64,000 bases of DNA, taken from Giardia intestinalis. Its lineage: Eukaryota. Both the position numbers and the translations under genes were made by a program. The stretch lies in assembly GCA_000002435.2 (NCBI GenBank), contig CM018789.1. The stretch is one strand, 5' to 3'. Of this stretch, positions 1 to 64,000 are shown piece by piece (position 1 is the stretch's first letter; each line of letters opens with the position of its first letter). The notes under the pieces were generated by a model that saw nothing but the letters and a program-made list of their open reading frames with translations, had not been told where the DNA came from and made no database searches.

Positions 1-812
1 CCTACCCTACCCTACCCTACCCTACCCTACCCTACCCCTACCCTACCCTACCCTACCCCTACCCTACCCTACCCTACCCTACCCCTACCTACCCTACCCT
101 ACCCCTACCCTACCCTACCCTACCCTACCCTACCCTACCCTACCCTACCCTACCCTACCCTACCCTACCCTACCCTACCCTACCCTACCCTACCCTACCC
201 TACCCTACCCTACCCTACCCTACCCTACCCTACCCTACCCTACCCTACCCTACCCTACCCTACCCCTACCCTACCCTACCCTACCCTACCCCCTACCCTA
301 CCCTACCCTACCCTACCCTACCCTACCCTACCCTACCCTACCCTACCCTACCCTACCCTACCCTACCCTACCCTACCCTACCCTACCCTACCCTACCCTA
401 CCCTACCTACCCTACCCTACCCTACCCTACCCTACCCTACCCTACCCTACCCTACCCTACCCTACCCTACCCTACCCTACCTACCCTACCCTACCCTACC
501 TACCCTACCCTACCACCCTACCCTACCCCCTACCCTACCCTACCCTACCCTACCCTACCCTACCCTACCCTACCCCCTACCCTACCCTACCCTACCCTAC
601 CCTACCCTACCCTACCCTACCCTACCCTACCCTACCCCTACCCTACCCTACCCTACCCTACCCTACCCCCTACCCTACCCTACCCTACCCTACCCTACCC
701 TACCCTACCCTACCCTACCCTACCCTACCCTACCCTACCCTACCCTACCCTACCCTACCCCTACCCTACCCTACCCTACCCTACCCCTACCCTACCCTAC
801 CCTACCCTACCA
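1..812 (-). repeat. Telomeric repeat array: (CCCTA)n on the plus strand = (TAGGG)n on the minus strand; physical chromosome terminus at coordinate 1
   Basis: About 160 tandem pentamers with sporadic variant units (CCCCTA, CCTA, CACCCTA, CCCCCTA). There is a sharp junction to unique GC-rich DNA at 812/813 (ccctaccctacc|aagtatcgcc). The G-rich strand runs 5'->3' toward position 1, as expected for a terminus. TAGGG is the established Giardia telomere unit. Confidence 0.95.
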
Positions 813-3435
813 AGTATCGCCCCCTCGTGCTCCAGGGGCGGGCGGCCCACATCCTCCCCGTCGTGGTCGGTGCTGACGGCGTCCTGCACCACCTGTCTGC
901 GGCCGGACTCGCGTTCGCCGGCGTGGACCTTGCGCGCTTCATGCAGGAGGCGGCGCAGGTCATCCTCTGGCACTACAGGCTGTCGGCCCTCCTGTACGCT
1001 GGGCTGCGAGTGGAGAGGCCGGTGCACCGCCCCGCCCCTGCAGTATCCCTGCCGGAACCGGCTCCCAACGAGGCTCGGGCTACTCCTCCTACTCCCCTCA
1101 CCCCTGCCATGTGGAGCCCTGGCACGTCGCCCTCCGTAGAGATCATGGCCGATCTCAGCCAGCATCCTGATGCGGCAGTCCCTCCTCCCTGGGGTCCTGC
1201 TGAGGTCTCCTCCTCGATCACCTGGGGCACCGATCACCCCGCACAGCCGGATGCAAACGAACGCCCAGACCCCTTCATGTGCTCAAGGGCCCCCTCCCCG
1301 CCTCCACTGGATGACGACAGCCCCGACGATGCAGGAGCACCCGAGCCGGTGCACAAGGCCCTGCCGTCCTTCTTCAAGCGCGTCGGTCCTCCCAAGCCGC
1401 ATGCCCCTGATGGCTTCTACCCCTTCAAACGCATCGACACGGGGCGCTAGTGGTCATGCTTGGGCACCCTGCCCGCTGTCGGCTGCCCCACAGCGCGAAC
1501 GGACCCCTGGGCCTGCGTGCCGAGCTGTCTCCCCTGGTACTCCTCGCTCGCACCCGAGGCCTCTTGCCCCTATCATTCGGGTGTGCATCACGTCCAGACA
1601 CGGTGCGATAGATGCCTAGCCGCGATGCCATACACACTCGACCAGGCCGGGCCAGGCCGGACGCCCCCCTGGATGGCCAGACACCCGCCCTGCCTACGTT
1701 TGGGCACTTCCTCGATGGGACTCGTCATCTGCCCACGCCGCAGCCCGGTGTTCGTCTGTCTGTCCTCCCGGGCAGCGGCGGTCCTTGGGTGCTGAGTCTG
1801 GCGAGCTGGTGCTGGGGGAAGAGGCTAGCCCCGTGTGTCATTCGTACCATCGCACCGCGCCGTGCTGATCCCCCCATGGAACTGCCCGCCAGTGGCCGCC
1901 TCCGGTCCGGGGCGGCACAGCCCTGGCTCGGGCCATCCTCTGCTGCAGCGCCCCGGTGCCCCCTGGAGAGGATGGCCGGGTGCTATGTGCTACTGAGCCC
2001 TCGGGTGCATCGCTTCCCCACTGCCCCCCCTCATGTACCCACTCTGGGCGCCCCGGTACAGGGAACCTGGTCACTCTGGCCCTGGCCTCCAGGTGCTTGC
2101 CCTCCAATGGGCCATCCCTCATGCGCCTGTGTTTGCCTGGCCCATTCTCCCCTGCTCCTCTCTACCTCTCCTGCTCGGTCTCCGCTGAGTCGCGGTGACG
2201 GCTGTTGACAGTCCCGGCCGGGCCCCCAGGTTTCGCTCCATACCTGGGCCACATGCCTCCCACCAGCGCTGGCACCACATGGGTTGCTTGTCACAGATGG
2301 GACTGGCACGCACAGAAGAATATGGCTCCACGGCGCTCTGCCGGTCTGTCCTGAGCTGGCGTCATCAGCCTGGACCCGCCCTTAGGGGGCCTCCTCCATC
2401 ACCCGTGCCTCCCCACACCACCTCCTAAGCCGTCAGTCTGCTCTCTCAGGCGTGACCTTCTGTCGGCCTCCTGGGCCGTATGGGACCACCGCCCCGCTGC
2501 CCCCGCCATCTTGGCCAGACGCCTCCGGTGAGCCACCATTCTGGAATAGCACGACACGTGTGGATGGGCTAGCTATGGTGCACGGTCCGCACCCTCCCTT
2601 CTCACGGACTCCCGGGGACAGTCCGGACGCGTCTCCCTTGTCCCCCGAATCGGTGGCCCCGGCCGATCCCCATCGTGCATCCTTATATGGGGCACTGCAC
2701 ACACCTGTCCACGCTGTCCCCTTGGGCCGGCCACAGCTCACCCCGTGTGTCGATGGGCCAGAATTTGGGCTCCCCAAACCCCTCCACCCCCAAGCTGTTT
2801 CCTCGCCGGTTCTCTGGGCTCGCGCTTCCCTTTTTAGTGCAACAGCATTATGGTGCCTCGCGTATGTGCGCGGTGCAGTGGGCCGGTCTGTAGGCCTGCC
2901 TTTGACTGGAATCCTGGATCCCTGGGTTTCTGGCCCGACGCGTCGTCTTCTACCCCCCAAACAGGCCTGCACTCTTCTTGGTCCACGGGCTATTTGTCTC
3001 TTTGTTTCCGCGGCCCAGGGCCTGCTGGTTGCGCCGGGGCGACGCTCATGGTGGATTTTATTTTTTCCAAAATCCAGAATTTGGGCCTGAAGACCGCCCC
3101 CGCAGGGCCTGGAGGATGCGGGGAATCGGTCCACCCACACCATGCGCTCGAGCAAAGGCCAAGCACCCACGCCATCACGTCTCATCCAGGACTCCTGCGC
3201 CGCCACGGAGGAGGATCGGCACCTTCGCCATCGATCCTCCAGGATGCCCCCCTACCACTCCCCCTCACATGGCACGCCTCCCTCGGGCCTGTATGTCTGC
3301 ATGCCGCTATGCCCTAACACCGCAGGCCGCCCTCTCCGCGGATCCACTAACACACAGCCTGCAGCGCCTGGCCCCCCTGGCCGTGACCCGCGCGCCCCCG
3401 CGCACAGGAGCATACCCCTGGAGCTGGGGAGAAGG

Positions 3436-3520
3436 CCCCCCTGGCCGCGCCCCCGCCGCGAGACCACGCGGGCACGGGGGCTGGGCGCCCCGGGCGGGCC
3501 CTTCCCCTCCGTCGTGAGGC
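3436..3520 (+). repeat. Direct repeat unit, copy 1 (about 85 bp, about 90% identical to copy 2)
   Basis: gggagaaggcccccctggccgcgcccccgccgcgagaccacgcgggcacgggggctgggcgccccgggcgggccc... recurs at 3810-3895; both translate to ...RRPxWPRPRRETTRARGLG... Confidence 0.8.
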
Positions 3521-3809
3521 TGCCTCCCCTCCAATGTCCTTACCGCCTTGCGCGCATATTACGTAGTAAACCGCCTCTGGCGTGCCTGGACCCGGCCCCC
3601 AGGGGGCCCCCTGATCTCCCTCCCGCCTGCTCCCTGGGGCAAGGGAAGCTGCCCTTCACACCCCCGCATGGTGCTATGCAGTATATGTTGCTATGTCCCT
3701 GCCACCCCCGCCCAGGGCCTCCCGCCAACTGACCCGCAGCCCCCGTCTCTGGGCCCGCCCGGCCGCCCGAGCTCAGCGCCCTCCGCGCTCGGCAGACCCC
3801 TGACGCCGG

Positions 3810-3895
3810 GGAGAAGGCCCTCCTGGCCGCGCCCCCGCCGCGAGACCACGCGGGCACGGGGGCTCGGGCGCCCCGGGCGGACCCTCACCCCTCTG
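3810..3895 (+). repeat. Direct repeat unit, copy 2
   Basis: Same about 85-bp sequence as 3436-3520, offset by 374 bp. Confidence 0.8.
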
Positions 3896-4283
3896 ATGGG
3901 AGGCTGCACCTCTTGTAGGACCTGGCGCACACGTAGAAGTAAATATCCCTCTGTGTGGGCCTCCCTGGACGTCAACAAGGGGACCAGGGCCCCGGTGGAG
4001 CTGTCGGTGGAAGGCCAGGCACTGCAGGGGAAGGGGTCTACTCCAACCGCCTCCTCAGCCACACACCAGCTTCCGGACAGAGCGGCGACGTACTGTCTGC
4101 AGATGTGCGGCGTGCTGACCGAGGAGGAAGGGGCCCTGAAGGAGAGGGGCGGCTCTATCATGGCGCAGAAAGAGGCACCTGCCCGGGCTGCCACGAGGCA
4201 CGACATGATCGTCGCGTGCCTGTACCTCCGCGTCTCGGGGAAGTTCAACGCAGAGCTGGAAATCAAGACCCACAGCCACCTCA

Positions 4284-4379
4284 GCGACCAGAACCAGAAG
4301 CCCGACATCTGGCTCGTCGACAGATGCAAGGCGGTGGGCGTGGGTGTCATCCAGCAACCGCATGGATACCACAGCGAGA
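4284..4379 (+). repeat. 96-bp dispersed repeat, copy A (inverted partner at 17141-17242)
   Basis: gcgaccagaaccagaagcccgacatctggctcgtcgacagatgcaaggcggtgggcgtgggtgtcatccagcaaccgcatggataccacagcgaga is identical to the reverse complement of 17141-17242, apart from one extra CCAGAA hexamer in copy B. It translates to ...DQNQKPDIWLVDRCKAVGVGVIQQPHGYHSE in both ORF-track entries. Confidence 0.9.
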
Positions 4380-5431
4380 GGACAGGGGCACAGGGACGTT
4401 CTCAACCATCTACGGGATGGACGGCTCCCCACTCCAAAGACGCCAGGAAGGCCCCGCGGGCACTGAGAGCCCTGTCCGGCCCTCGCTGTCCATGTGGCAG
4501 CCTAGTACCCAGGGACTCCTTCTGTCAGCCTATTTCCAACCACCAAGTGGACCCACTGTGGGACCAGAGTGACTACGGCTGAGAAGGAGTGCTGGCCCAG
4601 AACCACGGTCAGACGGACACCGAGGGGCAACAGAGGCGACTATCATCACTCCCAGAGAGCCACAGTGACAGGAGACATATCCGCTCTTAGGGGAAGCAAC
4701 GACCAGAGATAAATAACGACGCTCCCTCATAGCGAGCCACGGCCCCACCCACTTTCTATTGCCAGGATAGACTCTCACCGAACCAGGACCACCAGTGGAG
4801 CCGAAGTCCCAACGGCTACTGCCGTTGAGTCAGGTGGAAGCGATGTAAAACGAACGCAAAGGCCCGCCCTCGCCTGTTGTGAAGGATGGCTAAAGGGGAG
4901 GTCGCCACTAGCGGACCACACGAGGCTGTGAGAAGGTCAGAACTCTGGACAGACTGGCGTGCGAGCATCTCTGGAGGCACGCTCGGCCTGGGCACACGCC
5001 TGTGGAGCGATCGAAGGAGGCACCAGGCTCTGGACGTACTGATAGAGGAAACCTTTCACTATGCTATCCGCGATCACCCTTCCCTCCGGCCGTGACCAGG
5101 AAGCGGGGAGGCCCGCTCGTGAGGTCTCCGAATGCACCTGCAGGCCCCAGCAGCACAGCGCACTTCTCATGAGAACTGGACGGCATCCAATTTTCGCTTT
5201 TGGAGTCCAGAGAGGTGAGTGAGCAGAAGAGCCCCAATAAAAGGCTCCATTCACAAACTGGACCCAGTGCAGAATCTATCGTTGGCAATCATAGTACTAG
5301 CACTAGTTGCTTTTTACGCGTTGCTTCTGGATATGCGGGTCTTCAATGTATGGTACAGGCACTCTGCAACTGACTAGTGTGTCCGGCCACAGGCAAGCAC
5401 CGAAAAACATCAGCAATTAAAAATCTACTAA

Positions 5432-7795
5432 TGCTGGTATTATTGTTCCTCGCCGTGTTCTCTGGCAGCCCAGACAGACGACAGGCCTACTCCAGACAGG
5501 GGTACTCACTACGGTGTCTGTGAGGAGGACCAGCCTGATTGTGTGGAAATAGGTGCGCCATGCTCGCTCACGGGAGGCCTCCATGTACCGAATGCAAAGC
5601 CGGAAAAATCCCTATCGACGGAGAGCGTGTGGAGCCAGCGCACCAGGCATAGCTGTGTGTGAACAAGAAGGTGTTAGTGGCAGTGGAACACGCTGTAAGT
5701 CATGTGCTGGTGGAAATGGAAGTAGGAATACTGGTGACGGCGTAGGTTATTTTCTATTTTATGGGGGCTGCTACAATAATGATGAGTGGCCTGGCACAGA
5801 CATCTGCGAGACCGTTTCAAACGGGGTATGCACAGTTTGTGATACTGAGTATGGGGCTATTTTTACGAATCCAGATACTACCACCGATGAAAGACGTATC
5901 CTATGTCGTGATACGCTATCCGGAATGGAAGGCTGTGCGACCCGTGTGTCCCTTCCTCAGAATCCTGCGCCAGACAATGCAAAAGGCGCCACCAATCTCC
6001 AATGTACTTCCTGCTTAGATGAGACCAAAGCCCCAATCGATGGAGTATGCGCAACCTTTGGCTCTAACAGGTGCAGAAAGGATACTGTACTCATTGTGTA
6101 GTTGGTGCTTGTCTAGGAGCGGATGCTCGGTAGCAGTAAGGAGGGAGCTAAAGTATGTGCTGAGGTCAACCAAACAGAGATGGGTGGCTATTCTGCTTGT
6201 GCAGTGCACCAACACTAGTGAGGCCCACACAATGGAAACTGTAGGCAGGTAAGTATTTTACACAGCTGCCAAAAGGATAGCTCAGCCGGAATGTGCGCAG
6301 CTTGCAACCAGCATTTCTATGGTCGCCCTATCTTCCTGTACAAGGGCGGCTGCTACGTCATCACTGACCCATTGGAGACACCATATGCAAAAAGACGTTC
6401 AACGGTAAATGTACTATTTGCAATGAGGACCAAGGGTACTTCATGAAGGATTCGCCATGTACTAGATGCGATGAGTTTGTCCCCGGTTGCGCTGTGTGCA
6501 CCCCTAGCCCTGATGCCTCCAGTGCTCCTGTGTGTGCCAGTTGCAAGGCCGGGAAATATGCAACTGTAGACGTGCTTCCTGTGTCGACTCATGTCCATCG
6601 GGTAGCTCAGGTAGCTGCGATAAAAATAATGTCTGTAGCTGTAAGTGCAGTACAGGAACCTACTTGGATACTGTCACAAATACACATAGCACATGCAATT
6701 CAGCCTGTACGGGTCCTGGGGCTGATAAGTGCACGTCCTGTGTCTCAGGAAAATATCTCAAGCGTGATGCACCTGGTGCCATTGAATGTGTAGATTCTGT
6801 TGACTGTGGTGAGGGGTATTATGCAGATAGTGCCACTAACACTTGTTCTTCGTGTGGTATTGACAAGTGCCAGACGTGTGTGTCTGATAGTGGTGTGGTA
6901 AAGTGTATGAAGTGCCTTTCTGGGTATCTTTCCATCGATAGCCTTTCATGTCAGTCCCAGTGTGATGGACCAAATCAGCAAGGACATGCCAATGGCAAAT
7001 CCGTTTGCGAATGCATTGCAGGGGCTTATCTGGAGGGCTGTGTCCAGTGCGACTCAGCACGCCTGGAGTGGGTCCAGGGTCTGATCACTGCACAAGTGCT
7101 CCTCGGGAAAGTACACCAAGATGAATGGTTCTGACACGGCCACATGTGTCGACGCGTCTGGCTGTGGCGATGGATACTATGCGGATCCAGAAGAGCTCCA
7201 GTGTGCCACATGTGGAATTGAGAGCTGTCAAGCATGCACTCCTAAGGATAACAACCTCGTGTGCACACGGTGCTCCCCCGGACTTGTCTCCGTCGATGGC
7301 TTCTCGTGCCCACTCACATGCACGGAGCTGGATCAGAGAGAGGAGGATGGAAGGTGCGTCTGTGCAGAGGGCTTCGAGCCCAGCAGTGACGGCGCATGCA
7401 TCGCTAGGAACACCTGCCCGTCAGACGCCACGGGGTGCTCGAGTTGCAACACAAATGGCGAGTGTCTTTCATGTGCAGACAGCAGCCACAATGTCCAGCC
7501 GAGCAAGAGATCCTGCGCCTCAGGCTGTCCAAGCGGATCACAATCAGTCGGCTCTCTCTGCATATGCATAGAGGGGTACACCCTCAGGGGTGACACATGC
7601 GTCTCTCAGACCAGGAAGGCCGGCTCCAGCTCCACGACGATCATCGTGGCAGTCGTTGTCTCTCTTCTCATCATAGTGGCCGTCGCCCTCGCATGCTGGT
7701 TCGTCCTGCGGAGGCGGAGAGAATCGAGGGCAGCTTTGAAGACAAGGGTGATAGCTGAGAATATGAAGCTCGTGGGGACGGTGGACGAGCTCTGA
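5432..7795 (+). pseudogene. VSP/HCMP-like cysteine-rich surface protein gene broken by at least four frameshifts (pseudogene)
   Basis: An AT-rich initiator caattaaaaatctactaATG at 5432 is followed by a signal peptide MLVLLFLAVFSG. The reading frame then hops across three frames (ORF-track pieces 5553-6101, 6532-7134, 7121-7795 plus untracked segments). There are two GGCY motifs (YFLFYGGCY, FLYKGGCY) and many CXXC pairs. The C-terminus has a TM segment IIVAVVVSLLIIVAVALACWF and a long cytoplasmic tail (RRRRESRAALK...) of HCMP type, not CRGKA. Confidence 0.6.
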
Positions 7796-9416
7796 CTCTG
7801 TGGCCATGCGAGCCGCAGCTCATAACGAGTGAATGCTCAGTGATCCACAACGGGCTCAGGCAACCGCCTAGACTAGCAGATGCTTGGCTCCCGTGTGTAT
7901 GCCTTCTGAGCCATCGGCTTGGGGCAGACTCAGTCCCAGAAGCAGAGGGCGCCGGCCAGTGGAGAAGGCCTCACAGGCCTGTGCAGCCCGGACGGTGTGT
8001 GCGAAGCGCCGCCTCAGGCCAGGGAATCGTGTTCACCCCCACGGCGACAAGACTGGGGTGTAGCAGAGCTATGGTGCCATCCTAGCTGCCCCGAGAATAG
8101 TACGCGCCCCTGCTCTCATGCCCTCCTCCCCATTATGCGTGCCATAGGGATGCTTGTCCCGTTAGGTTCCGGGGGCCCAGCACGCCTCATCCCCCATCGT
8201 GACACCTTACCTGGCAACACGCACTGTGCTGTAGACTCTACGGTGGACCGTCGAGCTGCCACCTGCGATTGATTGCGGTGTCTTAGGAGGTCGATAGCCA
8301 GGTTCCCCGCACGGTGGCCTATCTCAGTGAGCGCTCGCAGAAGCCACAGAGCCGCTGGGGACGGCCTAGCTGGCCCAGAGCATCGACTCCCGTCAGAATC
8401 AATAAATAATGCGCAGGACGAGGAGCTCAGCTTTCGGCGTCTCGGCCCCATCGGATGGCCCTGCAGTCTTTGTGGGAGTGGGTTGCCCTGCTGCGTAGCA
8501 ATGCCACGCCTTCGCGTAGAGTCGACCCGGGCTAAAGCTCACGTGCTGGGGCCCACACAGGATGCTTGACCTTGCCTGGCGCCGGGCTGTGTTTCTTCAG
8601 TCAGATAGGAACAGACGAGCCTTGCAGGCAGTGATGGGGTGTGCCAACGACCCTGATCTCGGTGAGCGACGTGCGGTGCATGCAAGTGTGGGCTCAGACC
8701 ATGGGTGGTGCTGTCCTGGCCTTGTTCAGTCGCCCCACACAGGCCCAGAGGTCTCACTCGCACGGAGCAGAGCGAGGATGCGGCCCCCGCTCTGTTGCCG
8801 CGCTGTTGATCGGGAAAGCCGTTATCTATTCCTAAGAGGCTCTCCATCGGTGTCAGTGTCGACGCCTCCCACTCCAGCTGATATGCACACTGGCCAAAGA
8901 TGCGATAAAGGACCTCCGATCCTTGTAGCGCTACGATTGTGCCTCGCAGGTCGGGGGTAGTGGCGCTTGTGGAACTGTTCCTCGGTATCGGGTCCACGTT
9001 GGGTAAGCGTGAGGCACGCAACGAATGCCCCGATAGCACCACGGGATGGATGCCGCCACCATGGACAACACGTCGAAGCACCTGGCTTCTTCACCCATTG
9101 GAACACATTTAGCATGGTGCCCATAGCCAGTAGCTCAAGGGCCACAAGCGACTGGCACGCTATGATAATGACACTGTGCACATGAGCAGGCACGGAGCCA
9201 GTAACAGCCCGTCGCTAACCAGGACCAAACGAGAACGGGGCTTCTGCACTTTTAACTTATGTTATTGAGATGTGACACACCAAGCTTGCTCTCGGTCCAC
9301 AAGGCTGGTATCAGCGCCTCATGACAGTGAAACAGAGCACGCGCTAGTAGTATCCAGCATGCGGACCCAAAGGTCTTTTGGCGTATGTGTTGTTAATAGG
9401 ATAATAATTTCTCTGA

Positions 9417-10928
9417 ATGCTAGTACTACTACTATTTTCTATTGCTTTGGGATGTGCCTTGGGTACACCTTTTACTAACGAACCTGAACATGGAATGGGG
9501 GTCCGCTTCACCCGACGCGGACTGGAGAAGTTCTGCCAGAAGGGCTACTCTATCATTCCTGACGTTATCTCTGCTCTTCCAGCGTTTCCAGAGATACCCA
9601 TAACTGTCGGGTCTTTGAAGCTTACCCTCTCGAATGTGAGGCCTCGTGCAGTGCGTGTTTCAACCATGAAGGTCTACTTGCAAGACAACAACTTTGTCAA
9701 GATGGAGGCCCGGGACGGCATCATGCAGATCTCGATGCGGCTTAAAACTACCATCACTGGGATCACCGGGACCGTCGACTGCATCTTCACCCTCAAGGAC
9801 TTCGGGGCAGACATCTCTCTGAGGCTCGGAGACGACCCCACCTGCCCCTACCACTTCGGGCTCTCCGAGATATCGAACGTCGTGTACTCGTCTGGGCTCG
9901 ACATCGATGCGATCGGACTCGACACAGGCGGGTCTGTCCTTGCAACTGCCATCCAGGGCATGGCGCCCACGTTGGAGGATTTGATGAAGAACACCGTGTT
10001 GCAACTCCTCTTTAACACAATCTTCAATTCAATAAAGCAGTCAATGCTCAACCTGCCCTTAGTTGTCCAGATCGGTGATGACTATCTGACTGACCAGCGC
10101 TACATCAACGGCATCAATGTCGTCGATAACAAGATAGTGGCAGACCAGGGTGGGTTTTCAATGATCGCTACTATCCCAGATTGGTCGGTCAGAGCTCTCT
10201 ATCCAAACAAGATCACCTCTCCCCCTCCGAAGACAGTCTACACCGACAGGGACTATGAGTTCTATGTAGACAGGGAATCAGTTAACTCCTACCTGTATGC
10301 CTGGCACGTGGCGTATGACAAGTTCAAGGCAGACGGTCTCACTGTCCCGTACAGCACCATCAGGGCGCAGAACATACCCGGCCTTGCAGAGGCTCTTGTG
10401 AAGGCCGGACTACTAAGCACTGTTAACGACCTTGGACTCGGGGTCACCCTGACCCTGTCTGTCAGTCCCTCCAAGGATGCCGCACCCCACATACCGTGGA
10501 TCGGGGCGGCTGCACTACCGGTCAACCTCACGGGGGCACTCGTTGTGACAGCTAGCAAGGTATCAGACCAAACCCCTGTAACTCTGGCCAACCTTGAGGG
10601 CGACGTGCTCTTCTCTTCTGCGCTCAAGCTTAAGAAGTTTACCTATGGATTTAACAACGACCAAGTTCGTGCATATGTAGAGCTTCTTGGAGTGCACGAT
10701 ATCGCCACCAAGAAGCACAGCGAAGGGATGGATGATCCTGTTCCTCTGCTGAAGCGTCTTCTTCTAGATAAGTACCTCCCCCTTGTTAACCCGATCCTGG
10801 CCGAGACAGGGGTGGCCCTCATGAACGGGAACTTCATCGACTATGCCACTGTCGACGTCATTTATCTGTGCAGCGAGGACAGGGTGCTCTTCGTTGCCGA
10901 CATTGAGAAAAACCAGTACTTTGCTTGA
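9417..10928 (+). CDS. BPI/LBP/CETP-family lipid-binding protein (bactericidal permeability-increasing-like), secreted
   Basis: 503 aa with a signal peptide MLVLLLFSIALGCALG. The N-terminal segment FTRRGLEKFCQKGYSIIPDVISALPAFPEIPI..LKLTLSNV aligns with the BPI N-terminal domain (..ISQKGLDYASQQG..IKIPDYSDSFKI..). The two-domain length fits. ATG at 9417 is preceded by AT-rich aggataataatttctctgaATG. Confidence 0.6.
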   Translation: MLVLLLFSIALGCALGTPFTNEPEHGMGVRFTRRGLEKFCQKGYSIIPDVISALPAFPEIPITVGSLKLTLSNVRPRAVRVSTMKVYLQDNNFVKMEARDGIMQISMRLKTTITGITGTVDCIFTLKDFGADISLRLGDDPTCPYHFGLSEISNVVYSSGLDIDAIGLDTGGSVLATAIQGMAPTLEDLMKNTVLQLLFNTIFNSIKQSMLNLPLVVQIGDDYLTDQRYINGINVVDNKIVADQGGFSMIATIPDWSVRALYPNKITSPPPKTVYTDRDYEFYVDRESVNSYLYAWHVAYDKFKADGLTVPYSTIRAQNIPGLAEALVKAGLLSTVNDLGLGVTLTLSVSPSKDAAPHIPWIGAAALPVNLTGALVVTASKVSDQTPVTLANLEGDVLFSSALKLKKFTYGFNNDQVRAYVELLGVHDIATKKHSEGMDDPVPLLKRLLLDKYLPLVNPILAETGVALMNGNFIDYATVDVIYLCSEDRVLFVADIEKNQYFA

Positions 10929-13900
10929 ATGCTGTACCGCAGACTATCTACTCGTGCAGACCGGGGCTATACCGTACTAGTAGCCCTACTCGGACGAGGG
11001 GCGTCACTCTCAATCCAATATTCAGATATAAGCACTTGTGTACACTCCTAACCAGTATGCTAGTCATAATAGTAGCTGTCTGATTACCAATATGATGCGC
11101 CAATTGACTGTATAAGCGGGGGTTACACTTGCTGCTCTGATAGCGGTTATAGACAGGATGCTCCGACAGATACACGTCTAGCAGGCTTGATTATCCAGCA
11201 TACTGAGACTCCAGGATACAGAGCAGACCCATACAGAGACACGCCCACTACGTGCTATGTGCTGTGTTGCCGGATCCCCTGCCTGTGGATATGGCCCACG
11301 ACTTCACGAGTAAACCCACGGAACTTTGGCTATGTCTGAAAATAGAGGCATGCCTTTATGAAAAAGTTGGTTGTTATTACATTGTGGGCCTGTTCTCCTG
11401 TCCCCGTCACTGTGGTGGGGCTCCTTATTAACGACTCCCGCCGGCTAGAAGCAGATCGCACCGGGTGACGGGTCCAGTCCATCCCACAGGTCAGCTCGTC
11501 GGTACTCATTTCGTGGTACGTGTACGCGTTGACTGCTCGGCTACCTAGCTTGTAATGACGATACTGAAGGGGAGCTCAACTCTAACAGAAGCTTTCTCTG
11601 TCTCTGGGCCAGATGAGCAGCACAAGGATTGCCAGCCGGCTCAACCTCAAGGCGGCGTAACATCTCCTAAGCACACCCCTTGTAGTTGTAGCAGAATACA
11701 CGAGAAACGAGAAAACCCGGGAGACTATATCCTCACAAGGGGATGCACTAGCCAGTGGCTTGCACAAGGCCCATTCGTTTTGCAAACTAGCAGATCATTA
11801 CTCAGGGGCACACAGGGTTGTGAAGTCACTAATATCCCTTTGACTAACTGCAAAAACTACTGGCGCCTCTCTACGCCACGGTAGGGGTTAGCAGGTCTGT
11901 GGAGGGCGCGAGACTTAGCTATCTGCGTTTAGACGAGATCCGATCCTTGCTTTGTGTCGCCTAAGAAGTCAGGGCTCTACTCGACGGCAGACATAGTTTA
12001 GAGACTAATCGACACACTAGAAACGACAGATGTAAAAAGTTTGCAATATGACAAGTGGTATGGATCGCGACACAGCCTTTCTCTGCCTTGGACAGGCGCG
12101 TCTGGGAGTAGGACAGGCGCGGACATCTTGCCATGGCCTAGCTGGCGGGTGCCTGGGCATGTTCAGTGATATAGACTACTCTCGCAGTGTGTGTAGATGC
12201 GTCGGTACTGCGTAAGAGTGGCGCATAAAGACGGTAATTTGCTATGAAAATCCGCCAATCCATCCACTGTAATAAGCACGGGCTAGTTGAAGATCTGCTG
12301 GACCATCTTTACAGGCACCGCCTTCAGCAAGTGGCCTTTTCTGGACCAAGAGCGTGACAGGCCCTTTGTCCTTGGCCCCTTCTGTCCGCCTGCAGCGCTT
12401 TCGTGACCCGGCTAAGGGGAGCAAGCTGTACACCCTTTACCAGGGAGCGATGAGCTGAGCATCAGACAGTCAACTGTAGATGTTTCTGTAGCCCTTGTTC
12501 TCATTACTCTGTAGAGGGTTACCACACACCTTTTCTACTCTGTGCAGGATGGCGCTCCGGCGCACATGAGGTAGCATGGAGATGCACCAGAACAACTGGC
12601 AGTCTTCGAAGCGTAGTGCTAACCAGTCAACGCTGCTGTCTATTCTGGCCTTCCACAATGGAGAAGGGGCCAGAGCAGAGCCAAGGGAAGCTAACCTTTG
12701 ACCCTTTGCCCTGGCGTCGGCAACCAGAAGGACCAACAAGGGAGCGCCCTACTGAGCTCTTAGGCATATTAATGTGAAGGAATATCTGGACCGCTGATTT
12801 GGGTGGACGGCTAGATGAGCCCTCGGAACCAAGTTGCATCATGCATCAGGGTGTGCGGCGGCAGGCTGATAAGACTCGGGGCAAGCATGCGCAACAAAAA
12901 CCTCGAAGGCTTAAACGGCATAGACCCTGACACACGATAATGCCCTACTTTATCTTTTGGCTTTTCGGGCCTCGGAGAGATAGCGACAGGATAGCAGTCA
13001 GCCACATGCCTTTCATAGATACATACTGCAGTACTTACAAGTGTCTGATCCTAACATTTAGTGGCCTATCACTCGAGCGGACGCCAGCCCCTGTCTCCAT
13101 GGTACCTACACTAATGAGCCCTTCTCCGAGCATAGTAGTAGTGATGATTTCATCGATGCCTTGCTACTGTGTGCACTTCTACAGCTCTTAAGGAGATGAC
13201 AGCCGCTGAATGTACGCATCCATATTACCTCTACACACTGTTCTTCAAGGCTCATCTGCACTCTTTGGGCTCCTACTCATCCCTTGGCCCTTTGGTCTGC
13301 AATTGCTTGTCTCGTGGTTATTCGAATCTTTATTGTCTGCTACGGCGATCTTGGATTGCCGCATACATTGCACGCCTGACAGATTCCTTTAGGATTGACA
13401 ACGCAAGGCTCTGGCTCCTAGATCGTAAGTAGGCACGATCATTGATTACCTGTGTGGATGCTAGCTCGTACCATCGCAGCTGCTTCTGTAATGAATTACC
13501 TCGGGCGGTGGATCGACAGCATTGACGCACAGCTCACTGTGCCACTGTGCACTTTGTAATCTCATGGTGGCTAATATTTAATGTTAGAGGATCTCCAAGT
13601 CAGATACAAGACGATGATTTTGTAGTGCCGTAGTGTCGTTCGGATGCAACAGAGCGCAAAGGCCAGCCCATATCGAGGTCGAGACCGAGAGCAATCAAAT
13701 AGCAGCCAGGAGATTCACTGCGCATTCCTGTCGCCTTTTGCCAAGATGGAGTGCCAAGTGGGCCCACGAACAGGGGCTGTCGGACTGTTCTTTGCTCGCT
13801 GCCCTCTAGTTAGCCCTAGGCTTCAAGGTTCGGGGTATTCTTCTGCCATATGAGATTCAGCATGTAACTTAGAGCACTCTGTTACTGGCCGAGTGTTCAG

Positions 13901-14652
13901 GGTCTTGTTGTACCGCGATATCCAGGATCTCAGGACATACGTCCAGGAGTGAGGACCCGAGTAATAATGGCAGGCTGAGTAAGAACAGACTTCACCCGCA
14001 CATTGGGCGCCGACAGCTTGCCGGTTCCTCAAAGGAAATTTATCAGCTATCCAGTACACAATCGTCCATTCGCACTCTGGGGAACGCAGCATTCTGTTTG
14101 GTTGTTCACCATAGGGTCGGTTGTATGGAGCCCATGATCAGCAGGCGGATGAGCCTCCTCATCATCCTGGCTAGCTAGGGACGATTCTTTGGCGCTAAAG
14201 GTCACAAAGGGACGAACGAGTGCCAGCGAGCAAGAACATCAGAATGTGCTACAGCTGCTTTTATGGGACTCGTACCCTCAAGAAGGTATACTTATCTCTG
14301 CTCTGACCTACCAAGCTAGATCATGGCCACTGTGCCTCTTGGGATACGACACGTTACAGCACTTGCGTACCCAGATGATGCTGCACAAAAAGTTGTATTA
14401 TCGACTGATGCCTCGCGTTGGTCATTCATCAAGCCCGGGGGCCATGGAGAGGGCCACACCACCAGCGAGGTCTAGTCCCATCAAACCTTCTTGTTACATG
14501 ATACAGAGTGCAGCGAACAGGGGAGTAGGAACCTCTCAGGATTGTGGCACTTAGGGTTCTACCGCCCAGCCGTGCCACATGGATGTCAAGGGTCAGCCAC
14601 AATCACTCCGCTTAAGGATTTATTTTTGTACTTCTCATTGACTACAGACACA

Positions 14653-15862
14653 ATGCCATGCAACATAGACCTCAGATACCGTATCTTACTCCTCGTTGCA
14701 GCGATGATGACGGCAGGCGCCCTTGGTATTCTTCAGAAAGGTCTCATACTATATGAAGGGCAAGAATGTCGAAGGCCAGCTGGAGCTGTACGACAAGGTG
14801 TGGATTCCAGCCTTTTTCATGTTCCTTGGTGAGAGTATCGGCCTGGGAGTTTTCTGCATAAAGCGGTGCGTCATTAAAAGGAGCATCTCCAAATCGTCTC
14901 CTGATATGGCTGCCGATAGTGCAACGAACTTCGAGCAAGAGAATAGCACAGCCCTCAAGACATCATGCACACATCTGTCTATGCAGAGGCAGCTCCCTCC
15001 GCAGATCGCTCGAAAGAAAGCAAGGAAGCTTATGGTGGGTCCACTGCCTTGTTGGAAGTTCGTGCTTGCGACGGCCTTCAACACTGCTATGCTATACATC
15101 TCGGTGTCTGCGGCCCAAAGCCTTCGGGGGTTCACCATCGTCTTTTGCCAGATCCTTGCAATCCCCCTGTTAAAAAGGAGACCGGAGAGGTGGGAGATCA
15201 TGGGTGTTTGCTTTGCGTTTCTAGGACTTCTCCTAGTAGACGTCGCCATTGCGATCCAGAAGCGGGAGCACGGAGACACCCTCGAGACTACCATAGGGGT
15301 CCTGCTCGTCGTCGGCGGACAGATCTTCTCTGCCACGCAATACCTTCTAGAAGAGAAGACCTTCAAGAGCCGGGCCATAGACTCTCTGCTAGGTGTTGGC
15401 TGGGAGGGTGTCTGTGGCGTGATCCTGTCGCTGTGCGTTGCGTGCCCGCTGGCACACGTGATGCCTGGCAGCGACCACGGGAGCCTGGAGAACTATGCCA
15501 ACTCGCTGTACATGTCCTTTGTCAACGGAAACATACTAGCCATGAATCTCCTATATGCGCTATCCATTCTACTCTTTAAATGGTCCGGGCTGGTTGTCGG
15601 GAAGATTCTTACTTCAACCCATCTGTCTCTATTTGATAACTTGAGATCACTGCTGATATGGGCCATCATGGTCATAGTATACTACTCGACGAGGCACTAC
15701 AGTCGCCCATATGGAGAGCCCCTCACTCCGTATTCGCTTCTGGAGCTGCTGGGGTTCGGTGTACTAGTCTTGGGCATCGTGGTCCACAACAATGTTCGTG
15801 GACTCGGCGTAAGGGCCACTTGCAGGGGTGAGCGGAGGATAACGCCGGGCTCCCCCAAATAA
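14653..15862 (+). CDS. SLC35F6-like (DMT/EamA superfamily) multi-pass transporter; reading frame interrupted by an apparent +1 frameshift near 14745-14755
   Basis: Matches human SLC35F6 segment by segment: VWIPAFFMFLGESIGLGVF~FQHPFLQAVGMFLGEFSCLAAF; QSLRGFTIVFCQILAIPLLKRRP~QMLRGAVIIFTGLFSVAFLGRRL; EKTFKSRAIDSLLGVGWEGVCGVILSL~EKFVYKHNVHPLRAVGTEGLFGFVILSL; FDNLRSLLIWAI~LDSLRTVVIWAL. TM1 (MPCNIDLRYRILLLVAAMMTAGALGILQKGLILY) is encoded from ATG 14653 in frame 1, and the rest in frame 2. The ORF-track start at 14723 is a TTG; the first in-frame ATG of the long frame is 14753. Confidence 0.55.
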
Positions 15863-17140
15863 CAGCCTGGCTGGAGTGACCGGGCCACTGACTATTGTAA
15901 TCCTGTCTTCGCACAGCGACGTGCCCCGTACTGTGCATATTGTCATAAAGCGGGGAGGGCCATCCTCCTGACCCAGTAAATTATGGGAAGCCCAATTGAA
16001 ACCTGAAGCGTCGAGTGGCCTGATCGAGACAGTGACCATTCCTAGAGCTGTATTTGTGTTTCCTATCTTTTACTAGATTGGTATGCATCAGTCTGGAGCA
16101 TTAACATCTGTAGGGAATATAGTTGTCGTGCCATGGTCATTGAAGGTAGCGGCTACACGGTCCGTCAGGCAATATGCAGTACACCATATGCCCCTATGTG
16201 ACCTGCAGCGATGCGTGAGCCTGCGTATGGTGAGTCACTCTCCCATAGACTGCCTCCAGGCCGTGCTTCATCTTCTATCTGGCTGGACACCTAATTAGTC
16301 ACCCTACATTCGCTGACTGACATGTATGGCCTCTAGTCTGACTGCTGGAGCTACTTGTCTTGGTCTTGAGCTCTGCATTGAACTTCTCTGACAGGTAAGG
16401 CACAGACAGACGACCATGCCATGCCCGTAGCCTTCTCTCATGCAGCCAAGGCTCTGCATCCGATGGCCAGACCTTAACGGCCATCTACCGAGCTCGGGCA
16501 CATCCTAGGTCCAGCACAGCACTAGGCGTTACTGGCAGGAGTACCTTGTATCTCACAACTTTACTGATGTCCGTTATAGATTATACTAATGGGCCCTCAT
16601 ACTCCCAGTTTACAACTAGAGCATATAGAGTCCTGCAGTTACCGTCTCAACTGAGTACTACGTCCCTCGTAGATAGTAGCGGCATTAAGGCTGGACGCCA
16701 GAGCTGGCCCCAGACAGCTGAGTTAGCAAGGACACGTTACCATGGAACGGTGCGTTAGAGGTTGCCTATGTGGTGCCTGTTCAGTCTGAGCGTAGGCGTC
16801 AGGGGATTTCGCATCTGGTCTGTTGAGGTCCAGCCCTCTGCAATCTCGGGTAGACTCTAGGTGGTACCTCCCCTATGACATGTCTGGTGGGCGAGGGATA
16901 AGGGCACTGCTGGCCTTTCCAGGTGTTCCCATCTGTCTCGGTTGCAGCCATTGGTGGCCCTGGTCATACGGGCCCGTCCATGATCAAAAGCACACTGACA
17001 GAAGGCAGTCGCTCTGAGTGGCCTCGTCGGGTGCTCACTCCCTATAGGTGGCGTAAGGCCATGGACAGAGGACTCCTCGAGGTGCTTCTTGGACTTGGGG
17101 TGGAGGGATCCGTCTGTCTCGTCCTTGTACTTCTTGACCT

Positions 17141-17242
17141 TCTCGCTGTGGTATCCATGCGGTTGCTGGATGACACCCACGCCCACCGCCTTGCATCTGT
17201 CGACGAGCCAGATGTCGGGCTTCTGGTTCTGGTTCTGGTCGC
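17141..17242 (-). repeat. 96-bp dispersed repeat, copy B (102 bp including a CCAGAA hexamer expansion)
   Basis: Reverse-complement identity to 4284-4379. An additional weaker match (aagttcaaYgcagagct, encoding KFNAEL) lies contiguous in copy A (about 4240) but about 750 bp away in copy B (about 16380). Confidence 0.9.
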
Positions 17243-17494
17243 CGGGCTGGTCTGATCTCTGGCCCATGTTGCATTCCCCGAGACACAGAGGCAACGATTG
17301 CACGGGGCCCCTAGTTGTCGCTTTGCACCAGTGGAAGGGAGCCCCTGCTTGCCGTCTACGATCATCCCATCCTCAGAGAGCCTGGCCTGGGCGGGCTCTG
17401 AGTGCGCCTCAGGCGGGCCCAGCAGCACAGCCCTAGAGGTGGCCGGGTGGAGTGAATCATCGTGGGATGCACGTAAGGAGCGCACAGGTCCGGG

Positions 17495-20400
17495 GCGCCC
17501 GAACAGGCCCAGCCCTCGCACCGGCTCCCCCGGTCGCCTCAGTCGCGGCGCTAACAGGAAGACGCGTGTCCTGTTCGACGACCCGGCACACGGACCGACG
17601 GCCGGCGGACCGCATGGCAAGGTGGAATAAAAAGTTTGAAACGTCGGCGCTCGCGCGAATCGGAATGCGGCGTTCTCCGGGCTGGGAGGCCGTGCGTGCG
17701 GGCATTACCTCTAGCATGTTCCTCACCACGGTCCCAGGCTGATGGGCGGCCGAGGCCTTGTCAGCGTCACGCACGCCTCTTGCCGGCATTGGGCCGCCCG
17801 GGATCGTACATAGGCAGGGCTGCAGAGGCCTTCCGCGGCTCCTGCGGGCAGTCGCCTGCTGCGGAGAGCACGCCCAGCTTGGGAGCTCCTCAGGATCACC
17901 GTGCAGGTCATCGAGACCGGTTCGACGGGCCCACGTTGAAGGAGGCGCATGGGCCGGTGAGCGTGCCGTCTTTGCAGGCAGGCTCTCGCTGGCCGGGTGG
18001 CGGGGCTCTCCTGTATCTCCGCCGGAGGACGCCCTATCTACTGGCAGCATTTCCACAGTTGCAACGCTACAGGGGCGGGCTGCAGCTCTTCCGCAGGACC
18101 TCGTCGGACGGGCAGTTGGCGTACTCTCACGTGCACTCGCAGGAGCTCCCCGCCCTCGTAGAATAGCACCCCGCGCGCCCCAAAAAGCCAAATCGAAATG
18201 CAGCAGGTGCAGTCGACTCTTCTCGGGTTGTGGCGCTGATCCAATCAGACGCCGCGGCACGCCCCGAGCAGGCCTCGTCCAGCAGCGGGTGCTCTAGCCG
18301 CGCCCCTGAGGCAAGTCTGCTTCTGACCCCGTCCCTGTGCCGACCCCAGCGAGCCCCCGACGGCGCTGGAGAAGGAGCGCCTTGCGGAGCCCCTTACTGG
18401 CCCCTCGGTGCAGGAGGATCCCCGGATTACCGATTTGCGTGCGGCAGCCGGCGGGGCGCCCCGGGCCATCCTTACATCTACATGTCCAGCGAGTGCCGCA
18501 GCGGGCCGAGATGAAGCCGCGGGCGCCGATGCCGGGGCGCTGGCCACGGAGGCTGCAGCGTTAGTAGCCAGGCGAACCCCTTGGTTCGCGTTTTAGTTTT
18601 TGGGGTCCCAAGTTAGCGCCCCCGGAGCAGCACCGGCTGTACACTGTTCACTGCACTCGGTCGGCCGGATGGTGTAGCAGCTACGGCTACTCTAATTACG
18701 GCGCTTGATGTGTTTACTGCTGGGGGGTGCTGCTCTCCGTTCTACGGGGTGGCAGGAGTGCTCCCGCGTGCAGGTAGTACCAGTGGACGCCCCTCAGCTG
18801 CCGGGCCGGAGCGGCTCTTGGATGGGTGGACCTATCCTCCTCCGTGCGGCCGTCCCTCGGGCCTAGTAGACGTGCCTTGCTGTGTCCCGCAGCCCGGATC
18901 CTTGCCTTCAGACGCCAGCACGGAACTCTCTAAATTTGTCCTCCTGTGACATCCTATGCTGCCATGCACACTTCGTTTCTAGCAGGCCCTTAAGGTTGCA
19001 GCCCAGGACTACCGGCCCCCACATCATCAGATATGGTTGCTGACTGCGGCCGCCTACGCAGTCGCAGCTGGTTCCGCACTGGCCCTGTATCGGTAGCCTT
19101 GGCCTGCATCGCCGGTGTGCGGCCCACTTCGCTCTGCGGGTGTACCACGTATAGTTACCAGCCTCGTGATGTGGTGCACCGCTGGGGCAGATCCTAGCGG
19201 CAGTAATCCTGCAGCCCCATGTGGTCGTCTGGCAGTGGATGCGAAGGTTTGCAGGCGGGAGCGGAAGGTCGGGATGCTCTTGCCCACGTCACCGGGCGCC
19301 GTGGTCAAGGGCTCCGAAGACATGCCCAGCCCTCCGCTGGACGAGGATCGATGGGCCGCTCAGAGCCCCGCAAGCTGCGTCCAGGCTGGTATTAGGTGGC
19401 CCAATGACGTGGCGACGGGAGTTGTGAGGCGAGACCGCCACACGCCGAGCGTCGGGCCATTGCTACACCGACTCCCCAAAGGGACACACTCAGCCCGGGG
19501 CCGGATGTCCGCTTGTGTCCCAGAGTGAGCGCCTTGCATGCTTGCCGCGAGCAGCTATCTAGGGCTCGAGGTTAGCGGGCGGGCTCCAGCTATCGCCCCC
19601 TCATTGTCTCGGCCACCGGGACAGAACTCCCTTCTCCGGAGACGTGATCCTCGGGCCTGTGTGGCTCCCCTTCTTTGGAACGGGCTGGCTGTAGCCCTTC
19701 CGTATCATAGCCAGTGCTCTCTGAGGCCCTGATGACGCGCGGCTGTGTCTTGCACGTGTCGCTACAGTGGGACCCGCGCCTGTCCGTCCTTGCGTCGCCT
19801 ACGGTGTAACCAGGGGCGACCCGGGCACGCTCCTATCGGCACATGGCGCCCTCCGCTGTGCTGGCTCCTGACGGCAGCCCACTCTACCGGGTCTGGTACT
19901 GCAAGGACCACCTATAGTGGGGGCAGGCGGGTGCGTCTACGCATCACCTCTGCGCTGTAGACAGTAGACGGCACGCCATCAGTTAGCACAAGATCCGGTC
20001 CGCGTCTTCTCCGGCTCTGTATCCATCGGGCTATGCTAACCATTACTATAGCCGCCCTATGACAGAACTAGGCCTTGCTTCGCAGAAATCCAAAAACAGG
20101 GGTCGTAGATCGGGCGGCGCGGGTCGCCCTCGGGCTAATCCACTGCCGCGGCACGGCCACTGCGGGCCCGTCCAGGTGGCCATGGAGCTGGGGGCGGCCT
20201 CGGTCGAGGATCATCGCTCGACGCGCCTCTCCTGCAGCGGCCAGGGCGTCCCGGCCGGTCTCGGGCGACGAGGACGCTATTGAGGCACGGAGAAGTACGG
20301 TGGCCCACAGGATTCGGCGGGGGGCCGGATCGCGCAGAGCTGGTTGAGGAGACTAGAGCGCCAGCCAGGCCGGGGCGCCGCCGGGGAGGCTGATATGGGT

Positions 20401-20722
20401 TTAGGTTACAGCGGGGGCATCTGGGCCGTCGTCTGCTGGCTCCAGGGCAGAAGAGCGGTAGACATGCCGGGCGGTCCCGCTGCTTATTTTTGGATTTTCT
20501 ACTCTTTCACGCTGCATAGAAGGGGTGAGATCTTAGGAAAAACCGGGCTTTGAGGGTCTACTGGCATCGTGAAAGAGCAGTAGGCTGTACAGTGACGCGT
20601 TTACTACCTAAGTGGATGCCACTTACGCCTTCCCCCGACAGATGAACCACCAGCAGAGGAACCCTATGAGGCCCCCGACGACGACGATGGCTGCGACGGA
20701 GATCCCCGCGATGGCGCCAGTG
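17495..20722. repeat. Left arm of a 3.2-kb-arm inverted repeat (partner 25515-28742); symmetry x <-> 46237-x
   Basis: ORF-track entries are mirrored with a constant coordinate sum of 46237 (e.g. 20344-20553+ vs 25684-25893-; 18230-18514+ vs 27723-28007-). The arms are indel-free from about 17640 to 20620, with only a few amino-acid substitutions visible (E/K; PSR/TFR; A/T, P/H, V/M). The arm is about 68% GC with no recognisable gene. The inner end overlaps the last ~35 codons (~100 nt of conserved tail) of the VSP CDS. Confidence 0.9.
20599..20622 (-). promoter_or_regulatory. Conserved VSP 3' end / extended polyadenylation signal, mirror copy for the minus-strand VSP
   Basis: Exact reverse complement of 25615-25638 (the two positions sum to 46237). 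Confidence 0.75.
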
Positions 20723-22266
20723 CTGAGGCCGCTCTTGTTCATACTGTCTCCTCCAGTGTCTCCGCCGGTGCCATCGTCAGTCTTTTGTTGTGTCAAATAA
20801 CAAGTAACAGCCCCGGAAGAACTGGCTGGCTCCTTGCAGCTCAGACAGTTTGGTACGCCTTTAATGCTTCCATCATCCTTGTCGCATGCTACGCACTTTG
20901 TTCCGGACTTATAGTATCCCGGGAAGCACTCCGAACACTGCTGTGAAGGAGCACTTCCTGTACATTTTGAGCAGCCAGCTGGACATGTCGGACAGACCTT
21001 TCCACTGGGCTGTTGTCCGTTCGCGCAAGTAGTGCACTCTCCATTGTTAGCTGCCGTGCAGACAGCCTTTCCAGGAAGCTTCGCCACACCATAGCATCCA
21101 CCAGAAATGAGGGCGTATGCTCCTGTGCACGCCGTGCACTTCCCGCTTGCAGCTGTGCATACACTCGCGTCTCTCCCAATTTTTACTGCTGTGCACACTC
21201 CGTCGATTGGGGCATATCCCTCCTTGCACTGGGCACAGTACTTCGCGCCCCCCACGTCAGCCGTGCACTGCCCGTCTGCACAGTTGGTAATGAACGCACC
21301 AGTGCATTCCTTGACGCACCTCCCAGTCGCTCCGTTGGCCTCATACAGAAGGGAGTGTCCAGGGTAGCAGGCCGTGCAGGAGGTCTCCTTGTCGTCGGTC
21401 TGGCAGCTGGCACACGACGAGTGGCAGGGGGTGCAGACGTTTTGCTTGTCGTATGTCCCGGCGGGGCAGTTGTCCATGCACTCGTCCTTGAGGGGGCTGA
21501 CCTTCTTACTAGCATGACACTTAGAGCAGGTGACCTTGACTCCTGCTTCAGGAGCAGGTGCTCTAGGTATGCATAGTTCGCAGTCTTCTATGCCACCGCT
21601 TCCAGCTTCACTACAGCCAGCACACTTCTTAACACCGTCGACGATTGTCGGGAAGAAGCCCTCGCCGCATCCTGATTCCGCGACGCACTCCATAACGCCT
21701 CTATCTATTTTCAAGTAGAGGTCTGCGGCACATTTGGTGCATATGGCGGCCTTAGTGCCACCAATTGATAGTTGCCCTGGCTGAGTACAGGTGACGCACT
21801 CGGCCACGCCCGTGTACTTCTTATCGCCAGTAAGCGTCACGCCCGTTGTATCCCCGCACGAAACAACCGAGTCGTGTGCGTTATCAGTGCCCGGCGGCAG
21901 GAAGTATCCTTCCTTAGCCTGTGTGCACACTCCAGCATTTGCTGTTTCACACATCGTGTTGCCAGGTGCCTGGCTATCCTTGTAGCATCCGCCCTTGTAC
22001 ATGAAGGACTTATTAGCGCACTGTGTGCACTTCCCATCTTGCTTCCGGGTACACTCGTTATTGTCTGCTGAGCACACTCCGTCCGTTGGGGCAGATTGAG
22101 ACCCACCGCCGTTGCACTGCGAGCAGTATTTCTTGCCGTTGACGACGGCGCTACAGGCCTTGCAAGTGTTGGGCTCACTGCTAGCTACCTCTTCGCATTC
22201 GTCTCCGGCTTGCGCTGCCCGTACTAGCTCGAGTGCGAGACCGGTCAGCAAAAATGCATAGAACAT
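20623..22266 (-). CDS. vsp: Variant-specific surface protein (VSP), 547 aa
   Basis: Signal peptide MFYAFLLTGLALELVRAAQA, numerous CXXC motifs, GGCY motif (MYKGGCYKD), and C-terminal TM plus the invariant tail GLIGFLCWWFICRGKA*. The ORF track extends to a TTG at 22293; the first ATG is at 22264-22266. Confidence 0.9.
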   Translation of the reverse strand: MFYAFLLTGLALELVRAAQAGDECEEVASSEPNTCKACSAVVNGKKYCSQCNGGGSQSAPTDGVCSADNNECTRKQDGKCTQCANKSFMYKGGCYKDSQAPGNTMCETANAGVCTQAKEGYFLPPGTDNAHDSVVSCGDTTGVTLTGDKKYTGVAECVTCTQPGQLSIGGTKAAICTKCAADLYLKIDRGVMECVAESGCGEGFFPTIVDGVKKCAGCSEAGSGGIEDCELCIPRAPAPEAGVKVTCSKCHASKKVSPLKDECMDNCPAGTYDKQNVCTPCHSSCASCQTDDKETSCTACYPGHSLLYEANGATGRCVKECTGAFITNCADGQCTADVGGAKYCAQCKEGYAPIDGVCTAVKIGRDASVCTAASGKCTACTGAYALISGGCYGVAKLPGKAVCTAANNGECTTCANGQQPSGKVCPTCPAGCSKCTGSAPSQQCSECFPGYYKSGTKCVACDKDDGSIKGVPNCLSCKEPASSSGAVTCYLTQQKTDDGTGGDTGGDSMNKSGLSTGAIAGISVAAIVVVGGLIGFLCWWFICRGKA

Positions 22267-23544
22267 TGCGGCCCGCGCAGCCCTGTCACGCAAGGTTATG
22301 GCAGCTCCACTTACCGCGCTTATACCCTTTCATGACGCTTGCCTATGCTGTATGACACACTGACAGAGATTACCCTTCATGTGGGCCTGCGTTGAGAGGT
22401 GGGGCCGTGCTGATTCCACCTTCGTGTGACTGGCCGGCTGTGAAACGGACCGATCGATGTAAGCTTCCTCCCTTGTGTTGCAAGGCATACCATAGTAACG
22501 GCTACACGGCGGTCATGTTTCGCTCTTCGCTGTGATGTGAGGGTTTCCTGGCGACCAGCTCTCCTGCTGTGCCAGTCACAAGGTCTGCCAAGGGACTCCT
22601 AGATTCTCCTGAATGCCTGACCAGCGACCCGATGGAGCCAGCCGTGCAATGTCCAGCAGCCCCGAGCCACGGGTCACCAGTGCATGCCTCGAACACTGTC
22701 CCCCCGAGATTCCACTGTTGAAGCCCGGCAGGAGCGATGCCCCGTGGAGGATGGCTACGTTCTATCGCGACGCACTGTGACTGTCCCCCTGCTCAGGGAC
22801 GCCGTCTGTCATACGACCCAACCCGCTTGCACCACAGACTATTGGTGAACCCGCCCCCTGTCGACTCCCACGCACTGAAGGGCCCTACTGACCACTTTAG
22901 AGACCGTCCTTCGCCGGTCGCAGGCCCCTCTAAAGGAACTGGTGCCTCACCTGTTCCTATCTGGGATGGTTCCGCTACGGTGGACAGCCTTCGGGCACGC
23001 AATGATGTCCCAGCACCCCTAAAATGGTGGTTCCCCACTTGACCGGCTCTAGCCAGCCGCACCACAGCGTCTCCCAGACACGAGGGGTACCTCCGCGCAC
23101 TAGAGAAGAGGCAACACTGGGGAGGCTTGATGCTATTCGGGCTGCCCGCTCCCTGCTGGCGAGGGGTAGTAGGGCCGTAGACAAACCAAACCGTTGCTAT
23201 GCCTCTGGTCGGGTGCCCGGTTCCTCGAGTCGTGGCCGAGGGTGATCATCCAGCCGATACGCAGGGCGGCCACTGATACTGCCATCAATGAAATGCTCTT
23301 GTGCGCGAAACTCTCCTAGCAAGGCTAGTCCTCAACTAGCTGGCCAGAGGGCGGGCTACGTGCTATCTGAGAGGATAGCTAAATCTATGTTTTGTCGTAA
23401 CGGGAAGGTTGGCACCGGATCAGCTCTTTGGGTCTTTGGCATCTTTGACGCGATATCTAACAAGTGCGTTACTGAATGGCTACTTAGAGAATAGAGTCAC
23501 TGGTGAAATGTCTGCTTACGCTAGCAGTGCCTCGATGGGCCTCA

Positions 23545-25614
23545 ATGTTATTAACAGCCTTTTATATTGTGCTGGGCTCCTTTGCAGCACCTTGCCAGCA
23601 AGACGGAGACCACATAGTGACCTGTCAGGTCAATAAGTGCGAGACGGTCGGGTCAGCCGAGATTTGTACCGAGTGCAAGGTCGGAGGCGTCCCGGTCGAC
23701 GGCTTCTGCCGACCCTTCGGCTCCATCCAGGCCGCGGCGGCCGGGTGCACCAAAGCAGACGGGGCTGCTCTCGACAAGATGACAGCAACCTGCGAGAAGT
23801 GCGGCGACGGGTACTTCCTCTTCATGGGCGGGTGCTACAAGACAACCGACGGGCCCGGCAGCGAGATATGCACAAAGGCTGAGGGAGGACTGTGCACTGA
23901 GTGTAAGACAGCTAACGGCCTGTTCAAGAACCCGGCTACACCTCAGAAACCTGGTAGCGAGTGCATCTTGTGCCATGATGCCACAAATAGAAACGGGGTC
24001 ATGGGAGTGGATAACTGTCTCAAGTGCACGGCACCTGGTGGCAATACAGGAGCGGCCACGTGTACTGAGTGCATGGCTGGAACGTATAAGAAGAGTGATA
24101 CAGAGTGTGCTGCATGCCACAGCGACTGTGCCACATGCAGTGGAGCCAATCAAAATCAGTGCACATCGTGCGAGACAGGGAAGTACCTGAAAGGGACTGA
24201 GTGTGTAGACAAAGGTACGTGTAACAACAATCACTACCCCGATGACACTAGCATGACCTGCGTTGCCTGTACTGTCCTCGATGCCAACTGTGCAACATGC
24301 TCATTTGATAGTGCAACGGCAAAGGGCAAGTGTCTGACTTGTAATTCAAATAAGATTCCCAGGACAACCCTCGACGGAACCTCGACCTGTGTGGAAAATT
24401 CTTATGCTGGGTGTCAAGGAGCTGATAACGAGCTGTTCATGAAGGAGGACCAATCGGCGTGCTTATTATGCGGAGATACTAAAGACGTGGATAATAACAA
24501 TAAAGGCAAAGAAGGGTGTAAGACATGCACTAAGAGTGCAGATGGCTCCCCTCCAACTTGCACAGCTTGCCTCGATGGATACTTCTTTGAACAGTCATCA
24601 AACACTTGTGAGGCTTGTGGGGCCAACTGTGTCACATGTTCAGCTAAAACAGATGAGACTAAATGTAAAACGTGCAAGGAGGGGTTCTTCCTGGCCGGCA
24701 CCGGCGAAGGAAAGTGCATCTCGTGCGAGAATGGTAATGATAGTGGCTACAGCGGGCTTGCAGGATGCCTCTCTTGCACAGCCCCAGCCGCCCCGGGCCC
24801 GGCCAGCTGCAACCGCTGCAAGATCGGCTACAAGTTACAGGGAACAACGTGTGTGAAGACCTGCGAGGATACAACGGCTTGTGGGGGTACTTCTGGCGCC
24901 TGTGATGCTATAGTAATAGATGATAAGGGCAACACAAAGCATTATTGTTCCTACTGTGGGGATAGTGGTAAGTTCCCTATTGATGGTATATGCACTGATA
25001 GCAAAGGAACAAATGCTGGGTGTACTGATCACATTTGCAGCTATTGTGCTCAAGGGTACTTCCTATACATGGGTGGCTGCTATAGTACAGCAAGTCCACC
25101 TGGCAACTATATGTGCAAGACAGCTGAAGGTGGCAAGTGCACTGCTGTTAATGATGGTAATAGGTACTTCATAGTCCCAGAAGCAAAGGCTACTGATCAG
25201 TCTGTGTTGGCTTGTAGTAACCCCCTAGGCACACTAGTAGGCACTGATAGTGCTGCTAAGGCATATGTGGGGGTACTCAACTGTTCACAGTGTAAGGCCC
25301 CAGCAGCTCTGACTGAGGCTGGTATGACTGCTGCTGTCTGTACCTCCTGTGACAGTGGTAAGAAGCCCAACAGGGATGGCAGTGGGTGTGTGACATGCTC
25401 TGTGGGTGATTGCAAGAGCTGTGTGATGGATGATGTGTGTGGGGAGTGCAGTGATGGGTACAGTCTGGAGGGTGGTAAGTGTGTGTCCTCTGGCAGTAAT
25501 AGGAGCGGGCTCTCCACGGGGGCCATCGCGGGGATCTCCGTCGCTGTCATCGTCGTCGTGGGGGGCCTCATAGGGTTCCTCTGCTGGTGGTTCATCTGTC
25601 GGGGGAAGGCGTAA
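23545..25614 (+). CDS. vsp: Variant-specific surface protein (VSP), 689 aa
   Basis: Signal peptide MLLTAFYIVLGSFAAP, CXXC repeats, GGCY motifs (FLFMGGCYKT, FLYMGGCYST), and C-terminus ...GLIGFLCWWFICRGKA*. The ORF track starts at a GTG at 23503; the first ATG is 23545. Head-to-head with the other VSP; the starts are 1.28 kb apart. Confidence 0.9.
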   Translation: MLLTAFYIVLGSFAAPCQQDGDHIVTCQVNKCETVGSAEICTECKVGGVPVDGFCRPFGSIQAAAAGCTKADGAALDKMTATCEKCGDGYFLFMGGCYKTTDGPGSEICTKAEGGLCTECKTANGLFKNPATPQKPGSECILCHDATNRNGVMGVDNCLKCTAPGGNTGAATCTECMAGTYKKSDTECAACHSDCATCSGANQNQCTSCETGKYLKGTECVDKGTCNNNHYPDDTSMTCVACTVLDANCATCSFDSATAKGKCLTCNSNKIPRTTLDGTSTCVENSYAGCQGADNELFMKEDQSACLLCGDTKDVDNNNKGKEGCKTCTKSADGSPPTCTACLDGYFFEQSSNTCEACGANCVTCSAKTDETKCKTCKEGFFLAGTGEGKCISCENGNDSGYSGLAGCLSCTAPAAPGPASCNRCKIGYKLQGTTCVKTCEDTTACGGTSGACDAIVIDDKGNTKHYCSYCGDSGKFPIDGICTDSKGTNAGCTDHICSYCAQGYFLYMGGCYSTASPPGNYMCKTAEGGKCTAVNDGNRYFIVPEAKATDQSVLACSNPLGTLVGTDSAAKAYVGVLNCSQCKAPAALTEAGMTAAVCTSCDSGKKPNRDGSGCVTCSVGDCKSCVMDDVCGECSDGYSLEGGKCVSSGSNRSGLSTGAIAGISVAVIVVVGGLIGFLCWWFICRGKA

Positions 25615-28600
25615 GTGGCATCCACTTAGGTAGTAAACGCGTCACTGTACAGCCTACTGCTCTTTCACGATGCCAGTAGACCCTCAAAGCCCGGTTTTTC
25701 CTAAGATCTCACCCCTTCTATGCAGCGTGAAAGAGTAGAAAATCCAAAAATAAGCAGCGGGACCGCCCGGCATGTCTACCGCTCTTCTGCCCTGGAGCCA
25801 GCAGACGACGGCCCAGATGCCCCCGCTGTAACCTAAACCCATATCAGCCTTCCCGGCGGCGCCCCGGCCTGGCTGGCGCTCTAGTCTCCTCAACCAGCTC
25901 TGCGCGATCCGGCCCCCCGCCGAATCCTGTGGGCCACCGTACTTCTCCGTGCCTCAATAGCGTCCTCGTCGCCCGAGACCGGCCGGGACGCCCTGGCCGC
26001 TGCAGGAGAGGCGCGTCGAGCGATGATCCTCGACCGAGGCCGCCCCCAGCTCCATGGCCATCTGAACGTGCCCGCAGTGGCCGTGCCGCGGCAGTGGATT
26101 AGCCCGAGGGCGACCCGTGCCGCCCGATCTACGACCCCTGTTTTTGGATTTCTGCGAAGCAAGGCCTAGTTCTGTCATAGGGCGGCTATAGTAATGGTTA
26201 GCATAGCCCGATGGATACAGAGCCGGAGAAGACGCGGACCGGATCTTGTGCTAACTGATGGCGTGCCGTCTACTGTCTACAGCGCAGAGGTGATGCGTAG
26301 ACGCACCCGCCTGCCCCCACTATAGGTGGTCCTTGCAGTACCAGACCCGGTAGAGTGGGCTGCCGTCAGGAGCCAGCACAGCGGAGGGCGCCATGTGCCG
26401 ATAGGAGCGTGCCCGGGTCGCCCCTGGTTACACCGTAGGCGACGCAAGGACGGACAGGCGCGGGTCCCACTGTAGCGACACGTGCAAGACACAGCCGCGC
26501 GTCATCAGGGCCTCAGAGAGCACTGGCTATGATACGGAAGGGCTACAGCCAGCCCGTTCCAAAGAAGGGGAGCCACACAGGCCCGAGGATCACGTCTCCG
26601 GAGAAGGGAGTTCTGTCCCGGTGGCCGAGACAATGAGGGGGCGATAGCTGGAGCCCGCCCGCTAACCTCGAGCCCTAGATAGCTGCTCGCGGCAAGCATG
26701 CAAGGCGCTCACTCTGGGACACAAGCGGACATCCGGCCCCGGGCTGAGTGTGTCCCTTTGGGGAGTCGGTGTAGCAATGGCCCGACGCTCGGCGTGTGGC
26801 GGTCTCGCCTCACAACTCCCGTCGCCACGTCATTGGGCCACCTAATACCAGCCTGGACGCAGCTTGCGGGGCTCTGAGCGGCCCATCGATCCTCGTCCAG
26901 CGGAGGGCTGGGCATGTCTTCGGAGCCCTTGACCACGGCGCCCGGTGACGTGGGCAAGAGCATCCCGACCTTCCGCTCCCGCCTGCAAACCTTCGCATCC
27001 ACTGCCAGACGACCACATGGGGCTGCAGGATTACTGCCGCTAGGATCTGCCCCAGCGGTGCACCACATCACGAGGCTGGTAACTATACGTGGTACACCCG
27101 CAGAGCGAAGTGGGCCGCACACCGGCGATGCAGGCCAAGGCTACCGATACAGGGCCAGTGCGGAACCAGCTGCGACTGCGTAGGCGGCCGCAGTCAGCAA
27201 CCATATCTGATGATGTGGGGGCCGGTAGTCCTGGGCTGCAACCTTAAGGGCCTGCTAGAAACGAAGTGTGCATGGCAGCATAGGATGTCACAGGAGGACA
27301 AATTTAGAGAGTTCCGTGCTGGCGTCTGAAGGCAAGGATCCGGGCTGCGGGACACAGCAAGGCACGTCTACTAGGCCCGAGGGACGGCCGCACGGAGGAG
27401 GATAGGTCCACCCATCCAAGAGCCGCTCCGGCCCGGCAGCTGAGGGGCGTCCACTGGTACTACCTGCACGCGGGAGCACTCCTGCCACCCCGTAGAACGG
27501 AGAGCAGCACCCCCCAGCAGTAAACACATCAAGCGCCGTAATTAGAGTAGCCGTAGCTGCTACACCATCCGGCCGACCGAGTGCAGTGAACAGTGTACAG
27601 CCGGTGCTGCTCCGGGGGCGCTAACTTGGGACCCCAAAAACTAAAACGCGAACCAAGGGGTTCGCCTGGCTACTAACGCTGCAGCCTCCGTGGCCAGCGC
27701 CCCGGCATCGGCGCCCGCGGCTTCATCTCGGCCCGCTGCGGCACTCGCTGGACATGTAGATGTAAGGATGGCCCGGGGCGCCCCGCCGGCTGCCGCACGC
27801 AAATCGGTAATCCGGGGATCCTCCTGCACCGAGGGGCCAGTAAGGGGCTCCGCAAGGCGCTCCTTCTCCAGCGCCGTCGGGGGCTCGCTGGGGTCGGCAC
27901 AGGGACGGGGTCAGAAGCAGACTTGCCTCAGGGGCGCGGCTAGAGCACCCGCTGCTGGACGAGGCCTGCTCGGGGCGTGCCGCGGCGTCTGATTGGATCA
28001 GCGCCACAACCCGAGAAGAGTCGACTGCACCTGCTGCATTTCGATTTGGCTTTTTGGGGCGCGCGGGGTGCTATTCTACGAGGGCGGGGAGCTCCTGCGA
28101 GTGCACGTGAGAGTACGCCAACTGCCCGTCCGACGAGGTCCTGCGGAAGAGCTGCAGCCCGCCCCTGTAGCGTTGCAACTGTGGAAATGCTGCCAGTAGA
28201 TAGGGCGTCCTCCGGCGGAGATACAGGAGAGCCCCGCCACCCGGCCAGCGAGAGCCTGCCTGCAAAGACGGCACGCTCACCGGCCCATGCGCCTCCTTCA
28301 ACGTGGGCCCGTCGAACCGGTCTCGATGACCTGCACGGTGATCCTGAGGAGCTCCCAAGCTGGGCGTGCTCTCCGCAGCAGGCGACTGCCCGCAGGAGCC
28401 GCGGAAGGCCTCTGCAGCCCTGCCTATGTACGATCCCGGGCGGCCCAATGCCGGCAAGAGGCGTGCGTGACGCTGACAAGGCCTCGGCCGCCCATCAGCC
28501 TGGGACCGTGGTGAGGAACATGCTAGAGGTAATGCCCGCACGCACGGCCTCCCAGCCCGGAGAACGCCGCATTCCGATTCGCGCGAGCGCCGACGTTTCA

Positions 28601-28742
28601 AACTTTTTATTCCACCTTGCCATGTGCATTCGCCGGCCGTCGGTCCGTGTGCCGGGTCGTCGAACAGGACACGCGTCTTCCTGTTAGCGCCGCGACTGAG
28701 GCGACCGGGGGAGCCGGTGCGAGGGCTGGGCCTGTTTGGGCG
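25515..28742. repeat. Right arm of the inverted repeat (partner 17495-20722)
   Basis: Reverse complement of the left arm; near-identical apart from SNPs and a single indel near the outer boundary (about 28640). Confidence 0.9.
25615..25638 (+). promoter_or_regulatory. Conserved VSP 3' end / extended polyadenylation signal (GTGGCATCCACTTAGGTAGTAAAC)
   Basis: AGTAAAC (Giardia AGTRAAY poly(A) signal) lies 18 nt after the stop codon, within the characteristic CTTAGGTAGTAAAC VSP 3' motif. Confidence 0.75.
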
Positions 28743-30013
28743 CCCCCGCGGCTAGCGCTGGCCACTCCTGCGCCCACTGGAGGGACGTCGCAGGCTCTCG
28801 CTGCCTTCTACCACGAACGGGTCCGCCGCATCCCTCCGAGTGGCAGGGCGACAGTCCGCGGCAGCATGCACGCACTCGAGGTCCATCTTATATGCTGCAG
28901 ACCATACTGGGAGACTACTTCTTGCCCGGAGCTACCAGCCTGGACCAGCAACTTCTAGCACGACTACGCGTCTCCTCGTCGAGTTGTGCAGTTGTTTTGG
29001 AAGCATCCTCCGAGGGTTGGAATGGTACCCAACGCTACCTTCTAGTGCAGCTTGAAGCTATCCTTACCTCGGCTCACCGCTCCACCTGGATAGCCTTAGG
29101 AGTCTACAAGCTACGCCTGATCTACCCATCGAGCCACTGCCCGTTAGTACCATGAACATCTGGTCCTTCCACTGTAGAACGCTACCTATGGGCATGGAGA
29201 CTACTGGCATTGCTAATACCACCGGGTCCTTATTTACTGCCTCTCCTTAGGTTCTCATATCGTCTCGTCCATCCGTCACCTATAGTGTGGGGATGTGCGC
29301 CTCGTTGCTTCATCTGTATACCGAAGTTCTCAATACGATGGGAAGGCACTTTGTCCAGCAAACCATCCTATTGATCTGCTGGTTGTATGCATCGTGATAT
29401 CACAACCTTTGGGAACGTGTATGTAACGGCTAACATGGTACTGCCCTTCCATAGCCGCAAGGGAGCTGAGCTTCATGCGTGGCCATCCCCAGTTCTTGCT
29501 CGGTCCCAGGCGTTTCGAGTTTTGTCAGAAGGATTGCGCTATCCTGCACGCTCGTATATCGGTCCTGCATGCACCATCTCCCTTTTAGACGCCATTCTCA
29601 CCGACTCCATTGTGTTGTCTGCTACCTCGCCTGTATTGTGGCTCTAGGAAGGCCACTGGAGTCCCGTGCATAAGTGAAGTGGATTTGCTTTCTTTCATTG
29701 TGCAGGACGTCAAAAATTTGCACTCTCATACTTTCGCACACTCACCCGCTTTTTTGTCATCCTATCCATACCCCGGCTATCTCAGTGGTTGCTCTGGACA
29801 ACCAGGCGATAGAGAATGTCGATGAAAGCAATCATATAACTGGCAGGATCGTCCCTTTGTCCGGTTAATTCTCCCAATCCCATGACTCCCTAGCTGTAGT
29901 AGGTACTGTATTAGTTCCTTTACTAAGGCGTACATTTTCCTCAGCACATAGCTTATAAGTTTACAGTTTTCTTAATTCCGTTAGCCAACTCAGCAAGTAG
30001 GATATCTTAAGCG

Positions 30014-31228
30014 TTAAGAACCATCAGGGACCTCTACGATGAAGTCCTTGAGTCGCTTATCACCGTTGGTCGCAGAGCAGGTCCGCTTGAGCTCAGATTC
30101 TATCACCTCAACCATACTATTCCAAGCCGCAGAGTCTTGGGTATTGTAGTATTGACAGAGATCGGTCTTATCTATGCTAGCTAGTGATAGGCTAGTGGAT
30201 CGTGGCTCAGATGCAAGGCCCGAGCGTTCCCACAGTCGAAATAGACTGCCCGAAGCTTCAGAAGAGACCTGAATCTGCGCGTCTGTCATTGGAATTAGAG
30301 CCGATTGGTGCGATTCTGTACGCATGTTATCAGCCGTTGTTTCTAGAATAGAATAGTTAGCAATAGTAGAATAGCCAGAGTAATGCGGGACAGTCGGCTT
30401 GTGGCCGAGAGTATCTGGTACGCGCAGGTTGGCTTGAAGAGACATCATGTTAAGTACTTCTGTACTCCGCGAGGCACTCTTGGCGGAAGCATACCCAGAA
30501 GTAATGTACGGAAAGAACTTAACAGGAAGTAGTAGTATCAGGATGAAGACAAACACATTGTAAGTAGAGTGGGAATCCGATGCAGTGGGAGAGCTCCCGA
30601 AGCCTGTATAGGTATCTGTACCTGTTAGTGACCCAGAGTCATATGCCCCCTGCGGATAAACTGAGTCACTTGGTGGCGGCAGTGGTAGTACGTCGCCATT
30701 CAATGGCAGTTGGAGGGGTCCACTGAGGCAATTATCATAAGCATAGTTATCTCCATAGTAGCTCTCGCCTGGACGCACGGGGCATTCATGGCCCTGCGTG
30801 GTAGCTATAAGTGTGTCCTGGTTCAGAGTATTATAGCCCACATTTCGTGAATGAGAGATTGTCCTAATGAACATCAAGATTCCGTCTATGCTACGAAGTA
30901 TCTTTTCTGTGTGAACGTTGAGAATCTTCTGGAGGGCGGCGTTTTCTTCCCTCAGTCGCAGGTTATCTTCCCGCAGCTTTTGCAGATCCTCCTTGAGGAG
31001 TATCTGATCCTCCTTGACCCGCTCCCGGTACCGCTTGGCGGCCAGGCGGCCATTCTCCTTCCGCTTGTCAGTGTCCAGATCCGGTTTACACTTGTACGGC
31101 TCCGGTCCCCACGTCCCCGAGCCAGGATCAGAGGCCAGGTGCCCATAGTAAGGTTGTTGTGGGGACCCGACCCTGCCCAGCTCGGAGGAAACCCCCAAAG
31201 AGGGATCAAATGTAAAGGGTAGTGTCAT
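30014..31228 (-). CDS. bZIP-like (basic region + 4-heptad leucine zipper) protein with a downstream hydrophobic segment; candidate membrane-tethered transcription factor
   Basis: 404 aa. Basic region KRKENGRLAAKRYRERVK is followed by a zipper ILLKEDL-QKLREDN-LRLREEN-AALQKIL with Leu every seventh residue. A hydrophobic stretch NVFVFILILLLPVKFFPYI lies about 150 aa downstream. ATG at 31226-31228 is preceded by AAAAATAAATG. Confidence 0.5.
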   Translation of the reverse strand: MTLPFTFDPSLGVSSELGRVGSPQQPYYGHLASDPGSGTWGPEPYKCKPDLDTDKRKENGRLAAKRYRERVKEDQILLKEDLQKLREDNLRLREENAALQKILNVHTEKILRSIDGILMFIRTISHSRNVGYNTLNQDTLIATTQGHECPVRPGESYYGDNYAYDNCLSGPLQLPLNGDVLPLPPPSDSVYPQGAYDSGSLTGTDTYTGFGSSPTASDSHSTYNVFVFILILLLPVKFFPYITSGYASAKSASRSTEVLNMMSLQANLRVPDTLGHKPTVPHYSGYSTIANYSILETTADNMRTESHQSALIPMTDAQIQVSSEASGSLFRLWERSGLASEPRSTSLSLASIDKTDLCQYYNTQDSAAWNSMVEVIESELKRTCSATNGDKRLKDFIVEVPDGS

Positions 31229-31302
31229 TTATTTTTGCTCCTGTTTCTGCTGTGACCTAATCTGACGTCAAATGTATCAGGGAGTACGGGCGCCTTTAAT
31301 TC

Positions 31303-31653
31303 CTATGTGACCTTTGCGGCCTCTGGCTGCTTGAGCGTGTCTATGACCTCTTGTCGCGCTTCCACTATGTGCTTCTGCAAAGACTTTAGCAGCTCCAGCT
31401 TACCGCCGGCGGCTTTTATTGTCTCTTTGTCAATTTTGAGGTATCCCAGATCGTGCGCCTCCACCGCGCCCTTGGGATAGCGCTTGTCCCGATCGGCCAG
31501 GACCTGGGCCGACGGATAGACCTTTCGTACCGCTGCCTCTATTTCCGCCAACGACGGCCGTGGCACGCTGTGCTCCAATCCCAGGCGCCGTCCGTCTTTC
31601 AAGGACGCTTCTGAATCCATGTAGCGCGGGTATATGATGCATGCCTTGCCCAT
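31303..31653 (-). CDS. SRP19: Signal recognition particle 19 kDa protein (SRP19)
   Basis: MGKACIIYPRYMDSEASLKDGRRLGLEHSVPRPSLAEIEAAVRKV aligns with human SRP19 FICIYPAYLNNKKTIAEGRRIPISKAVENPTATEIQDVCSAVG. The ORF track begins at a TTG at 31677; the first ATG is at 31651-31653, preceded by ACAAAAAAATG. Confidence 0.75.
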   Translation of the reverse strand: MGKACIIYPRYMDSEASLKDGRRLGLEHSVPRPSLAEIEAAVRKVYPSAQVLADRDKRYPKGAVEAHDLGYLKIDKETIKAAGGKLELLKSLQKHIVEARQEVIDTLKQPEAAKVT

Positions 31654-31688
31654 TTTTTTGTATGCCACAATAATCAAAACATAGGTCG
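31654..31688. promoter_or_regulatory. 35-bp divergent intergenic region shared by SRP19 (minus) and the RluA-family gene (plus)
   Basis: ttgtatgccacaataatcaaaacataggtcg. AT-rich tracts abut both ATGs, so it must hold both initiators. Confidence 0.5.
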
Positions 31689-32441
31689 ATGGTCTCCGTT
31701 GTTTTTGAAAACGACGACTACACAGTTATCAACAAGCCCCCAAATCTTCATATAGATGGGGACTACCCCCAGACTGTCCGCTCGTGGTATCTGGCGACCA
31801 GAGGGAGAGCGCCTCGCTTTGTCAACCAACTCGACTATCCTACCTCGGGGCTTATGGTTATAGCGTCGAGTAGAAAGGCTGCTGGATTTGCCGGCCGCGA
31901 GTTTCAAGCACGAGCCGTCGCAAAGACGTACGTCGCCTTAGTAGTTGGTGATGTCGCCAGCCAAACAATCTCGGCCCCAATAGCAGATGATGCGGCTGAT
32001 CCTCGGCAGTTTTGCATGTGCATTAGTGAAACGGGAAAACATTCAGAGACACACGTGGAGCGGATTGCGGCTATCCCCGAAGACTTGCGTGAGCTCAGCC
32101 CTTCACTGCCACAAGGCCTTTATACGCTCGTTGTTCTTCGCCCTGTCACAGGCAGGAGACACCAGCTTCGGCTTCATTTGGCGCATATTGGTCACCCCAT
32201 CGTCGGGGATCAGCTCTATGGAGGCGGACTGACGGATACCAATCAATGTGGTGAAGAAGAACGCCTCTGCCTTCATGCCCTTATGCTCTCCATTCCAAAT
32301 CTATCGGGACTACCTCTTTTAGAGGCACCTCTGGAGTTTCCAAGTGATTTACTTGCGATAGTGTTCAATAAATATAAGCATACAATTGAGAGCATGCCTG
32401 TACGTGTCAGTACCCCTTGTACTGACCTTCCCTCAAGCTAG
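31689..32441 (+). CDS. RluA-family pseudouridine synthase
   Basis: LDYPTSGLMVIA (the catalytic-Asp motif LDxxTSGLL) and TGRRHQLRLHLAHIGHPIVGDQLYG (TGRTHQIRVHLAxxGxPIxGD). Confidence 0.75.
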   Translation: MVSVVFENDDYTVINKPPNLHIDGDYPQTVRSWYLATRGRAPRFVNQLDYPTSGLMVIASSRKAAGFAGREFQARAVAKTYVALVVGDVASQTISAPIADDAADPRQFCMCISETGKHSETHVERIAAIPEDLRELSPSLPQGLYTLVVLRPVTGRRHQLRLHLAHIGHPIVGDQLYGGGLTDTNQCGEEERLCLHALMLSIPNLSGLPLLEAPLEFPSDLLAIVFNKYKHTIESMPVRVSTPCTDLPSS

Positions 32442-32465
32442 GGTTGCTTGTCTAAGGCCTTTAGC

Positions 32466-35387
32466 TTAGTGAGGGCCTTGCTTATTCATATTTTTAGTCA
32501 AAGCGTTATACAGCTGTGTTTGTAGCTCCTCGTTGACAGGCAGAGATGTCTCCACCTGGGCTCCTAACGTGCGCTGAATCACAGAGGACAAAAGATCCGA
32601 CCTTTCCCGGCTCAAGGAAAGCTCCTGACTTCTCACCAAAGCGTCGCCCTCGGCAGTATTGTCGTGAATTGCCAAGAGTTGACCGGGCATAGCATATGCG
32701 TGCGCTTTCTTTGGCTCCTGCAGCATGGATGAATCCACTATCGGCGCCTGTGGGCTATGAGCCGCGGTGTGTAGGTATATCTTGGTGATGTTTCTATTGG
32801 ATGCCTCTGTCATCCTTCTCGACGGAGAGCTGGGCAATGCAGTCGGCCCAGAATCGTTTAAGTCAGCAGCGAGCAAAGGGAGCTTATCAAATGCGTCTAT
32901 AGAGAGATCCTTTGATAAGCGGCCCGTTCCAGCCGGTGATAAAGGGAAGACGTCCTTTGGATCGACTATCGAGGCGGGCAGCTTTCTGGTCTTCCGTTTC
33001 TTGTTTGTCACCAGCTCTTGCAAATCGGCGGCAAGGTCATTGAGAATTCGGCCATGCGGTTCGCTCTTCTCTCCGCCGCTGGTTCGAATGTGAGGAGTTG
33101 TCTCCAAGTTGTGTGGAAAGAGGATTGGAGACAGAGTTGTGGGAAGCTCCACCTGTTGTTGAGGACGGGAACTGCTATCGTCAATCATCGGTTGCTGGTA
33201 TGGTTGGACGTGGGAAGTGTACTCCCTTATCTCAGGGCTTTTCTCGGAGATGGTTATAGACGGCGTTTGCTGCGTAGATTCTCTTGTTGGCGAGATAGGT
33301 AGAGTGCTTTTAGAGACGGGCTGGCTCTCTTCTGTATCTGATACGTGCCTCTGCTGTGCCACGGGCCCCAGCGTGGTAACTGTCGACCCGAAGCTTTTAT
33401 GAATATCAACCTCGGGTGCAGAGGTCCCTAATGCCGTAGCAGATTGTCTACTGGTAGCACTTACACGAATATCTAGTGTATCGTTATTGGGCTTACCTCC
33501 GTCCTGCTCTACTCTGTTCTTAAGCTGATATTGCCTTGAGCCGGCCCTCTTTGCATTGTCCTTTTTGGCGGAAGTTGGGCGCTTTTCTTTAGTGATGCTT
33601 GAAGATGGTAGCTTGACGGATTTTTCTACACCTACTGCAGGCTTTGGCCTGGCACTTTGCGGTCGCCTTCCACGTGTAGCATTAGATGATTCTCTGTTGC
33701 TCCTGTTATCAGCATTTTCTCTTTGCGTGGATATATGTGAGTGTGCCTCCTCTGCGCCCTGGCATGCCTCTTTGTTGCTGATAGACGTATGCGCTTTGTT
33801 GCCTGATCGAGACCTTGAATCAGTAGTTGCTGATGGTCTATGATCGGGCTTCCATGGCCTCTGAGGGGCCTCCGGTATTGTGTGTGTTGCAGCCTCTGAG
33901 AAAGCAGCACCGCTCCCAGAAGCATGGCCGATAACCGTTGGGGCTTTATCATCGCTGGGAATACGATAACGTTCCAATTGTTCAGAGAGGGTTTCTGGTT
34001 TAGTGAGAGAATTAGACTGTCTTCTTTGCTGAGGAAAGCGTGCGCACGGTCTTTGCACTGTGTTTAGTACACCTTCTTGGCAAGCGGCCTCATCTAGCTC
34101 CTGTTTATAACTTGCCATGCTGTTATATTGCCTATTCCATTGTATTGTTTGGATACTGTATCTCTTAATGAAGGACCCATCCTCCCTGCTCCTCCCTGCA
34201 CCATCTGAAGGGTCTGCTTCTTCGCTATAGTCATACAACTGCTGCGTATCGTTCTTACCATATTTCTTCAAGAGATCTACGGATGCTGCCTGTGTCTCCG
34301 GGGCAGTCCCACAATTATCTGCAAGACCTTTATCTCTGGGTTGATTGGCATCCGAGACCAATGCTTTCACTGGTTCGTTGATGATTATATTCTTCTTTGT
34401 ATACGTTTCTGCATCGCCCTCGTTGCTCTCTAGTTTCATGTTATGTCGCCACGGCTTTGCATAGTCCCTTTGATCTTCCCAAATGTCATGCCTGTTTCTA
34501 AATACCTTGTGGTCTCTGCAATTGTCTTCAACGTAAGCCATTGCAAGGTCTGTTGCCAGCATATCCATAACGACATGGTTGTTAGTCTGCTTGAGCGTCC
34601 TTTCATGTGTGTCGTTTTCATGATCCAAAAGGAGGTTTTGCTTATACTCAAGAGAATTGTAATTGGATCGTGTGGAAGACGGGCGTTTAACATTGGCTCC
34701 GTGAGCACTTGTGACGTTCTGCATGATTGCTTTTTTATACGCCAAGTAACTATTGGTACTAGGAAGAGACACGGATGTGGCCATGCTTCCCGAAATGTGT
34801 GGTTTAGGCGACCCTTGTCGCGACGGTTGCTTGGACGCAGGAGGTGTCAGGCCTTCCTGCCGCTGGGGGGACTGAGGGACAGACGCTTGGCTCGCCATTT
34901 CGCCCTTTGACTCACGTGGTGATGAGGTTGGTGACACACTTCTTTCCTGCTTCTGGGACGCGTCGGGCTCTTTAGATTTAGAGGAAGATCGACTAGCGGT
35001 TTTCTGTTGACTCTTCCCAAGTGACCTCCGAGGACTTTTAGAGGTTGGTGTGCTGGCTTTAGAGTTGCTCTTCACATTAGATGACTTGCTGTTAATGGTT
35101 GAGCACGACGCAGTCCTATGGCTTTGGTGCATACTTCCGACTCTACTCGTTGACCGTGAGTCTAGATATGAAAGGCGATATTGCATTAAGCGCTTGTCAA
35201 ACGTTTCAGACTTATCAAAGCTCAGTCTATCAAGATATCGTTCCGGAAAGCTGAGTCGGAACTGATCCTTCAGCTTGTCCTCCGGGAGCCTTACACGCCG
35301 TATGTCTCCGTTATCCGTATACTCCTTGGCCAACTGCAGCGACCCTGCCATGCTCCTACTGGACTTTGTCCGCGCATCCTTGGGCAT
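32466..35387 (-). CDS. Hypothetical protein, 973 aa, Ser/Thr/basic-rich, predicted intrinsically disordered
   Basis: Single uninterrupted ORF with ATG at 35385-35387. Low-complexity composition (S, T, K, R, P, Q) and no recognisable domain. Tightly flanked by identified genes. Confidence 0.55.
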   Translation of the reverse strand: MPKDARTKSSRSMAGSLQLAKEYTDNGDIRRVRLPEDKLKDQFRLSFPERYLDRLSFDKSETFDKRLMQYRLSYLDSRSTSRVGSMHQSHRTASCSTINSKSSNVKSNSKASTPTSKSPRRSLGKSQQKTASRSSSKSKEPDASQKQERSVSPTSSPRESKGEMASQASVPQSPQRQEGLTPPASKQPSRQGSPKPHISGSMATSVSLPSTNSYLAYKKAIMQNVTSAHGANVKRPSSTRSNYNSLEYKQNLLLDHENDTHERTLKQTNNHVVMDMLATDLAMAYVEDNCRDHKVFRNRHDIWEDQRDYAKPWRHNMKLESNEGDAETYTKKNIIINEPVKALVSDANQPRDKGLADNCGTAPETQAASVDLLKKYGKNDTQQLYDYSEEADPSDGAGRSREDGSFIKRYSIQTIQWNRQYNSMASYKQELDEAACQEGVLNTVQRPCARFPQQRRQSNSLTKPETLSEQLERYRIPSDDKAPTVIGHASGSGAAFSEAATHTIPEAPQRPWKPDHRPSATTDSRSRSGNKAHTSISNKEACQGAEEAHSHISTQRENADNRSNRESSNATRGRRPQSARPKPAVGVEKSVKLPSSSITKEKRPTSAKKDNAKRAGSRQYQLKNRVEQDGGKPNNDTLDIRVSATSRQSATALGTSAPEVDIHKSFGSTVTTLGPVAQQRHVSDTEESQPVSKSTLPISPTRESTQQTPSITISEKSPEIREYTSHVQPYQQPMIDDSSSRPQQQVELPTTLSPILFPHNLETTPHIRTSGGEKSEPHGRILNDLAADLQELVTNKKRKTRKLPASIVDPKDVFPLSPAGTGRLSKDLSIDAFDKLPLLAADLNDSGPTALPSSPSRRMTEASNRNITKIYLHTAAHSPQAPIVDSSMLQEPKKAHAYAMPGQLLAIHDNTAEGDALVRSQELSLSRERSDLLSSVIQRTLGAQVETSLPVNEELQTQLYNALTKNMNKQGPH

Positions 35388-35603
35388 TAATTCTGGGATT
35401 GAAGTCTTTTTCCAGAATTTGTTCCTTTCAGTGTTTAGTGTCTTTGTCTTTTATCTTAGCTTTTCTATTAATTGAAAGTCGAAAATAAAGTGATGATTCG
35501 AATTACCGCCCGAGGGCCCTCGGGCTCCGCTGAGGACATGCTGGTCTGACTCCTTTGCTCAACCTTTCCCTCTCCCTGTGACCGCGCGTGGCTCCTGCAG
35601 TGA

Positions 35604-36917
35604 ATGCCTCTGTCTGTTTTCCATTTTTTACTCTGCGCTCGTCCGATGAGGTGCTGCAAAAAGGTGGACACCCAGGAAGACAACCATATTGCTCCGCTTG
35701 CTCCCAAGATGGCAGAACGTCTTGCAAATAGCATCTATCCTCCCTGTCTCAGGGCTCCCTGCACTTCCCCCGGCGATTCAGATGCGCCCAAGTCGACCTC
35801 TATCAAGCCAGCATTGGAGGACATGGTCATTGACGGAGTTCGTGGTAATTTGGTATGGAGAGGGCCTGGCTCCCTCTCTGGCACAGAACTTCGTATATCC
35901 AATTGCCACGACTCCACAATAGTCCTCCTTGATAACGTCAGCACAGTCACCGTCGACGACTGTGTGGGTTGTGACATTGTCCTTGTTGCAAGCAGCCAGA
36001 GCACATTCCTCCGCTCCTCCACAAGGTGCCGCTTCGCTGTCTCCTCTGGCCAACTACGCACCCGAGACCTAACTGCTTGCTCCATTTTCCTCCACTGCAA
36101 CACAGATCCCATTATTGAGTCCTCCGAGGATCTCACCTTCATGCCGTTTTGCATTGGCATAAATCTGCCCGATGCCTTCTCCGACAACTCCAAGGTAGAG
36201 CAAGTAGTTTACTACATTAACTACGCAATCCAGAGCGCCCAGGCGCGTGCTTCACTGATAGGACTGAAGAATCGTTTTGAGAGAGTGTACAACTTCACCC
36301 CTGAGAAGAACACCTATAAGGTGGTTCTTCAGCCATCTGCAAATTGCACAGATATCGAGAAGCCACCAACTGTTCGATTCCCGTCTAATACATCGGATCT
36401 GTGGAATGATGCCAACGTACTGACTACTTATAATGCCCCAAAGACTGGAGATCTGGGGAAGGCTATAGTGACCACGTCCGGCGGAATGGTCCATGGAATG
36501 ATGAGGCCTACGTCGCTAGCTCAAACAAATCTTTTCGGCGATGAGCACTGCTACTTCTGGGTAGACGGTATTGATACCACGCTTCCCTCACGTGAGTATA
36601 GTATACGATACAGCCAGGCATCGTTGTGGTGGTCTTCACAGCTGTATGGCCTGCTGGCAATGCACAAGTTGTATATTCGCCAGGTTGCAGCTGTACTCCC
36701 AAGTCCAACCGTGGAGCGTGGCGGCATCCCGGTTAGTCACGGATTCATCGTTGACGTTTCGGCTCCTAATAACACACTTCAAGCACTGGTAGAGGCGACC
36801 CAGAAGTTCAAACAGTGCAGTCTAGAGCTTCCACCAGTGAAGATCCTGAGTGGTGCGGATATATTCAGAGCACATGAATTGATTGCGTTCTGGAATAGTG
36901 AAATGAGCCTTGCCTAG
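35604..36917 (+). CDS. TBCC (tubulin cofactor C / CARP beta-helix) domain protein with about 230-aa C-terminal extension; TBCC/RP2-like
   Basis: ELRISNCHDSTIVLLDNVSTVTVDDCVGCDIVLVASSQSTFLRSSTRCRFAVSSGQLRTRDLTACSIFLHCNTDPIIESSEDLTFMPF matches the TBCC C-terminal domain pattern (...QQLRTRNCTDCEILLFSVTQPPVIESCTGIRFGPY). The extra C-terminal domain is reminiscent of the RP2 architecture. An alternative start is at 35707 (MAERLAN...). Confidence 0.5.
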   Translation: MPLSVFHFLLCARPMRCCKKVDTQEDNHIAPLAPKMAERLANSIYPPCLRAPCTSPGDSDAPKSTSIKPALEDMVIDGVRGNLVWRGPGSLSGTELRISNCHDSTIVLLDNVSTVTVDDCVGCDIVLVASSQSTFLRSSTRCRFAVSSGQLRTRDLTACSIFLHCNTDPIIESSEDLTFMPFCIGINLPDAFSDNSKVEQVVYYINYAIQSAQARASLIGLKNRFERVYNFTPEKNTYKVVLQPSANCTDIEKPPTVRFPSNTSDLWNDANVLTTYNAPKTGDLGKAIVTTSGGMVHGMMRPTSLAQTNLFGDEHCYFWVDGIDTTLPSREYSIRYSQASLWWSSQLYGLLAMHKLYIRQVAAVLPSPTVERGGIPVSHGFIVDVSAPNNTLQALVEATQKFKQCSLELPPVKILSGADIFRAHELIAFWNSEMSLA

Positions 36918-37037
36918 AAATCTACTGGGTAATGGGGCTTAGAAGTAAGAGATCGCGTAAATACGGTTCTTTAAGTAACTGATTTAGTTTAGAGACAGAT
37001 TGCACGCTACAAGGGTCAGTATGTCTCCGTGCTGAGA

Positions 37038-40019
37038 CTACTTCTGAGAGTAGCCTACGACCTTATAGCGTTTTTCTCCGGCAGAAATCATCACATTTCC
37101 GTGTATATGCTCATAGTTCTTTGAGTATACCCCCTTCAGCTGCCTTAGATCAACAGGAGACCGTAGTGCTCTCTGCTCACAGTCAGCTCCGTTGAAGGCC
37201 TCTTCCTTGCTGCCTATCTGGCCTGAACTGGCCGGCTCAGACATCCCAATTAGCTTCTGCTTGATAAGATTTCTCAGATCATTGTGCAATCTATCATTCT
37301 GCGTTGCAATGGATCCCCTTAGCTGGTTATCGTGAGACTGTAGCTCGAATCGCGGAGATGCCGCAATATTCCGGGGAACGAGGGAGTCTATTGTTATCGG
37401 AGTTCTCTGCTGCGGGGAGTCTAGAGGATAGTCTGGCTCATTCTGAGTGTGGGCACTCGATGGGCGGCTTGCAATGAAGCTAGAGTTCCTACTTGCTGAG
37501 CGCGAGGAAGCACGGCTGTTGATCCGACCCTTCGGCTTAGACTTGCTAGCGGAAAGAGGTCGTTGACGCTGCCTAGAGCTTCCTTGCGTACAAGTTTCCC
37601 CATTGTCTGAGTGAGCTGCATCTTTGGCTCTGGTTTGTTGCATCTGGTTTAACGATCTAGGCGGAAACATGGGTTCAGTGCCCATCACTGTACCCACAGC
37701 GCTTTGCGCGTACACCTTCTGCTGTGGAATCATTGGCCAGCTGTCGTTATTCTTTGGAACATAGTTGTAACTCATTCCCTCTGGATTAGTGACATGCGGC
37801 GAGGCCTTCGGGAACTTAATCACAGTCTGAGGGCTTTTCGGCTGCCCCACGTCATACTTGGTGTACTGGTGATGCGTAGTTGAGGAAGCGCTGTATACAG
37901 GGCTGGCTTCTACATCTGTCATTGAAGTATTTGCACTCTCTGACATCATACTTGTCTGCTTGCTAGCATACCCTGTCGTCGTACTTGTCGACCGTGCAAC
38001 CCGCTTGGACGTAGATGGCTTTCTTAAAGGAGATTTAGACTTTCCCATTGACGCTCTGTGACTTCCTGCTCGTTTTTTGCTCGAAGATTTGCCCCCAGTT
38101 GTGCTCTTTTTCAATGACTTTCCGCTCTTAGAAGCATTTAGTTTTGTGAACGATGAACTAACTGACAAATGAGTACTGGTGTGTCGATGCGAATTACTAT
38201 CTCCTCTCCGTGACGAAGCATGTGATTTTCGAAGTCCATTGGTAGAACCAGCACTGCCTATTCCAGAAATAATTGAAGAGGCTAGAGTGTGGGTGGCGCC
38301 TCCCCGTACACCACTCTGAGAAACTTGATGAAGTCGTGAACGAGAGGAGGCACGTGAGCAAACGGGAGAGCTAAACTTTCTAGATTGCTTGCTAGCAGAT
38401 CTGCCTCTTTTCGGCTTGTGGATAGTGGGAGCTGTTTCATCCTCTATTAAATCCGTCATCTTATAAACATCCGGGGCTGTTGCCATTGCTGACACTGCTG
38501 ATGTTCGCGGAGAAAATGGATTTGCTGTGGGCTTGTTCTGTGGGCTTTGCGAGTAAACTGGATGAGAATAGTAGTCATAGGACTGAGGGAAGACGAAGTT
38601 ATTGATGCCTTGGCTAAGAGTCGAAGGCAGCTCTGGAAGAGGTTGGTACCCAGTAAAAGACGTAGAGCCTAGATCTCCAGTGGACTGAGTGCGGTTGACA
38701 GAGTGGCCAGGATAGTGAGTCATACTAGCAGACGATGGTCGATTGTGCGGGCGCAGCAGGGGAGTGCCCATGGAATGCGGGCTACTACCTTCCTCTGTAA
38801 TGTCCCCCAGACTCTCGTGCAGCATTCCATAAGAGGATCCGGGATTCTTTCCCTCAAGGAACTGTGTCACCTGGCCTATCTGAGATTGTGTAGGATGTAT
38901 CTCGACACCGTGATCAAGAATACTGGCCAGACCACTGCCGATCATTTCATGTTGCTCGTTGCGGTCTGGCAGTGGAGCAGTTTGCGTATCTTCTATGAGG
39001 CAATAATTCCTATTTCTCTCCGAGGTATCTGCTATTTTCTCGTAGAGTGGAGCAGATAAGTGGTCTGAGAGCGCAGAAAATTTGGGATATGGTTTAAAGG
39101 AACGTCCAAGATCATTCGTTGTCCCATAGAGTTCCATTTCGAGAATGAGATCGGCGTTTCCAGTGACCTTTTCACTTGGCACTATCTCATCGACTTCATT
39201 GGTCGCGTTGGGCCGTTTTGTTTGCAGGCCAGTGCCATGAATTTGGTGTGGAGCAGCTAAAGGCCCACGCAGGTCAGGGACGTGATCCTGCCCCAGATAG
39301 GACCCAGGTGTATTGGCAGACGACCTTCCTGATGGAGGAAGGTTGAGTGTGTTTGCTGTAGGCTTGGGCCTTGTATCCTTGGTCAGCGTGTCTATGGTGA
39401 CGGCAGCAAGGCCAGGTCCAGTGCTTATCACGTTATCCATGCATCTAGAGTCAGATTTGTGCAGAGACAATGAAACCTCTGGAGATATGTCACTCTTTCC
39501 GCCGTACAAACTACCCCCTGTTGCCCCAGAATCTGCCTCAAGGAGATCTGTCAGATAGTTTGTTTTTATGAGGCTATCCCTAACTGCATGGTGCGCAGCA
39601 TGGGCCCCAGCAGCGTTGCCTGAATGCTCATCCATCTGAACCCCATCAGAGTCCTCCCCGTAATGCCTTGGAGGTGTATCCATGCCAGTAAGAGATGATG
39701 CCGGGAGTTGGGATAAGTCGAGAATGCGATGCGTTTTAGTTCGAGAATAGCTGGGGTGGGAAATTACTACTGACCCAGAAGTGGGCTCTGAACCGTACTT
39801 GGACTCAACGGATTCCTCTAGCATATGCGAAATCGAGTCCAGACGCATTGTGTTCTCCGGAGACGCCTCTAGAAGGTCAGCATATGTCGACCGTTTTCTA
39901 CTTAAAAGCCTTGACCTGGCCTGCTTTCCATCACTCGTAGTACTAAAGATACCATCCTGCTGAGACAAGCCCGTAGAATTTTCGCTAGCTTCGAGAGCGT
40001 ATCGAGCTTCAAAGGACAT
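37038..40019 (-). CDS. Hypothetical protein, 993 aa, Ser-rich, low-complexity, predicted disordered
   Basis: Single long ORF with ATG at 40017-40019 and no recognisable domain. Composition resembles the 973-aa protein at 32466-35387. Confidence 0.55.
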   Translation of the reverse strand: MSFEARYALEASENSTGLSQQDGIFSTTSDGKQARSRLLSRKRSTYADLLEASPENTMRLDSISHMLEESVESKYGSEPTSGSVVISHPSYSRTKTHRILDLSQLPASSLTGMDTPPRHYGEDSDGVQMDEHSGNAAGAHAAHHAVRDSLIKTNYLTDLLEADSGATGGSLYGGKSDISPEVSLSLHKSDSRCMDNVISTGPGLAAVTIDTLTKDTRPKPTANTLNLPPSGRSSANTPGSYLGQDHVPDLRGPLAAPHQIHGTGLQTKRPNATNEVDEIVPSEKVTGNADLILEMELYGTTNDLGRSFKPYPKFSALSDHLSAPLYEKIADTSERNRNYCLIEDTQTAPLPDRNEQHEMIGSGLASILDHGVEIHPTQSQIGQVTQFLEGKNPGSSYGMLHESLGDITEEGSSPHSMGTPLLRPHNRPSSASMTHYPGHSVNRTQSTGDLGSTSFTGYQPLPELPSTLSQGINNFVFPQSYDYYSHPVYSQSPQNKPTANPFSPRTSAVSAMATAPDVYKMTDLIEDETAPTIHKPKRGRSASKQSRKFSSPVCSRASSRSRLHQVSQSGVRGGATHTLASSIISGIGSAGSTNGLRKSHASSRRGDSNSHRHTSTHLSVSSSFTKLNASKSGKSLKKSTTGGKSSSKKRAGSHRASMGKSKSPLRKPSTSKRVARSTSTTTGYASKQTSMMSESANTSMTDVEASPVYSASSTTHHQYTKYDVGQPKSPQTVIKFPKASPHVTNPEGMSYNYVPKNNDSWPMIPQQKVYAQSAVGTVMGTEPMFPPRSLNQMQQTRAKDAAHSDNGETCTQGSSRQRQRPLSASKSKPKGRINSRASSRSASRNSSFIASRPSSAHTQNEPDYPLDSPQQRTPITIDSLVPRNIAASPRFELQSHDNQLRGSIATQNDRLHNDLRNLIKQKLIGMSEPASSGQIGSKEEAFNGADCEQRALRSPVDLRQLKGVYSKNYEHIHGNVMISAGEKRYKVVGYSQK

Positions 40020-40093
40020 TAATCGTCAAACGAAGTATTGGAATTTTAAAAACGCTTTAGAGAGAAGACTTTAGAGAGAAGAGAAAGAAGCGG

Positions 40094-41998
40094 ATGACTA
40101 TGCTACGATCTCTTCCATCCGGGTACCGGATTACAGAGAAAATCAGTGACGGCCCTTACGATACCCTTTATCTAGGGACCAACGCTAAGTACAAAGACTT
40201 GGTGGTATTTAGGCATATCGTTCTTCCAGAGGCCCGCCGCACACGGACTGAGCTAGTGCACTCGCAGACAACCCTCGTCCCTGCTCTGAGGCATCCTCAC
40301 ATTATACCACAACTACAGACAGAGCAGGCACCCAATAATGATATTATTACAACCACTCCCTATTATGAAAACGGATCTCTTCAGTTACTGATCAACGTTC
40401 TTAAAAAAGACAGAAAAAGGGTAAGCAAAAGCTGTTTCTTTTCTTATACCTATCAGCTGCTAACAGCCCTTTCTTATTTGCATTGCCCAAGGAAGGACGA
40501 GACATATCAAGGACCAACTGGCACCACCATCTCCATCAAGAGGGTGGTACACGGGGCCATTAGACCAGCCTCTGTGTTGATTGATAATAATGGGAAGAAG
40601 GTCATCCTCGGGAACATGACACACTGCCAGGAAATCACTAACTCTACTCTTACCGTTAAGCTGGCAGCAACAGGAGTTAACGTATACTATTCGTCTCCAG
40701 AGCAAGTCAAGGGGATGCCTCTCTCAGAGACAACAGACATCTGGAGCCTCGGCGCGACCCTCTATGAGTTCTTTACTCTAACACCTCTGACTTACCTATC
40801 CCAATTAGAGTCAGCCGGGAAGCTAATCATGGACTCACCAGACAGGAAGTATCCCCCGAATCCTGACTTGTCAGTGATCACAGATAAGGATGTGCGGTTC
40901 CTACTTTCCGTCATGCTCTGCATGGATCCTGCAGAGCGCATCTCTGCCGCGGAACTCTTAACCCTAGACGCCTTCACTCCATACTTTGAAGCCCCTGACA
41001 AACAAGACTTAGTAGAGGACGGGGAGCACGTCATCTCTCAGTCCGACTTTTTCATGGCATATAGTAAGCCACTTGTCACTAACGATATGTTGTCCGGGGA
41101 CACCGTGATAGCGCAAGATGAAATCTCAAACTCCTGTATCTCCGTGAGTACATCTGTCAGCACTGATTGTGCAAGCACACAACTGAGCCACCAGAGCTAC
41201 ATGTCTGGATCCACCACCTCTCAGTCCAAACCAAAGAAGCCGGACGGGTCTCCATCCAACCTGATTCCATCGTCTAGTACATCTAGTTGTTACCTGTACA
41301 GGCCTCCAAAGATTGTTTATAAGGATATTTGCAAATGTATAGCGAATAAAGATCTGGAATCCCTTACGGCCATGAAGGATGAGGCAAACACGCTGCCGGC
41401 TAAGTACCCCACTATCCTCTACCTAGCTGCGGAGGCAGGGTGGGTAGACGGCTGCAGAGAATTTATATACCAGGCTGGGCGCCATGTGCGTCACACAGGA
41501 CGTGGATACCTTAATCCGACTGCGCTAATGCGTGCTGCACGTAAGGGGGTTGTCGGCACGACACAGCTCCTCGCTGGGATAGAAAAAGGGCTGCGGGACG
41601 AGTACATGGGGAGAACAGCGTTAATGCTTGCAGCAGAAAAAAATCAGACACGTACTGTGGAGATTTTAATCAACTATGAAGCAAGGTTGACAGACAAACA
41701 CGGCAATACCGCCCTTATTCTCGCCACAATGAACAATAGTATTGAATCTATCAAGATCCTCTGTAAGAAAGAAAGCAACATAGAGAACAGAGCTCGTCAA
41801 GTATCACTTCTCATTGCGGCCCACAAAGGCAACCTGGAAGCTATACGTCTATTGGCACCCTACGAAGCAAAGAACTATGCAAGCGCCGCCCTTGATAAAG
41901 TCTCCCGTGCAATTTTTCTTTCAACAGAGACCAAGAGTGAGATAATGAACTTTCTTTCTCAGTATATTGGCTATTACAGACTTCAAAGTAAACAATAG
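40094..41998 (+). CDS. NEK-family kinase-like protein with C-terminal ankyrin repeats; predicted pseudokinase
   Basis: Kinase-fold landmarks are present but degenerate: the Gly loop is ISDGPYDTLY, HRDLKPxN is replaced by HGAIRPAS (no catalytic Asp), and DFG is replaced by GNM. Ankyrin repeats are recognisable near the C-terminus (TALMLAAEKNQTRTVEILINYEARLTDKHGNTALILATMNN...). The Giardia NEK expansion is known to be rich in pseudokinases. Confidence 0.7.
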   Translation: MTMLRSLPSGYRITEKISDGPYDTLYLGTNAKYKDLVVFRHIVLPEARRTRTELVHSQTTLVPALRHPHIIPQLQTEQAPNNDIITTTPYYENGSLQLLINVLKKDRKRVSKSCFFSYTYQLLTALSYLHCPRKDETYQGPTGTTISIKRVVHGAIRPASVLIDNNGKKVILGNMTHCQEITNSTLTVKLAATGVNVYYSSPEQVKGMPLSETTDIWSLGATLYEFFTLTPLTYLSQLESAGKLIMDSPDRKYPPNPDLSVITDKDVRFLLSVMLCMDPAERISAAELLTLDAFTPYFEAPDKQDLVEDGEHVISQSDFFMAYSKPLVTNDMLSGDTVIAQDEISNSCISVSTSVSTDCASTQLSHQSYMSGSTTSQSKPKKPDGSPSNLIPSSSTSSCYLYRPPKIVYKDICKCIANKDLESLTAMKDEANTLPAKYPTILYLAAEAGWVDGCREFIYQAGRHVRHTGRGYLNPTALMRAARKGVVGTTQLLAGIEKGLRDEYMGRTALMLAAEKNQTRTVEILINYEARLTDKHGNTALILATMNNSIESIKILCKKESNIENRARQVSLLIAAHKGNLEAIRLLAPYEAKNYASAALDKVSRAIFLSTETKSEIMNFLSQYIGYYRLQSKQ

Positions 41999-42073
41999 GC
42001 GCGTGTTTCCGAGTGCTCTGGTGGTTGAGCTATCCGTACTTGGCTAAGAGAGGGATAAGGCCTTAAGAATAAA

Positions 42074-43225
42074 ATGGGCTCGGGAGACTTCTCCATTAAC
42101 GATCTAGACGTACTCAAACAGATCAAAAGCGCAAAGGAGGATAAGTTCCAGGTTGTTCTGCTAATAATCCGATACGTCATAGAGCTGGTGAAGAAGTTAG
42201 AGTTTTCTTCCGCAGAGGACATTGTGCTAAAGATGGACAGCAGAATAGCTCGTCTCCAATCCTTCCTGCCTCTTAACCTTCTCATTACCAACGTCGGCAA
42301 ACGGTGTATCGCCTGTGTAGTGGAGGTACTGCACGAGAGCGGTATTATCCAGTCCACGGTTCCACTGTTTGAGCAGCGCAAGTCTCCTGACGATTTTACT
42401 ATGTCTCCTAGGCTGCAGAGCCGCATGATAGACAGGCTCCATAGCTACGAGGAACACATTTGCAGTATACGCCTAAAGCCATGCGACCTAAATCCACGGG
42501 CATACAACACGGGGGCTTCCATGGGATACTGCTCACCAAGCGAGCTTATGGGATCCCTGACAACGCGAGCAAGCGTTAAACCGACAATGCGTGGTGCCAT
42601 GAATAGCTCAGATGACGAGTACAGAGGTATCCGCAACAAGTTCTCCCAGGGAATAATACACGGTGACATCGTGCTGGTCGTCAGTCCGGGCATCCAACTA
42701 TGTAATTACTTAACTGACCTATATGCAAGCGGGGTGGGCTTTGAGCTGGTAGTGTTGGAGAACGAGCCGCTCCGAGATGGCCTCCACGCAGCCCTCTACT
42801 TTTCAAGCCTTGGAATACCTACTTCTCTGATTGCCGATTCTGCCTTGATGATTTTCCTTCCCAAGATTGCAGTACTCTTTCTTGAGCCAGAGTTTGTCTT
42901 CAACAACGGGGCTGCAGTTGCCTCATCTGGCTCCGTTCTAGCAGCCATGGCAGCTAAAATATATAACATACCCGTTAACTGCCTCTGCGAAACCTTCCAG
43001 TTCTGCACTGCATATCCCTCTTCTCTGTCTACGTTGATATTGTCCGCCAATCCATCTGAGATACTGCCCGATGCAGATAGTTATGACACATTTAAAAAGG
43101 TAACAATAAAAGCCCCCCTTGCGGGCTATATCGAGCCAGATTGCATTGATTACTATATCACATCTGAAGGGATATTCAAGCCCAAGGCAATCTTCCAATT
43201 GCTGCAGGCCATAATGAATATTTGA
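42074..43225 (+). CDS. Translation initiation factor eIF-2B subunit family protein (IF-2B domain; beta/delta-like)
   Basis: GDIVLVVSPGIQLCNYLTDLYASGVGFELVVLENEPLRDGLHAALYFSSLGIPTSLIADSALMIFLPKIAVLFLEPEFVFNNGAAVASSGSVLAAMAAKIYNIPVNCLCETFQF is the eIF2B/MTNA-family core. AATAAAATG initiator at 42074. Confidence 0.65.
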   Translation: MGSGDFSINDLDVLKQIKSAKEDKFQVVLLIIRYVIELVKKLEFSSAEDIVLKMDSRIARLQSFLPLNLLITNVGKRCIACVVEVLHESGIIQSTVPLFEQRKSPDDFTMSPRLQSRMIDRLHSYEEHICSIRLKPCDLNPRAYNTGASMGYCSPSELMGSLTTRASVKPTMRGAMNSSDDEYRGIRNKFSQGIIHGDIVLVVSPGIQLCNYLTDLYASGVGFELVVLENEPLRDGLHAALYFSSLGIPTSLIADSALMIFLPKIAVLFLEPEFVFNNGAAVASSGSVLAAMAAKIYNIPVNCLCETFQFCTAYPSSLSTLILSANPSEILPDADSYDTFKKVTIKAPLAGYIEPDCIDYYITSEGIFKPKAIFQLLQAIMNI

Positions 43226-45593
43226 ATGCGTCAGATCTGCTTTTCATTGCATCTACCGTGCCCTTCAGGTCACGTGGGTCTAGAACGGCGTCCACTGTCT
43301 GTACGAAGTAGATCTGTTTGCTGTGATATGCGTTTACGCTTGTGCACCTGAGTATCTGCTCAATGGCCGATTCAAGGCCTAGGGCAGAGCCTGCAGGTAT
43401 ATAAAAGACTGCTACTGCAAGCGAAAAGATAGGGCAAGCCATCTGGATCCACGGGTCAGTTTTGAAGATGCAGCGCCTTGAACAGAGGAGATCCTTGAGC
43501 TTTTCCAGGGCGCTGCTTAGAAAGCTCTGCTCCTTTTTAGTGTGGTAGAGTCCTGTGCTAATAAACACCTGGGCGTAGAGGAGAGGCTCCATGTAATGAA
43601 GCTTGCTGCTTCCTATAGCATTCGTGAGTAGAGTGTTGGCATGAAAGCGGAGGTAGTGGGACTTCTGGTAACACTTATAATCTAGTACAACTATCTGCAG
43701 ATTGTAAAACGATATTGAGCTGTTCTCAGCTTCTTTGGAAATGGCCTCTTTCAAGGCATCAACTAAAGTGCTTGGGTGCGTCAGCTGGCTGCTCAATGCT
43801 ATTGATCCTTCGCCTGAATTAACAATGTCACAGCGCATTGTTCCATCAACGATACTATAGAAGTCATTTGCGTACAACGTTGCGATTTGATCATACACGG
43901 AAGTTTGAGGATTCAATGTGGCAAGTAGCTCATTGCGCTTTTGTGGCCCAGTCACGTAGCCCCAGACTTTGGGTGGTGGAGATTCACGTAGTATTACAGA
44001 AATAGTAAAGCTAAGTATACCACGGAGTTCATCAAGATACACTTTTAGTTGAGTGGGGTTTTGTGATGTATGTGAAACGCGCTTACTTAGTACTGGAAGC
44101 AGTGGGAGAGTCTGGATAGTGGACTCCTCTTGTTTCAGAAGCTTTTGGGCCAAGAAATTCTGCGCCACCAAGTAGAGAATTGACAGGAAGAGGTTTAACG
44201 TGTACTCTCCTCTTGTTCTTACTTCTAAGACGTTGGCTTGGTGTGTAGGTTGGAGGCTAAGTCCAGAAAAATATATAGATAATTGCAGAGCATCTGGAAC
44301 CAGAGGGGCTGGAACCTGGCTGTGTGTCACGTATGGATAGAAGGTAGACTTCTGCTTAAGGGACTTGATCCAATCAACCGTATCACCTCTGTGCTGCGGT
44401 GAAATCAGAATCATGAATATAGTATCGGCAGGGATAATAGAGAGTCTTTTTAAGGATCCATCAGACTCTTCTATCAGCGGCCCGAGGGCACCTACTCCTA
44501 GGAGCTCGCTCCATTGGCTCTCACTGCCTACTAGTGCTGACGGTGCATAGAAGATATAAGCAGACCAAGGTGCACATAACTTGTATGGACAGCAACATAA
44601 AAAAAGGTGCCGAAGATTTTCTGAAGTAACAGTGATTGGTAGTTTGGCAGACATGTATTTAGGAATGCACGCTATTAGATCTCTTGGAGTAAATTCGGTA
44701 CCATTTAAGAGAGAGCTGACAATGCGCTCAAATGTTGCAGGCGAGTCTAGTCTATCATTAGGTGATCTCTGAACGCTTGCCAGACAATATGCCTTCAAAC
44801 AATTGTAGTAGCACAAAAGAGTCTGATGGCCCATGGAGTCTTTGAGCCAAGGATAGTCTCTGCAAAGGGCGTCCTCAAGAGCCTCTATTTGAAGACGAAG
44901 ATGTAGTGCAACATACTGTATTAAACAGCACTGGTTAGCCCCCTTCTTACGTATTCGAGTGACTTCTGCATAACAGAATTTGTCTATATTACTAAATGCC
45001 AAAATGCATGTGGGTGATGACCAAGTATGAACGCTGTCATGCACTGTCGTTAATCTATCTTCAAGTGCACTTAAGTACATATTATGGTCAGGTTGAAGCC
45101 CAGCGCAGAGATTGACCAATAGAATGACAGTTCTTAGGCGAGAGCAAATGGAAATGCTCTCTGGTAGCTGCTGTGGATGTCCTGGGGTGTCTAGGAAAAA
45201 GACAATATACGTTGGTGATGCATTATTTCGAGACACCTTGCAATAGCTCCGCCAGGCCTCGACAAACACAGTCCGTTTAAGCCCTTGGTTGACCGTCTTG
45301 CTCATAGAAGCGTTGACAGAAGAGGCGATCCTCTGTGAAAGGTAACTAGCTAGTGTTGTCTTTCCACTTTGGTTGGGGCCCAAAATCCCAATTGTTGCCG
45401 TGCGGCCTGCTGCATAGAGTTGTAGGTTAAATTCTGAGTCTGCTCCGATAGTCCATTCCTCTCTAGCGCTGTGTAGCTCGTACCTAGAAACCTGAAGGTC
45501 GGCTGCAGGCAGATCTAGAGCCACATCCTCCTCATTAATTTGAACAAAAGAGTCGCTGGTGCTTTCTAATGTGCTGTAAGATGAGTCAGTCAT
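43176..45593 (-). CDS. Large (805 aa) divergent translation-factor-type GTPase-like protein (IF2/eIF5B-like G domain with degenerate G4)
   Basis: G1 is ILGPNQSGKTT and G3 is FFLDTPGH. The following LLVNLCAGLQPDH aligns with eIF5B LVVDIMHGLEPQT, and AFSNIDKF sits where NKxD (ALNKIDR) is expected. No clear ortholog assignment. The 3' end overlaps the eIF2B gene by 50 bp (convergent). Confidence 0.4.
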   Translation of the reverse strand: MTDSSYSTLESTSDSFVQINEEDVALDLPAADLQVSRYELHSAREEWTIGADSEFNLQLYAAGRTATIGILGPNQSGKTTLASYLSQRIASSVNASMSKTVNQGLKRTVFVEAWRSYCKVSRNNASPTYIVFFLDTPGHPQQLPESISICSRLRTVILLVNLCAGLQPDHNMYLSALEDRLTTVHDSVHTWSSPTCILAFSNIDKFCYAEVTRIRKKGANQCCLIQYVALHLRLQIEALEDALCRDYPWLKDSMGHQTLLCYYNCLKAYCLASVQRSPNDRLDSPATFERIVSSLLNGTEFTPRDLIACIPKYMSAKLPITVTSENLRHLFLCCCPYKLCAPWSAYIFYAPSALVGSESQWSELLGVGALGPLIEESDGSLKRLSIIPADTIFMILISPQHRGDTVDWIKSLKQKSTFYPYVTHSQVPAPLVPDALQLSIYFSGLSLQPTHQANVLEVRTRGEYTLNLFLSILYLVAQNFLAQKLLKQEESTIQTLPLLPVLSKRVSHTSQNPTQLKVYLDELRGILSFTISVILRESPPPKVWGYVTGPQKRNELLATLNPQTSVYDQIATLYANDFYSIVDGTMRCDIVNSGEGSIALSSQLTHPSTLVDALKEAISKEAENSSISFYNLQIVVLDYKCYQKSHYLRFHANTLLTNAIGSSKLHYMEPLLYAQVFISTGLYHTKKEQSFLSSALEKLKDLLCSRRCIFKTDPWIQMACPIFSLAVAVFYIPAGSALGLESAIEQILRCTSVNAYHSKQIYFVQTVDAVLDPRDLKGTVDAMKSRSDAFKYSLWPAAIGRLPWA

Positions 45594-45713
45594 ATTGTCC
45601 GTTATATGTTGCCTCCTTATAATTCTTCAGCTAGTAGGTTTTATTTCTTACAGACTAGTCGGCCTGGCAGACGCAGAGAAGATTAACAAGAGGAAAACCG
45701 GGGACATTTACTC

Positions 45714-48146
45714 TTAGGAGCGCTCGGGTTGAGACATGAATGCCTCAAAGATGACGCTGGCCTTTGTGCAGTCCCAAGGCCTTTTATCTGGTCGTGCCCT
45801 TAAGAGCCTAGGAAGTCTCAGGGATATCCCTTGGCCAGTTTCTGGATTAAAGCACAGGGTATGCTTCATACTCAAGCTGAGATTGGCACACTTCACCTCC
45901 CAGACCTGCGACGTCTCGGGATCGAACCACATATCTGGCTCCTTATCCAGCCGCGCCTCAATAGACGCGGGCTTCTCTTTCATGCCACATTTGACAAAGC
46001 TGTCATGAAATACGGCTAAGTCAGCATCACTAAAACCTGTCCCAAGCTGACACACGGTTTCCCACTGGTCGCACTCCTCGTTGAATGACGCTAATAGATA
46101 TGCTCCAAGAACCCCGGTACGCTTCCCAGTTCCCATCCACGCGGCAACAGGCACCAGATCAAAGCTATCGCCAACGTCTTCCAGGTAATCCTTCTTTAGC
46201 TTTAGCCAAGCATGAGATCTCTCGTCTGGCCGATACCACGAGTCTCTAGACCTGAGTATCTTCACTATGAGGCCTTCTGTTTTGTTCTGGACAGCCTCTT
46301 CCAATAGATCTTTGAGGTTGGTGTCCTGTGTGCAAGTAACTGCCCTTGCAAACTCAAATCTGCGTGGCAAGACTGCAAACGCATAGTAAAGAGCCTCTTT
46401 CCTATCTGCAAGATCAACTGATAAGTAGTCCCTGGAGTTGAGAAAAAGTATGTCGAATGCGTACATCACAATTTCTGTTCGAGTCTTCACCTCCTTCACC
46501 TGCTTTGCATCCTTCTGTGCCTTGAGGATGTCTTTTTCGCGCCGGGACAGATACTGAAATGGAAGAACAAGGCCTGTGTCGGCATTTATGGGGCAGATCT
46601 CTCCGTCTATGACAAAGTTTGCGTTCTCTCTTTCTTCAACTGTCATCCCAGCAAACAGCTTGCTCTCTTGGAACGAATTCATAACAGACTCAGAAACATC
46701 GGGAAACCGCTTGGACATGTTCTCAAGAGACCGTGAAAAGATCTGAATTTTGTTGGTAGAAGCTCGTGCATCGTAGTGCACTTGCGCCCTGAATCCATCG
46801 TATTTATATTCGGCACTGAAGGACTGCTCACAACTGATACGTTGGATGATTTCGCCGTAGCTTGTGGTCGGCCGAGCAAGCATGGATAGCACGGGGACTC
46901 CTGGCTTGATGGTCATTGAGTAGAGTGCTGCAAGCACGCCTTCTATGTTTGTCTGATTCTTGTTCCTCTCTGAGCCTTCGCCACAGTGAGCGATGATTTG
47001 GTTGAGGATAACCTCGAAGCTTGGGCACGAGCTATACGCCTTGGAGATGACTATGTGACAGTGAGTGCGTAGCTCCTTGCTATTAATGGACAGGAGGTCG
47101 CCGTGGAGACTCTCAAACTGGTCACCAATAGCCCCAATAGATACAGAATCGCTAGAGTATTCGTAGACATCACTATCATCGCTACGAGAGACATTGTCTA
47201 TATCGAGATCATCATCTTTTCTACCACTCTTGTTGCTGTGGTTATCGTCACCGGTTTTGCCCTTCTTCCCAGTCAGCTCAACAGCAGTGTCAGCTGCCTT
47301 GATGATAGGAACCCTTCCGTAACCCAGTAATGTGTCGTAAACCTCGCTGATGCGATCTTTCGTTGCAAATCCTTTAATTTTGCATAGAATTATGCAGCAC
47401 AGTAGGTCAGCAAGAGTGGACACAATGGACTTTTTCTGAATTCCAAGCCGGAACTTCCCAGCGATAAGTCGTGAGATGTATCTAGTATCTAGCGTGGTCC
47501 CGTTGTATAGTAAGTTTGAGATAATCGTCGACTTGTCATCCATCGAAGAGGCTCCGGACGTGTCTGCTATTTGTAGAAGCTTTTGGTAAACGTCGGAAAC
47601 GTTAAGGGGCCTCCGAGGAGCAAATGTAGCGCTCTGTGACTTTTTGACCTTTTCCGCCACGGCTCCTATGTCGCCATGCTTCTCTATGAGCTTCTGTATA
47701 GTTGTGGGATCAGATCCAAAGGTCTTTGAAATGACCTTACGCAAACTGATTTCGGCAAAGTTCAACACAGATGGAAGGTCGGACCATGGTTCTCTGAGTT
47801 GATTTGTAGAAAGTAAAACAGCTGGTACAATATCTTTGGTAGATTCTAAGTAGATTTGCAAGAGCATCTGAACCATTTCGCGGCTCTTCTCAAGACGCTT
47901 GGTGGTATCCTCTATCCGCTTCCAGGCCGCAGACAGAGATGCAAAAGGAAAAGAAATATCCTTTTCTACCTCCTGGCCGTTGCTTGCAACTATATTACTA
48001 GTACTCATCTGTGAGGAAGTGCCAAGATCTGCCTTAGTTGCTGTGGGAGTTGTAGAGGATGAAGAAGCAACGTTCTTCGCTTTCCGGGGTGGCTCGCCAT
48101 TGCTACGGCTATGTGATTGCAGAAATGCATCAATAGAAAGCTGCAT
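45714..48146 (-). CDS. LIG1: ATP-dependent DNA ligase I
   Basis: Motif I is AEYKYDGFRAQVHYD (ligase I-type EYKYDGQRAQIH), motif IV is TEGLIVK, and an OB-fold region (DLVPVAAWMGTGKRTGVLGAYLLA) is present. ATG at 48144-48146. Confidence 0.85.
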   Translation of the reverse strand: MQLSIDAFLQSHSRSNGEPPRKAKNVASSSSTTPTATKADLGTSSQMSTSNIVASNGQEVEKDISFPFASLSAAWKRIEDTTKRLEKSREMVQMLLQIYLESTKDIVPAVLLSTNQLREPWSDLPSVLNFAEISLRKVISKTFGSDPTTIQKLIEKHGDIGAVAEKVKKSQSATFAPRRPLNVSDVYQKLLQIADTSGASSMDDKSTIISNLLYNGTTLDTRYISRLIAGKFRLGIQKKSIVSTLADLLCCIILCKIKGFATKDRISEVYDTLLGYGRVPIIKAADTAVELTGKKGKTGDDNHSNKSGRKDDDLDIDNVSRSDDSDVYEYSSDSVSIGAIGDQFESLHGDLLSINSKELRTHCHIVISKAYSSCPSFEVILNQIIAHCGEGSERNKNQTNIEGVLAALYSMTIKPGVPVLSMLARPTTSYGEIIQRISCEQSFSAEYKYDGFRAQVHYDARASTNKIQIFSRSLENMSKRFPDVSESVMNSFQESKLFAGMTVEERENANFVIDGEICPINADTGLVLPFQYLSRREKDILKAQKDAKQVKEVKTRTEIVMYAFDILFLNSRDYLSVDLADRKEALYYAFAVLPRRFEFARAVTCTQDTNLKDLLEEAVQNKTEGLIVKILRSRDSWYRPDERSHAWLKLKKDYLEDVGDSFDLVPVAAWMGTGKRTGVLGAYLLASFNEECDQWETVCQLGTGFSDADLAVFHDSFVKCGMKEKPASIEARLDKEPDMWFDPETSQVWEVKCANLSLSMKHTLCFNPETGQGISLRLPRLLRARPDKRPWDCTKASVIFEAFMSQPERS

Positions 48147-48151
48147 TGGGG

Positions 48152-51100
48152 CTACGCACGTATAGACAGAAGCTTGATTACGCCGATAACTTTTTTAGTT
48201 GCTTCATCAAGGTCGCTTATATCGACGTCGCTCGGAGTCACCAGTACCACCTGCACAGAGGTTTGAAGGATGGCGTCCAGCATTAGTTTGAAGGCCCTCT
48301 TTCGGCGGGTCGCATCCATAAATACGTCCCACTCATCAATCTGGGCGTATCGCGTTTTTATTACAAGCCAGCATGAGACCATAAAGCATAGGGATATGAA
48401 CGTGCTTTCACCTCCGCTGAGGCTTGTCGCTCCACGCGTAGTCGATCGGATATCAATAGATCCTTTGGATGAAGCGATTGTCGTAATCGGTTGTTGATTG
48501 GCATCGTCGGAGGTCTCATCTACATTGACGTGTGATCTGCTTGGTGGTTCTACACTCCACGAGGCATGTAGTTGAGCACCACATATGTCGTAGTATCTAT
48601 CTGTGACTTGCTTGTCAATGAGCTCGAGCAGTTTAGGGGAGACAACGGGGAGCGCAGGGAACTGGAAGTACAATCGCTGGTTAATACCAGTGATCTCAGA
48701 CGTCTGCATAAAATGAAAGCTTATGTCATGCTCTGCGTATGAGCGAATAGATGTCAATTTGATTAATTGCCGCACAGCAATCTCCCCAAGTGAGGATATC
48801 TCCTGCAATATAGCAGTGTACTCTTTGGTCTGCGCTCGGATTTCATCCTCTATCCTCAATAGATGCTGCTTTTCTGCCTCTATGTCGCCATTGAATTCCT
48901 GTGCCAATTCATGCTTCTTCTCCTCTATTCGCTGGATCTCTTCAGACACAGCAGATAGTAAGTTATTTATGTTAATGAGAAGTTGCTCATTGTCTTCATA
49001 AGAGCTATCAGGAATGCTCTTTATATCTTTGGCATCTTGTCCTTCGGCAAAGATGGAGTAATCTGCAAGGAAATCTACCAAGAGAAACGCTAAGCGGGTG
49101 ACAGGATTGTAATAAGAGGAATCGATGTTCTCGTTTGCACACAATATCGCATATAGCTCCCGGAACGGTGAATGGTTTTGGTCCACCACATGCTCTGCAG
49201 AGCTCAAACCGTTGTCAATTGGAGGATTACATGGCTGTGCTCCTCTCAGTGACAGTGACTCAGAAAAAACAGTAGCCTGCCTTTCTCTGTACTCAGGTAC
49301 CAAATTGGACAAATTCTCAAATACTTCTAGAAATGTTTGCAAGTCGTTCAAAGTAGCGCTCTGAGCTGAGGTCAAGAAAGCCCTCAGTGTCTTGACTTTC
49401 GCTTTGCATGTAGTAATAGCATTTTCGGTTTGACTTATCTGCTTGTCCAAGTCTTCGGCCTGTATACTCTCCCTGTGAGCAATCTTCTCTGAGAGCCTGT
49501 CTTCTAGCACAACTACGTCAGCCTCGCACTTATCATATGTCTTTTGTTGTTGTTCAACTATGTCCTGCTTATTTTTAAGAGAGGCATTTGATCTTTCTAG
49601 ATCACTTGTCATCTCGGCTAGCTTGCTTTCCAGGGTTGCGAGTTTCAACCCAGACGATTCTACGATTGCACGAGAGCGCTCCAATTGTCTTCTCGCACTT
49701 TGCATCTCTCGTTGCTGTGCGTTATAGCATTCAACACTTTGTGCATACTGCTGCTTGAGGTGAATTAATCTACTATTATTGGCCTCCATTGTCTGCAGGA
49801 CTCGGGCCGCTTCTGCGGAAATGGATTCCAACTCTGCTTGAAGCTCGCTCTTCTTCAGAGTTTCCTGGGCCTCTATTACGCTCAGTTTGGCCACTGAATA
49901 ATTGGACTCAAACTCGGCCTTTGCCATCTCATAAGCGCGCTGCTGGCGTTGAATCTCTGATTGTAGGTTTGATTGGTTGGTGGTAGCTGAATAAAGACTC
50001 TGGGCCTTGATTGACCCTTGATTACTATATGCTGGTTTCATAATAACGCTATTTTTGGCGCCGATAAACATGATGCATTCTCTGTCCTTAGGAAGGCATT
50101 GAAAAGACACATGCAGCTTCTTTCCTACCTCCAAGACAGTGCGTGCGACCTCGAGGGTCTCGCAGATGACTAATCTGGATAGTTGGACCTTTAGCTGGAG
50201 GACTTCTAGAGCGAAGGGAGAAGAATTACCAAGGCACTGCATCACAGACAGGACCTTATCTCTATAGACTGGACCCAGCTCATGAACAAGCATGTTGTAC
50301 TCATCCATGGTAGGAATGGTCGACCTCAAGAGATTCATAAGCTGTATGCTTCGGCCTAAAATATTTCTGAGCCTATGCTCGTCATTCTTATCCCTATATG
50401 CTATTGTATTTAAAAGGCTTGGGCCTATAACACGTCTGATTATTGGTGCAAAAGCTGATGACGACTCCTTTACCCATATATATGCCGCAAGCGGGGCTAC
50501 CACACCACCCGAAAAGGACTCTGCTTTGACTTTAGTATAAATTTGATAGTTTGCTGGGTACAACGAGCTGATGCATTTCTCTGGCGCGGTAGTGCCAGAG
50601 GCCTCCAACTCTAGCTGTCGTTGCAAATAGTTCAATTGGTTTTTTGCGTTCTCGCACTTTTGGCGAGCTTCTGCCTCCCTGTCTTGTCTCCACTCTCTCT
50701 GCTTGAATACGCTCAATAGTGCAGACTCCAGTTTGCTCTTTTGCGTCTGCAGTTGCATCAGCTTCAGTTGCAAAGAGTGCTCCTCTGCTTCTAACCTCTT
50801 GTGTTCTTCGCTCTTCTCCGGAGGGGCAAGACACTCCTGCGCATCTGCTACCTTGCTGAGAAACTCAGTGTGCTGGGCAATTTCCTTCTTTAGCAATGCC
50901 GCGTCTTCATGTCCAGTCTTCATCATGCTCTCCAGGGTATTAATGTGTCTTGCAGTTGCTTCTAACTCACTCTTCTGTGCAGTTAATTCATCAACGAGAT
51001 CCATCAACTGCTTCTTGCCTTCGTCTAAATGCACAGTTAGCTCATCTATTTCTATATTGCAACGCTTTAGATATGGCTCTAGATTTGCTTTTGCATCCTG

Positions 51101-52069
51101 CTGGCGTTCATATTCGGCAAAGAGCTGCGCAAGCTCCCTCTTCTCTGCTTGTTCAACATCGAGTCGGTGATTTTGGACATGCACCCGGTGTTTCTGAATG
51201 GATAAAGCGACCTTCTTCAGGCCCACCTTATTGAGATTTACGTCTGCCTCATGGTATTCCTTCATTGCCTTGATTCTTCTTCCAACGCGCTTTCTATCCT
51301 GCATAAGATGCTTGAGGCCTCCTGCTATGCGCCTGCTACCTGCGATGGAGTTTTCCAAAGAGAGCTGAGAGTTTGCTAGATTCGCTTCTATCTCATCAAA
51401 AGACATGGCCGTGCTGAAGATCTTGTATCGATCAACTGGCTTCATGCGCACAAGGACCTTCATTCTCGATTGAGAGACCATCGTGATCTCATTGTCTGGA
51501 AAGTGGCCCATGTCAACCAGGATAGAGTGGGCCCGCTCGAAGGATATTCGCTCAAATTGGGGAGTGGATTTGGTGCTGGGGGGAAAGCTTGTACACAAAA
51601 AAAAATTGGTGACTTCGTTTGTGACCGTCCGCTTCAATCCAATAATCGGCCCAGAAAATTCAGAGCCCCCTTCATAATAGAAGTAGGCAATCACAGAACA
51701 TTGTGTAGTTTGTACATTTGTACTTGTGTCTTTTAGGCAAACTACTGTTTTTAAATTCGAAAATCTCTCGCAGTTATCACGGATATTTTTTGCCTTTCCA
51801 CCTAGGACAAAGTGGATGGCCTGGAGGATGGACGACTTCCCCGCACCGTTTGGGCCATGAATAAGAGATACCGGGCATTCAAAGTCCACCACCTTGTCTC
51901 TATGTGTAAGGAAGTTCGTTATGTGCAGCCGAAGAATGTATCCTGTTCTAGTATACATCACTGGGTGCCTCGGAACATTGAATATGTCAGCGACTGTTTT
52001 ATTTGGATGACGCGCCAGGGCTGCAATTTCGTCTGGAAGAGTAGCATTAAGATTGTCCTGGTGGTTCAT
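48152..52069 (-). CDS. SMC6: SMC5/6-complex SMC protein, SMC6-like
   Basis: N-terminal Walker A is LIHGPNGAGKSSILQAIHFVLGG. About 900 aa of coiled coil with a central hinge follow. The C-terminal signature plus Walker B, LSGGESTFISLCFMVSCWLV...IDEWDVFMDATRRK, matches SMC6 (LSGGERSFSTVCFILSLW...LDEFDVYMD) better than SMC5 or RAD50. The stop codon lies only 5 nt from the LIG1 ATG. Confidence 0.7.
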   Translation of the reverse strand: MNHQDNLNATLPDEIAALARHPNKTVADIFNVPRHPVMYTRTGYILRLHITNFLTHRDKVVDFECPVSLIHGPNGAGKSSILQAIHFVLGGKAKNIRDNCERFSNLKTVVCLKDTSTNVQTTQCSVIAYFYYEGGSEFSGPIIGLKRTVTNEVTNFFLCTSFPPSTKSTPQFERISFERAHSILVDMGHFPDNEITMVSQSRMKVLVRMKPVDRYKIFSTAMSFDEIEANLANSQLSLENSIAGSRRIAGGLKHLMQDRKRVGRRIKAMKEYHEADVNLNKVGLKKVALSIQKHRVHVQNHRLDVEQAEKRELAQLFAEYERQQDAKANLEPYLKRCNIEIDELTVHLDEGKKQLMDLVDELTAQKSELEATARHINTLESMMKTGHEDAALLKKEIAQHTEFLSKVADAQECLAPPEKSEEHKRLEAEEHSLQLKLMQLQTQKSKLESALLSVFKQREWRQDREAEARQKCENAKNQLNYLQRQLELEASGTTAPEKCISSLYPANYQIYTKVKAESFSGGVVAPLAAYIWVKESSSAFAPIIRRVIGPSLLNTIAYRDKNDEHRLRNILGRSIQLMNLLRSTIPTMDEYNMLVHELGPVYRDKVLSVMQCLGNSSPFALEVLQLKVQLSRLVICETLEVARTVLEVGKKLHVSFQCLPKDRECIMFIGAKNSVIMKPAYSNQGSIKAQSLYSATTNQSNLQSEIQRQQRAYEMAKAEFESNYSVAKLSVIEAQETLKKSELQAELESISAEAARVLQTMEANNSRLIHLKQQYAQSVECYNAQQREMQSARRQLERSRAIVESSGLKLATLESKLAEMTSDLERSNASLKNKQDIVEQQQKTYDKCEADVVVLEDRLSEKIAHRESIQAEDLDKQISQTENAITTCKAKVKTLRAFLTSAQSATLNDLQTFLEVFENLSNLVPEYRERQATVFSESLSLRGAQPCNPPIDNGLSSAEHVVDQNHSPFRELYAILCANENIDSSYYNPVTRLAFLLVDFLADYSIFAEGQDAKDIKSIPDSSYEDNEQLLININNLLSAVSEEIQRIEEKKHELAQEFNGDIEAEKQHLLRIEDEIRAQTKEYTAILQEISSLGEIAVRQLIKLTSIRSYAEHDISFHFMQTSEITGINQRLYFQFPALPVVSPKLLELIDKQVTDRYYDICGAQLHASWSVEPPSRSHVNVDETSDDANQQPITTIASSKGSIDIRSTTRGATSLSGGESTFISLCFMVSCWLVIKTRYAQIDEWDVFMDATRRKRAFKLMLDAILQTSVQVVLVTPSDVDISDLDEATKKVIGVIKLLSIRA

Positions 52070-52107
52070 TTTGTTTAATGCAGAAGATTGGAAATCTCAC
52101 AGCATCA

Positions 52108-54468
52108 CTAAACAACCCTGTTAAACGATTGGAGGATCTCTCTAGCAGAATATCCTGTGAGAGCATAGCAGCACCATTCATTATCTCCTAGTAGAGTGGG
52201 GGAGAGCGCCTGAAGAGCTTGGCAAAGTTCTGGTGGCTGTTGACCAATTCGGTCCATAAGAATGCTCACCAGTAATTCAACATAGCTCTTAGCAAGTGTG
52301 TAGCAGGACTCTGTGTCGACTTCCTTCAAAAAGCTCTCAAGGCTGTTCTTGTCTGGAAACAAATCCCATCTTCTGATTATGTCTAATATTTCCTTATAGT
52401 TTTGATCGCTTTGTGCCAAGAGCACCAATATATGGGGAGCAAGAACCAATGCATCATTGCTTATTCCAAACATGTGGTCACTCAGAAGTTCCGCAAGCTT
52501 CTTTGAATGCACCTCCTGACCAGAGACTCTATAAAAGATATCGCGGCTTAGATACTGCGAACTGAGCAAATTGTAATAGCAGGATAGCATCTTAGCGACC
52601 AGTAATTTCCCAATATCAACACATATAAGAGCTAGCTCCTTGCTTTGGAGGAATCCCAAGAGCATGTTGGTCCCTTCGCTACTGAACATGGTGGTGGCGC
52701 CACACAGTATGGGCCTTGTATCCCTATTGAGAGCTGGAAGTGTGCCTGGATTGTACGCAGCAGGAAGACTATCTATAAGTCTTTGAATGCCTATACTTGC
52801 CAAAGCACGACGAGACCTCTTGCTATACTCACCAAATTCTTTGTCAAAGAAAGCCATGTAATTCAGCGGTTCAGCATTCTGTGCCTGGATATCCTGAACC
52901 TGTTGAATAATTACCACATCGTCTGTTATAGCAGTATCAGATATGTCTGTAGTCTGATTTTCTTTACTTTCCCTATCACAGTCTACTTGTTTCCCCTCTC
53001 CTTCTTGATCATGGGAATCAATGTGATGAGAGAGCTGAAGTGGAGGACTGCATGGAGCCGATGTTTGGGTGTTTGGTGGCTCTCTCTCACGTGGGGTTCT
53101 CTGCACGTTTTCAAATCGAAGAATTGAGACCATTGAAGGATCATGCCTTTGCTTGTACAGGGGGCTGCTTGTGCCTTTGAACGACGAGTCCAGAGTATTA
53201 ATCAGCCGATTGCTTTTCTGAACTGAGTTATCAGTAGGTGCCAATCGGGGCCGAAGCTTTGTTTTAGGTTGAGATAATAACTGTTCCGCTGTTTTCACAT
53301 GATGCTCCTTCATGTGCTGTGTTAGCATATCAATAACTGCTGTGTATATCACTTCTTCCTCGAGGAGTAGTACCCTCTCTTTGGAAGGGTGAACATTGGG
53401 GTCACAGCCACCAGGATCAACTGCAATCCATAGTATCCCTGCCTGAATGGTGCTAAAAGCAGATAGATATATATCAACTACACTCTGAACGGCATTCTTT
53501 AGACGTGGGTACTGTACCCTTCGACCATTAATAAATATCAGAAGATTAATAAGGCGTTTGTCTTGTCGTGAATGATCTACTGGATCAACGAAGTAGAAAG
53601 ATAGCTCTCTGCATGTATCACAAGGATAGTGCTTGACGAGAGACTGAACCTGCAGCGGCTCGGTCCCACAACCTTTAGTTTGACTTAATAATGCAGTCAA
53701 TACTTGGAGGAACCGCTGGTACCTTGTCGTCGTAGAGCTGAAGTGGAGGGTTGCAGTTCCAAACTCAATAGTGTATGAAATAAGCGATAGCATGCCGGAT
53801 ATGTGTTGTGTGTCGTTGAGCCAAGATTGAATCTCTCTTTGAATGGCCTGGGGATTATCTATAAACGAAATAGAATATTCTCTCGTAGGGTTAGCAGCAG
53901 AAATAGATATTAAGAGCTCTTGCAAATCTAAACTAGTTTTCGAACTGCGGATTTGATTACGCCTAATTGGTTCTGCATAGAAGAGATCGGTAACACAAAT
54001 TATGGTGAAAGAATCCGCCTTTAAGGTGCTGATGAAGAAGTCAGTGTGCTCAGATGTAAGTGTCTTTGGGTCGAAGTGAAGCTTTCCGTCTATGTACACG
54101 GCCACGTATGCAGGTTGATTCTTTGTTTTGGAAACAACTATCATACGGCTTACATAACTAATAGATGAAAGAGCCTCTCCTCTGAAACCAAAGGACTGGA
54201 TACTGTAAATGTCACTAAAGGTTTCAATCTTGCTCGTTGCAAACCGGTGGCAGAGGAGGGAGTAGTCTGTCCGTTCTATGCCGTGGCCTGTGTCGCAAAC
54301 CATTAGCAGATCATAGCAATTGCTGCTAACGAACAACCTGATTGTTGGTGCATCTGCATCAGTCGCGTTTTCTACCAGCTCCTTGGCAACGTTAAATGGT
54401 CGCTGGATCACCTCTCCTGCAGCCATTTTGGCTACTGTTTCGGGGTCCAAAATGCGGATCGGGGGCAT
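52108..54468 (-). CDS. MLH1: DNA mismatch repair protein MutL homolog, MLH1-type
   Basis: N-terminal GHKL ATPase: [35 protein letters not shown]...DTGHGI...CHRFATSKI...[14 protein letters not shown] aligns with MLH1 ([35 protein letters not shown]...CERFTTSKL...GFRGEALASISHVA). Confidence 0.8.
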   Translation of the reverse strand: [786 protein letters not shown]

Positions 54469-54534
54469 TTTCGAGGATCTTGAGGGTCAAGAAGGCCTAA
54501 AAAGGCTCAAAAGTAGCAATAATTAAAAAAGATC
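54469..54534. promoter_or_regulatory. 66-bp bidirectional promoter region between MLH1 (minus) and the 793-aa gene (plus)
   Basis: tttcgaggatcttgagggtcaagaaggcctaaaaaggctcaaaagtagcaataattaaaaaagatc. AT-rich initiator-like tracts abut both ATGs (CTCGAAAATG on the minus strand; ATAATTAAAAAAGATCATG on the plus strand). Confidence 0.5.
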
Positions 54535-56916
54535 ATGACAGATGTCTATCACCACGACCAGGAGGAATCGGAGTCTCTTATTTCGAAGTATCTCGGATCG
54601 GACAGCGAGGAGTCGTCTGAGGATACCAGTCGCGCCACTCCCGAAGAGCAAGCCCATCAAGTCATCAATAAAAGTGTAGAGGCCATCGCAGAATCCATCG
54701 AAACGGGAAGATGGGATATCATATATTCCTCCTTTTCAACCCTCAGCGACTCCTTTGGAAAGTACCATCGCATGCTGCGCGGCGAGATGCCCAGAAATTG
54801 GCTTCTAGCCATGCATCGTGTTTTGGAAACCTTTGCTGAATGCTCATCAAGCGGAGCATCCACCATAGCGAGATCTAACCGGAAGTATTTCAACGCGCTT
54901 AAGACGTTTCTTGAAGACGAGAAGAACCGGCCTGTGGTCTCTTATGTGCGTGCTGAGTATGATGCATATCTAAAGAAGCAGCTAGAAGATGCCTCAGAGG
55001 CTCAGGCAGTAGGGGCGATGGTCCCCATGGTGGAGATAAAAAGGGATGACGGACTGAACGTAGCAAGGATACTGAGCTTCTTCCGAATATCTTTTGAGTC
55101 TGAGGATGAGCATCTGGCCATTGTTCAAGATGAAGTGGCTGCACCAAATGCACAGGAAGCCACTACTTTGACCATTTCAGGCCATGAGATTTTCAAAGTG
55201 GCGACTCTGCACATAAACAAGCATAATTTCTCCCAGTTGCATGCACACCTTCTTCGTTCTGATTCTCCCCGGCATATCTTACATGCATACGTCCTATTTC
55301 TCGAGAGATTGGCTGCAAGCGGGTGTGTGGACTACCCCTCCGATGTGCAGGCATGCCTAAGGTGCATCCTTGCGCTTTTGCAGCAGAATGACAACAAGAG
55401 CTTGCTGGGACAGACGTATGATAGCACTGCTCAGGAGCCGAGCTTGTCCACACCATTTATTACTAGACTCCTGACGGGACTGTCCAGCCTGAGTAATCTA
55501 TATGAGCTGAAGGACGTAATATACTACATTTACTTGTCTGTTTTCATATCTTATTATTCCACCAATGGGAAACTAGAGTCCGCCATATTTCGCACTGTGG
55601 CCAACTACGCTAAGAATCTGTTGCGCGATGGATGCTCTGCCACTGTGCGCTATGGGGATGTTCTCAGTACCTGTTCCAATGCTTCTAAGTCCGCATCTGT
55701 TGACCCTCTGACCCTGGTGCCCACATGCAGCGACGATGTTGCGCCTGTCCCCCAAAGTAGTGAGCTGTTGAGGGCAGAGTTTACCAGAACCTTCCCAGAG
55801 GCTTCTAAGATCTTCACTACTTATCTGGCTGGGCACGTGTTCTTTAGGTCCAAGTATCTATATTTGCTTTACGTAGCAGGAACCCAACGTCCAGGCTCTC
55901 TTGCTGGCAATGCAGCTATTCCCTTGCCGGAGATCACCGAGGAGGTTACCCGTAAAGCCCCACGAGAGGGAGTTTCGTTTCCGTTCACTAAAGAGGCTAT
56001 TAGTGAAGATCGAGGCATTTCAGAGAGCGGAGACAAGTACGACGAGGTTATGGAGAGGAGGCATTGGCAGCTATCGTATGTTAGGCTGGCCATCGCTTGC
56101 TCCCTCGATAACGAGCTGTCACCGTACACATATGACCTCTTCATGTCTGAGCAAGAGCGTACCGTGGAGGACGCGAGGAAAGTGCGCGATTCTCGTCACA
56201 CCGACGAAGTCAGTCTCCTGGCACTCAATCATACTGACATAGACTACATCTTTCTGCGCTTGCACTACTGCATTGGAATCAAGGCATTCGCCAATGGCCG
56301 GATGCATCAGGCCTCAACGCATCTCCTTTTGATCAGCAGTCTTTTCAAGGGCGAGCGCCAGACGATATCCCCTTTTCTACCCTCTGTGCACGCCTTCGAA
56401 GCGGAGAGCATCGTATCGTGGCTAGACAGCGACCTGATAGAGGCCGCCTGCCTTCTATCTACGCTCTGTAGTAAGTTCGCTCTACTTCATAACCGGGCAC
56501 ACACAGTGGCTAACCAGCACCTGACCCCTCTTCAGAGGCTAGTTTTACAGAAGATTCTGCAGCTCGTTGACGTCGGTCGCCAAGTTAACGCCACTCCATA
56601 TGAGTACGCTATTGCTCTTGCGTTCAAGTGCTTATCGCACAACAACCATGACGGGGCCATAAGCGCAATCATCACATGCCCCACGTGGCGCTGTTTAAGG
56701 TACTACAATACACATTATGAAAGGTGCTTAGAGGAAGCCATAAAGGTCTTGTCACTAAAGTTTTGGATAATGAACTATCATGCAGTGGTATCTTCAATCT
56801 ATCTAATTGACCTTGCAAAGACCTACGGGCTCTCAGAGGATAAGATCAAGACCTGTCTCAGGGGCGTGTCCAATATTCATATCAAGGAGGACATTGTAGA
56901 GTTCCGCATTCAGTAA
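54535..56916 (+). CDS. Hypothetical protein, 793 aa, acidic Ser/Glu-rich N-terminus, no recognisable domain
   Basis: Single long ORF with ATG at 54535, divergent from MLH1. The composition is ordinary beyond the N-terminal acidic stretch. Confidence 0.5.
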   Translation: MTDVYHHDQEESESLISKYLGSDSEESSEDTSRATPEEQAHQVINKSVEAIAESIETGRWDIIYSSFSTLSDSFGKYHRMLRGEMPRNWLLAMHRVLETFAECSSSGASTIARSNRKYFNALKTFLEDEKNRPVVSYVRAEYDAYLKKQLEDASEAQAVGAMVPMVEIKRDDGLNVARILSFFRISFESEDEHLAIVQDEVAAPNAQEATTLTISGHEIFKVATLHINKHNFSQLHAHLLRSDSPRHILHAYVLFLERLAASGCVDYPSDVQACLRCILALLQQNDNKSLLGQTYDSTAQEPSLSTPFITRLLTGLSSLSNLYELKDVIYYIYLSVFISYYSTNGKLESAIFRTVANYAKNLLRDGCSATVRYGDVLSTCSNASKSASVDPLTLVPTCSDDVAPVPQSSELLRAEFTRTFPEASKIFTTYLAGHVFFRSKYLYLLYVAGTQRPGSLAGNAAIPLPEITEEVTRKAPREGVSFPFTKEAISEDRGISESGDKYDEVMERRHWQLSYVRLAIACSLDNELSPYTYDLFMSEQERTVEDARKVRDSRHTDEVSLLALNHTDIDYIFLRLHYCIGIKAFANGRMHQASTHLLLISSLFKGERQTISPFLPSVHAFEAESIVSWLDSDLIEAACLLSTLCSKFALLHNRAHTVANQHLTPLQRLVLQKILQLVDVGRQVNATPYEYAIALAFKCLSHNNHDGAISAIITCPTWRCLRYYNTHYERCLEEAIKVLSLKFWIMNYHAVVSSIYLIDLAKTYGLSEDKIKTCLRGVSNIHIKEDIVEFRIQ

Positions 56917-57285
56917 ACTACCCGTAGTAGCATGCACGGGCACAATCAAGTGCATGCCCTGCAACGTGCGTCTGGGTTTGAGTGCGCTGCTCATGCGTCT
57001 ATGCAAGGCATATGAAAAACCTCCAGGCTACTCACTTAGCGCTTTAGGAGCACACGTCTAGTACGTTATAGAAATTTAAATAAACGCATTGAACAGGGGG
57101 CAATATCTTTAGACAAGATTATCCTATTATACTATACACTACAATTTGGTTACACAGAGGGCGACGGCATCATACAGAGCTTGTACTACGAGTGTCACAT
57201 CTTACGATTCTGTTAACGGATACTATATACCCTCCCGCCTGTAGCTTTTCCGAAAACCAAGTGTTGCTGAGATTCGTCGTGAGCA

Positions 57286-60200
57286 ATGCTTGGGCTTTTA
57301 TCACTACAAATTGGTTGTCTAGGAGCCGGATGCATAAACCTGTGTGCTTCTGGATCAGATATATGTGCTCCAGATGGAATTTGTCGTATTACATGTAATA
57401 AACAAGACGAGTGCTCTGAAAAACTGGGTCTTCCGTCTCGGTTAGTAGGATGCATAAGTCAAGCATGCTATCAAGCATGCTCTTACCAGGGCACGTGCAT
57501 TTACCCTGCAGGCCAGAAGTGCACCAATGGGCACTGCTCCATGGGATGTACTAATAACCAGGGATGCGGAAAGGATCAGCGCTGCATCACCTCTGGTTCT
57601 GCTGAAGGAGTGTGCGGCTGGAGCTGCAAAGGGTCTTGTGCAGGCCGGACCTCTTGCGGAATAGACGGCATCTGTCGCCAGACATGTGCTAGTGACACCG
57701 ACTGTCCCACTGGCTCCGTCTGTAGAGACGAGTCTTGCTTCAGGACATGCACGGAATCCAAGGAGTGCTTATCAGAGGGGAGGCTTCACTGCTGGAATGG
57801 CGTCTGCAGGCAGAAGTGCGCCCAGGCCACCGACTGCCCCAGTGGCTACATGTGCTCGCTCGCAGGAGACTGCGAAAAGGTCTGCCACTTCAACGCGGAC
57901 TGCAGCGTTATCACTGGAGAGGCGTGTATTAATGGGCACTGCAAAGACGGGTGCAAGGATGATGCTGACTGTTCTTCCTCACAAACCTGCAACATCTCCA
58001 CCTCATCAAGTACGGGCACCTGTGTCTGGAAGTGTAGCACCGATTGCTCTGCAGATCAGGTTTGCGGGGCTGACGGTATCTGCCGCAACCAATGCAGCAA
58101 GTGCCAGGACAAGGAAGAATGCCTCTACGGCTCTTGCTTTAAGAAGTGTAACAGTGATATTGACTGCACAGGAACCCCAAATCTGTCCTGCATAGGCTTC
58201 CACTGCATGGCTGTCTGCGTCAGCAACGTGGATTGCACAGGCGGCCGGCTGTGCTCCTTCGAGGGAACCTGCAACTACCAATGCAAGGGCGTTGCCTGCC
58301 CACACCCTTCCCTGTGTGCACTGGATGGGGTGTGTCGCTTCAAGACCGAGACGTGCCAAGATGGTTACACCAAGGGCCTGGATGACGGATTCTGCTATCT
58401 GACATGTGACTCCAAAAACAGCGACAGTCCCTGCGATCCAATGAGGACAGGCACAAACAATAAGCCCTTGGACCCCAGTGTTTTCGAGAGCAACGCCAAT
58501 TACAATCCTCAGCAGCTGGCTGCCCAAGCCACATCTCCCCTGAACCAGATCTCTATGACCTGTGCCGGCGGTAACCTGTGCAAGGCTGGCTGCATCATCG
58601 ACAGCGACTGCCCGCTGCTGAGCGTGTGCGACCAGGAGACCCACAGATGCGTGCGGCGAGCGGACGCCCCCGTTTTGGCAGAGATAAAGGGCTGTTGGCA
58701 CGAGGACATCAGCCTGCAAGCAAGCTATGGAAACCTATCATTCACTTTAAACGTGCGTCCCAGAAACACCGCCGAGTGCAGGGCAGCGTTTTCCACGATG
58801 GCCATTGTCCGACTCAACCTATCAGACTACGAAGACACCATAGTGCAGACTCTATCCGATTTTAGCTTCTCAAATACAAACATGATAAGGCTCGCGTGTA
58901 ATCCCAGCTCCTTGCAGAGCTGCAAGCTGGCGATGATAACAAGCACGTCCGCCTCTGTTTCCATAGAGTCAGCGACGCATATCATGTCGACTATTATAAG
59001 TGACACAGTTCTCGATAAGTACGACTATAACACTTGCTTTGTACCCATGCAATCTGCGATCAATCTGATTAAGTTGCTCGACGGTAGTCCAACACAACTA
59101 TGTGTATTTATCGCATGGAATAGGTCGTGTCCGTATCTCTATAGTAACAAGCTTATAGCGTCGACCCTTGTCGTCCACTCTGATAATGGTTCGGTCTCTC
59201 AAGATGACAAGTATCACCTTCCTCCAGAGATCATGTTACCTTCAAAGGAAGTATATTGCACGGTAATAGATGAGAGTGATGAGAACATAGCCAACAAGGT
59301 TACGACTTACTTTAATGAAATATGGCTATCTGGTATCCTGTTCTTGGATTTACTGATCGATGAAGTGCAAACAGAGATACAAATTGAGCTATCCGGACTC
59401 ACCACAACTTTTATGAAGGCTTGCATGCAAAGTGTCGGTGTCATTATTTCGCCTGTCAGTATTTTCAGTATAGTGAAGGGACATGAATCTGCCAATGGGG
59501 AATCCTGTGTTATCCCAGAAGCTATTCAACGAATTGTGCTAACAACAGTTGTTAAGGATTATGATATAAACGAATTTATAGTCTCAGAAAGAATCTTATC
59601 TTCTTTCTCTTATGCCTCGACAACATCATTGGTATCTATCTGTGGCACAGGATATCGCAGGACGACACCTTCTAAGGACTGTTATAACTTTTTCAGCAGT
59701 ATCTCCAGTACAAATCTAAGTACCTTAGATGGGTATATGCGCATAGCACTATATGATACCATAGATAGCATGTCCACTAATCCAGTAATTAGATCTATCT
59801 TCTATTACACAACATACAACCTTGGGTGCTATAACGGAACCGTAGTCATAGTGGAACCCACAGTCCTCAGCCTGCGCCTCCAAGAGTCTGGGGCCAAGGA
59901 TTGCAGCATCCCTACCCTGGAGCAGGCCGCCATCTGGCAGGGAGTCGACCTTGTCAACGTGTCAAGTACCCGTCTGAATGAGGCCGGCGCCCTCGTCTAC
60001 ACGATCACTGCCGAGATATACACCAACTCCTCCATGCTCCTTTCAATGGGGAAGCTTGCAAAGCAAGGCACCTTCAGCAGAGATACAGACGTGCTCAGGT
60101 TCTCGTGCGAAACAGACTGGGTACCGGGTTTTGGCACGGAGTACGCTGGAATGAGTTGCCAGAGAGTCCTTGCCGAATTGTGGAACAAAAAGGAGACAGC

Positions 60201-60477
60201 CCTCGTGGGCCTCACCATAGACGGCGTCACTAACACTAGTATACACTCGGGGTTCATCCCCAGCATCACAATCCAATCCCAGGACTACAACACCACGTAC
60301 ATCATCACCTTCTCCGTTGCCGCGGCCTTTGCTGTGGCGCTGAACGCTATGGCAATCGTTTTGTGGGTCCGGCTAAATAAAGATGTCAAGGCCCTAAACC
60401 TTAAGATAAAAAACCGACATTATCAAAGAAATCAACACAACCAGGGGGTTAACAGTATTGTATTAGGTTCTAATTAG
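57286..60477 (+). CDS. Cysteine-repeat type I membrane protein (HCMP/EGF/tenascin-like class), non-VSP
   Basis: Signal peptide MLGLLSLQIGCLGAG, then about a dozen repeats of about 40 aa of the form C-x(3-5)-DC-x(3-6)-C-x(5-9)-C (e.g. CASDTDCPTGSVCRDESCFRTC; CAQATDCPSGYMCSLAGDCEKVC). A ~500-aa Cys-poor ectodomain follows, then a C-terminal TM segment FSVAAAFAVALNAMAIVLWV and a basic tail. It has no GGCY motif and no CRGKA tail, so it is not a VSP. Confidence 0.55.
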   Translation: MLGLLSLQIGCLGAGCINLCASGSDICAPDGICRITCNKQDECSEKLGLPSRLVGCISQACYQACSYQGTCIYPAGQKCTNGHCSMGCTNNQGCGKDQRCITSGSAEGVCGWSCKGSCAGRTSCGIDGICRQTCASDTDCPTGSVCRDESCFRTCTESKECLSEGRLHCWNGVCRQKCAQATDCPSGYMCSLAGDCEKVCHFNADCSVITGEACINGHCKDGCKDDADCSSSQTCNISTSSSTGTCVWKCSTDCSADQVCGADGICRNQCSKCQDKEECLYGSCFKKCNSDIDCTGTPNLSCIGFHCMAVCVSNVDCTGGRLCSFEGTCNYQCKGVACPHPSLCALDGVCRFKTETCQDGYTKGLDDGFCYLTCDSKNSDSPCDPMRTGTNNKPLDPSVFESNANYNPQQLAAQATSPLNQISMTCAGGNLCKAGCIIDSDCPLLSVCDQETHRCVRRADAPVLAEIKGCWHEDISLQASYGNLSFTLNVRPRNTAECRAAFSTMAIVRLNLSDYEDTIVQTLSDFSFSNTNMIRLACNPSSLQSCKLAMITSTSASVSIESATHIMSTIISDTVLDKYDYNTCFVPMQSAINLIKLLDGSPTQLCVFIAWNRSCPYLYSNKLIASTLVVHSDNGSVSQDDKYHLPPEIMLPSKEVYCTVIDESDENIANKVTTYFNEIWLSGILFLDLLIDEVQTEIQIELSGLTTTFMKACMQSVGVIISPVSIFSIVKGHESANGESCVIPEAIQRIVLTTVVKDYDINEFIVSERILSSFSYASTTSLVSICGTGYRRTTPSKDCYNFFSSISSTNLSTLDGYMRIALYDTIDSMSTNPVIRSIFYYTTYNLGCYNGTVVIVEPTVLSLRLQESGAKDCSIPTLEQAAIWQGVDLVNVSSTRLNEAGALVYTITAEIYTNSSMLLSMGKLAKQGTFSRDTDVLRFSCETDWVPGFGTEYAGMSCQRVLAELWNKKETALVGLTIDGVTNTSIHSGFIPSITIQSQDYNTTYIITFSVAAAFAVALNAMAIVLWVRLNKDVKALNLKIKNRHYQRNQHNQGVNSIVLGSN

Positions 60478-60808
60478 TGTATGCTTTTCGGTATAACTGT
60501 AAATGAAGTTTATCTAGCTTTAGATGGCTTTGTATATATCTAGTACTACAACTGGTACATTAATGTAAGCCTAAAGTAAAAAGCATAATATACAATACCA
60601 CCAGCATTCAGAGATAGGCCCTTGTAACAAGAGTGGTATTGGTAGACATATGGACACTACTACAAGCAGTTTCAAAAGATTCATATTGTATTATAATACA
60701 ATTTAAACATGAATAAGAACAGTTATGTCCAAAACCCCAGTGACTACAATCTCGTGAGCAGTCACTGTCGCAAGATTCATGCACATAAATTAGTTGACAG
60801 TGTTCAGT

Positions 60809-62731
60809 ATGTTTGGTTATCCTTTAAAAAGTATTATGGTAGATTCAATTGTGCCTACTCCAAGCGTACTTCTACCAAGATACTGCCTCAAGAAAGTGCT
60901 TGGGGCAGGGTCATATGGTAAAGTTTACTTGGCGATGGACCTAGAAAATGATACGGAGGTTGCAATTAAACTAATTAACTATAGCGAGCTTCCACAGAGC
61001 CTAAAGGTTATACAGGATGAGGAGATAACATTGCTCAAAACCATACGGCACCCACACATTGTCAGGATGATTGACTCCTATCATGACAGGCAGCAAAACC
61101 TGATCTGCACAGTGCTTCCTCTGTTTCCCCGCGGAGACCTTGCTAGATTTATCAGACACAATAGAGAAACACCGATTCCTGAGCCACAAATATGGTGGCT
61201 GCTGGCTCAGATGGGCAGCGCCCTGAGATTTTTGCACAGTGGAGGCAACGGAGCTTGCAGAGGGATCATTCACAGAGACGTTAAGCCAGCTAACATCCTC
61301 ATCGACAACAATCTGTCGGTATATCTAACAGATTTTGGGATCTTTCGCTACATAGACGGTAACACTAAAGCTCTGACGTTCGCGGGTACCAGATGCTATA
61401 TGGCCCCAGAGCAACTGTACAGACAAGCATATGACTGCAAGGTAGACATCTGGGCGCTAGGAGTAACGCTCTATGAAATAATGTGTAGGAAGGCTCTGTT
61501 CAAGCTCTCGGATGACGAATTCATCAAGAAAAGCATCAAGGCGATCAGGCCGCTTCTTGACTCTATCTCCATCTACAGTACAGAACTGAAGGAGGTACTA
61601 AAGAAGCTATTGACGATTAATCCAACGCAGAGGATTTCTACTGAAGAGTTATGTGAGCACCCCATTCTAGCAGGACTTGTGAAGCTAGCGGAGAGTGGAC
61701 AAGTGCCACCACAGGACTTATATGCAGCCCTTCCTGTTATAGAAACAGCTACTCAGCACCACCCTAACTCGAGCTCACTTACCTTACTTAAGATACCTAC
61801 CATTGATGTTGACGATCCCGAGATTGATGCTCTTGACAGGACGCCTATTATGCGGGCGGTCATCTTGGGTGGTCCTGTGACCATTGATCCCAGGTACACT
61901 AGATTTTCAACTTCACACGGGGTCACGGCATTAATGTTCGCAGCCGCCTATGGGAACACGCGTGCTGTGGAGCTGCTTGTGCAACACGAAGCAAAAATGG
62001 TGGACTCTGACGGGTTGTCTGCCATATTCTATGCTGTATATGCGAATGCCTTGGATGCCGTAAAGTTGCTCTTGGATGCAGAGCATGACATGCGTGACAA
62101 CCGTGGATGTACTCCACTGGTAACAGCGGCACGGCAAGGTCGCAAAGAAATCGTTGCCTTTCTTGCACCGCGCATGGCTGGACTGCAGGGGAGAAGTGGC
62201 TGGACTGCACTGATGGCCGCAGCAACTAGCGACTCGGTTGATTGTATAAACGAGCTAGTCACATATGAGAAAGGGCTTATTGATAGCCACGGAGAAACTG
62301 CACTTATGAAGGCGGCAAGGTGCGACAGCGTAAATGCTATTAGTCTCTTACTCCCATATGAAGGCGACATTATCCGAAAAGATGGCAAGACAGCCCTGAT
62401 GTCTGCAGCAGAACTGAGCAAAAACAATGCTTTACACCTTCTTCTTTGGCAAGCAGGGCTAGCCAAGCATGATGGAATGACTGCCTTAATGTTTGCCGCA
62501 AGAAAGGGTAACATAGAGGGAGTCGAGGTTTTACTACCTCTCGAAAAGACTCTGCAAAACTCTCGAGGCAACACGGCTCTGATTGAGGCGATCCTCACCA
62601 AGCAAGTGGTCGCTGCATACTGTCTTGTGCCCCATGAAGGGCATATTGCAGATCATTCCGGGACTACCCCGCTTATGCATGCGCAGATGCAGGGCCTTTT
62701 GGATCTCTGCCAGCTCCTTCAACAGAATTAA
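60809..62731 (+). CDS. NEK-family serine/threonine kinase (catalytically competent motifs) with C-terminal ankyrin repeats
   Basis: LGAGSYGKV, VAIK, IIHRDVKPANILID, LTDFGIF and CYMAPE are all present. Ankyrin repeats run from about 61850 (TPIMRAVILGG...TALMFAAAYGNTRAVELLVQHEA...). The ORF track starts at a TTG at 60794. The first ATG is 60809, and an alternative ATG at 60839 has a typical initiator CTTTAAAAAGTATTATG. Confidence 0.8.
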   Translation: MFGYPLKSIMVDSIVPTPSVLLPRYCLKKVLGAGSYGKVYLAMDLENDTEVAIKLINYSELPQSLKVIQDEEITLLKTIRHPHIVRMIDSYHDRQQNLICTVLPLFPRGDLARFIRHNRETPIPEPQIWWLLAQMGSALRFLHSGGNGACRGIIHRDVKPANILIDNNLSVYLTDFGIFRYIDGNTKALTFAGTRCYMAPEQLYRQAYDCKVDIWALGVTLYEIMCRKALFKLSDDEFIKKSIKAIRPLLDSISIYSTELKEVLKKLLTINPTQRISTEELCEHPILAGLVKLAESGQVPPQDLYAALPVIETATQHHPNSSSLTLLKIPTIDVDDPEIDALDRTPIMRAVILGGPVTIDPRYTRFSTSHGVTALMFAAAYGNTRAVELLVQHEAKMVDSDGLSAIFYAVYANALDAVKLLLDAEHDMRDNRGCTPLVTAARQGRKEIVAFLAPRMAGLQGRSGWTALMAAATSDSVDCINELVTYEKGLIDSHGETALMKAARCDSVNAISLLLPYEGDIIRKDGKTALMSAAELSKNNALHLLLWQAGLAKHDGMTALMFAARKGNIEGVEVLLPLEKTLQNSRGNTALIEAILTKQVVAAYCLVPHEGHIADHSGTTPLMHAQMQGLLDLCQLLQQN

Positions 62732-62733
62732 AA

Positions 62734-63591
62734 ATGCGCCTTTGTCTAAAGAGTGGTTCCTGGTACCCTTTACCAAAGGAGGCAAAGGCTCAGGTTGCAG
62801 CTTTTCTCAGGAAAGCTGGAGAGGCAGTGCATCCAGATGCAAACGTTAGGTTCATTATCGCCCCACATGCCGGTCTGGTGTACAGTGGCTTGACTGCGGC
62901 GCACTCTTATTCATCCATCGACCCTACACGTTATACCTCAGTTGTTATGTTAGGTGTTTGCCACGCTTTTCATCAACGAGGCCTGTCTACGAGCCCATTT
63001 GCGTCCTGGGCCAATCCGTTGATGGAAAAGGGGTCGCCATCCCTCTCTATGGAGACAATTCCGGGTCTTCCTAGTTGCCAAAAAGATGATTGTGAGGAAG
63101 AACATAGTCTAGAGTTGCAAATACCTTTCCTCGCACACGTGTTTGCTAACCAAATTGAGGCTGGTACCGTCAAGTTTTCCGCGGTGTACTGCAGCTATGG
63201 TGCTACAAGGACAGAGATTGACTCCCTGATGGACTATGTCACCGAACACAACTCGCTTATCGTCGTGTCCAGTGACTTTTGTCACTATGGTCCACGGTTC
63301 CAATTTACACCGATGATACAAGGTAAAACAGCGAATGAAACAGTCACAATGCTGGATAATAAGTGCATAAATGGAGTTATGCTGGGCGCAAACTCGTTTG
63401 AAGAGGCTTTGAAAGAAACCCAAAACACCGTTTGCGGACAATACACCATATTGACGTGTCTGCGTGTTTTAGAGGGACTCAAATTGGACGTTAAGAAGGA
63501 GTTATTGTTCTACACCAAATCTGATGAGCCAAGGACGGCCCGTGACCACTCTGTTTCTTATGTCTCCATGCGAGGTATACAGGCATGCTGA
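62734..63591 (+). CDS. MEMO1: MEMO1-family protein (Memo/AmmeMemoRadiSam system protein B fold)
   Basis: GSWYPLP...[78 protein letters not shown]. These align with human MEMO1 (GSWYTAS...[78 protein letters not shown]). The ATG lies 2 nt after the NEK stop codon. Confidence 0.8.
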   Translation: [285 protein letters not shown]

Positions 63592-63699
63592 AGTAGTTAT
63601 GCCCGTAGTAAATGCTTGATAAAGGATGCTCTAGATACTATTAGTTGGCTAGATGTAGAAGGTAGAGTGTGTGCCCATAACTAGATGTGAAATGCGTGT

Positions 63700-64000
63700 T
63701 CACGAGACTGGCTCTAGTGGCTGAGCAATCCGACCTGCCTTATGTTCCATGACATAGGTCTCCTGCACCAGGCCATCGAACCACCAGTACGAAGCTGGCT
63801 TCAGCTGGGAAAAGTCGATGACGAGACGTCCGGACTCGTCACACGCCGTTTCTAGTTCTAGCATAAGTGCGCTTATGCACCCAGCCATGGCCTTGGGAGG
63901 AAGTTGCTCTAGACGCTGTACCAGTTCTTGCACTTCATCATAATAGGGCGACCGGAGACTTTTCTTTCGATTGAGACACTTGGGGAGCTTTCCTGGGGTG
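63700..64000 (-). CDS. 3' part of a minus-strand gene continuing beyond the window edge (hypothetical protein)
   Basis: The reading frame is open from the window end down to the stop at 63700. The ORF-track start at 63933 is a GTG, so the true start is probably upstream (right) of the window. No recognisable domain in the 100 aa visible. Confidence 0.3.
   Translation of the reverse strand, partial: TPGKLPKCLNRKKSLRSPYYDEVQELVQRLEQLPPKAMAGCISALMLELETACDESGRLVIDFSQLKPASYWWFDGLVQETYVMEHKAGRIAQPLEPVS

Follow-up and report, generated by a model that had tools for sequence, protein, structure and literature searches.

The genome of Giardia, reportedly described by Morrison in 2007, is compact with overlapping transcription units. 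Intergenic regions too short for full signals and transcripts that reach adjacent genes are also found in the compact genomes of microsporidia and nucleomorphs, where multigene transcripts have been shown experimentally, whereas the three genes analysed here belong to another lineage. Same-strand genes with very short spacers likewise make up the polycistrons of kinetoplastids and the SL2 operons of C. elegans. The cistrons of these systems are resolved by trans-splicing, whereas the three Giardia genes are predicted to carry initiator-like elements of their own, and their order is not conserved past one species complex. Giardia is not known to resolve its mRNAs in this way. In yeast and metazoans, adjacent genes that are co-expressed or related in function cluster weakly, and the related genes at our locus could similarly share local chromatin, bidirectional or read-through effects.

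The closest described system is the compaction of the Giardia genome as a whole. Median intergenic spacers measure 81 bp in G. intestinalis and 37 bp in G. muris, and 9.5% of the G. muris genes overlap (PMC7641422). Inside ORFs lie 24% of the TSS regions (PMC3792122) and, in sense orientation, 31% of the poly(A) clusters (PMC3610916). The median 3' UTR is 80 nt long, but 3' UTRs can be as short as 8–16 nt, and transcripts overlap in 81% of the tail-to-tail gene pairs (PMC3610916). A Giardia promoter consists of an 11-nt AT-rich initiator near the ATG and little else. The trio shares with this genome-wide pattern (PMC3610916, PMC3792122, PMC7641422) the short spacers, the AT-rich 11-nt initiator by the ATG and the predicted signals inside neighbouring ORFs, and LIG1 additionally shares an AGTRAAY poly(A) signal near its stop codon. 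There is no qualitative difference; particular to the trio are a short-end spacer of 5 nt and a shared broad function. This style of packing is already known for Giardia, and we consider it likely, with a probability of roughly 0.78, that the locus represents ordinary packing, consisting of three separately initiated, monocistronic, end-overlapping units which were joined by rearrangement and inherited, rather than an operon. The functional grouping, which is limited to one species complex, is most likely ordinary as well.

Gene identities and spacing

The window, meaning the whole stretch of DNA analysed, covers the 64 kb nearest to a telomere on a Giardia intestinalis chromosome. By their ORF coordinates, three genes lie head-to-tail on its minus strand in the order MLH1-like gene, SMC6 and DNA ligase I, and the features of the locus are as follows:

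54469..54534, no strand: divergent spacer between the MLH1-like gene and a 793-aa gene, 66 nt
52108..54468, minus strand: MLH1-like gene, 786 aa
52070..52107, minus strand: MLH1-SMC6 spacer, 38 nt
48152..52069, minus strand: SMC6 gene, 1305 aa
48147..48151, minus strand: SMC6-LIG1 spacer, 5 nt, CCCCA
45714..48146, minus strand: DNA ligase I gene (LIG1), 810 aa, GL50803_7649 in strain WB
43176..45593, minus strand: 805-aa gene, the fourth on this strand, 120 nt past the end of LIG1

The gene ID, coordinates and length of LIG1 are those of PMC3610916 Table S1, and the locus corresponds to CH991767:1770966-1779720 on the old scaffold of strain WB. The ORF coordinates match exactly the strand, the head-to-tail order and the gaps of 5 and 38 nt reported by an earlier sequence-only reading of the locus, and its naming of the genes as LIG1, SMC6 and MLH1 was borne out by domain and best-match comparisons; its assignment of the DNA to Giardia is also correct.

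The LIG1 ORF contains the Pfam domains DNA_ligase_A_N, _M and _C, all over cut-off and representing the N-terminal, adenylation and OB domains, and its active-site motif KxDGxR is present as KYDGFR at residue 448. Among the human ligases it matched LIG1 (4e-86) far better than LIG3 (2e-30) or LIG4 (2e-21). Its N-terminus, MQLSIDAFL, resembles a PIP box, fitting the pattern Qxx[ILM]xxF with a final residue (L) that is not aromatic; human LIG1 has MQRSIMSFF as its N-terminal PIP box. The SMC6 ORF carries the Pfam domain SMC_N and the head motifs GPNGAGKS (Walker A), LSGGE (signature) and DEWDVFMD (Walker B), the last of which aligns with DEFDVFMD of yeast Smc6. Profile comparison with solved structures gave yeast SMC6 (2e-20, both heads) before human SMC6 (4e-11), Rad50 (3e-10), SMC1 (7e-9) and SMC5 (5e-4), and the length of 1305 aa together with the weak alignment of the middle region is compatible with a long antiparallel coiled coil and a central hinge. 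In the MLH1-like ORF, the Pfam domains HATPase_c_3 and DNA_mis_repair represent the GHKL ATPase and the MutL transducer domain. Its best solved-structure match was the N-terminal domain of human MLH1 (5.8e-39, 137 bits), compared to 117 bits for E. coli MutL and 70 bits (2e-18) for PMS2, and the top matches outside Giardia were MLH1 proteins with an Mlh1_C domain. That domain (PF16413) was not detected by Pfam in the ORF itself, and a motif search found no PMS2/MLH3-type endonuclease motif DQHA(X)2E(X)4E. The C-terminal tail ...LQSFNRVV is kept in five lineages and resembles the end of MLH1 with its FERC motif, ...LYKVFERC. The P15 orthologues carry the names "SMC6 protein" and "Mlh1-like protein". 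All three gene identities are supported by these data.

In its gene-dense half, the window has 15 spacers, which measure -50, 2, 5, 24, 35, 38, 66, 74, 74, 75, 120, 120, 216, 331 and 369 nt, with a median of 74 nt. A functionally unrelated pair in the window, coding for a NEK kinase and a Memo protein, is separated by only 2 nt, and the initiator AATTAAAAATG at this junction overlaps the kinase stop codon. The 5-nt SMC6-LIG1 spacer belongs to the short end of the Giardia spacer distribution, and the spacing of 38 and 5 nt is no tighter than would be expected by chance in this genome. A run of three DNA-maintenance genes is nominally improbable, with about 0.07–0.3 such trios expected in a genome of ~5000 genes by a rough post hoc estimate that takes 2.4–4% of the genes to serve DNA maintenance. 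The possibility of a larger DNA-related cluster was dropped because the flanking 793-aa and 805-aa genes gave no DNA-linked domain matches; their only Pfam or PDB match was a weak one of the 805-aa gene to translational GTPases, and no link of this gene to DNA metabolism was detected. An Rfam scan across the whole 64-kb window gave no matches. The functional clustering had been called unexpected in a eukaryote, which leaves out of account that Giardia genes are documented to be packed in this way throughout the genome, with TSSs and poly(A) sites falling within ORFs (PMC3610916, PMC3792122, PMC7641422).

Candidate signals for transcription and 3' ends

We searched the junctions for initiators with a PWM built from published initiator variants, and for poly(A) signals by motif scans. 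The following elements are discussed below:

52067-52077, minus strand: putative SMC6 initiator TAAACAAAATG, last 8 nt of the 38-nt spacer plus the ATG
48191..48201, minus strand: candidate LIG1 initiator CAACTAAAAAA, inside the SMC6 coding sequence (codons T-K-K)
48076..48081, minus strand: candidate SMC6 poly(A) signal AGCGAA at LIG1 +65, from the motif scan
45706..45712, minus strand: LIG1 poly(A) signal AGTAAAT, 2 nt past the LIG1 stop codon

The element TAAACAAAATG reached a PWM score of 6.4 bits at -3 and is invariant in the junction alignment of five lineages, while the remainder of the 38-nt spacer diverges. Because Giardia promoters are minimal, SMC6 could start from this invariant element at the end of the spacer. 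TAAAY is present at -8 of SMC6 in all five lineages, and TAAACAAAATG would possibly play a dual role by also serving as a UAAA-type poly(A) signal for MLH1. The sequence-only reading had concluded that the promoters and poly(A) signals must lie in the coding sequences of the neighbours. This stands for the 5-nt SMC6-LIG1 junction and is overstated for the MLH1-SMC6 junction, since TAAACAAAATG is located in the 38-nt spacer and 3' UTRs of 8–16 nt are possible, so that both signals could fit there. The 66-nt divergent spacer contains TAATTAAAAAA, a strong initiator-like element for the 793-aa gene; on the MLH1 side there is a weak AT-rich site, 56 nt before the ATG.

The 5-nt gap would be an annotation artefact if LIG1 started at the next in-frame methionine (codon 47), which would extend the spacer to ~143 nt. 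In line with this, the first LIG1 ATG is not directly preceded by the A-rich sequence of typical Giardia starts, and the ligase N-terminal domain starts only at residue 67. However, residues 1–9 (MQLSIDAFL) are invariant in five lineages with synonymous codon changes, whereas the adjoining spacer (5, 5, 5, 6 and 6 nt) is not conserved in sequence and varies freely. Protein-level constraint thus begins at the first ATG, which supports the start at 48146. Because LIG1 of G. muris also begins similarly, with MQCSIL, and the nonapeptide resembles the human PIP box, we regard a misannotated start as very improbable. A fusion of SMC6 and LIG1 by stop-codon read-through was ruled out by the relative reading frame of the two genes, which varies among the lineages with their 5-nt and 6-nt spacers.

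The most likely start of LIG1 is an A-rich element in the last SMC6 codons. The candidate CAACTAAAAAA has its centre 50 nt before the LIG1 ATG, no other ATG intervenes, and AC[CT]AAAAAA is invariant in five lineages. Its score as an initiator, only 5.3 bits, is the highest of any site at most 100 nt from that ATG, and ACTAAAAAAG in the last 60–100 nt of SMC6 may belong to an embedded promoter. Against separate initiation, a start at CAACTAAAAAA implies a 5' UTR of ~50 nt instead of the usual <20 nt. Of the last 15 informative codons at the SMC6 3' end, 7 are fully conserved (2.8 expected, P ~0.01), as are 7 at its 5' end (3.5 expected, P ~0.04), both P values being marginal once corrected for eight gene ends; no excess synonymous conservation was seen at the ends of MLH1, LIG1 and the 805-aa gene. 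Each gene of the trio is predicted to have its own initiator-like element. While an operon would lack internal start signals, conserved initiator-like elements are predicted here at -3 of SMC6 and -50 of LIG1.

The uniform gap of 5–6 nt in all five lineages and the lack of A-rich sequence before the LIG1 ATG would also suit a bicistronic SMC6-LIG1 mRNA, with LIG1 translated after termination and reinitiation across the gap, much as bacterial genes are translationally coupled. Reinitiation after an ORF of 1305 codons has no known eukaryotic precedent. Moreover, Giardia translation is described as dispensing with scanning and depending on 5' UTRs that are very short (PMC3610916), the gap widens to 103 nt in G. 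muris, the invariant element 50 nt upstream of LIG1 offers a separate start, and LIG1 mRNA appears commoner than that of SMC6 (see below). A bicistronic mRNA is therefore as hard to believe as the misannotated start.

At the 3' ends, the LIG1 mRNA ends at the canonical AGTAAAT, whose position agrees with the mapped 3' ends published for LIG1, which give 3' UTRs of 16 nt in WB and 14 nt in both AS175 and P15 (PMC3610916 Table S1). In a scan of the window, the first 400 nt after the MLH1 and SMC6 stop codons contained no AGTRAA or GTRAAY motif, and these canonical motifs were absent for ~700 nt into the next gene. Because no canonical AGTRAAY follows their stop codons, the MLH1 and SMC6 mRNAs probably end tens to hundreds of bases into the next gene. 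At the position of the candidate SMC6 signal AGCGAA, the other four lineages carry the Giardia poly(A) hexamers AGTGAA or AGTAAA. As a signal, it would give a 3' UTR of ~90 nt ending within LIG1 codons 25–30; the candidate is weak, since K-V-K is encoded by the same hexamer and the copy in the window contains one mismatch.

The same lack of motifs could be taken to indicate a co-regulated read-through unit, in which transcription from the MLH1 and/or SMC6 start passes weak or absent poly(A) signals and thereby couples expression, e.g. in S phase or after DNA damage, with each protein still made from its own shorter mRNA. Franzen et al. indeed proposed that some of the sense poly(A) sites located in ORFs arise by read-through (PMC3610916). 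However, the missing motif is not specific to the trio, because many genes of the window lack a canonical signal and 47% of the mapped poly(A) sites are without any motif (PMC3610916). No shared regulatory motif was identified among the trio, and LIG1 seems to be expressed above the genes upstream of it. It is listed with 60 FPKM in an expression-sorted table, where SMC6 and MLH1 are not among the rows listed down to ~39 FPKM (PMC3610916 Table S1), and it is the only gene of the trio among the rows listed in the supplement of Ansell 2015. The absence of SMC6 and MLH1 from the higher-expression rows of two independent tables suggests a higher mRNA abundance for LIG1 than for these two. A literature search for polycistronic, bicistronic or long-read Giardia transcripts gave nothing relevant, the TSS-seq supplements of Tolba 2013 contain no per-gene TSS list, and the text of the cell-cycle elutriation paper mentions none of the trio genes.

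Gene order across diplomonads

Comparison of the gene order gave a divided picture. All five sampled lineages of the G. intestinalis complex keep the trio, with spacers of 5–6 and 37–46 nt, and its order and tight spacing persist down to 62% SMC6 identity, as a read-through unit would lead one to expect. In G. muris (SMC6 orthologue match 3e-60), only the SMC6-LIG1 adjacency is kept, and the 1782-aa gene upstream of SMC6 was ruled out as MLH1 on testing. Neither a third Giardia-like lineage (lineage X) nor Spironucleus showed any adjacency among the trio genes. In lineage X, the 1259-aa gene downstream of MLH1 turned out to code for a coiled-coil protein without a P-loop and not for SMC6; neither SMC6 nor MLH1 was found near Spironucleus LIG1 in a search with genetic code 6.

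By these comparisons, the SMC6-LIG1 adjacency is older than the split of G. intestinalis and G. muris, and the MLH1 adjacency is confined to the G. intestinalis complex. Its absence from G. muris and lineage X also speaks against a read-through unit. Spironucleus LIG1 adjoins another repair gene, coding for an ERCC4 nuclease, which would fit such a unit and may reflect a weak real clustering tendency of repair genes; weighing all of this, we consider the read-through unit unlikely. An operon whose order is conserved by selection would be expected beyond the single species complex in which the trio occurs. Coincidence, one of the options left by the sequence-only reading, is favoured because of this restriction, and the three genome-maintenance genes would have been brought side by side by small-scale rearrangement and inheritance.

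Implications for Giardia gene expression

Because the gap of 5–6 nt is held to 62% identity and MLH1 and SMC6 lack canonical poly(A) signals, the SMC6-LIG1 junction could conceivably act as an expression-coupling device, tying the ligase supply to SMC5/6 and mismatch-repair expression by obligatory read-through or a bicistronic mRNA. We consider such a device improbable, although somewhat less so than the bicistronic mRNA taken by itself. If true, obligate co-transcription or coupled translation would represent an unusual mode of eukaryotic gene expression, operon-like without trans-splicing, and might let a parasite in which very few transcription factors are recognised coordinate its genome-maintenance genes. 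Ordinary packing, the reading we prefer, predicts that LIG1 transcripts start near 48196, that those of SMC6 start at 52070–52075 and end near 48055–48066, and that MLH1 poly(A) sites lie near 52055–52067 or near 51740. If it is correct, the locus would be a clear case of promoters and 3' ends being accommodated within Giardia coding sequence.

Gene identities and chromosomal position

The window sequence is that of Giardia intestinalis, near assemblage A, and contains three genes arranged head-to-tail on the minus strand (MLH1, SMC6 and LIG1), followed by a fourth on the same strand. Proteins with 99% or full identity are found in many sequencing runs. The features concerned are:

20623-22266, minus strand, VSP gene, subtelomeric
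23545-25614, plus strand, VSP gene, subtelomeric
54468-52108, minus strand, MLH1 ORF, 786 aa
52069-48152, minus strand, SMC6 ORF, 1305 aa
48146-45714, minus strand, LIG1 ORF, 810 aa
45593-43176, minus strand, GTPase-like ORF, 805 aa, 120 nt downstream of LIG1

Upstream of the trio, a 793-aa gene diverges from MLH1 across a 66-nt spacer. The spacers within the trio are 38 nt (MLH1-SMC6) and 5 nt (SMC6-LIG1), and the ORF coordinates agree exactly with the ORFs and spacers of the sequence-only reading, whose three gene names are also right as judged from domains, motifs and best matches. The LIG1 protein contains all three domains of ATP-dependent DNA ligases and the active-site motif KYDGFR, and matched human LIG1 at 4e-86 (vs. 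2e-30 for LIG3 and 2e-21 for LIG4). SMC6 carries the SMC head motifs GPNGAGKS, LSGGE and DEWDVFMD, and a profile built from it and its orthologues matched both heads of yeast SMC6 at 2e-20 (vs. 3e-10 for Rad50, 7e-9 for SMC1 and 5e-4 for SMC5). The MLH1 protein consists of a GHKL ATPase and a MutL transducer domain, with the N-terminal domain of human MLH1 as best match (137 bits vs. 70 for PMS2), its closest relatives outside Giardia are MLH1 proteins, and the endonuclease motif of PMS2/MLH3 is absent from it. Pfam recognised no Mlh1_C domain in this protein, and the assignment of its C-terminal part rests on a conserved FNRV tail, which only resembles FERC. The orthologues in the assemblage E strain P15, whose record names are 'DNA ligase', 'SMC6 protein' and 'Mlh1-like protein', share 84-89% identity with the trio proteins, and a published inventory includes Mlh1 and Smc6/Rad18 for Giardia (PMC2488364).

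The LIG1 N-terminus, MQLSIDAFL, is unchanged in five aligned lineages of the G. intestinalis complex with several codons differing synonymously, and the spacer directly upstream of the ATG varies among them. This peptide resembles the PIP box found at the N-terminus of human LIG1, and the reading frame has its next Met at codon 47. Because the peptide is constrained next to a variable spacer and G. muris LIG1 begins with MQCSIL, the 5-nt gap was taken as real.

Positions 1-811 consist of telomere repeat, (CCCTA)n, which is complementary to TAGGG, the repeat unit of Giardia telomeres. Read as the rotated pentamer CCTAC, the unit is present there about 160 times, and the window therefore opens at a chromosome end. 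The two VSP genes sit in a GC-rich, gene-sparse subtelomeric stretch of 30 kb, so that the trio, about 46-54 kb from the chromosome end, belongs to the first gene-dense core. A scan of the entire window detected neither rRNA nor any other Rfam family.

Conservation of gene order

Arrangement of the three genes in Giardia and Spironucleus
Five lineages of the G. intestinalis complex (SMC6 identity down to 62%): MLH1-SMC6-LIG1, spacers of 37-46 and 5-6 nt
Sixth contig of the G. intestinalis complex, partial: SMC6-LIG1 junction only, 6 nt
G. muris: SMC6-LIG1 only, 103 nt
Third Giardia-like lineage (SRR31929897): neither LIG1 nor MLH1 adjoins other genes of the trio
Spironucleus salmonicida: LIG1 flanked by genes for a prefoldin and an ERCC4-family nuclease, LIG1-ERCC4 42 nt

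In the synteny comparison suggested by the sequence-only reading, the trio is kept in the five lineages of the G. intestinalis complex, G. muris retains the pair only, and the third Giardia-like lineage and Spironucleus show no adjacency. The full trio is therefore confined to a single species complex, the SMC6-LIG1 pair alone being older. The gene upstream of G. muris SMC6 codes for an unrelated 1782-aa protein, which rules it out as MLH1, and no MLH1 was found within 10 kb of the SMC6-LIG1 pair; G. muris does have orthologues of the neighbours (793-aa, TBCC and 993-aa), in a rearranged order. In the third lineage (G+C 59-64%), LIG1 is about equally distant from its G. intestinalis and G. muris counterparts (44-46% identity) and is located on a different contig from MLH1. 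It is flanked there by a small 189-aa gene, with an SNF2 helicase gene beyond, and a CFA20-domain gene, and MLH1 adjoins unrelated genes. A 1259-aa gene downstream of this MLH1 was rejected as SMC6, as it codes for a coiled-coil protein. Neither SMC6 nor MLH1 occurs near Spironucleus LIG1. Because small rearrangements are frequent alongside local synteny for 3043 orthologues (Xu et al., PMC7641422), retention of the SMC6-LIG1 pair is unremarkable.

Based on our own estimate that 2.4-4% of about 5000 genes serve replication or repair, some 0.07-0.3 runs of three such genes are expected per genome. The trio is nominally uncommon; it was singled out post hoc, and the category has loose limits. 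In the gene orders compared, the functional grouping is lineage-restricted, and it is best read as a historical accident followed by inheritance. In Spironucleus, LIG1 (10001-12124) is followed on the same strand by the ERCC4-family nuclease gene (12167-14038), a second, independent diplomonad case of LIG1 beside a DNA-repair gene. As a second coincidence of the same kind, it leaves room for a weak real tendency to cluster.

Spacing in the gene-dense region

The 16 long ORFs called from 30 kb onward in the window are separated by 15 spacers of -50, 2, 5, 24, 35, 38, 66, 74, 74, 75, 120, 120, 216, 331 and 369 nt (median 74 nt). The published intergenic median of G. intestinalis is 81 bp; that of G. 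muris, in which 9.5% of the genes overlap a neighbour, is 37 bp (PMC7641422). Two functionally unlinked genes of the window, for a NEK kinase (60809-62731) and a Memo-like protein (62734-63591), lie on the same strand 2 nt apart and serve as an internal control for tight spacing. Here an initiator-like AATTAAAAATG (62729-62736) overlaps the kinase stop codon. The spacing of the trio is not unusual for Giardia. Elsewhere in this region, the eIF-2B-family gene (plus strand) and the gene for the 805-aa GTPase-like protein (minus strand) converge with a coding overlap of 50 nt (43176-43225). The same two genes are 65 nt apart in strain P15, so either the overlap is recent or one end was over-called.

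Transcription starts and 3' ends

The Giardia initiator is an AT-rich 11-nt element usually located within 40 nt of the ATG, and 24% of the TSS regions lie inside ORFs (PMC3792122). We scanned the locus with a rough weight matrix derived from published initiator variants. For SMC6, the predicted element is TAAACAAAATG at -3 (6.4 bits), which is unchanged in the five lineages; the remainder of the MLH1-SMC6 spacer diverges, and the spacer length varies (38, 38, 37, 46 and 46 nt). The six bases preceding the LIG1 ATG vary and are not rich in A. The top candidate for LIG1, CAACTAAAAAA at -50 (5.3 bits), falls within the SMC6 codons for T-K-K, is invariant in the five lineages and is separated from the LIG1 start by no other ATG. 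Of the last 15 informative SMC6 codons, the five lineages all share seven (2.8 expected, P ~0.01), and of the first 15 they also share seven (3.5 expected, P ~0.04), P values that become marginal given the eight gene ends considered. No such excess was found in these lineages at the ends of MLH1, LIG1 or the 805-aa gene. The synonymous-site conservation agrees with an embedded signal in SMC6, as supporting evidence and not as proof.

Two further initiator-like sites stood out. AATTTAAAAAC (51747-51757, minus strand, SMC6 codons 105-108; 11.4 bits) is the only strong one on the gene strand in the 9-kb region and coincides with the strongest hotspot of synonymous conservation in SMC6 (9 of 15 codons shared by the five lineages vs. 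2.5 expected), which includes a rare TTA codon for Leu. The ATG that follows the site first is out of frame. The site could represent an internal or bidirectional start of a sterile transcript; alternatively, it could be where the MLH1 mRNA has its 3'-end region, about 350 nt past the stop. The strongest site of the dense region, CATTTAAAAAG (43089-43099, plus strand; 13.3 bits), lies in sense inside the eIF-2B-family gene, about 130 nt before its stop codon.

Poly(A) mapping in Giardia yielded a median 3' UTR of 80 nt, with 31% of the poly(A) clusters in sense inside ORFs, most of these lacking a recognisable signal, and overlapping transcripts in 81% of tail-to-tail gene pairs (PMC3610916). 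The LIG1 stop codon is followed two bases on by AGTAAAT, and the published LIG1 3' UTRs are 16, 14 and 14 nt in three isolates (PMC3610916). Neither AGTRAA nor GTRAAY occurs within 400 nt of the MLH1 or SMC6 stop codons. TAAAC is conserved at -8 of the SMC6 ATG, and as a UAAA-type signal it could end the MLH1 mRNA at about the SMC6 start. A candidate for SMC6 is the hexamer at LIG1 +65 (48076-48081, minus strand, codons 22-24), from which a 3' UTR of about 90 nt would result. Four lineages have AGTGAA or AGTAAA at this position, and the window has AGCGAA (Val to Ala). The candidate is weak, since these bases also code for K-V-K; should they act as the SMC6 poly(A) signal, the copy in assemblage A is a weakened one.

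LIG1 is expressed at 60, 139, 80 and 46 FPKM in four isolates (PMC3610916) and appears among the higher-expression rows listed in two expression-sorted tables, SMC6 and MLH1 not. This indirectly suggests a higher abundance of LIG1 mRNA than of the mRNAs of its upstream neighbours, which is consistent with LIG1 having its own promoter and speaks against a supply of LIG1 mRNA purely from bicistronic transcripts. Read-through from upstream genes has been offered as one explanation for in-ORF sense poly(A) sites (PMC3610916), and coupling of the trio by read-through is a minority possibility. Promoters and 3' ends inside neighbouring coding sequences, as well as overlapping transcripts, are already documented genome-wide, and the arrangement of the trio is what the Giardia genome does everywhere.
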